Shown here piece after piece: positions 1-24,000 of a stretch of DNA of 24,000 nt. Source of the DNA: Ilumatobacteraceae bacterium (GTDB taxonomy: Bacteria > Actinomycetota > Acidimicrobiia > Acidimicrobiales > Ilumatobacteraceae); the NCBI GenBank assembly GCA_031366885.1, contig JANLPB010000098.1, positions 1 through 24,000 on the forward strand, in the 5' to 3' direction. The notes beneath the pieces were generated by a model. It ran no database searches. It was not told where the DNA came from and saw only the letters and a list, made by a program, of their open reading frames with translations. A program made the translations under genes and the position numbers. Position 1 is the stretch's first letter; the number at the start of each line of letters is the position of its first letter.

Positions 1-95
1 CAGCGCCGCCGTGGTCGACGCTGTCGTCCCCATCGTCGAGCGCCTTGCCGGCACCTGAAGTCCCTTCAACCTACGAGACCCGAAAGCAGCCACCT

Positions 96-1184
96 ATGAA
101 AGTCGGAATCAGTCTTCCCTCGCAGTACCCGTTCGGGAGCACCGCCCAGATGCTGGAGGTGTACGAGCAGGTTGGGTTCGACTCGTACTGGTCGCCCGAC
201 CACATCTTGGGTGTCTTCCACCCCGCGCTGTGGAAGGACATCCCGTTGTCGGACCTCGCGGCCGACCCCGACGCGTTCTACGACCCGTTCTGTTACGGGG
301 CCGTTGTCGGCACGATGACGGACCGGCCGTTCGGTATCTCCGTCACCGACGCCACCCGCCGCGGTGCCGCCGATCTCGCCCGCACAGCGCTCACTTTGAA
401 TGATCTCAATCGCGGTGGCTTCATCCTCGGCATCGGCTCTGGTGAGGCCGAGAGCCTTTTGCCGTTCGGCTATCCGTTCGACAAGCCGGTGGCGGTGTTG
501 GAGGACGTGCTGCGCGATCTGCGCTCGCTGCTCGACAAAGGAGTGATGGCCGACGGTGGGGTGGGCCGAATGGGTCTGCCGTTGAAGGCCGAAGGACGCG
601 GCAGCCCGCCGGTGTGGGTTGCCGGGCATGGGCCGCGCATGTTGCGCCTCACGGGCGAATACGGCGACGGTTGGATTCCGGCGTGGGGCATGACGCCCGA
701 GGAGTACGGCGAGAAGCGTGCGGTCATCCTCGATCATGCAGCCGCGGCGGGCCGCCCCGCGCCCGAATGCTCGCTGTTGCCGTTCGTGTTGTTCGTCGAG
801 AGCCAGGAAGCAGCCGAGGAGATGTTCGAGCGCGAGCCGCTTGGCAAGCTGTTCGGGCTTTTTGCGATGGGTCACGTCTGGGAGAAGTACGGACTGACGC
901 ACCCGCTTGGCAACGACTCGAAGGGCTTCGTCGACGTCATCATCCACGACCTCGACCCTGACGAACTGCGCGACGTCGCAAAGACCATCCCCTTCGAGAT
1001 GGTCAAGGAAGTGCTGTTCGTCGGCAACACCGAAGAGCTCGCCGGCCAGTTCGAGGCGTACGCTCGCAACGGCCTGGAACACGTGGTGCTGGCCAACATC
1101 ACCGGCGTCGTTGGCGGTATGGCCGAAATCATGGCCCGCGGCATGGAACTTCCCCAGCTGAAGAATGTGCTGTCGGAGCTATGA
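96..1184 (+). CDS. LLM-class (luciferase-like) flavin/F420-dependent oxidoreductase
   Basis: Taken from ORF 45..1184. The N-terminus 'MKVGISLPSQ', 'YWSPDHI' and 'GGFILGIGSGE' fit the luciferase-like monooxygenase TIM-barrel family. I prefer the ATG at 96 over the TTG at 45. The stop overlaps the next start (ATGA, 1181-1184). The cofactor (FMN or F420) cannot be told from sequence alone. Confidence 0.8.
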   Translation: MKVGISLPSQYPFGSTAQMLEVYEQVGFDSYWSPDHILGVFHPALWKDIPLSDLAADPDAFYDPFCYGAVVGTMTDRPFGISVTDATRRGAADLARTALTLNDLNRGGFILGIGSGEAESLLPFGYPFDKPVAVLEDVLRDLRSLLDKGVMADGGVGRMGLPLKAEGRGSPPVWVAGHGPRMLRLTGEYGDGWIPAWGMTPEEYGEKRAVILDHAAAAGRPAPECSLLPFVLFVESQEAAEEMFEREPLGKLFGLFAMGHVWEKYGLTHPLGNDSKGFVDVIIHDLDPDELRDVAKTIPFEMVKEVLFVGNTEELAGQFEAYARNGLEHVVLANITGVVGGMAEIMARGMELPQLKNVLSEL

Positions 1185-2449
1185 GCAGCGACCTCGAAGA
1201 GTTCAACCCGTTCGACTCCGCAACACTGCAGTGCCCGTTCCCGCATTACGCGCAGATGCGCAGCGAGCAGCCGGTGATGCTGATCGAGTCGCTGGGCATG
1301 TACCTGGTGACCCGTCACGATCTCGTGCTCGGGATCTTGCGAGACCCCGCTACCTATTCGTCGATGTTCGGTGGCGCCAGCATGCCGTTGCCGTCGGATG
1401 CGCGAGCGAAGATGGCGGAGGTGATGGCGGATGGCTACCCGCGGGTGCCCACCATGCTCACGGCCGACATGCCCGACCACACTCGCTATCGGCGGCTGGT
1501 GTCCAAGGCGTTCACGCCGAAGGTGATCGCTGAGCTGGAGCCTGTGATCCGCGCGATCGCCACCAAGCTGATCGACTCGTGGATCGACAGCGGGTCGATT
1601 GAGTTCGTCGAGCAGTTCGGCGTGCCTTTGCCGGTCGAGGTCATCGCCCACGCGCTCAACGTGCCCGACTCGCGAATGGCCGACTTCAAGCGTTGGTCCG
1701 ACGATTCCATCGCAGGCATCGGCACCAACATCTCGTTGGAGAAGCGTCTGGAAGCGGAGCGTGGTGTCAACGAGTATCAGCACTACTTCGCCGCCGAGTT
1801 CGAGAAGCGCATGACCGATCCGCAAGACGATCTGCTCACCGCGTTGCTGCAAGCACGTATCGATGACGACGACCCGGAGGTGACTGACAAGCGCCCGCTC
1901 GACATGCCCGAGATGCTCAGCATCGTGCAGCAGTTGCTGGTGGCCGGTAACGAGACCACCACCAAGTTGCTCACGGAGACGATGCGCCTTCTCGCCAACG
2001 ACCCCGATCAATGGCGACGCTTGCAGGCCGACCCCAGGCGTGCGGCCAGTGTGATCGAGGAGGCGCTGCGTTTGTCGACCCCGACCCAGGGCATGTTCCG
2101 TATTTGCACGCGCGACCACGAGCTGGATGGTGTGCACATTCCAGCCGGGGCGCGGCTGGTGATCGTGTTCGCATCGGCGAATCGCGATGAGGCGATCTAC
2201 ACCGATGCCGACGCGTTCGACCCGGATCGCCAGGGTTTGCGCGAGCACCTTGCGTTCGGCAAAGGAATTCACTTCTGCCTCGGCGCCGCGCTCTCGCGGT
2301 TGGAGGGCAGGGTCGCGCTGGAAGAGTTAGCCCGCCGTCTCGACAGCTTCACACTGGCGGACACCAATCGTTTTGACTACTTCCCCAGCTTCTTGCTCCG
2401 CGGCCTCACCCGTCTCGATGTCGACATCGTGCCGGCCGTGGGCGCCTGA
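1181..2449 (+). CDS. cytochrome P450
   Basis: 422 aa. I-helix 'LLVAGNETTT', EXXR 'EEALRL', and heme-thiolate loop 'FGKGIHFCLGAALSR' (Cys codon TGC at 2276-2278). GGAG lies just upstream of the ATG. The gene overlaps both neighbours (ATGA at 1181, TGATG at 2447-2451). Confidence 0.93.
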   Translation: MSSDLEEFNPFDSATLQCPFPHYAQMRSEQPVMLIESLGMYLVTRHDLVLGILRDPATYSSMFGGASMPLPSDARAKMAEVMADGYPRVPTMLTADMPDHTRYRRLVSKAFTPKVIAELEPVIRAIATKLIDSWIDSGSIEFVEQFGVPLPVEVIAHALNVPDSRMADFKRWSDDSIAGIGTNISLEKRLEAERGVNEYQHYFAAEFEKRMTDPQDDLLTALLQARIDDDDPEVTDKRPLDMPEMLSIVQQLLVAGNETTTKLLTETMRLLANDPDQWRRLQADPRRAASVIEEALRLSTPTQGMFRICTRDHELDGVHIPAGARLVIVFASANRDEAIYTDADAFDPDRQGLREHLAFGKGIHFCLGAALSRLEGRVALEELARRLDSFTLADTNRFDYFPSFLLRGLTRLDVDIVPAVGA

Positions 2450-3270
2450 TGGCGGGGACCAAGCTCCTCGGGAAGATTGCGGTTGTCACCGGGTCCAGCC
2501 GCGGCATCGGGCGAGGGACGGCCATCGCTCTCGGAGAGGAAGGGGCCACCGTCTACATCACAGGTCGCAGTACCGGCGACGGTGAACTCACCATCGAGCG
2601 GACCGCTGAACTGGTGGCGCAGGCCGGTGGTCGCGGTATTCCGGTGCCCACCGACCACGGCGACGACGCCCAGATCGAAGCCCTCTTCGATCGCGTGCGA
2701 GCCGACGAGGGCAAGCTCGACATCCTGGTCAACAACGTCTACAAGATTCCCAGCCCGCCCGCGTGGGGTGGCGGCTTCTGGGACCACCCGGTCTCTATTT
2801 GGGACGATCAGGTCGGCATCGGGCTTCGCGCGCACTACATCGCTTCGTGGCATGCGGCGCCGTTGCTGTTCGCCGCCGGGCCGGGCAGCTTCATCTGCAA
2901 CGTCTCGTCGCCGGGTGGCCAGAGCTACCACTTCAGTTCGTCGTACGGGGCAGGCAAGGCCGGCCTCGATCGGCTGGGCGCCGACATGGCGCTGGAGCTG
3001 GCGCCGAAGGGAATTGCCTGCGTCACCGTCTACCCCGGCACGGTCTCGACAGAGTTCATCGTCGAGGCGCGCGGCACCAGCTCGGCAGCGATGGACACCG
3101 CCCAGACACCATTGGTGGTCGGGCGCAGCATCGCAGTCCTCGCTTCCGCAGCCGACCTGATGGAACGGTCCGGGTCGATTCAGTGGGTGGAAGATTTGGG
3201 TCGCGAGTTCGGGCTCGTCGACGAGTTCGGGCGCGCGCCGGCTGCCTACCCGAAACGGTTGCCTCAGTAA
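2449..3270 (+). CDS. SDR-family short-chain dehydrogenase/reductase
   Basis: 273 aa. Rossmann motif 'VVTGSSRGIGRG', 'NNV' segment, and catalytic 'YGAGKAGLD' (YxxxK). The start overlaps the P450 stop by 1 nt. Confidence 0.88.
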   Translation: MAGTKLLGKIAVVTGSSRGIGRGTAIALGEEGATVYITGRSTGDGELTIERTAELVAQAGGRGIPVPTDHGDDAQIEALFDRVRADEGKLDILVNNVYKIPSPPAWGGGFWDHPVSIWDDQVGIGLRAHYIASWHAAPLLFAAGPGSFICNVSSPGGQSYHFSSSYGAGKAGLDRLGADMALELAPKGIACVTVYPGTVSTEFIVEARGTSSAAMDTAQTPLVVGRSIAVLASAADLMERSGSIQWVEDLGREFGLVDEFGRAPAAYPKRLPQ

Positions 3271-5609
3271 CTGCCTTCTTCGTGGCGGTCGACACCGAGC
3301 AGCTGCACCAGGTCTTCGTGTAGTTCCATCCACACGTCGTGGTAGCTGCCGCACATGACGCCCGTGAACATTCGCTGCTCGCCGCTTTCGAGCCGCACCA
3401 GGCTGGTGCTCAGTCGCCGGTCGTACGAAGCGAAGCGCGGGATCGCCTCGGCGAAGCCGGCGATCGGCGCCAAGGCCTGATCGTGCATTGCGCGCAGTTC
3501 GGCGACGCGGGCGCTGTCGTAGTCCGGGTCACTGTGGTCGTTGGGGTCGCCGTCGCGAATTTGCCACCGGTTGCATAGATCTTTGAACCCGACGTTGAGG
3601 TCGAGGAACTGCGGGTACGGCTCGCGCAGCCCGTCGACGGCGACACCGGAAACCTCCTGCAGCTTCTCGCCGTGGCGGTCGCGACCGAGGGGGGAGAGCT
3701 GCCACAGGTTGCGTGCGGCGACGTGGCGACACCATCCGGTCTCCACCATTCCCGACAGCATGTTCTCGACGATGGTTTGCTCCACGCCGGAGATCTCGGC
3801 GATCACTTCCACGGGCGCGTAGCCCTTGATGCGCAGCGCATGCATGACCAGGAATTCGGCGTCGCCATCGTCGCTGCGGATTGCGATGGCGGCGTCGGCT
3901 GACTCCAGCAGATCTTCGACGGCAGTTTGCTGCTCGATGGTTGGTGCGGCGCCGGCGGCAATGGCCGCCATCACGTCGTTGTTGACGCGGCTCATCTCGA
4001 GCAGCGCCTGGGCGACGGCGAGTCGTGCGATGGGCACCCGATACGGCGAGCAGCTGACGTAGTCGACCCCGCAGGCAACGAGGAACTTGGCCGATTCAGG
4101 GTCGCCGGCTTGTTCGCCGCAGACGCCGATCTTGATGGCGGCGTTGGCGTCGCGAGCATGCTCGCACGCATAGCGGATGAGGCGGCCAACACCGATCTGG
4201 TCGAGCGATTCGAACGGATCGCTCTGCAGCAGCCCGTGGCGCAGGTATTCGGGAATCAGTTTGCTGCCGACGTCGTCGCGGCTGAACGCGAACGTCAGCT
4301 GCGTGAGGTCGTTGGTGCCGAACGAGAAGAAGTCGCTCACCTCCGCCAGCTCACCGGCAACGAGCGCGGCTCGCGGTGTCTCCAACATCGCGCCCACGCT
4401 GACGGCACCTTCAAAGCCGACGGACGCAATGGCCTCGGCCACCCATGCCCGAGCCATGTGCATCTCGGTGGGGTCGATGACCAGTGGAATCATCACTTCC
4501 ACCTTTGGCGAGCGGCCCTGGGCCTGCACCGCGATGACCGCGTGCAGCAGCGCACGCACCTGCATTTGGTAGAGCCCTGGCTTGACCACACCCAGCCGCA
4601 CACCGCGGGTGCCGATCATCGGGTTCACCTCGTGCAACCGCCTGACGGCAGCCAACTCGAAACGGCCCTCGTCGTCCAGCTCGCCGAGTGCTTCTGCGAC
4701 AACCAGCCGTTCCAGCTCCGGCAGGAACTCGTGTAGTGGCGGGTCGAGCAGGCGAATCGTGATCGGCAGGCCATCCATCGCGGAGAGGATGCCCTCGAAG
4801 TCGGCCTGCTGCGCCGCCGCCAATTCAGTGAGCGCGTCGCGTTCCTCGCTCGGCACATCGCTGAGAATCAGCCGACGAACGAGCGGCAACCGGTCGTCGG
4901 CGAGGAACATGTGCTCGGTGCGACACAGCCCGATGCCCTCGGCACCCAGGTGGCGGGCGTGCGCTGCGTCGGCCGAGTTGTCGGCGTTGGCGCGCACCGC
5001 AACCGGTACGTCGGCTCCGGCGCGAATCTGGTCGGCCCAGTCGAGCAGGGTCTCCAATTCGGGCGGCGCTTCGGCGGTCGACGTGTCGGCGCGCCCGAGA
5101 AAGACCTCGCCCGTACGACCATCGATTGAAATCTGAGTGCCGGCCGTCAGCACCCTGTCGCCGATGCGGAGGCCCTCATCGTCGATGAGTATTTCGCCCG
5201 CCCCAACGACTGCCGGAATTCCCCAGCCACGAGCGACGACCGCAGCGTGACTGGTGATACCCCCGCGCGTCGTGAGAATGCCGCGTGCGGACTGCATGCC
5301 CAATACGTCGTCGGGCGTCGTCTCGTTGCGAACCAGGATCACCGGCCGCCCGGCGTCGGCAGCCTCGATGGCGTCCTCTGCGCTGAACGCAATCTCGCCC
5401 GCAGCTGCTCCTGGGGAGGCGCCCAACGCTGTTGTCAAGAGCGCCATCTCGTCGTTGCTGGCGAAGGTGGCGTGCAGGAACGCGCCAATGGCCCCAGCAG
5501 GTACCAGTGCGACCGCCTCGGCGATGGTGAGTGCGTCGTTGGGGTCACATGCGCGCCGGACCGCGCTCTGGATGATGGCGGCGAATGATTCGCCAGCGGT
5601 AGAACTCAT
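3264..5609 (-). CDS. pyruvate,phosphate dikinase-like PEP-utilising protein lacking the ATP-grasp domain, with a C-terminal extension of unknown function
   Basis: 781 aa.
- Swivel phosphohistidine motif 'TTRGGITSHAAVVARGWG' (His121).
- PEP/pyruvate TIM-barrel motifs 'GIGLCRTEHMF', 'IRLLDPPLHEF', 'FFSFGTNDLTQ' and 'VSCSPYRVPIARLA' (Cys520).
- The protein begins at the region that lies between the nucleotide-binding and His domains of full-length PPDK.
- The start is supported by SD 'AAGGGGA' 4 nt upstream of the ATG at 5609.
- Residues ~540-781 (nt ~3264-3992) extend beyond the PPDK fold. Confidence 0.85.
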   Translation of the reverse strand: MSSTAGESFAAIIQSAVRRACDPNDALTIAEAVALVPAGAIGAFLHATFASNDEMALLTTALGASPGAAAGEIAFSAEDAIEAADAGRPVILVRNETTPDDVLGMQSARGILTTRGGITSHAAVVARGWGIPAVVGAGEILIDDEGLRIGDRVLTAGTQISIDGRTGEVFLGRADTSTAEAPPELETLLDWADQIRAGADVPVAVRANADNSADAAHARHLGAEGIGLCRTEHMFLADDRLPLVRRLILSDVPSEERDALTELAAAQQADFEGILSAMDGLPITIRLLDPPLHEFLPELERLVVAEALGELDDEGRFELAAVRRLHEVNPMIGTRGVRLGVVKPGLYQMQVRALLHAVIAVQAQGRSPKVEVMIPLVIDPTEMHMARAWVAEAIASVGFEGAVSVGAMLETPRAALVAGELAEVSDFFSFGTNDLTQLTFAFSRDDVGSKLIPEYLRHGLLQSDPFESLDQIGVGRLIRYACEHARDANAAIKIGVCGEQAGDPESAKFLVACGVDYVSCSPYRVPIARLAVAQALLEMSRVNNDVMAAIAAGAAPTIEQQTAVEDLLESADAAIAIRSDDGDAEFLVMHALRIKGYAPVEVIAEISGVEQTIVENMLSGMVETGWCRHVAARNLWQLSPLGRDRHGEKLQEVSGVAVDGLREPYPQFLDLNVGFKDLCNRWQIRDGDPNDHSDPDYDSARVAELRAMHDQALAPIAGFAEAIPRFASYDRRLSTSLVRLESGEQRMFTGVMCGSYHDVWMELHEDLVQLLGVDRHEEGSY

Positions 5610-5745
5610 ACGGTCCCCTTTTTGATCATGTCCGGTTGCAAGCCCCCTGCTACCGCCACACCGTGTGTCGTACCCTACGCTTTACGAGTTACCTAAGCAT
5701 CGTACAGAAAGACGGAATCGGTCTGAATATGAGAGCGTGTACGAG

Positions 5746-7386
5746 ATGACCAACGCACGAGACACGTGGCAGCAGGCATTCGACGAATCGCGCATCCGCG
5801 ACGCCGACTACTCGACGATGTCGGGGGTGCCGCTCGCGGCGGTGTACGGCGCCGCCGATGGCACCGGCGACTACCCCGGCCAGTACCCCTACACTCGCGG
5901 GCCGTACGCCTCGATGTATCGATCGAAGCTGTGGACGATGCGTATGTTCGCCGGCTTCGGAACTGCCGACGACACCAACTGGCGCTTCAAGGAAATCATC
6001 AAGTCCGGTGGCGATGGGCTGTCGACCGCGTTCGACATGCCGACGCTGCTGGGCCTGGACTCTGATGACCCGATGTCATTGGGCGAGGTTGGGCGCTGCG
6101 GTGTCGCGATCGACACGCTCGCCGACATGGAAGATCTGTACGCAGGAATCGACCTTGGTGCCACCACCACCAGCATGACCATCAACTCGCCGGCCGCAGC
6201 CATCTTTGCCATGTTCATCGCGCAGGCGGAGAAGGCCGGCACCCCTCGTGCATTGCTGGGCGGCACGCTGCAGAACGACATCCTCAAGGAGTACCAAGCG
6301 CAGAAGGAGTTCGTCTTCCCGCCTCGCCAATCCATGCGGCTGGTGCGCGACACCATCTTGTACACGGCCGCGGAAATGCCGCGTTGGCACAGCGTGTCCA
6401 TCTCCGGCTATCACATCCGCGAGGCAGGGTCGACGGCGGCGGAAGAATTGGCGTTCACGTTGGCAAACGGCTTCGCCTACGTCGAGCTGGCGATGAAGGC
6501 AGGCCTGCCGATCGATTCATTCGCGCCGCGCTTGTCGTTCTTCTTCAATGCACACATCGACTTCTTCGAGGAGATCGCCAAGTACCGCGCCGCCCGTCGC
6601 ATCTGGGCGCGCTGGATGCGCGAACGGTACGGGGCGGTGGCTGAACGTTCGTTGCAGCTGCGGTTCCACACGCAGACCGCCGGTGTGTCGCTCACGGCAC
6701 AGCAGCCGGAAGTCAACATTGTGCGCACCGCTATCGAGGCGCTTGCCGGCGTGTTGGGTGGCACTCAGTCGTTGCACACCAACTCGATGGACGAGGCAAT
6801 GGCGTTGCCGACCGAGAAGTCGGCGCGCATCGCGCTGCGCACACAACAGGTCATTGCCTACGAAACCAACGTGGCCCACGTGGCCGATCCGCTGGGCGGC
6901 TCGTATTTCGTCGAAGCGCTCACCGACGAGATGGAGCGTCAGGCCGAGGAGCTGTTCGCCCACCTCGACGAACTGGGTGACGGCTCGATGTTGGAGGGGT
7001 GCATTCAAGGCATCGAGGACAACTGGTTCCAGGGCCGCATCGCCGATTCAGCGTTCGATCTGGAACGCAAGATGAATCGCGGCGAGCGGATCGTGGTCGG
7101 CGTCAACCGTTTCACCGAAGGCAACGACGAACAGTCGATGGACCTGCTGGAGATCACCAACGAGGACGAGGCCCGCCAGCTGAAGCGGCTCGACGTCGTG
7201 CGCCATCAGCGCAACGGTGCCGCGGTCGACGAAGTACTCGCCCGCCTCGCGGCGGAGGCCGCGGACCCGGAGATCAACCTGATGCCAACACTCATCGAGG
7301 CGGCCAGCGCCTATGCAACACTCGGCGAAATCATGGCCACCATGGGCACCGTGTTCGGTCGTCACGTCGAAGTGCCGGTGATCTGA
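5746..7386 (+). CDS. B12-dependent acyl-CoA mutase, large (substrate-binding) subunit, isobutyryl-CoA-mutase-like
   Basis: Taken from ORF 5665..7386. I prefer the ATG at 5746 ('MTNARDTWQQAFDESRIRDADYSTMSG') because it matches the usual mutase N-terminus. Motifs seen: 'YPYTRGPYASMYRSKLWTMRMFAGFG', 'GLSTAFDMPT', 'NDILKEYQAQKEFVFPP'. Phe and Gln sit where methylmalonyl-CoA mutase has Tyr and Arg. Confidence 0.9.
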   Translation: MTNARDTWQQAFDESRIRDADYSTMSGVPLAAVYGAADGTGDYPGQYPYTRGPYASMYRSKLWTMRMFAGFGTADDTNWRFKEIIKSGGDGLSTAFDMPTLLGLDSDDPMSLGEVGRCGVAIDTLADMEDLYAGIDLGATTTSMTINSPAAAIFAMFIAQAEKAGTPRALLGGTLQNDILKEYQAQKEFVFPPRQSMRLVRDTILYTAAEMPRWHSVSISGYHIREAGSTAAEELAFTLANGFAYVELAMKAGLPIDSFAPRLSFFFNAHIDFFEEIAKYRAARRIWARWMRERYGAVAERSLQLRFHTQTAGVSLTAQQPEVNIVRTAIEALAGVLGGTQSLHTNSMDEAMALPTEKSARIALRTQQVIAYETNVAHVADPLGGSYFVEALTDEMERQAEELFAHLDELGDGSMLEGCIQGIEDNWFQGRIADSAFDLERKMNRGERIVVGVNRFTEGNDEQSMDLLEITNEDEARQLKRLDVVRHQRNGAAVDEVLARLAAEAADPEINLMPTLIEAASAYATLGEIMATMGTVFGRHVEVPVI

Positions 7387-7790
7387 TGACCGAGCGAATT
7401 CTTATCGGCAAGGTCGGCCTCGACGGCCACGATCGCGGGGTCAAAGTCGTCGCCCGAATCCTTCGCGACGCAGGCTTCGAAGTCATCTACACCGGGCTTT
7501 TCCAAACGCCGGCGACGATGGCCGCGGCTGCCGTCGATGAAGACGTCGACCTGGTCGGGCTGTCCATGCTGTCGGGTGCTCACATGACGCTCGCCCCGGC
7601 TGTCGTCGAGGCCATGCGCGCCGCCGGCTGTCACGCTCCCGTCGTTGTCGGCGGCATCATCCCTCAGCAGCACATTGAGCGCCTCACCGCGGCTGGTGTC
7701 GCGGCGGTGCTCACCCCCGGTGCCCCCGCCGACCAAGTGGTGGCAGTCATCAGATCCGTGCTCGACGCAGCGGCCGCCACATCGGCCTAA
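7386..7790 (+). CDS. acyl-CoA mutase small subunit (cobalamin-binding domain)
   Basis: In frame within ORF 6999..7790. The ATG at 7386 overlaps the large-subunit stop (TGATG). The DxHxxG motif is present in 'GLDGHDRGVKVV', together with 'GLSMLSGAH' and 'VVVGGIIP'. Product is 134 aa. Confidence 0.88.
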   Translation: MTERILIGKVGLDGHDRGVKVVARILRDAGFEVIYTGLFQTPATMAAAAVDEDVDLVGLSMLSGAHMTLAPAVVEAMRAAGCHAPVVVGGIIPQQHIERLTAAGVAAVLTPGAPADQVVAVIRSVLDAAAATSA

Positions 7791-7800
7791 TCGTTGCGCC

Positions 7801-7854
7801 CGCAACTGGGTCTTCCCAGTTTCCTACGTAGCGTTCCGGGAAGCACCAGTTGCG
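7801..7854. terminator. 54-nt imperfect palindrome between convergent genes (putative bidirectional terminator or structured element)
   Basis: CGCAACTGG (7801-7809) pairs with CCAGTTGCG (7846-7854). CTTCCC (7812-7817) pairs with GGGAAG (7838-7843). The central palindrome is CTACGTAG (7824-7831). There is no U-tract. The element lies between stop codons at 7790 (+) and 7879 (-). Confidence 0.4.
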
Positions 7855-7878
7855 GCGATCGACGGTAGCGCCGGGCCG

Positions 7879-9393
7879 TCACAGTTCGCCGCGGTCGAGC
7901 CTGGCGAGGATGTCGACGGCGTGACTTCGGACGGCCCGCAAGTTGCTCAGCGCGCGCATGGCCGCCAGCGCGCGGGCCATACGGTGATTCGAGGCAAGTG
8001 CGTCGGCGTTGCGGGCGAGAAAGTCCCAGTACAGAGTCGTATAGGGGCAGGCCTTTGGGCCGACCCGTAGCTTCGGGTCGAAGCGGCATCCGCGGCACGA
8101 ATCGCTCATCTTGTTGATGTAGGCGCCGCCGGAGGCGTACGGCTTGGTGGCCATCATGCCCCCATCGGCGAACAGGGCCATCCCCACGACATTCGGCAAC
8201 ATCACCCAGTCGGCACCGTCGACGAAGCTCGCTCGCATCCACTCCGTCATCGCCGCTGGGTCGACACCTGCCGTCAACGCAAGGTTGCCGAGCACCATCA
8301 ATCGCTCGATGTGATGCGCATACCCGTGATCGTCGACGTGCCCGATCACGCTGGCAACGCAGGCCATCTCCGTGGTCGCCTGGCCGGTGAACGCAGGCGG
8401 AACCGGGCGCGTGGCGCCGAGCGCGTTGCTCGCTCGGTACTCGGGCATCCACAGCCAATAGACACCCCACACGTACTCGCGCCATCCGATCACCTGCCGG
8501 ATGAAACCCTCGACCGAGCTCAGTGGAGCATCGTCGCGACGATAGGCCGCCTCGGCTGCGTCGACGATCTCGGTCGGGTGCAACAGGCCCAAGTTCATCG
8601 ACGAGGCCAGCACCGAGTGAGCGAGCTTCCACTCGGAGGTGAGCATCGCGTCCTCGTGCGGGCCGAAGGCCGCGAGGCCGCGGTCGATGAACTCGGTGAG
8701 TCGCGTCATCGCCTGCGCTCGTGTGACCGGCCACGTCCCGTCAGGGTCAGCGCCGAAGGTCGCCGCGGGAAGCCGGTCGACGACGGAGCGGTCGATGTCG
8801 TCGAGGTCGAACAGCTCGATCTGCGGCCAGGCGCGGCCATCTCTGGGCGGCGGTTCGCGATTGTCGTGGTCGAAGTTCCACCTGCCCCCGACGGGCTCTG
8901 GGCCGGCGATGCCTTCCTCGACGAGGACGCCCAGACGTTGGCGCTGCCAGCGGTAGAAGTCCTCCATCGTCAGCCGCTTGCGCCCGGATGCCCAACCCGC
9001 GAAATCGTCGTAGTGGCACAGGAACAGGTCGTTGCGGACCAGTTCGACTCCCAACCGTTCGAGCATCACGCGCCCGTCCCAGCTGCTCGGTTCCATGGCG
9101 ATGATCCGACGGACACCACATTCGTCCACGTGCTCGCGGAGGCCTTGCTCAAGTGTGCGGGCGTGTCGGTAGTCGACCTCGAAACCTTCGGTGCGCAGTT
9201 CCGCCGCAAAGTGGAGCATCGCTGACAGCACTATGTGCAACCGCTGACGATGCCATCGCCGCGAGTTGGTGAGCCGTTCGCTCTCGACCAGCAGTACGCG
9301 ACACTCACCCGGCATCATGCTGGCCAGGGCTCCGCGGGCGCGGTCCAGTTGGTCGCCAAGAACCCAAACGGTGGGGATCGAGGCAGCGGCCAC
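7879..9393 (-). CDS. cryptochrome/photolyase-family protein, Fe-S bacterial type (FeS-BCP / PhrB-CryB-like, COG3046)
   Basis: Taken from ORF 7879..9486.
- The N-terminus 'TVWVLGDQL' and 'MEDFYRWQRQR' are typical of photolyase-related COG3046 proteins.
- Four cysteines are spaced as in the [4Fe-4S] site: 'EMACV' and 'MSDSCRGCRFDPKLRVGPKACPYTTLYWDF'.
- The start is uncertain. GTG at 9393 gives a family-typical short N-terminus. GTG at 9486 would overlap the upstream SDR by 56 nt. Confidence 0.85.
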   Translation of the reverse strand: MAAASIPTVWVLGDQLDRARGALASMMPGECRVLLVESERLTNSRRWHRQRLHIVLSAMLHFAAELRTEGFEVDYRHARTLEQGLREHVDECGVRRIIAMEPSSWDGRVMLERLGVELVRNDLFLCHYDDFAGWASGRKRLTMEDFYRWQRQRLGVLVEEGIAGPEPVGGRWNFDHDNREPPPRDGRAWPQIELFDLDDIDRSVVDRLPAATFGADPDGTWPVTRAQAMTRLTEFIDRGLAAFGPHEDAMLTSEWKLAHSVLASSMNLGLLHPTEIVDAAEAAYRRDDAPLSSVEGFIRQVIGWREYVWGVYWLWMPEYRASNALGATRPVPPAFTGQATTEMACVASVIGHVDDHGYAHHIERLMVLGNLALTAGVDPAAMTEWMRASFVDGADWVMLPNVVGMALFADGGMMATKPYASGGAYINKMSDSCRGCRFDPKLRVGPKACPYTTLYWDFLARNADALASNHRMARALAAMRALSNLRAVRSHAVDILARLDRGEL

Positions 9394-9430
9394 TACGCCA
9401 GTGTGCCGTTCGCAGCGTGGTACGGCCGCA

Positions 9431-10138
9431 TCACGACGTGAACGCCATGCTTGGCAGGTCGGCGGTGCCGGCCTCCAGTGCGTCACAGATCACCGTTGCA
9501 ACGTGCTCGGGCGAGATGCCCGCTGGCATGCGCGGTGCGACACCAGCCACCGGGTGATCGGCCAGCCCGGTCTCGGTGTGTGGCGGGCGGGCATCGAGCA
9601 CCCGAACATTGCGCCGCCGGGCTTCGCGAGCGAGAGCCTGGTCGAACGATCGGACCGCTGCCTTCGAGGCACCGTATGCGGCCATGCCGGGGAGGTTCGT
9701 TTCGGCGATCACCCCCGAGATGTTGACGATCGCCCCGTTGGGTCGCAGCACCGGAAGCGAGGCGCGAGCGAGCATGATCGGCAGGAACGTGTTGGTCAGG
9801 AACAGCTCTTCCATCGTGTCGACCGACAGCTCGTCGACGGTTCCGAACGCCACCACACCAACCGCGTTGACCACGACGTCGAGGTGGCCGCAGTGATCGA
9901 CCGCCGCCGCCACCGCGGCGGCGCACGCCTCCGGGGAACGCAGATCGAGCGCGGCGCGCGCGCCGGCAAGTTCCAGCGCACGCAGCCGTTCAGCATCACG
10001 CGACACCAGTGTGAGAGCGGCGCCGCGGCGGGTCATCTCGGCGCCGATCGCGCGGCCCAGTCCGCCGGTCGCTCCCGCGAGAAGCACCGACGCGCCGGCA
10101 AGGGGGAATGAACTTGGTTTGTCCTGCGTTGGTGCCAT
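9431..10138 (-). CDS. SDR-family oxidoreductase
   Basis: 235 aa. Motifs 'VLLAGATGGLGRAIG' (TGxxxGxG), 'NAVG' and 'YGASKAAV' (YxxxK). It lies directly upstream of the photolyase-like gene on the same strand. Confidence 0.85.
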   Translation of the reverse strand: MAPTQDKPSSFPLAGASVLLAGATGGLGRAIGAEMTRRGAALTLVSRDAERLRALELAGARAALDLRSPEACAAAVAAAVDHCGHLDVVVNAVGVVAFGTVDELSVDTMEELFLTNTFLPIMLARASLPVLRPNGAIVNISGVIAETNLPGMAAYGASKAAVRSFDQALAREARRRNVRVLDARPPHTETGLADHPVAGVAPRMPAGISPEHVATVICDALEAGTADLPSMAFTS

Positions 10139-10163
10139 TAGTGCTAAAACTACCGGGTCTTCG

Positions 10164-11690
10164 ATGAACGTTTCACAACCAGCGCCGGTACTCGGCGTTC
10201 AGCCCGGAAGTCTTGTTCTGGTCACGGGTGGCAGCGGCTACGTGGGTGGCCGGTTGGTGACGGTGTTGCTCGAGCGCGGGTATCGCGTGCGGTGTCTGGT
10301 GCGCACGCCCGCGAAGGTGCGCTCGGCTCCGTGGCACAGCTCCGTCGAGATCGTGCAGGGTGATGTCGGTGGCGATCTCGGCGAAGCCCTGCAAGGGGTC
10401 GATGCCGCGTTCTATCTGGTGCACTCCATCGGCTCGTCCGCCGATTGGGCCGAGCACGACCGAGCAGTTGCGGAGAACTTTCGGCGCTCTGCAGAGTTGG
10501 CGGGTGTGCAGCGGATCATCTACCTCGGTGGGCTCGGTGACCACTCCTCGGGTCACCTCAGCGAACACCTCGCGAGCCGTCAAGAGGTGGGCGCCGAACT
10601 TGCCAAGGGTTCGGTGCCCGTGGTCGAGTTGCGTGCTGCGGTTGTCATCGGGTCAGGTTCGGCAAGCTTCGAGATGCTGCGCTACCTCGTCGAAGTACTT
10701 CCCGCCATGGTCACGCCGCGTTGGGTGGATACTCGTTGCCAACCGGTCGCTGTCCGCGACGTGTTGCACTTCCTCGTCGAGTCGCTGACCGCAGACGTCA
10801 CCCATCGCGTCCTCGATGTGGGCGGCCCCGAGGTGTTGACGTATCGCGAGATGATGGCTCAGTACGCGCAGGTCGCCGGTCTACGGCGCAGGCTTGTCGT
10901 GCCGGTGCCGTTCCTGACGCCAGGGTTGTCGTCGCGTTGGATCGGTCTCGTGACGCCGATCCCGCCGCTACTCGCACGCCCTCTCATTCAAAGCCTCGTG
11001 AACGACGTCGTTGTCACGGGCGACGCGGCCGCTGACGCGATGCCCATCGAGCAGCTCAGCTATCGCGAGGCGGTGGAGCTGGCATTGGGTAATGCGATCA
11101 GCGGCGACGTGGCGACCAGTTGGGCACACGCCGCGCTCGGCGGACGCCCGCCGGCTGAGCCGCAGCCCACCGACCCGGCGTGGTCCGGTGGCACGGTCAA
11201 CCTTGACCGGCGCGAGCGGCATGCCGCAGCGTCCCCCGCAGAGCTGTTCCAAGTGGTCTGCTCGATCGGCGGTCGACAGGGCTGGTATGCGGGCGACTGG
11301 CTATGGACGCTGCGCGGGCTTCTTGACTCATTGATTGGCGGTGTCGGTATGCGACGCGGACGACTCCACCCGCATCAGTTGTCGACCGGTGATCCGCTCG
11401 ACTTCTGGAGGGTCGAGGCGTTGGCTCCGAACAGCCTGCTACGGCTGCGCGCCGAGATGCGACTTCCCGGGGACGCGTGGTTGCAGTGGCAGATCGAGCC
11501 CGGCGCCAACGGTGCCACCATCACGCAGACCGCGCGATTCCATCCGCGCGGCCTACTCGGCCGCCTCTACTGGATCGCGGTCGCGCCCTTCCACCGGTTC
11601 ATCTTCCCCGGCCTGCTTGCCGGCATCTGCGCTGACGCAGAACGGCTGCACTCGTTCGTCAATGCGCAGCGTGGCGAAGGGATTCGGTGA
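10164..11690 (+). CDS. NmrA-like/atypical-SDR NAD(P)-binding domain fused to a DUF2867 domain
   Basis: Taken from ORF 10011..11690. I prefer the ATG at 10164 ('MNVSQPAPVLGVQPGSLVLVTGGSGYVGGRLV'); the upstream part of the ORF is antisense to the SDR. The C-terminal ~150 aa ('FWRVEALAPNSLLRLRAEMRLPGDAWLQWQIEP...ARFHPRGLLGRLYW') resemble DUF2867 as I remember it. Confidence 0.8.
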   Translation: MNVSQPAPVLGVQPGSLVLVTGGSGYVGGRLVTVLLERGYRVRCLVRTPAKVRSAPWHSSVEIVQGDVGGDLGEALQGVDAAFYLVHSIGSSADWAEHDRAVAENFRRSAELAGVQRIIYLGGLGDHSSGHLSEHLASRQEVGAELAKGSVPVVELRAAVVIGSGSASFEMLRYLVEVLPAMVTPRWVDTRCQPVAVRDVLHFLVESLTADVTHRVLDVGGPEVLTYREMMAQYAQVAGLRRRLVVPVPFLTPGLSSRWIGLVTPIPPLLARPLIQSLVNDVVVTGDAAADAMPIEQLSYREAVELALGNAISGDVATSWAHAALGGRPPAEPQPTDPAWSGGTVNLDRRERHAAASPAELFQVVCSIGGRQGWYAGDWLWTLRGLLDSLIGGVGMRRGRLHPHQLSTGDPLDFWRVEALAPNSLLRLRAEMRLPGDAWLQWQIEPGANGATITQTARFHPRGLLGRLYWIAVAPFHRFIFPGLLAGICADAERLHSFVNAQRGEGIR

Positions 11691-11833
11691 GGGTGTCACT
11701 GCACGCTGGGTGGGCCTGATGAATCCTGAAGAGTGGCTGCCACATGATCAGTCAATCAGACCCGACGAGTGTCGAGCTCGGCCATGCTCGCATCGCCGAC
11801 CCGATTTATGCTCACCTGACCCAGCCCGCGACC

Positions 11834-11839
11834 AGGAGA
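11834..11839 (+). promoter_or_regulatory. Shine-Dalgarno sequence (AGGAGA) of the heliorhodopsin gene
   Basis: AGGAGA lies 7 nt upstream of the ATG at 11847. Confidence 0.6.
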
Positions 11840-11846
11840 GCCACCA

Positions 11847-12656
11847 ATGACCGACACTGCGGCGCCGCAACCGAACTCAGTGAGCAGTGTCTCGACCCTG
11901 GCCTCGGGCGTCACGCCCGAGCGTCTCGCTGGCCTTCGGAAGTGGAACCTCGGCCTCAGCGTGGTGCATGCAGCGCAGGCAGTGCTCATCCTCGTGATGT
12001 CGAGTTCCTTCGCCATCACTGTCACGTCCACCTTTCCTCAAGGACCCCCCGGCACTCGTTTGACGACGCCTGAGGGACTGCTCGACGTCGCCATCGGCCC
12101 AGCAATTGCAGTCTTTCTGCTGCTGGCTGCATTCGACCATTTCGCCACCGCGACATTCGCTCGTATCACCTATGAGCACGACCTGCGGCGGGGCATCAAC
12201 CGGTTCCGGTGGGTGGAGTACTCGCTCAGCGCCACCCTGATGATTCTGCTGATCGGGTTCTACAGCGGCATCACCGACATCACCGGAATCATCGTCATCG
12301 CCGGGGCGAACGTCGCCATGATCCTGTTCGGCTGGTTGCAGGAGCGAATGAACCCGCCCGGGCGCACCACGACGACGATGATGCCGTTCTGGTTCGGCAC
12401 CGTCGCCGGTATTGCCCCCTGGGTGGCCATCTGGGTCAACGTGATCGGTGCTCCCAAGGTGCCGGGTTTCGTGTACGGCATCGTGATCGCCGAGCTGATC
12501 TTCTTCTTCAGCTTCGGCCTCAACCAGTGGCTGCAGTACCGGGGAGTTGGCCGCTGGCGCGACTACGCCTACGGCGAGAAGACGTACTTGGTGCTCAGTC
12601 TGGTGGCGAAGTCCGTGCTCGCCTGGCAGATCTACGGCGGGTCACTGGCCACCTGA
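11847..12656 (+). CDS. heliorhodopsin (retinal-binding 7-TM photoreceptor protein)
   Basis: 269 aa with seven hydrophobic segments. Family-specific motifs are collinear with heliorhodopsin 48C12 as I recall it:
- 'VVHAAQ' (His41)
- 'AAFDHF' (His98)
- 'FRWVEYSLS' (Glu124, counterion position)
- 'ILFGWLQE', 'PFWFG' and 'VPGFVYGI'
- 'LVLSLVAKSVLAWQIYGGSL' (Lys255, codon AAG at 12609-12611, Schiff-base lysine position). Confidence 0.9.
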   Translation: MTDTAAPQPNSVSSVSTLASGVTPERLAGLRKWNLGLSVVHAAQAVLILVMSSSFAITVTSTFPQGPPGTRLTTPEGLLDVAIGPAIAVFLLLAAFDHFATATFARITYEHDLRRGINRFRWVEYSLSATLMILLIGFYSGITDITGIIVIAGANVAMILFGWLQERMNPPGRTTTTMMPFWFGTVAGIAPWVAIWVNVIGAPKVPGFVYGIVIAELIFFFSFGLNQWLQYRGVGRWRDYAYGEKTYLVLSLVAKSVLAWQIYGGSLAT

Positions 12657-12700
12657 TCGCTGGCCGCTTGTTCCAAGCGAGCGGAGCAGCAGGTTGATCC

Positions 12701-12841
12701 TCAGACGGGATTGGTGTGGCTGGCTGCGTCTTCGGATCGATCGGCCCAGCGGCCGAAGCTCAGCATCGCGTACAGAAATCCGCCGGTGAACACGACGATG
12801 GTCACGAGCGCACCGGCGATGAAGACGCCTGTCTCGGTCAC
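12701..12841 (-). CDS. small single-TM membrane protein (46 aa), hypothetical
   Basis: Absent from the supplied ORF track because it is under 60 aa. Reverse-strand translation from GTG (12841) gives 'VTETGVFIAGALVTIVVFTGGFLYAMLSFGRWADRSEDAASHTNPV*', with the stop at 12701-12703. Its GTG overlaps the stop of the upstream small ORF (GTGA, 12838-12841), which suggests translational coupling. Confidence 0.35.
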   Translation of the reverse strand: MTETGVFIAGALVTIVVFTGGFLYAMLSFGRWADRSEDAASHTNPV

Positions 12842-13032
12842 TTCGACGGCCGCCGGTGAGCGAGCACGAACGAACCGAGAGCCAAAATCGACGGCACCCA
12901 GATGCCGACGAAGATGCCATTGAGGCGGCCGTTCACCTCGTCGCCTGCCTGGAAGTAGATGATGACGCTCAGCAGGAAGCTGGCAAAGGCGGCAGCGAGA
13001 AACGTGCCCTTGAGGATTCGTTCAGGGTTCAT
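12838..13032 (-). CDS. small two-TM membrane protein (64 aa), hypothetical
   Basis: Taken from ORF 12838..13071. I prefer the ATG at 13032, giving 'MNPERILKGTFLAAAFASFLLSVIIYFQAGDEVNGRLNGIFVGIWVPSILALGSFVLAHRRPSK'. There are two clear hydrophobic helices. I recognise no family. Confidence 0.5.
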   Translation of the reverse strand: MNPERILKGTFLAAAFASFLLSVIIYFQAGDEVNGRLNGIFVGIWVPSILALGSFVLAHRRPSK

Positions 13033-13109
13033 GCTGACGATGGTCCCATCGTTCGCACACAAAGACCTCACCCTGGTCGAGGTCTTCGTGAGCGATCGAA
13101 GCCGCCCGT

Positions 13110-13152
13110 GATTGCACCCGGGAGGACCTGATGGTCCACCCGGGATGCAATC
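13110..13152 (-). terminator. long stem-loop immediately downstream of the 1208-aa gene (putative intrinsic terminator without a U-tract)
   Basis: GATTGCA-CCCGGG-A-GGACC (13110-13128), loop TGAT, then GGTCC-A-CCCGGG-A-TGCAATC (13133-13152). That gives 18 bp of pairing with one A/A mismatch and one bulged A. It starts 5 nt beyond the stop at 13157. Confidence 0.4.
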
Positions 13153-13156
13153 CGCC

Positions 13157-16100
13157 CTACTTCTTGCCGGTGCCGCCCTTCATCACGAGCGTTGCCGCGT
13201 TGGTGTTGTTTGCCACTACCGGGTCTGGCGTCGACGTCGTGGCCGTGGCTGTGTTCAGGATTGTTCCAACGCTGCCGTTGGCCTGGGCCTCGATCACGAA
13301 TGTGACGGTTGCGCCGGCCGGCAGATTCAAGGCAGTGCATCGGACTTGATGGGTTGCTTTGGTGTAGGTGCACTGCGGCGACACGTACTGCACGACGATC
13401 TTCTTCGGGTCGAGGGGCAGCTTGTCGATGACGACGATGTCCCTGGCGTCGGACGGGCCACCGTTGCCGCAGTTTGGTGAGACGGTGGACTGAGCATCGG
13501 TTTCGCAGCCGGCATCATTGTGGACGATCAACGTGTAGACGATGACCGGGCTCGGATTACCGGAGCGCTGGCTGGCCGTCTTGTCGAGCCAGATGTCGCT
13601 GCTCGTGTCGACGTTGGTTGAGCTGGTCGCCGAGTTGTTGCTCGTGTCCGGGTCGGGTGTCGTCGAGCTCACGGTCACGGTGTTCTGCAGCACCGTGGTG
13701 TCGGGCAGCGACGCGGTGACCTTCACGGTGATGAACACCGTCACCGACGCAAACGGCTGCAAGGTTCCGAGGTTGCAGACCACGGTCGCCGCCTGGTTCA
13801 GCGTGCACACCGTGTTGCCGTTGCCGTCCTTTCCGCTGACAAACGTGGTGCCTGCGGTCAGCGGATCGCTGATCGCCACGTTCTGAGCGGTCGAGGGGCC
13901 GGCGTTGGTCACGGTGATCGTGTACGTCAGCTGGTTCCCGGCAATCACCGGTTCGGGTGCAGCGGTCTTCGTGACGCCCAGGTTGGCCGATGCAGACACG
14001 ACGGTGTTGACGCTCATGCGGTTGTTCGCATTCGACGGGTCGGCCGTGTCGCTCGTTACCTGAGCTTCGTTGAACAGTGACGTTCCCGACGCCACACTTG
14101 GGTCGACGAGCGCGACAACCGTGATCGTCGCACCAGCGCCCGACGCGAGATTGCCGAGCCCGCAGCGCAGGCCGCGGTTGCCGGGTTGACCGTTGATACA
14201 CGTCCCGGCGGTCGTGGTCGCCGACACGAAGGTGAGGCCGAGCGGCAAGGTGTCGGTCACGACCGTCCCAACCGCCGTTGACGGGCCTCCATTAGCCACC
14301 GTGATCGTGTACGTCATCTGCGTACCGGCCACCACCGTGGCGGGACCAGTCTTGGTGAGCGACAGGTCGGCCGAGCCGAGGAACGTGACGCGACCGGTCG
14401 CTTGGTTGTTGGCCGTGATCGGATCCGGCGTCAGGCTCGACACCGTCGCAACGTCGTTGATCTGGGCAACGTCGGCTGCGGTGACGTCGACGTGTACTGT
14501 CGTGCGGCCAGCAGCCGGCTCGGTGCCAAGATCGCAGGTGATCGACACCGTGGTCGCAGGCCCGGCTGCCAATGGTGCACACGTGCCGCCGGCGACCGTG
14601 ACGCCAGTGACGCTGAACGGTGACGCCGACGTCAGTACGTCGGTGAGTGTCACGCTGCGGGCGTCTGAGGGGCCGAGGTTGTCGACGTGGATGTCGCAGA
14701 ATCCAGTGGTGCCCGCGGCGGCCGGAAGGTCCGGCTTGCAGATCTTCGTCACCATCAAGTCGGCGCGATCCTGCACGATCGTGCCGAGCGTGAAGGTGTT
14801 GTTGTTGGTGTTGGTGTCGTTGTCGCCAGCGACCGTCACCGTGTTGTACATCGTGATCGCGGCCGCGCTGCCAAGGATGCTGGGGCTCACATGCACCTGG
14901 ATCGTGAATGTCGTCGACGCAGATGCGGCCAGGTTTCCGACGTTGCACGTCAGCGTGCCCACCGGACCCTGCACACATGGAATGGTCGACGTGACGAACG
15001 TGACTCCCGCCGGCAGCACGTCAGTGACGGTCGCGTTGAAGACGGTGCCGGGACCATTGTTGGTTGCGGTGATGTCGTAGTACAGCTCGCCACCGGCGAT
15101 GGCCGGGTCCGGCCGCGATGTCTTGCTGATGCGCAGATCGCCACCGTTGACGATCGGTGCCTCGAGTCGGTCGTAGTAGACGTCGAGATCGAGGCGTCCC
15201 GTCGGGGCTGGGTAGGCCGTCGTGTTGATCGAACGCCGGCCGTCACCCCACAGGTAATGGAAGCTGGCTGCATCGCCCGCGGCCGCGAGGTACTCGCCGA
15301 AGTAGCACTGCGCCGTTCCCGGGTTGTAATGCGGGAACAGTGGCGGGACGCCCGCCGTCACGTCGCTGACACGAATGTTCGCGCCGTAGGTCACGCCACC
15401 ATCGGTGGAGAATGCGGTGTACACGTCGGTATTGGTGTTGCCCGGGTTGTCGTTGCGTTTGTCGTACCAGGCGACGGCGACAACCCCCGTTGGTGACACT
15501 GTGATGAACGGATTGAACTCGTCGAGGTTGTTCGCCGGCACGCCCATCTGTTGCGCGTTGACCCAGCTTGCCCCACCGTTGATCGATCGGGCCACGAGCA
15601 CATCTGAGCGGTCCGCAGCGTTTGCCGGGTTCTCCATCCACGCCGCGTAGAGGTTGCCGTTGTTCGCTCCGCCCGATGTATCCACAGCCAGCCACGCGCC
15701 GTGGAGCATGCGGATATTGCCGTTGAGAATCGGTCGGCTGTTGTTGTTGCCGCAGTTGTTCGCGGCAGTCACGTCGCCGGCCTGAGCTGCTGCCGCGTCG
15801 ATGTCAACGATTCCGCCGAAGGTGAGGCCACCGTCGACGGAGCGGATGAACTCGATCTGCCCTGCAGCGCGGTTGGCGTACGCGATGTTGATGTCACCGG
15901 TTGGCCCGACCTGGATGCTGCACCCGAACGGGCTCGATCCGGTGGGCACGATGACCTGCTCGCCGATGAATGTCGCGCCATTGTCGTTCGACCGGCTGAA
16001 CCGCATCTCGCTGGTTCCGGTCGCGGTGTTGCCGGGCGTCGTCTGGAAGAACCGTGTCCAGCACACGTAGACGTCGCCGTCATTGGCGCCGCCGGTGTTG

Positions 16101-16783
16101 TCGACTGCAACCCAGGGCTTGTCGTTGAGGGTCGTCCCGGCCAGGCCCGACGCCACAGGAGAGGCGTTCGTGGCCGCGGCAAACGTCTGGCAACCATCCG
16201 TCGAACGGGCGATGCCGATCGATGGATTGGCTCCGGTCGTACCGATTTCGCCGTAGTAAAAGTCGCCGGTAGTGATATGCGCGGCGATGACCGGGTCGCC
16301 GCTCCCGCCAATGCCGTCGAGGTCGGTCCACGTCTGGCCGGTGTTGGCCGACACCGCGTGGCCGGAGAGCCCGCCTGCCGTGAAATCGTTGTATCCGGCG
16401 CACACGACGCTGCCGTTGACGGCGAGCGCTGCCTCACTTTGTGTGGTGTTGTCGGTGGCGAGGTTGTCGTCGGCTGGGTCGTTCACCATCACGTCCGCGC
16501 CGAACACAGGGTCACCCGCGGCATTCGGCTGCTCGGCGGTGCGCGCGGCGGGTGCGGTAGATGTTCCGTTCAACGCGGCCGGCGCGTCGACGAGGCCGGC
16601 CATCTGAAGCAGGAGATGTTCACCGGCAGCCGACGGAGCCTCGTTCGGTGGATACTGGCCAAGAATGTCGCCAACGGGATCTGACTTTGCTTCAGCGCTG
16701 GGCGGGCCGCCGATCATCAGAACTCCCAGTAGAAGCGGCAGCGTAAGGCTTCTCATCGTCCGTTCGAGCTTGGTTCGACGCAT
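13157..16783 (-). CDS. large secreted protein: signal peptide, six-Asp-box (BNR/sialidase-like) beta-propeller and five DUF11 repeat domains
   Basis: 1208 aa.
- SD 'AAGGGGA' lies upstream of the ATG at 16783.
- Signal peptide: '[32 protein letters not shown]'.
- Six Asp-boxes: SANTGQTW (aa 145), STDGCQTF (194), SNDNGATF (265), SVDGGLTF (315), SINGGASW (400), STDGGVTY (459).
- Five repeats of the DUF11 pattern follow, for example '[48 protein letters not shown]'. Confidence 0.9.
   Translation of the reverse strand: [1208 protein letters not shown]
13184..15142 (-). repeat. five tandem ~128-aa DUF11-type domain repeats (protein level) within the 1208-aa gene
   Basis: Approximate repeat boundaries are aa 548-674, 675-804, 805-933, 934-1062 and 1063-1200. 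Each repeat has 'L..(T/S)K' plus 'Y.I.V.N.GPS.A..V.V.D.LP.G..FV', a conserved Cys...Cys pair, and a terminal '(T)PDP..(A/S)NN' motif. The DNA copies have diverged, and I saw no exact nucleotide repeats. Confidence 0.7.
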
Positions 16784-16819
16784 CTCAGTTCCCCTTAGAA
16801 AGTCTGATCCCAGTGAGGT

Positions 16820-17467
16820 TCAGTTCGTGGTGCAATCCATGTTCTCGAGCAGGTCTGCGACCTCGGCTCGTCGTTGTTCCGCCATTTCGATCGTCGTGGT
16901 AACGACGATCGAGATCTCTGCCCGCACGTCACCCATCTGGGTGTAGGCGAGCTGTCGCTCAGGCGCTCCTGGCAGGCTCAGAACCATGCAGGTGCCGTAG
17001 TCAGCCGACTGCCAATCTTTCTGTTCGCGTTGCGTCAGCCATTGCTCGAGGCTGAGATCGTCGGTTCGATTGATGGTGCAAATCTGAACGGCTGCGCGTG
17101 CGAGCGCGGCCGAGCCAGCATCCGATGGAGACGGGTCATCGATGACCTCTGCAGCCATACAATTGTCGGCAGTGCCCTGAAATTCTGTGCCGATAACCGC
17201 AGTGTTCTCGGACGTCCAGCCGGCTGGAACGGAGAACCCAATACCGCCGATCGCGACAAGGGTGGTGACCGCGGCGACGGTTGTGGTTGAGGTTGACGAG
17301 GCGTCAGCGTGCAAGGTTGTGGAGGTGTCGCCCGCTGCGTCAGGCTCGGTGCCCGAGCCGCACTCCACCAGCACCGAGATCGCGGCGAGAGTCCCTGCCG
17401 CACGCATCAACAAGGCGCGTCGTGGCAGTGCGCAGACTACGTTTCGAGCCCCAACCCCACTTCCCAT
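16820..17467 (-). CDS. secreted or membrane-anchored protein of unknown function, Thr/Ser-rich linker
   Basis: Taken from ORF 16820..17518. The ATG at 17467 gives 'MGSGVGARNVVCALPRRALLMRAAGTLAAISVLVECGSG', with an RR-containing n-region, a hydrophobic core and a Cys. This is followed by 'TSTTLHADASSTSTTTVAAVTT' and a globular domain containing 'FSVPAGW'. The gene ends 36 nt upstream of the 1208-aa gene on the same strand, so the two are probably co-transcribed. The start is uncertain (17518, 17467 or 17407). Confidence 0.6.
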   Translation of the reverse strand: MGSGVGARNVVCALPRRALLMRAAGTLAAISVLVECGSGTEPDAAGDTSTTLHADASSTSTTTVAAVTTLVAIGGIGFSVPAGWTSENTAVIGTEFQGTADNCMAAEVIDDPSPSDAGSAALARAAVQICTINRTDDLSLEQWLTQREQKDWQSADYGTCMVLSLPGAPERQLAYTQMGDVRAEISIVVTTTIEMAEQRRAEVADLLENMDCTTN

Positions 17468-17706
17468 CCCACTAAAGTCCCAACTTCCCCCGCGTCGATC
17501 ATGAGCCGCGGGTGGCAAGGAAGCAAGAGGAAGTTCGCGCGGAACACTCAGTGACGGACTGTGCGGTCAGCGTGAGTTGTTAGGGTCAGTTGGCCCTATT
17601 GGCACCCCTCAACTCTGCGCACGATGCGTCCATGAGCCAGGACCGGCAAGGTCCAAGAATCATGGTCTCCGCAGTTGATACCGAGTCCGCGAATGCCGAC
17701 CAGCAG

Positions 17707-18033
17707 ATGATCGCGCGACAGCGTCCGCGGGTTTCACGGCGCGCGCTCACGTTCATCGGCGCGCTTGGCCTCGTTGGGCTGGCGATTGCCGGCTGCGCCT
17801 CGGACTCCAGCAACGCCCTCGGTGGAAAGGGGCCATACGGCGTCGCGCCGCCTGGTGGAAGTGCCGTCAACGGCTTGCTCGACGAGTGGCACGTGCGTGC
17901 CGACGCCAGCAACGTGCACGCCGGCCCGGTTACGTTCACCGTCTCGAACACGGGAACGATCATCCACGAAATGCTCGTGACCCGAACCGACATCGAGCCT
18001 GGCAAGATCCCGTCGCGAAAAGACCCCAGCTGA
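17707..18033 (+). CDS. short lipoprotein with an N-terminal cupredoxin-like segment, possibly a truncated gene
   Basis: Taken from ORF 17590..18033. The ATG at 17707 gives a textbook lipoprotein signal, 'MIARQRPRVSRRALTFIGALGLVGLAIAGCAS'. The mature part, 'EWHVRADASNVHAGPVTFTVSNTGTIIHEMLV', resembles the first strands of a cupredoxin-like domain. The ORF stops before the Cys/His/Met ligand region expected in full-length relatives. Alternative upstream starts are 17590, 17632 and 17662. Confidence 0.45.
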   Translation: MIARQRPRVSRRALTFIGALGLVGLAIAGCASDSSNALGGKGPYGVAPPGGSAVNGLLDEWHVRADASNVHAGPVTFTVSNTGTIIHEMLVTRTDIEPGKIPSRKDPS

Positions 18034-18042
18034 GCTGGGGTC
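18018..18042 (-). terminator. rho-independent terminator of tRNA-Leu
   Basis: The perfect 9-bp stem GACCCCAGC (18022-18030) pairs with GCTGGGGTC (18034-18042) across a 3-nt loop. On the minus strand it is followed by TTTT (18021-18018). It starts 7 nt beyond the tRNA 3' end. The loop is the TGA stop codon of the plus-strand ORF. Confidence 0.55.
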
Positions 18043-18048
18043 TTCAAG

Positions 18049-18131
18049 TGGGCGAGGGGGGACTTGAACCCCCACATCCTTTCGAATACTAGCACCTGAA
18101 GCTAGCGCGTCTGCCATTTCGCCACTCGCCC
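18049..18131 (-). tRNA. tRNA-Leu(CAG): tRNA-Leu (anticodon CAG)
   Basis: The reverse complement folds as a class II tRNA. Acceptor GGGCGAG/CTCGCCC, anticodon stem CTAGC/GCTAG with loop TTCAGGT, a long variable arm, and T-arm GGGGG-TTCAAGT-CCCCC. Discriminator is A and no CCA is encoded. Length 83 nt. Confidence 0.93.
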
Positions 18132-18197
18132 GAGCGGAAGCCACACGCTAGCAAGTTGCTACCCCGCGCCCAACCCGACATTGCACGCGGGTGGGGG

Positions 18198-19049
18198 TCA
18201 GTAGGGGTAGAAGCCCCGCTTGGACTTGCGGCCTAGGTGGCCGGCGGCGACCATTCGGCGCAGGGTGGGCACCGCGGCGTAGTTGGGGTCGGCGAACTCG
18301 GCGTAGAGCGCATCAAGAATTGCGACCGACGTATCCAAGCCGACCAAGTCGAGTAGCGCGAACGGCCCCATCGGGAAGTTGCAGCCGCCCTTCATCGCAG
18401 TGTCGATGCTCTCCATCGAGGCGGTTCCGTGCTCCAACATCCGCACGGCGTTGTTCAGGTACGGGAACAGCAACGCGTTGACGATGAAGCCGGCACGGTC
18501 CTTCACCTCCACGCCGTCCTTGCCGCATGCGGCAGCGAACGCGAGCGCCGCCGCCACGGTCTCGTCGCTGGCGGTGAGGGGGCGCACCACCTCGACCAGC
18601 TTCATCATTGGCGCGGGGTTGAAGAAGTGGATGCCAACGACCTTGTCCGGGCGCTGCGTCACCATCGCCAGCTCCACGACGGGCAGCGTGCTGGTGTTGG
18701 TGGCAAGAATTCCGCTGGGCTTCACGATCTGTTCCAGCTCGGCGAAGAGTCCCTTCTTTGTGGCGAGATCCTCGACCACGCTTTCGATTACTAGGTCGCA
18801 GTCGGCCAGCGCGCCCAGGTGGTCGGTTGCCGTGATGCGGGCCAGCACGTCGGCGCGTTCGCCGTCCGTGGCCTTGCCGCGCTCGATTGCCTTCACGAAA
18901 CCTTTGTCGATGGTGGCGATCATCGCCTTGGCGGCGTCCAGCGAGCGCGAGCGAACGACGACCTCGTACCCGGCTCGCGCCGCCACCTCGGCCAAACCCG
19001 AACCCATGATGCCCGAACCCAAAATGCCGACTCGTTGAATTTCACTCAT
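18198..19049 (-). CDS. 3-hydroxybutyryl-CoA / 3-hydroxyacyl-CoA dehydrogenase (FadB2/Hbd-like)
   Basis: Taken from ORF 18198..19154. The ATG at 19049 gives 'MSEIQRVGILGSGIMGSGLAEVAARAGYEVVV', a Rossmann GxGxxG motif. Also present: 'NTSTLPV', 'GIHFFNPAPMMKLVEV', 'DRAGFIVNALLFPY' and a C-terminal 'GRKSKRGFYPY', all typical of this family. Product is 283 aa. Confidence 0.9.
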   Translation of the reverse strand: MSEIQRVGILGSGIMGSGLAEVAARAGYEVVVRSRSLDAAKAMIATIDKGFVKAIERGKATDGERADVLARITATDHLGALADCDLVIESVVEDLATKKGLFAELEQIVKPSGILATNTSTLPVVELAMVTQRPDKVVGIHFFNPAPMMKLVEVVRPLTASDETVAAALAFAAACGKDGVEVKDRAGFIVNALLFPYLNNAVRMLEHGTASMESIDTAMKGGCNFPMGPFALLDLVGLDTSVAILDALYAEFADPNYAAVPTLRRMVAAGHLGRKSKRGFYPY

Positions 19050-19105
19050 GAGGGGAGAATAGCTACCCGTCGGTAACTTCGGCGAAACGAGTACCTTGGC
19101 AGGCG

Positions 19106-19729
19106 ATGACTGACTTTCACGATGAAGCGCTGCAACCTGATGTGGCCGCCACACTCCGGTTCTTCATGGAGGCCGACCGACTGAAAAGTGTCGAGCGTAA
19201 GAACCACCTTGCCGATGGCAGCCGACGCGAGAACACCGCCGAGCATTCGTGGCACCTCGGTATTGCAGCCATGATCATGGCCCCGTTCGCCAGCGAGCCC
19301 GTCGACATCGCAACCGCGGTGTGCATGGCGTTGGTGCACGACATCGTCGAGATCGACGCCGGCGACACGTTCGCCTACTCGCAAAGTGCCAACGAGTTGG
19401 CCAGCAAGGAAGCCCGCGAGATCGCCGCCGCCGACCGACTGTTTGGACTGCTGCCCGCTGCCGCGGGCCAACGGTTTCGTGCGCTGTGGGACGAATACGA
19501 ACGCGGCGACACGCCCGAGGCTCGTTATGTGATGGCGGTGGACCGGATGGCCCCGATGCTGCTCAACACGGCTGAGGGCGGCACCACATGGCGCGAGCAC
19601 GGCATCACGCGCGAGCGAGTGATCGCGCGCAACGGACCGCATATCGAGCCGGCACTTCCGGCGGTCTGGGCTGCGGCCCTAGCCGGCCTCGACGCGGCGG
19701 CGGCCGCCGGCCACGTGGCAACCGACTGA
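19106..19729 (+). CDS. HD-domain metal-dependent phosphohydrolase (YfbR-like 5'-nucleotidase family)
   Basis: 207 aa. Motifs 'RENTAEHSWHLG' and 'ALVHDIVEIDAGDT' (H...HD...D metal ligands) fit the HD_3/YfbR-like pattern. Confidence 0.85.
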   Translation: MTDFHDEALQPDVAATLRFFMEADRLKSVERKNHLADGSRRENTAEHSWHLGIAAMIMAPFASEPVDIATAVCMALVHDIVEIDAGDTFAYSQSANELASKEAREIAAADRLFGLLPAAAGQRFRALWDEYERGDTPEARYVMAVDRMAPMLLNTAEGGTTWREHGITRERVIARNGPHIEPALPAVWAAALAGLDAAAAAGHVATD

Positions 19730-20223
19730 TGGCTCGTCGCAAGAAGCGGTCCGAGGTGTTCGAACGCACGTCGGCCGGGTACGTCGTCAACCTGGACCGC
19801 GAGGAAATCGATGTGGTCGTGCGCCTGGTCGCCGAGCTGCGCGGGCTGATGTTGGCCGACGATCCGAGCACGGCCGCCCTCACCCGTCGCCTCTTTCCGC
19901 CCGCGTACCACCTCGCCGACGACGCCGAGGCTGACGCCGAATACCAACGACTGATGCGTGAAGAACTGGTTGCCTCGCGCCTAGCCGCGATACAGCAGGT
20001 CGACGAGACCTTGCACTCGAAAACTCCGTTGACGGACGAGGCCATGCACGGACTGCTCCAGTCGCTGAACGCAGTGCGTCTCGTACTGGGCACGCTGCTC
20101 GACGTGGGCGAGGAGCATCACCCCGACGATGTGGACGATGACGACCCGATGGTGGGCGAGCATCACCTGTACCAGTTCCTCAGCTACCTCCTCGAGGTCG
20201 CGGTCCAGGCGATGAGCCAGTAG
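19729..20223 (+). CDS. DUF2017-like protein
   Basis: In frame within ORF 19588..20223. The ATG at 19729 overlaps the HD gene stop (TGATG). The sequence features 'RRLFPPAY', an acidic stretch, 'LTDEAMHGLLQSLNAVRLVLGTLLDV' and a C-terminal 'YQFLSYLLEVAV' match my recollection of actinobacterial DUF2017 proteins. Confidence 0.7.
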   Translation: MARRKKRSEVFERTSAGYVVNLDREEIDVVVRLVAELRGLMLADDPSTAALTRRLFPPAYHLADDAEADAEYQRLMREELVASRLAAIQQVDETLHSKTPLTDEAMHGLLQSLNAVRLVLGTLLDVGEEHHPDDVDDDDPMVGEHHLYQFLSYLLEVAVQAMSQ

Positions 20224-20234
20224 TCGCTGGACAG

Positions 20235-21062
20235 TTACGCGGGGAACATGAAGCAGCCGATGGTGCCCGGCCCGGTGTGCGCACCGATGCTCGGCCCGAT
20301 TCGGTAGCGGATGATTTCAGACACGCTGGCGGTCTCGCCGAGCGCCTCCTCTAGGCCATCCGCGAGTGGCACCGACCCTGCATCACTATGACCTATCGCG
20401 ACGCGCACACGCGTACCCCAACTCAGCGTGTACGCCGCCATCGCGTTGATGGCATCGAGCGTCGTGGCCGCGCGTTGGACGACAGTCACCTGAGCATCGC
20501 GAAACGACATCACCGGCACGCCAGCGCCAGAGAGGTCTACGTCGCGCCCGCGCCCGCCAACATGTAAATAGTTCAGCGCGCCGACCATGAACACGTTCCC
20601 GATCGAAGGTGACAATTGCTCAGCGATCATTGCAGCGTCATCGAGTGACGCACCTTGTTCGATCGCTGCCGCGGCGGCCCACACACAGCAGCTGACCCCG
20701 AAGCTGGCAGTACCCGAATCCACGAGGCGGACCGGCATGGGTACTGAGTGCGCAGCGAGGCGGGCGGCGTTGATGGTGCCCGACATTGCCGAGGTGACGT
20801 GAATGGAGAGGATTTCGGTGCAACCTCGCGCAGCGAGCTCTTCGTACGCGACGGCGAACTGACCAGGGCTCGGCTGGCTGGCGCTCACGTTCGGACAGCC
20901 ACCGCCACGGTAATTCGCGTAGAAATCGTCGGCGTCGATGTCGACACCCTCGAGGTAGTCGACGCCGTCGATGGTTACCGTCAACGGCACAACTTCGATG
21001 CCGTACCGACCAGCCAACGCAGCTGGCAGCTGCGAATTGGAGTCCGTGCAGATGCCAATCAT
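20235..21062 (-). CDS. DegV-family fatty-acid-binding protein
   Basis: 275 aa. 'MIGICTDSNSQLPAALAGRYGIEVVPLTVTIDGVDYLEG...DADDFY' is the typical DegV N-terminus, and the length is appropriate. Confidence 0.88.
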   Translation of the reverse strand: MIGICTDSNSQLPAALAGRYGIEVVPLTVTIDGVDYLEGVDIDADDFYANYRGGGCPNVSASQPSPGQFAVAYEELAARGCTEILSIHVTSAMSGTINAARLAAHSVPMPVRLVDSGTASFGVSCCVWAAAAAIEQGASLDDAAMIAEQLSPSIGNVFMVGALNYLHVGGRGRDVDLSGAGVPVMSFRDAQVTVVQRAATTLDAINAMAAYTLSWGTRVRVAIGHSDAGSVPLADGLEEALGETASVSEIIRYRIGPSIGAHTGPGTIGCFMFPA

Positions 21063-21165
21063 GGCGGAACCCTACGCAGCGCAGGTAAGGGCAGGGTTGC
21101 AATCGTGGGTCGAAATCGGAACTTGACCGGGGCTTGATGTGTCCGCTGCCGAAGCTGTTTGCAGT

Positions 21166-21594
21166 TCAGCTTTCGCCCAACGCGAACAGCCACTCGGGCA
21201 TTCGCACCGGTCGACCGGCAGCGTTGACGCAGCCATGGACGGTGACGGCGGTGGCGCGAACTTCTCCATCGACCGTCAACAGGTACGCCATCTGAAAGGT
21301 GGCGCGGGTGGCTGCACCCGCCCGCAGATTGACAGTCACCACTTCGTCAAAGCGCAGCGGTCGGCGGTACTGCACGAATGCCTCCAGCACCGCGTAGTCC
21401 ACTCCCTGAGCGCGCAGTTCCGTGTACGGGTGGCCTAGCGCGCGCAGGTATTCGACGCGGGCTTCCTCCAGATACGGGAGGTAGCGGCCGTGGTGGACGA
21501 TGCCCATCGCGTCGGTTTCGGCGAAACGCACCCGCAACTGATGCTGGTACGCATAGTCGGCCGGGCTGAGCGATGGTTCGAGTTCAAGGCGCAC
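21166..21594 (-). CDS. acyl-CoA thioesterase, 4HBT/YbgC hotdog family
   Basis: 142 aa. 'LRVRFAETDAMGIVHHGRYLPYLEEARVEYLRALG' is the characteristic catalytic-Asp region of YbgC-like thioesterases. The start is GTG at 21594. Confidence 0.85.
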   Translation of the reverse strand: MRLELEPSLSPADYAYQHQLRVRFAETDAMGIVHHGRYLPYLEEARVEYLRALGHPYTELRAQGVDYAVLEAFVQYRRPLRFDEVVTVNLRAGAATRATFQMAYLLTVDGEVRATAVTVHGCVNAAGRPVRMPEWLFALGES

Positions 21595-21691
21595 CGTGAC
21601 ACCGTAACGCGCCCGAAATCGCGCAAACGGCTAGCGGAAAACTGATGGCCTGCTGATAATGTTGCCACGCTCTCAACCGGAAGCAGACCTA

Positions 21692-21764
21692 GCCCCCATC
21701 GTCTAGTGGCCTAGGACACCACCCTTTCAAGGTGGCGGCACGGGTTCGAATCCCGTTGGGGGTG
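21692..21764 (+). tRNA. tRNA-Glu(UUC): tRNA-Glu (anticodon TTC)
   Basis: Cloverleaf: acceptor GCCCCCA/TGGGGGT, anticodon stem CCACC/GGTGG with loop CTTTCAA, and T-arm ACGGG-TTCGAAT-CCCGT. Length 73 nt, no CCA encoded. Confidence 0.93.
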
Positions 21765-21817
21765 CTCAGCGTTTTAGGTAACAGTTTTTCAAGTACAGAC
21801 CAGCTGGTCAACAGCCT

Positions 21818-21890
21818 GGTCCCGTGGTGAAGTGGAGTTCACGCCGGCCTGTCAAGCCGGAGGTCGCGGGTTCGAACCCCGTCGGGACCG
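21818..21890 (+). tRNA. tRNA-Asp(GUC): tRNA-Asp (anticodon GTC)
   Basis: Cloverleaf: acceptor GGTCCCG/CGGGACC, anticodon stem CCGGC/GCCGG with loop CTGTCAA, and T-arm GCGGG-TTCGAAC-CCCGT. Length 73 nt. Confidence 0.93.
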
Positions 21891-21935
21891 CTCGGGCGCA
21901 AGCCCGTTCGGATGCTACGAAAGTGGCACACATAC

Positions 21936-22008
21936 GGTCGAGTAGCTCAGTCGGCAGAGCATACGCCTGAAAAGCGTAGGGTCACCGGATCGACGCCGGT
22001 CTCGACCA
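21936..22008 (+). tRNA. tRNA-Phe(GAA): tRNA-Phe (anticodon GAA)
   Basis: Cloverleaf: acceptor GGTCGAG/CTCGACC, D-arm GCTC-AGTCGGCA-GAGC, anticodon stem TACGC/GCGTA with loop CTGAAAA (GAA at 21969-21971), and T-arm ACCGG-ATCGACG-CCGGT. The T-loop is non-canonical. Length 73 nt. Confidence 0.85.
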
Positions 22009-22016
22009 CTGGCAAG

Positions 22017-22044
22017 CCCCCTACCAGGGGGTTTGTCTGTTTTT
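22017..22044 (+). terminator. rho-independent terminator of the tRNA Glu-Asp-Phe cluster
   Basis: Stem CCCCCT (22017-22022), loop ACC, stem AGGGGG (22026-22031), followed by the T-rich tract TTTGTCTGTTTTT (22032-22044). Confidence 0.7.
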
Positions 22045-22144
22045 GGGCAATCCTGCGCAGCTCAGTGGTACGGCGTGACCTTCCGCTTACGGCGCGGCCG
22101 GCAACCAACGTGCCTCCCTCGGTGGCCGCCGCCGAGCGGGACGG

Positions 22145-23797
22145 TCAGTGCAGGATAGTGACCGTGCCCGCGGCGCCATCGACGCGCACACGATCGCCGG
22201 TAGCGATGCGCTTGGTGCCGTCGACAGTGCCGACGACGGCGGCAAAGCCCATCTCACGACCCATGATCGCGGCGTGTGACGCAAAGCTGCCGTGGTCGGT
22301 GACGATCGCCCCGACCAGGTGCAGGAACGAGTTGAACGACTCGCCGGTAGCCGGCGTCACCAGCACGTCGCCCTCATCGATGGTGAGCAGCTCGTCGAAG
22401 TTGCGGACCACTTTGGCCGGCCCCTCGAACACTCCGGCGCTTCCGGCGATCCCGATCACGACCCCGGCGTCGCCCGCTGGGGCATCGGCCTCGCCGAGCA
22501 CGCCGGAGATGACGAAACCGAGCGCCGACATCACCCGCGCCAACGGTGGGGGAAGCTGATCGACGGGGGGCGGCTCGGGAGCCGGCGGTCCGAGCGTGGC
22601 GGGAGCCCCATCGACACTGATCGACTTGCGTCGGGCAACCCGTGCGGTCAGCTCCTCTGCGGTCGGGGTGGGGCTTCCGTCGAGTAGCTCATCGATCTCG
22701 GGCCTCGTGATGTCGAGGGTGTCGTACATGAACGCAATTCGGCCACTCTCGTGCAGCCGTCGACCGAGCTCGATCAACGCGAGTCGCATCAGGCCGACCC
22801 CATTGGTGTCGCTGTAGAGCCCGCGCTCGTCACGGAGGCGGTACACGAGGCGGGCCTCGGTCAGCAGTTCGTCGAACTCGGCGCGGTGCTCCGTCGGGAC
22901 GGCTTCGCGCAATTCGCCCGCCAACGCCTCGGAGCGCGCCTTGGAAGTATCGGTGTCGTGATCGACGGCGGAGCGGAGCCGTCCGAGCACGATGTCGGGT
23001 CGTTCACCGACCGTCGGGTTGGTGAGATCGAAGCCGGCTGCAATGCGATGACCGACGGCGCGTACGTAGCCGTCGACGCTCGGGACGCGGGCGCGCAGCG
23101 CTGCGAGACGCTCATCAGCTGGAGCATCGCCGACCAGCAGCTCACAGGCCTCCGAGTCGTTGCGCAGCGCGGCGACCGAGGATTCGATCTCCGGGTTCAC
23201 GACGTTCGAGACCGGTGACCACCCATCGAAGACTGCAAGGATCGGAGTCGGGGGCTGATGCGTCCACTCGGCAGCGTGCAGCACGAAGTCCCCGACCGGG
23301 ATCATCGCCATCGCGTTGAAGCGATGGTGCTGATACCACATCTCGCCCAGGTTCTCGACGCACGCGTGGAGGTGCGCCCTCAGCCCCTCGGTGTCGAGCG
23401 CGGTCAGATCCACGCTCGCCATCGCCTCGTGTCGGGCGATCGAGGCAGGCTTCAGTTCCTCGTCCCAGAATCGCAGCCCTTCACGCCAGATCTTTCGTTC
23501 GAACGCGTCGGCGGCCAGGCCCGTGCGTCGGCCGATTTCGGCGCCGAACTCCTCGGGTGTGGTCGGCGCGTCGGGGCCGACGTCGAACGGCTGGGGCTGG
23601 ATGTAGGTGAAGCCGTTGACGTAGGCCAACTGCAGCGTGTTGAGCAAGACGCCGAATGGGGCGAGGGCTTCGCCGAACCCGCGCGAGAACCCGTCGGGGT
23701 ACATCGCCTGGAGCATTGGCGTGACCGCCGATGGCGTATGTGCTCGGTCCTGCCTCCAGGGCCCCGGGCCGGGTGGTGTCCAGTCGATGTCGTTCAT
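22145..23797 (-). CDS. PEP-utilising-enzyme mobile (swivel phosphohistidine) domain protein with a large N-terminal domain of unknown function
   Basis: Taken from ORF 22145..23863. I prefer the ATG at 23797 because SD 'GAGAGGGGAA' lies upstream of it. The product is 550 aa. The C-terminal ~90 aa, 'GDVLVTPATGESFNSFLHLVGAIVTDHGSFASHAAIMGREMGFAAVVG', is a swivel His-domain motif. The N-terminal ~450 aa ('WTPPGPGPWRQDRAHTPSAVTPM...') contain no ATP-grasp or PEP-barrel motif that I recognise. Confidence 0.8.
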   Translation of the reverse strand: MNDIDWTPPGPGPWRQDRAHTPSAVTPMLQAMYPDGFSRGFGEALAPFGVLLNTLQLAYVNGFTYIQPQPFDVGPDAPTTPEEFGAEIGRRTGLAADAFERKIWREGLRFWDEELKPASIARHEAMASVDLTALDTEGLRAHLHACVENLGEMWYQHHRFNAMAMIPVGDFVLHAAEWTHQPPTPILAVFDGWSPVSNVVNPEIESSVAALRNDSEACELLVGDAPADERLAALRARVPSVDGYVRAVGHRIAAGFDLTNPTVGERPDIVLGRLRSAVDHDTDTSKARSEALAGELREAVPTEHRAEFDELLTEARLVYRLRDERGLYSDTNGVGLMRLALIELGRRLHESGRIAFMYDTLDITRPEIDELLDGSPTPTAEELTARVARRKSISVDGAPATLGPPAPEPPPVDQLPPPLARVMSALGFVISGVLGEADAPAGDAGVVIGIAGSAGVFEGPAKVVRNFDELLTIDEGDVLVTPATGESFNSFLHLVGAIVTDHGSFASHAAIMGREMGFAAVVGTVDGTKRIATGDRVRVDGAAGTVTILH

Positions 23798-24000
23798 GGG
23801 TTCCCCTCTCGTTCGCCAAACGTACACCGACTGCCGATGGCCCGAATTCCGACAGCCCGCCACTGCTCATTCGAACGATCGGGGCCGCCCGTGCTGGTCG
23901 GTGCGCAACGTTCCGCGAAGCAGGCACGGATCAGTGCGATGGTCCAGTTGCGGCATCTGAGGTTCACCGCACCCGACGAACTGCGCGATCGCTACGCGAA

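Follow-up and report, generated by a model that had tools for sequence, protein, structure and literature searches.

In the DNA analysed here, a 24,000-nt stretch (the window) of an Ilumatobacteraceae-type Acidimicrobiia metagenome-assembled genome, a heliorhodopsin gene (HeR) follows a YbjT-family gene that fuses an NAD(P)-binding domain to a DUF2867 domain (FUS). Comparison of related loci suggests, with a confidence that we place at about even, that FUS and HeR form a two-gene operon which is a conserved functional unit in one subclade of such Acidimicrobiia, in a UV/photo-oxidative-stress setting, with FUS as the partner or effector of HeR. FUS, more than the photolyase-like gene nearby (BCP), thus appears to be the best candidate partner of HeR. 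The operon reading follows from the overlap of the FUS stop with the HeR start, the retention of the pair while its flanks change, the existence of reversed gene orders and reciprocal adjacency, and the stress setting from BCP lying beside FUS, a KatG gene in one locus (L017) and a furan-fatty-acid-type cluster that holds a FUS homologue. The partner reading is further supported by published HeRs, which bind and modulate the products of their operon neighbours (PMC11109279; PMC9769723).

The four genes of the locus

The initial annotation had called a photolyase with a four-Cys [4Fe-4S] signature, an SDR upstream of it on the same strand, an NmrA-like/DUF2867 fusion divergent from the SDR and, after the fusion on the same strand, a HeR. 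Profile searches and structure-sequence alignments recovered all four genes in the same places (Table 1), and the gap reported between the fusion and HeR is exactly 156 nt.

Table 1. Features of the locus, with positions in the window
Feature	Position	Strand	Basis
BCP, FeS-BCP/CryPro-type (6-4) photolyase-like, 504 aa	7879..9393	-	PF04244, PhrB/CryB similarity
Classical SDR, 235 aa	9431..10138	-	adh_short, 121.6 bits
FUS, YbjT-family, NDUFA9/NmrA-like NAD(P)-binding and DUF2867 (predicted helix-grip/SRPBCC-like) domains	10164..11690	+	Profiles, fold, homologues
HeR, heliorhodopsin, 269 aa	11847..12656	+	PF18761, NF038020
Window-specific insertion, ~105 nt	11678..11782	+	DNA alignment of 15 junctions
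FUS 3' tail of ancestral type, now a relic in the +1 frame, ...PARDQESHQ and stop	11813..11850	+	ORF 11335..11850, tail similarity

The longest ORF of BCP reaches 9486; given the length (504 aa) of a 100%-identical database protein, P0241, we placed the start at 9393. BCP matched PF04244, the DPRP N-terminal domain, with 175 bits, and showed full-length similarity to Agrobacterium fabrum PhrB (4DJA; 401 bits, 4.9e-119, residues 40-532) and Rhodobacter sphaeroides CryB (3ZXS; 376 bits), with which it also has the [4Fe-4S] Cys quartet and a His-His pair in common. The cysteines, found in EMACV, SCRGC and KACPY, correspond to PhrB C350/C438/C441/C454, with their pattern kept in 120/120 homologues, and the conserved catalytic HH pair corresponds to PhrB H365/H366. 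Unlike PhrB, BCP has no Trp at the equivalent of W342, which we take to be an electron-transfer residue, the region reading PPAFTGQATTEMAC in a part of the alignment that has an indel; across the BCP clade this site is occupied by a conserved PPAFTG motif. By similarity, cysteines and HH pair, BCP is an FeS-BCP/(6-4)-photolyase-like protein.

The translation of the SDR, which lies upstream of BCP and is said to overlap the BCP start by 39 nt, shows GATGGLG, NAVG and S...YGASK, the motifs of a classical SDR, and its orthologues (74-87% identity) occupy the same position in loci L004, L006, L008, L009, L012 and L086. HeR matched PF18761 with 318.6 bits (GA 26.7), the NCBIfam equivalog NF038020 with 270.4 bits (cut-off 100) and HeR 48C12 with 224 bits. 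The Lys of its Schiff base (SLVAKS), the counterion Glu (WVEYS) and the conserved His pair (VVHAAQ, FDHFA) align to 48C12, presumably to K241, E107, H23 and H80, and the nearest of the 6796 homologues found carry names of Ilumatobacteraceae/Acidimicrobiales HeRs.

The FUS protein

The FUS ORF opens at 10011 and ends at 11690, with the likely start at an ATG (10164) whose position is common to the window and L086. FUS matched NAD_binding_10 (58 bits), NmrA (44 bits) and DUF2867 (PF11066; 127 bits) in the order of the YbjT family, i.e., N-terminal NAD_binding_10/NmrA followed by C-terminal PF11066, and its homologues are named 'YbjT (DUF2867 family)' by JGI. Its AF2 model has a pLDDT of 80.7, and the best PDB fold matches were NDUFA9 (9g83_P, E 2.5e-17), HSCARG and SimC7. 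Across 120 FUS homologues GxSGYVG and LSxHLxSR are invariant, and the canonical SDR YxxxK is absent, with HLxSR instead in 120/120. The nature of FUS is read from the agreement of domain matches, homologue names, motifs, AF2 model and fold matches: the N-domain is predicted to bind a dinucleotide and to be an atypical SDR of the NDUFA9/NmrA-like type, with invariant His/Arg in place of the catalytic Tyr/Lys. The DUF2867 domain is predicted to adopt a helix-grip fold, which would suit a hydrophobic ligand, a call based on secondary-structure order and weak PF10604 matches; in the whole-chain fold search the N-domain prevailed, and DUF2867 had no dedicated fold match. We know of no function for the YbjT/DUF2867 family.

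The FUS–HeR junction

In all 15 non-window loci HeR begins before FUS ends, with an overlap of 4 nt in 14 of them (usually as ATGA) and of 16 nt in L083, and independent gene calls confirmed the overlap (FUS 4001-5581, HeR 5578-6384). DNA alignment of the junctions also placed an SD-like GGAG within the FUS tail. These features suggest that, outside the window, FUS and HeR are normally translationally coupled, and thus made together.

The window itself appears atypical among FUS–HeR loci. Its ~105-nt insertion puts a TGA (11688-11690) in the FUS frame and shifts the frame, creating the 156-nt spacer, and the FUS C-terminal tail is shortened relative to orthologues. The relic of the tail downstream holds a Shine-Dalgarno-like GGAGAG (11835-11840) and the ATGA overlap with HeR; the ORF to which it belongs ends at HeR start + 3, and it resembles the FUS tails of L002, L008 and L082. 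To judge from the aligned junctions, the insertion probably broke FUS–HeR coupling and clipped the FUS tail. It may have impaired FUS/HeR function in the window, or it could be an assembly artefact; none of the fetched loci contained a sequence like it, and it matched no Rfam family and no terminator pattern. A σ70-type promoter scan of the SDR/FUS divergent region yielded nothing useful, and the regions upstream of FUS comprise two or more unrelated kinds of sequence across loci, so that no shared operator was defined.

Comparison of gene neighbourhoods

We compared 80 species-level HeR loci, 27 FUS loci and 13 further contexts. FUS lies directly upstream of HeR in 16 lineages (the window, L002, L003, L005, L006, L008, L009, L012, L015, L017, L082, L083, L086, L087, L095 and L098), a count that overstates independence since the association represents few independent events, namely a single ancestral pairing and two or three rearrangements. 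L018 and L051 have the genes in reversed order, separated by <35 nt and still adjacent and co-oriented; the HeR of L051 belongs to a different HeR clade. Around the pair, the gene upstream of FUS varies between SDR, BCP, an esterase, KatG (in L017), adenosine deaminase and ferredoxin, and the genes downstream of HeR vary between loci as well. Metagenomic FUS orthologues at least 84% identical had HeR next door in 8/9 cases.

Within the same HeR subclade, FUS is lacking from L004, L007, L013 and L022, where relaxed tblastn found no FUS remnants; L007 keeps only a short pre-ATG tail of FUS. Conversely, FUS orthologues occur without HeR in L088, L114 and L121, and FUS homologues at most 78% identical (L109-L113, L089-L094) show no HeR association. 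Most HeR loci (64/80) lie outside the window's subclade, and among these BCP or SDR adjoins HeR in 0/64 and FUS in one, L051. The initial annotation had made its proposed link depend on conservation of the adjacency in related genomes: conservation beyond chance held within one HeR subclade, but the arrangement is no general HeR property. Adjacency of FUS, BCP and SDR to HeR thus appears to be essentially a trait of one HeR subclade, L051 apart.

Alternative explanations

The four genes had been proposed to form one photosensory or photoprotective module, and in its strongest form, with HeR modulating the Fe-S (6-4) photolyase by physical contact, by analogy with TfHeR and CPD-II photolyase, and with the oxidoreductases as accessories, this strikes us as improbable. 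The order BCP<SDR<FUS>HeR> does recur in the window and five loci (L002, L006, L008, L009, L086), related orders occur in L083 (BCP<FUS>HeR>) and L004 (BCP<SDR<HeR>), and a published HeR–photolyase interaction involves an enzyme of another class, a class II CPD photolyase from Trichococcus (PMC9769723), the initial annotation having rightly stated that the published partner was of another type. However, BCP is two genes from HeR and on the opposite strand, its homologues at 72-74% identity have unrelated neighbours, and the published photolyase group of HeR operons, confined to Firmicutes and Chloroflexi, has no actinobacterial or Fe-S type case. BCP–SDR is found in ~half of informative loci: it is missing from L003, L005, L015, L017 and L082, and pseudogenised or remnant in L002 (SDR fragmented), L008 (BCP truncated), L087 (a 26-aa SDR remnant) and L121 (BCP frameshifted). 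In 7 lineages that contain FUS, BCP is divergent from it; BCP also stays with FUS where HeR is missing, as L114 and L121 have it in convergent orientation to FUS. What stands of the four-gene proposal is the tight coupling of FUS to HeR; BCP–SDR looks to be a looser, eroding neighbour of that pair, and nothing specific speaks for HeR controlling the Fe-S photolyase directly. A looser link is supported by BCP adjoining FUS in two architectures and by the photo-oxidative-stress contexts of FUS relatives, and 'light-damage neighbourhood' is a fair description of the locus.

The association could also be nothing more than synteny inherited from a recent common ancestor, near a tRNA-Leu integration hotspot and with no functional coupling, which would fit its limitation to one subclade with HeRs 78-89% identical, the decay of BCP/SDR and the partial conservation of a 3HCDH–HD_3–DUF2017–DegV–4HBT block beside HeR in the window, L005 and L012. 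We give this little credence: the start/stop overlap is kept in 15/15 relatives, both flanks turn over around an intact FUS–HeR pair, two reorderings keep adjacency and co-orientation (one with an other-clade HeR), and, over the same loci, FUS (85-90% identity) is more conserved than HeR (78-89%). We also set aside general synteny as a sufficient explanation, because the left-flank genes of the window (methylmalonyl-CoA mutase, PEP-utilising enzyme) had no syntenic tblastn match in the 80 HeR loci. Alternatively, FUS might serve the chromophore through retinoid or carotenoid handling, e.g., as a retinol/retinal oxidoreductase or as a retinal chaperone acting via its helix-grip pocket, in stoichiometry with the opsin. 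Such a role would suit a Rossmann NAD(P) domain joined to a hydrophobic-ligand fold and translationally coupled to an opsin, and it is in line with the independent HeR–SDR operons of Rhodococcus and Nocardioides and with a window in which no retinal-synthesis gene was seen. It nevertheless seems unlikely, as the SDR Tyr/Lys are His/Arg in 120/120 FUS homologues, FUS orthologues persist without HeR (L088, L114, L121), and the company of BCP, KatG and the furan-fatty-acid-type cluster points to stress lipids rather than retinoids. In addition, the YbjT family is widespread in bacteria without rhodopsins, and its core function therefore cannot depend on HeR, a point that also counts against FUS as HeR partner.

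Proposed role of FUS–HeR

We return to FUS–HeR as the likely functional unit. FUS would be a cytoplasmic or peripheral-membrane partner or effector of HeR. According to its light state, HeR would modulate a FUS activity that depends on or senses NAD(P)(H) and acts on a membrane-derived hydrophobic ligand, and this activity would serve protection against UV/photo-oxidative stress. The divergent SDR–FeS-BCP pair may represent a photorepair unit of the same ancestral neighbourhood, associating with FUS rather than with HeR and dispensable in many lineages. A bolder proposal, which we offer tentatively and rate well short of even, is that this HeR subfamily and the YbjT-type, NDUFA9-like/START-like FUS form a stoichiometric light-responsive complex tying light sensing to NAD(P)(H) state and to the handling of a membrane-lipid, quinone or oxidised-lipid ligand, the Fe-S photolyase having been recruited to the same stress island. 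If true, this would be the first shared function for HeR and the orphan YbjT/DUF2867 family.

The few known cases of heliorhodopsin function are light-dependent modulation of a neighbour-encoded enzyme or transporter. To these the locus adds a HeR partner candidate that is better backed by comparative genomics than most, since the two genes are translationally coupled in relatives, have stayed together when rearranged and are adjacent reciprocally. Attention thereby moves from the eye-catching Fe-S photolyase to FUS, the gene actually co-inherited with the opsin.

Comparison with known systems

FUS has the same domain architecture as Escherichia coli YbjT, judged by JGI names, and in fold its N-domain most resembles NDUFA9, the 39-kDa subunit of complex I, and NmrA/HSCARG, with atypical-SDR features. 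Unlike YbjT, the FUS lineage is apparently operonic with a rhodopsin, and it carries His/Arg for the SDR Tyr/Lys. In R. sphaeroides, the RSP1091-1087 (UfaD/UfaO) set makes singlet-oxygen-scavenging furan fatty acids (PMC7380195). A FUS homologue with 65% identity closes an Amino_oxidase–DUF1365–CMAS–SDR operon whose gene content matches that set, membrane photo-oxidative protection being the theme common to the Ufa cluster and FUS. In contrast to that cluster, the window is without Ufa-type genes, the link running via the more distant FUS homologue only. A literature search of main texts found no papers joining heliorhodopsin with DUF2867, and none joining DUF1365 with photolyase.

HeR-partner operons have been defined by a same strand and a single promoter, with 'SDR family oxidoreductase' as one published HeR-neighbour group (PMC11109279). 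Set against this definition on genes alone, FUS and HeR of the window share a strand across a 156-nt gap without a terminator-like site, and 15/15 orthologues overlap. As in the published operons, HeR is co-oriented and, as the gene layout indicates, probably co-expressed with a soluble or peripheral enzyme-like protein, a photolyase lies nearby, and NAD(P)-binding oxidoreductases are among the partner groups. The photolyase here differs: it is a bacterial Fe-S enzyme, encoded on the opposite strand, and its presence is inconsistent. The partner here is a YbjT-type fusion upstream of helR, whereas the Rhodococcus and Nocardioides operons have a classical SDR downstream, and only one published locus has DUF2867 near helR, in Anaerolineales (DUF2867–DUF2177–helR). 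The proposed FUS–HeR operon adds a new variant to the published HeR-plus-partner-enzyme operons.

Identity and arrangement of the four genes

All four light-related genes that the initial annotation had placed in the window were confirmed by profile matches, i.e., BCP (an FeS-BCP/CryPro-type (6-4) photolyase-like gene), SDR (a classical SDR beside it), FUS (a YbjT-family fusion) and HeR (a heliorhodopsin, PF18761). BCP scored 401 bits against PhrB (4DJA) and 376 bits against CryB (3ZXS), and its start was set at 9393 because a database protein of 504 aa is 100% identical; with this start, BCP and the SDR stop share 39 nt. In the alignment, the catalytic His-His pair of PhrB is kept and the cysteines in EMACV, SCRGC and KACPY fall on PhrB C350, C438, C441 and C454, bearing out the proposed Fe-S signature. 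No Trp stands opposite PhrB W342 in the window BCP (around PPAFTGQATTEMAC) or in any of its 120 closest homologues, and the alignment contains an indel there. Comparison of these sequences suggests that the photoreduction path of the window BCP clade differs from that of PhrB.

In HeR, the Schiff-base Lys, the Glu counterion and two His all match the reference heliorhodopsin 48C12 (alignment), and the nearest homologues carry Ilumatobacteraceae/Acidimicrobiales names, which makes the source an Acidimicrobiia MAG of freshwater type. FUS and SDR are divergently transcribed, and the FUS start position is common to the window and L086, one of the comparison loci. The two starts lie ~25 nt apart on opposite strands (10138-10164), with similar spacing in L086; therefore, either the promoters extend into coding sequence or the mRNAs have no leader. 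The search of this divergent region yielded no shared operator.

Coordinates of the features in the window
Feature	Position	Strand	Basis
BCP, FeS-BCP/CryPro photolyase homologue	7879..9393	-	PF04244; 504-aa identical database protein
SDR, classical SDR upstream of BCP	9431..10138	-	adh_short
FUS, NAD_binding_10/NmrA + DUF2867	ORF 10011..11690, probable start ATG 10164	+	domain matches
HeR, heliorhodopsin	11847..12656	+	Pfam and NCBIfam cut-offs both passed
3-hydroxyacyl-CoA dehydrogenase / HD_3 / DUF2017-like / DegV / 4HBT thioesterase block	18201-21594		

FUS and HeR form a coupled pair in one subclade

FUS–HeR is a conserved gene pair that is normally translationally coupled. In all 15 FUS>HeR loci outside the window, the FUS stop overlaps the HeR start, by a 4-nt ATGA in 14 and by 16 nt in L083; independent gene calls gave 4001-5581 for FUS and 5578-6384 for HeR. 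A GGAG-type Shine-Dalgarno sequence sits within the FUS tail, which is poorly conserved. The window departs from this pattern: DNA alignment of the junctions revealed ~105 extra nt at ~11678-11782, which put a TGA (11688-11690) in the FUS frame, shift the frame and truncate the C-terminal tail. The ancestral tail is still legible in the +1 frame, where an ORF (11335..11850) ends ...PARDQESHQ* on the HeR ATG. The insertion is unique to the window, matched no fetched locus, no Rfam family and no terminator pattern, and may be either a genuine indel or an artefact of assembly. Thus, the FUS-HeR spacing of exactly 156 nt on the same strand, correctly read before, reflects a derived condition or perhaps an error in the assembly.

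We searched 80 species-representative loci of HeR relatives (67-98% identical) with the window proteins, and took the HeR subclade of the window from a neighbour-joining tree. Among ~64 loci outside this subclade, BCP or SDR stood beside HeR in none and FUS near it in L051 only. L042, L072 and L037 have, 5-8 kb from HeR, a BCP or a gene distantly similar to FUS, which is about chance level, and in L001 (HeR 83% identical) the neighbour is a Liv-type ABC transporter. As nearly all loci outside the subclade lack it, the FUS/BCP/SDR association is general neither to HeR nor to Ilumatobacteraceae HeRs. Within the subclade, FUS lies immediately 5' of HeR in L002, L003, L005, L006, L008, L009, L012, L015 and L017 and immediately 3' in L018, while in L004, L007, L013 and L022 neither FUS nor remnants of it were detected. 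A metagenome scan with FUS found HeR immediately downstream in 8/9 orthologues at least 84% identical, and beside none of the homologues at 78, 74, 70 and 65% or, in the same scan, at 58% and below. The anticipated conservation of adjacency in relatives, checked at the 80 HeR loci, thus held for FUS–HeR in one subclade and failed as a general HeR trait.

Two Ilumatobacteraceae MAGs, JBGTIA01 (L051 and L077) and REDU01 (L020 and L024), each carry two HeR paralogues in different contexts, only one paralogue type being FUS-linked.

Turnover of the neighbourhood

Pure synteny is an unlikely explanation of the neighbourhood, given that the gene 5' of FUS varies (SDR, BCP, KatG, adenosine deaminase, ferredoxin, or an esterase that sits behind an acyl-CoA dehydrogenase/methyltransferase/SDR run), the gene 3' of HeR likewise varies between loci, and no HeR locus shares any gene of the window's left flank. 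Moreover, the order is rearranged to SDR< HeR> FUS> in L018, in L051 a HeR of a different clade is followed ~14 nt on by FUS (86% identical), and in the same loci FUS is 85-90% conserved versus 78-89% for HeR. Yet this turnover amounts to one ancestral pairing and two or three rearrangements, i.e., few independent events. We likewise attach little probability to the HeR–photolyase module of the initial annotation. The full order BCP<SDR<FUS>HeR> does occur in the window, L002, L006, L008, L009 and L086, with variants in L083 (BCP<FUS>HeR>), L004 (BCP<SDR<HeR>) and L012 (SDR<FUS>HeR>), but SDR is in fragments in L002 and only 26 aa of it are left in L087, L008 has a truncated BCP, and both genes are absent from L003, L005, L015, L017 and L082.

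BCP homologues 72-74% identical have unrelated neighbours. In L114 (6001-9065) and L121 (5001-8061), FUS (85-86%) stands tail-to-tail with BCP (79-80%, split by a frameshift in L121), with no HeR or SDR nearby; there are therefore two architectures that link BCP to FUS, and the FUS–BCP association is independent of HeR. FUS looks like the hub of the neighbourhood. The block 3HCDH–HD_3–DUF2017–DegV–4HBT adjoins HeR on its 3' side in L005/L118 and L012 and is displaced by 5.4 kb in the window; since this block is also kept near HeR, BCP–SDR conservation is only moderately above background synteny. Of the proposed four-gene light module, then, the FUS–HeR pair stands as conserved, and SDR–BCP is a frequent but dispensable neighbour. 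The point of interest lies in the putative FUS–HeR operon rather than in the photolyase.

Several other window genes were recorded. The left part (3-3267 and 3264-7790) codes for a luciferase-like monooxygenase, a P450 and an SDR, then for a PEP-utilising enzyme of 781 aa whose C-terminus bears a long extension, and for the methylmalonyl-CoA mutase large and B12-binding subunits; none of these genes is in synteny with a related HeR locus. Between HeR and tRNA-Leu(CAG) (18048-18131, minus strand) lies a ~5.4-kb segment (12700-18131) with a 77-aa ORF, a 1208-aa secreted DUF11-repeat/BNR-like protein (13157-16783) and a 147-aa ORF. In L118 and L012, tRNA-Leu comes directly after HeR or one gene later. 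It has the look of an island that entered on the 3' side of the tRNA gene, and no integrase was seen.

FUS as a candidate heliorhodopsin partner

JGI names FUS homologues 'YbjT (DUF2867 family)'. Among the homologues listed, 120/120 keep the GxSGYVG dinucleotide-binding motif and 120/120 carry LSxHLxSR, in which His and Arg replace the SDR catalytic Tyr and Lys. The AlphaFold2 model (pLDDT 80.7) has a Rossmann N-domain, for which the best matches among solved structures are NDUFA9 (the complex I 39-kDa subunit; 9g83_P, E 2.5e-17), NmrA-like HSCARG and the ketoreductase SimC7. Residues 317-345 form a disordered linker, and the C-domain modelled beyond it runs β-α-α-β4-long-α, as helix-grip/SRPBCC proteins typically do; weak PF10604 matches in homologues agree, and the fold search gave no dedicated match to this domain. 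As non-classical SDRs, NDUFA9 and NmrA bind nucleotides and work by docking to other proteins, and a partner role of FUS fits this.

We give about an even chance to the following reading as a whole: FUS would serve the HeRs of this subfamily as cytoplasmic partner or effector and would link light to a function that depends on NAD(P)(H) or senses it, a function that acts on a hydrophobic, probably membrane-derived, ligand and belongs to a UV/photo-oxidative-stress response. A chromophore-handling role of FUS seems improbable to us.

A FUS homologue 65% identical ends an Amino_oxidase–DUF1365–CMAS–SDR operon (L113:1624-7518), a UfaD/UfaO-type gene set that makes singlet-oxygen-scavenging furan fatty acids in Rhodobacter (PMC7380195). 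A KatG-type catalase-peroxidase lies directly 5' of FUS in L017 (6121-8334), and KatG and Fur occur a few kb from the BCP homologue in L116/L117 (1-2127); KatG at these loci fits an oxidative-stress setting. MPAB_Lcp_cat genes (DUF2236, rubber-oxygenase-like) are convergent to HeR in L004 (10862-11794) and L006 (4297-5229), and another lies directly 5' of the BCP homologue in L116/L117 (5090-6004), overlapping it. This isoprenoid-cleaving oxygenase family near opsin and photolyase may be a retinal source.

Comparison with known heliorhodopsin loci

The published HeR–enzyme operon of Trichococcus encodes a class II CPD photolyase (PMC9769723), in line with the initial annotation, which took it not to be of the Fe-S type; other published partners are glutamine synthetase and the OmrDE ABC transporter, and HeR–photolyase cases come from Firmicutes and Chloroflexi. 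DegV is a HeR neighbour in Chloroflexi and Clostridium as well (PMC11109279, supplement). A DUF2867 gene near helR has one published case, an Anaerolineales locus (PMC11109279), and no combination of heliorhodopsin and DUF2867 was found in the main texts of the literature searched. In Rhodococcus and Nocardioides, classical SDRs lie downstream of helR (PMC11109279), whereas in the window a DUF2867 fusion lies upstream of HeR. The oxidative-stress genes near HeRs stressed by Bulzu et al. match the window context, and the FUS–HeR locus is a variant of the published HeR-plus-partner-enzyme operons.

Follow-up and report, generated by a model that had tools for sequence, protein, structure and literature searches.

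A heliorhodopsin gene of an Ilumatobacteraceae genome, with a candidate stress-type promoter and a YbjT-like neighbour

Published neighbourhood studies tie heliorhodopsins (HeRs) to oxidative stress, photolyases and short-chain dehydrogenases (SDRs), among them PMC11109279 and bioRxiv 10.1101/2021.02.16.431466, and the latter also names DegV as a HeR-associated family. Work with 48C12 has assigned roles to its residues and has provided a list of 33 that are structurally important (PMC7049168). Regulation of a partner protein has precedents in TfHeR, whose charged cytoplasmic loops are used in binding its partner, a class 2 CPD photolyase (PMC9769723), and in OcHeR, with the OmrDE ABC transporter. 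In V2HeR3, the glutamate E191 has been described as the hallmark of HeRs that transport protons, and no photocurrent is left in the E191Q mutant (PMC9448325); the position equivalences used below for this site come from that work and from bioRxiv 10.1101/2025.11.27.691015. The consensus of σH/σR promoters consists of a -35 box GGAAYR and a -10 box GTT, spaced 17–18 nt apart (PMC10012870, PMC4803200).

The window considered here, a stretch of 24,000 nucleotides from an Ilumatobacteraceae bacterium, carries an open reading frame that an earlier note had read, from the letters alone, as a HeR of 269 residues with an ATG start and a strong Shine-Dalgarno sequence ahead of it; the ORF list bears out the frame, and AGGAGA does precede it (Table 1). 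The note had also proposed a search with the Pfam heliorhodopsin model. PF18761 was the sole family match for the protein, at 318.6 bits against a cutoff of 26.7 (E = 3.1e-95, model positions 1-242 of 242), with no better match to another seven-transmembrane family, and the NCBIfam equivalog NF038020, "heliorhodopsin HeR", scored 270.4 bits against a cutoff of 100. Both curated models were covered over their full length and passed well over their cutoffs. The collinearity with 48C12 stated in the note also holds, as query residues 25-267 match residues 7-253 of the chain in structure 6su3 (E = 2.6e-65), and the best solved relatives are heliorhodopsins throughout, namely 48C12, TaHeR and Cv06. 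Considering the full-length identity of 46% to a solved HeR, the fold can be regarded as settled; hydropathy segments are consistent with seven helices and are collinear with the solved structure. Lys and Arg residues number 13-14 on the N-terminal side versus 2 on the opposite side, a distribution that predicts a cytoplasmic N-terminus and the inverted topology.

Table 1. Coordinates of the features discussed, numbered from the first letter of the window
Feature	Position	Strand	Description	Basis
FeS-BCP-type (6-4) photolyase/CryB homologue	7879..9486	-		Pfam DPRP 2.4e-51
Classical short-chain dehydrogenase (SDR)	9431..10138	-		Pfam adh_short 3.8e-35
σH/σR-type ECF promoter-like motif	10105..10130	+	GGAATG-N17-GTT; ends 34 nt before the ATG at 10164	
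YbjT-like gene	10164..11690	+	Atypical NAD(P)-binding Rossmann (NmrA/NDUFA9-like) domain and C-terminal DUF2867 (SRPBCC-like)	
YbjT-HeR spacer	11691..11846	+	156 nt	Alignment and gene calls
Shine-Dalgarno sequence	11834..11839	+	AGGAGA, 7 nt 5' of the HeR ATG	Direct sequence reading
Heliorhodopsin (HeR) gene	11847..12656	+	269 aa, ATG start, stop codon within the span	ORF list and HMM matches
Codon of E124	12216..12218	+	GAG; Schiff-base counterion (48C12 E107)	Sequence and 48C12 alignment
Codon of E216	12492..12494	+	GAG; in TM6; equals 48C12 L202, TaHeR I199, bR T178, V2HeR3 E191	
Codon of K255	12609..12611	+	AAG; retinal Schiff-base lysine (48C12 K241)	Sequence and 48C12 alignment
DegV-family gene	20235..21062	-		Pfam DegV 2e-55

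At 0.83, the GC3 of the frame is what a real gene would be expected to show in a window of 65% GC, and the ribosome-binding region CCCGCGAnCAGGAGAGC is kept in the aligned relatives, including the locus L006. Comparison among relatives shows strong purifying conservation. The closest loci lie in metagenome-assembled genomes (MAGs) of Acidimicrobiia/Ilumatobacteraceae (Actinomycetota), which agrees with the monoderm hosts of heliorhodopsins. Such MAGs hold thousands of close relatives, a copy 98% identical occurs in another MAG (L015), and a protein identical to that of the window is already present in NCBI. With at least 6,796 close clusters at 90% identity and at least 3,042 clusters at 50% identity, the rarity of this copy had been overestimated in the note. 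Its remark that a naive annotation would yield only a membrane protein is likewise outdated, given that NF038020 is passed so clearly; the heliorhodopsin name already stands on some relatives, while many JGI copies are still called "hypothetical protein". The gene is correctly named by current pipelines and is a genuine but ordinary member of its family.

The residues of the retinal pocket lie where the note had placed them by comparison with 48C12. His41, His98, Glu124 and Lys255 occupy the sites of H23, H80, E107 and K241, the AAG codon of Lys255 is present as read, and the translation contains every quoted peptide (VVHAAQ, AAFDHF, FRWVEYSLS, SLVAKSVLAWQ, ILFGWLQE, PFWFG and VPGFVYGI). No variation was seen at H41, H98, E124, S251 or K255 across 121 sequences. 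E124 does not vary among close relatives, and K255 is invariant in 120 close relatives, 79 HeRs from the related loci and 91 diverse representatives. The protein thus has the features expected of a heliorhodopsin: a single glutamate counterion in TM3 (E124), the serine S251 (S237 of 48C12, at the site of bR Asp212) and the H41/H98 pair. Its third cytoplasmic loop is basic, with the pattern R232-x3-R236-x-R238-D239. The frame would encode a functional retinal-binding HeR of the 48C12-like bacterial group in an Acidimicrobiia (Ilumatobacteraceae-like) host, a statement that belongs to the joint reading given below and shares its even chance. As the note had said of retinal-synthesis genes, the ORFs of the window yielded no match to a family of retinal or carotenoid synthesis. 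A P450 at 1181-2449 was considered as a retinal gene and set aside, as it matched generic P450 models only, below their cutoffs; no retinal link is drawn.

A promoter-like motif of the σH/σR type lies upstream of the YbjT-like gene, and a strict search of both strands of the window finds GGAATG-N17-GTT nowhere else. The same motif heads the HeR unit in related loci (L001-L006, L008, L011 and L017) and in L089 of the metagenome set, with its boxes and spacing kept even though the sequence between the boxes varies and the gene layouts are of four kinds. In L006, it is joined directly to the ribosome-binding region of HeR. The pattern GGAATR-N17-GTT occurs 47 times in 1.63 Mb, and 12 of these occurrences are at the head of a HeR unit, where about 0.06 would be expected. 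The motif was absent in L007, L014 and L050, and no sigH-rshA genes were found within the window. In other actinobacteria, promoters of the σH/σR type respond to thiol-oxidative and heat stress. By its position and conservation, the candidate promoter may drive the YbjT-HeR unit.

In this unit, the YbjT-like gene comes first and the HeR gene second. The JGI family name of the YbjT-like protein is "YbjT (DUF2867 family)", and Pfam finds DUF2867 (8.9e-37), NAD_binding_10 (1.3e-15) and NmrA (2.4e-11). A two-domain structure model of the protein (pLDDT 79) had as its top Foldseek matches NDUFA9 (9g83_P, 3e-18), SwaQ2, SimC7 and NmrA/HSCARG, and the DUF2867 domain shows a weak, sub-threshold similarity to Polyketide_cyc2 (SRPBCC/START-like). 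In place of the YxxxK of SDRs there is an apparent HxxxR, invariant in 38 homologues; if the presumed positional equivalence is correct, it argues against ordinary dehydrogenase chemistry. Distant homologues of the YbjT-like protein occur in Amino_oxidase-DUF1365-CMAS-SDR clusters, a set of domains that resembles the singlet-oxygen-induced furan-fatty-acid operon (PMC7380195).

The YbjT-like gene adjoins HeR in 11 of 80 related genome loci. In five of these (L001, L002, L004, L005 and L011) the two frames overlap at ATGA, which suggests translational coupling, and in L017 and L050 the gene order is reversed. An independent head-to-head pair occurs in L099, of a distant lineage, with a HeR 43% and a YbjT 56% identical to the proteins of the window. 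An Anaerolineales bacterium provides one more instance, listed in the supplement of PMC11109279, a paper in which DUF2867 is named once only, in a supplementary table. The flanks of HeR are otherwise heterogeneous in the lineage, with 102 Pfam families among 110 flanking genes, a frequency that is approximate because gene calls based on GC3 missed about 18 loci of lower GC; neighbour counts by tblastn are more reliable. Within the spacer between the two genes, about 110 nt (roughly 11684-11790) are without equivalent in the relatives, whose two frames overlap by 4 nt. No terminator and no σ70-like promoter were predicted in the spacer, Rfam gave no match, the folding z-score was 0.10, and there was no copy in the 80 loci and no repeat inside the window. 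With all of these searches empty, an RNA element, terminator, promoter or repeat was rejected, and the spacer is regarded as plain divergent sequence.

An SDR gene diverges from the YbjT-like gene, with 25 nt from ATG to ATG. The SDR adjoins the photolyase gene in L001, L003, L005, L008, L011 and L017. The true start of the photolyase probably lies downstream of 9486, and its solved relatives are PhrB (4dja, 4.9e-119), CryB (3zxs, 2.7e-111) and an FeS-BCP (6-4) photolyase (7ykn, 2.4e-88). A HeR-photolyase operon of the TfHeR type was considered and rejected, as both the photolyase class and the gene arrangement differ, and the photolyase is kept as a second-choice partner only. For the DegV gene, the link to HeR in the window is weak, since other genes intervene and it is encoded on the opposite strand; L004 and L011 lack the 12.8-18 kb segment, and DegV is there about 2.4-3.4 kb from HeR. 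None of the other neighbour classes considered (glutamine synthetase/NAD synthetase, ABC transporter, MerR, DUF2177 and DUF2238) adjoins the HeR of the window, and a B12-binding MerR stands beside HeR in only 2 related loci.

With the YbjT-HeR unit back to back with the SDR and (6-4) photolyase pair, the locus has the look of a module for responding to light and oxidative damage, and the most likely role of HeR is that of a light sensor inside such a module. Put in full, HeR would be a retinal-binding sensor co-transcribed with the upstream YbjT-like gene from the σH/σR-type ECF promoter, a proposal whose chances we regard as evenly balanced. By analogy with characterised HeRs, green light would isomerise the retinal, and a long-lived photo-intermediate would then alter the basic cytoplasmic loops, such as the third. 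The altered loops would in turn bind a partner in the cytoplasm or at the membrane periphery and modulate it; the YbjT-like protein is the best local candidate for this role and the photolyase the second. Glu216 probably tunes the photocycle, and it might also have a role in proton transfer.

Several observations count against this sensor-and-partner arrangement. The promoter is known as a motif alone, and it is limited to the close clade; the spacer that has replaced the ancestral overlap could itself hold an unrecognised promoter; and the photolyase is of the FeS-BCP type on the opposite strand, unlike the published class 2 CPD partner encoded in the same operon. Other genes flank most HeRs of the lineage, about 77 of 80 diverse YbjT genes lack an adjoining HeR, and YbjT is dispensable in cis, since promoter and HeR are kept both in L003, where YbjT has been deleted, and in L006, which lacks it. 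The neighbour heterogeneity, the many YbjT genes without HeR and the retention of the promoter with HeR after YbjT loss are also what would favour a stand-alone light sensor with its partner encoded elsewhere, the adjacency of YbjT and photolyase then reflecting shared stress or light regulation or inheritance within the clade. Oxidative-stress and photolyase neighbours are moreover common to proton-pump rhodopsins, which fits co-regulation only (Chazan et al., bioRxiv 10.1101/2021.02.16.431466). This alternative is possible, if doubtful, given that the adjacency survives order reversal and recurs independently in L099 and the Anaerolineales genome, and that the overlap of the frames in five loci suggests coupled translation. 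It has also been hypothesised (Chazan et al.) that HeRs act on lipids, and here HeR could conceivably perform or trigger light-dependent repair or remodelling of membrane lipids in concert with the lipid-binding-type DUF2867 of the YbjT-like protein and perhaps also with DegV. The lipid found in the lateral fenestration of HeR structures (bioRxiv 10.1101/2025.11.27.691015, PMC7049168) would suit such a role, as would the furan-fatty-acid-like clusters of YbjT homologues, the START-like similarity of DUF2867 and the nearby gene of a published HeR associate. Yet no HeR is known to act as an enzyme, DegV is several genes away on the other strand, the SRPBCC assignment comes from sub-threshold matches, and HxxxR, if equivalent to YxxxK, disfavours ordinary dehydrogenase chemistry, all of which leaves a lipid role very unlikely.

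The residue E216 raises the question of proton transport. The alignment would place a protonatable group just extracellular of the retinal, where 48C12 and TaHeR have none, and Glu is found at this position in 117 of 120 close relatives versus 4 of 91 diverse family representatives. Such rarity in the family and conservation close by, together with the equivalence to E191 of V2HeR3, would fit a light-driven or light-gated proton transporter like that viral protein, with Glu216 as the gate or donor carboxylate of the extracellular half. The E/Q205 and E215 sites of V2HeR3 are matched by Q230 and E244, but both also occur in non-transporting 48C12 and do not discriminate. The proposed gate mate of E191, a Trp in proton-transporting HeRs (W195), is Phe in the window (F220), as in non-transporting HeRs and in 75 of 91 family representatives, and EhHeR and McHeR have the glutamate yet do not transport. 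Across the wider Acidimicrobiia set, Gln (42) is no rarer than Glu (36), and the V2HeR3 mutant with Gln at this site, E191Q, is inactive. Few further polar residues lie deep in the membrane on the extracellular half, and no pumping was seen with ten HeRs of freshwater bacteria and archaea (bioRxiv 10.1101/2021.02.16.431466). Proton transport is thus an unlikely reading. The loss of the ancestral overlap in favour of the 156-nt spacer might also be taken as a sign that this is a relic gene, in decay or unexpressed, but this is scarcely credible for an intact frame with a strong Shine-Dalgarno sequence, the GC3 of a real gene, all functional residues conserved and a nearly identical copy in another MAG.

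By itself, the HeR gene leaves the question of physiological role unchanged, being one of thousands and recognisable by standard models. Noteworthy are the unusual E216 and the genomic setting, with its candidate promoter of oxidative-stress type, its recurrent YbjT neighbour and its UV-repair gene. The earlier note, while right about the identity of the gene, overlooked both its most distinctive residue and the informative upstream context. The locus makes three general published ideas specific, namely the link to oxidative stress, regulation through a partner protein and possible ion transport. It also offers concrete handles, in the form of a defined promoter motif, a candidate partner (YbjT/DUF2867) and a single residue, E216, which with F220 bears on a possible proton movement by bacterial HeRs of this clade. 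A bolder and rather unlikely reading is that the sub-lineage is functionally distinct from 48C12 and TaHeR, being induced by oxidative stress through an ECF sigma factor of the σH/σR type, equipped with a proton-transport carboxylate and working with the YbjT-like protein; with the same modest chance, it would conduct protons in the light or make the YbjT redox/lipid protein light-dependent. If true, this would tie HeR function directly to membrane defence against photo-oxidative damage.

Among known systems, the protein compares most closely with 48C12 of a freshwater actinobacterium (PDB 6su3, 6uh3), with which it shares its length class and 46% identity over 247 residues. Of the 33 structurally important residues, 28 are identical, including the Schiff-base set E124/S128/S251/K255 and H41/H98; in 48C12 numbering, the identical residues include K241, E107, S111, S237, H23, H80, N16, N101, R104, W105, Y108, E149, Q213, Q216, Y226, E230 and the Q26/S242/W246 cluster. 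The substitutions are S76A (A94 in the window), S201A (A215), L202E (E216), F203L (L217) and L227A (A241), and relative to 48C12 the protein has 18 more residues at its N-terminus, 5 fewer in the E-F loop and 2 more in the D-E loop. With V2HeR3, of a distant viral/algal lineage, the protein has in common the counterion Glu, the Glu at the E191 site, the Gln at the E/Q205 site and the Glu at the E215 site, whereas W195 is replaced by F220. The promoter-like motif is an exact match to both GGAAYR-N17-18-GTT and GGAAT-N18-19-GTT, as known for σH of Corynebacterium and Mycobacterium and for σR of Streptomyces, and its 34-nt distance to the start codon is within the range tabulated for C. glutamicum; the consensus derives from these genera, and the host is a member of the Acidimicrobiia. 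TfHeR (PMC9769723) resembles the HeR of the window in having a photolyase-family gene nearby and cytoplasmic loops rich in charges, but its partner is a class 2 CPD photolyase of the same operon, whereas the gene here, of the FeS-BCP/(6-4) PhrB/CryB type, is two genes removed from HeR and read from the other strand. The R229/R233/R235/D236 spacing of OcHeR is reproduced by R232/R236/R238/D239, as a match of pattern and not of alignment. Finally, in contrast to OcHeR with OmrDE and to the ten described HeR neighbour groups (PMC11109279), no ABC transporter adjoins HeR here, and its neighbour is a YbjT-type fusion of an atypical SDR with DUF2867.

The heliorhodopsin (HeR) gene occupies the position that the earlier note had given it, with the same ATG start and a 269-aa product in which all of the peptides quoted there occur; the AGGAGA sequence ahead of the ATG and the AAG codon of K255 were likewise confirmed. 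With a GC3 of 0.83, the window as a whole having 64.8% GC, it matches the expectation for a real gene. A search with the Pfam models, as had been suggested, returned a single family, Heliorhodopsin (PF18761; E = 3.1e-95, 318.6 bits, cutoff 26.7), with the match spanning model positions 1-242 of 242, and the NCBIfam equivalog NF038020 "heliorhodopsin HeR" scored 270.4 bits (cutoff 100). Among solved structures, too, the closest relatives are heliorhodopsins throughout, namely 48C12 (6su3, E = 2.6e-65), TaHeR (6is6, 4.2e-48) and the eukaryotic Cv06 (9vfc, 5.8e-40), and the proposed identity clearly stands. Since the protein passes NF038020, the earlier expectation that naive annotation would yield a simple "membrane protein" label is outdated for the NCBI pipeline; many JGI copies still carry the label "hypothetical protein".

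Alignment with residues 7-253 of 48C12 (46% identity) pairs H41, H98, E124 and K255, the residues singled out previously, with H23, H80, E107 and K241. The 48C12 structure paper names 33 residues as structurally important (PMC7049168), and 28 of these are identical in the window protein, the exceptions being S76A (A94), S201A (A215), L202E (E216), F203L (L217) and L227A (A241). The hydropathy segments fit seven helices, and the distribution of Lys/Arg, 13-14 on the N-terminus side versus 2 on the opposite side, predicts an inverted, N-in topology. Pigment formation excepted, its sequence identifies the product as a retinal-binding heliorhodopsin. At A94 (12126-12128), the counterpart of Ser76, which is one of two serines stabilising the counterion Glu107 in 48C12 (PMC7049168), Ala occurs in all 199 Acidimicrobiia relatives examined; among 91 diverse HeR representatives, 44 have S here and 33 have A.

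The HeR finding is thus correct, and the gene itself is ordinary: with a 100% identical protein already present in NCBI, at least 6,796 90%-identity clusters matching at E <= 1e-20 and 3,042 50%-identity clusters at E <= 0.001, it belongs to a well-populated, named family. The best 80 genome loci come nearly all from Acidimicrobiia/Ilumatobacteraceae MAGs. Three bins with near-identical Acidimicrobiia-type HeR loci (L009, L030 and L043) are titled Acidobacteriota or Bifidobacterium, probably through binning or labelling errors in public records.

Features of the window and of related loci (L numbers)
Feature	Coordinates	Strand	Remarks
FeS-BCP-type (6-4) photolyase/CryB homologue	7879-9486	-	PhrB 4dja, E = 4.9e-119
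Classical short-chain dehydrogenase (SDR)	9431-10138	-	divergent from YbjT-like gene
Motif GGAATG-N17-GTT	10105-10130	+	just upstream of YbjT-like ATG
YbjT-like gene	10164-11690	+	NAD(P)-binding NmrA-like domain + DUF2867
Shine-Dalgarno AGGAGA	11834-11839	+	7 nt ahead of HeR ATG
HeR ORF	11847-12656	+	ATG start, 269 aa
E124 codon GAG	12216-12218	+	read from sequence
K255 codon AAG	12609-12611	+	read from sequence
Segment of ~5.3 kb	12838-18131		downstream of HeR, before 3-hydroxyacyl-CoA dehydrogenase gene; 77-aa hydrophobic ORF, then 1208-aa secreted BNR/DUF11-repeat protein and other genes, including 232-aa and 169-aa ORFs without family
tRNA-Leu(CAG)	18048-18131		within ~5.3 kb segment
~180-aa membrane ORF	L001 ~3970-4415; L003 5355-5900; L008 ~4020-4470
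YbjT-ended Amino_oxidase-DUF1365-CMAS-SDR operons	L083 624-6518; L084 168-6491		also L115, L116, L118, L145, L150, L162

One means by which HeR expression could be regulated is a promoter of the type used by sigmaH/sigmaR, the ECF-type stress sigma factors of actinobacteria. The SDR and YbjT-like genes start 25 nt apart, and the motif beside them is the sole strict GGAAT-N18-GTT match on either strand of the window. The C. glutamicum sigmaH consensus is GGAAT-N18-19-GTT, with a comparable sigmaR network in S. coelicolor (PMC10012870), and that of M. tuberculosis SigH is GGAAYR-N17-18-GTT (PMC4803200). The motif also heads the HeR unit in L001, L002, L003, L004, L005, L006, L008, L011, L017 and L089, with invariant boxes and spacing and a variable spacer sequence. 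It is kept where the promoter is followed by YbjT-HeR, by a 180-aa membrane ORF and YbjT-HeR, by HeR-YbjT or by HeR alone, and also where the upstream gene is unrelated. The degenerate published consensus occurs 47 times in 1.63 Mb of loci, and 12 of these occurrences head a HeR unit, versus a chance expectation of ~0.06 (twenty 100-nt promoter regions). L014, L050 and the decayed locus L007 lack the motif, as do the regions ahead of distant YbjT genes. Such a conservation pattern is as expected of a real promoter and, at the level of the motif, points to a sigmaH/sigmaR-type ECF promoter; no paper linking heliorhodopsin genes to sigma-factor control was found in the searched literature. The 25 nt between the divergent start codons (10139-10163; TAGTGCTAAAACTACCGGGTCTTCG) are conserved in L001, L005, L011 and L017. 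A TANNNT-like minus-strand hexamer (TAGTTT), ending 9 nt upstream of the SDR start codon, would fit a leaderless SDR-photolyase transcript.

The YbjT-like protein belongs to a family that JGI names "YbjT (DUF2867 family)", and the searched literature yielded essentially no characterisation of DUF2867. A structure model built from 38 homologues (pLDDT 79) combines a Rossmann domain with a C-terminal beta-sheet that carries a long terminal helix. In this predicted model, the N-terminal domain is nearest to the 39-kDa complex I subunit NDUFA9, which binds NADPH, and also near ketoreductases and the NmrA/HSCARG redox sensors; the C-terminal domain is weakly similar to Polyketide_cyc2 (SRPBCC). H135-x3-R139 (10566-10580), invariant in the 38 homologues at 59-89% identity, appears from secondary structure to occupy the place of the catalytic SDR YxxxK, which points to an NAD(P)-binding protein of atypical and possibly sensor type, comparable to NmrA/HSCARG or NDUFA9. 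Distant YbjT genes often come last in Amino_oxidase-DUF1365-CMAS-(Polyketide_cyc2)-SDR clusters, and one, in L123, adjoins a PhrB-type photolyase. The domain set resembles the RSP1091-1087 operon of the R. sphaeroides singlet-oxygen regulon, where UfaD and UfaO (DUF1365) make furan fatty acids, at higher levels in cells without chrR, and where the reductant of UfaO was reported as not known (PMC7380195). By its context, the family would be tied to photo-oxidative stress and lipid chemistry.

Beyond HeR, L004 and L011 lack most of the ~5.3-kb segment, and the tRNA (in L011 at any rate), 3HCDH, HD_3, DUF2017 and DegV come almost immediately after their HeR; besides the window, the segment is common only to L015, whose HeR is 98% identical. 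No integrase was seen in it, and its GC is not clearly deviant. At 45-3270, three co-directional, overlapping or abutting genes for a luciferase-like (F420-type) oxidoreductase, a cytochrome P450 and an SDR look like a small oxidative tailoring cluster. A minus-strand gene at 3264-5609 has PEP-utilising mobile and PEP-binding domains, a separate one (22145-23863, minus) has only a C-terminal PEP-utilising mobile domain after ~490 residues without family match, and a cluster of tandem tRNAs, Glu(TTC)-Asp(GTC)-Phe(GAA), is found at 21692-22009 (plus).

Does HeR have a partner in YbjT, or are its neighbours co-regulated only, which is the main rival reading? The YbjT-like gene lies immediately 5' of HeR in 9 of 80 related genome loci and immediately 3' of it in L017 and L050, and in L001, L002, L004, L005 and L011 the ORFs overlap by 4 nt (ATGA), suggesting translational coupling. 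A metagenome scan with the YbjT alignment (80 loci, 47-88% identity) added two close YbjT-HeR copies and one independent case, L099, in which YbjT (56% identical) stands head-to-head with HeR, 48 nt apart, and that HeR (PF18761, E = 1.6e-96) shares just 43% identity with the window HeR. A further instance, from an Anaerolineales genome, is in a supplementary table of PMC11109279. HeR stays where YbjT is deleted (L003) or absent (L006), which counts against an obligatory partnership; the flanking genes in the lineage are very diverse (102 Pfam families among 110), and ~77 of 80 diverse YbjT genes have no adjacent HeR. In the window, a 156-nt spacer, ~110 nt of it without counterpart in relatives, replaces the overlap. 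As no Rfam match, significant structure, consensus promoter, terminator or repeat identity was found in this spacer, co-transcription of HeR with the YbjT-like gene is still the simplest reading, an internal promoter being possible.

L003 (5391-6001) keeps just the first codons and tail of YbjT and L006 (5920-6003) no remnant; both retain the promoter motif, a conserved leader (ATTAGTGCyAAA...) and HeR. A ~180-aa membrane-protein ORF without Pfam match (MVGLIWFVQVVHYPLF...LVRTNWVRTVGWS...) lies between the motif and YbjT, except in L003, where it precedes HeR. It is truncated in L005 and L007 and absent from the window, and seems to be a third, often-lost member of the unit.

It is also conceivable, if rather improbable, that the window HeR transports protons. 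In the proton-transporting viral V2HeR3, E191 of TM6 is the hallmark of ion-transporting HeRs, its E191Q change abolishes the current, and its homologues are TaHeR I199 and bacteriorhodopsin T178 (PMC9448325). TaHeR I199 equals 48C12 L202 (bioRxiv 10.1101/2025.11.27.691015), which pairs with E216 in an ungapped alignment stretch, and E216 thus sits at the E191 position. Of 120 close relatives, 117 have Glu at this position, and among 79 HeRs from Acidimicrobiia loci 78 have either Glu (36) or Gln (42); 91 diverse family representatives have Glu in 4, Gln in 9 and L, Y, I or M in 70. However, the V2HeR3 authors consider the glutamate necessary, not sufficient, with W195 and E/Q205 needed too (PMC9448325), and W195 is Phe (F220) here. 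Q230 and E244 match the other two V2HeR3 positions but are also found in non-transporting 48C12, the extracellular half has few other polar residues deep inside, and ten freshwater HeRs tested elsewhere showed no proton pumping (bioRxiv 10.1101/2021.02.16.431466). E216 is treated here as a putative clade-specific, protonatable group near the retinal.

What the locus adds is threefold: a conserved promoter of sigmaH/sigmaR type, a YbjT/DUF2867 coupling that recurs, and a glutamate of the E191 type. Each can be tested, and no description of any of them turned up in the literature searched. HeR and the YbjT-like protein are probably expressed together, under a stress-type ECF promoter and beside UV-repair functions. 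Much as in TfHeR-photolyase and OcHeR-OmrDE, the long-lived photoproduct of HeR would change the basic loops on its cytoplasmic side and modulate a partner, for which the YbjT-like protein is the best local candidate. This mechanism fits published proposals of a role for HeRs in light-induced oxidative stress and membrane protection, and makes them concrete for one locus. As for OcHeR itself, R232/R236/R238/D239 of the window protein reproduces the spacing pattern of its conserved residues.
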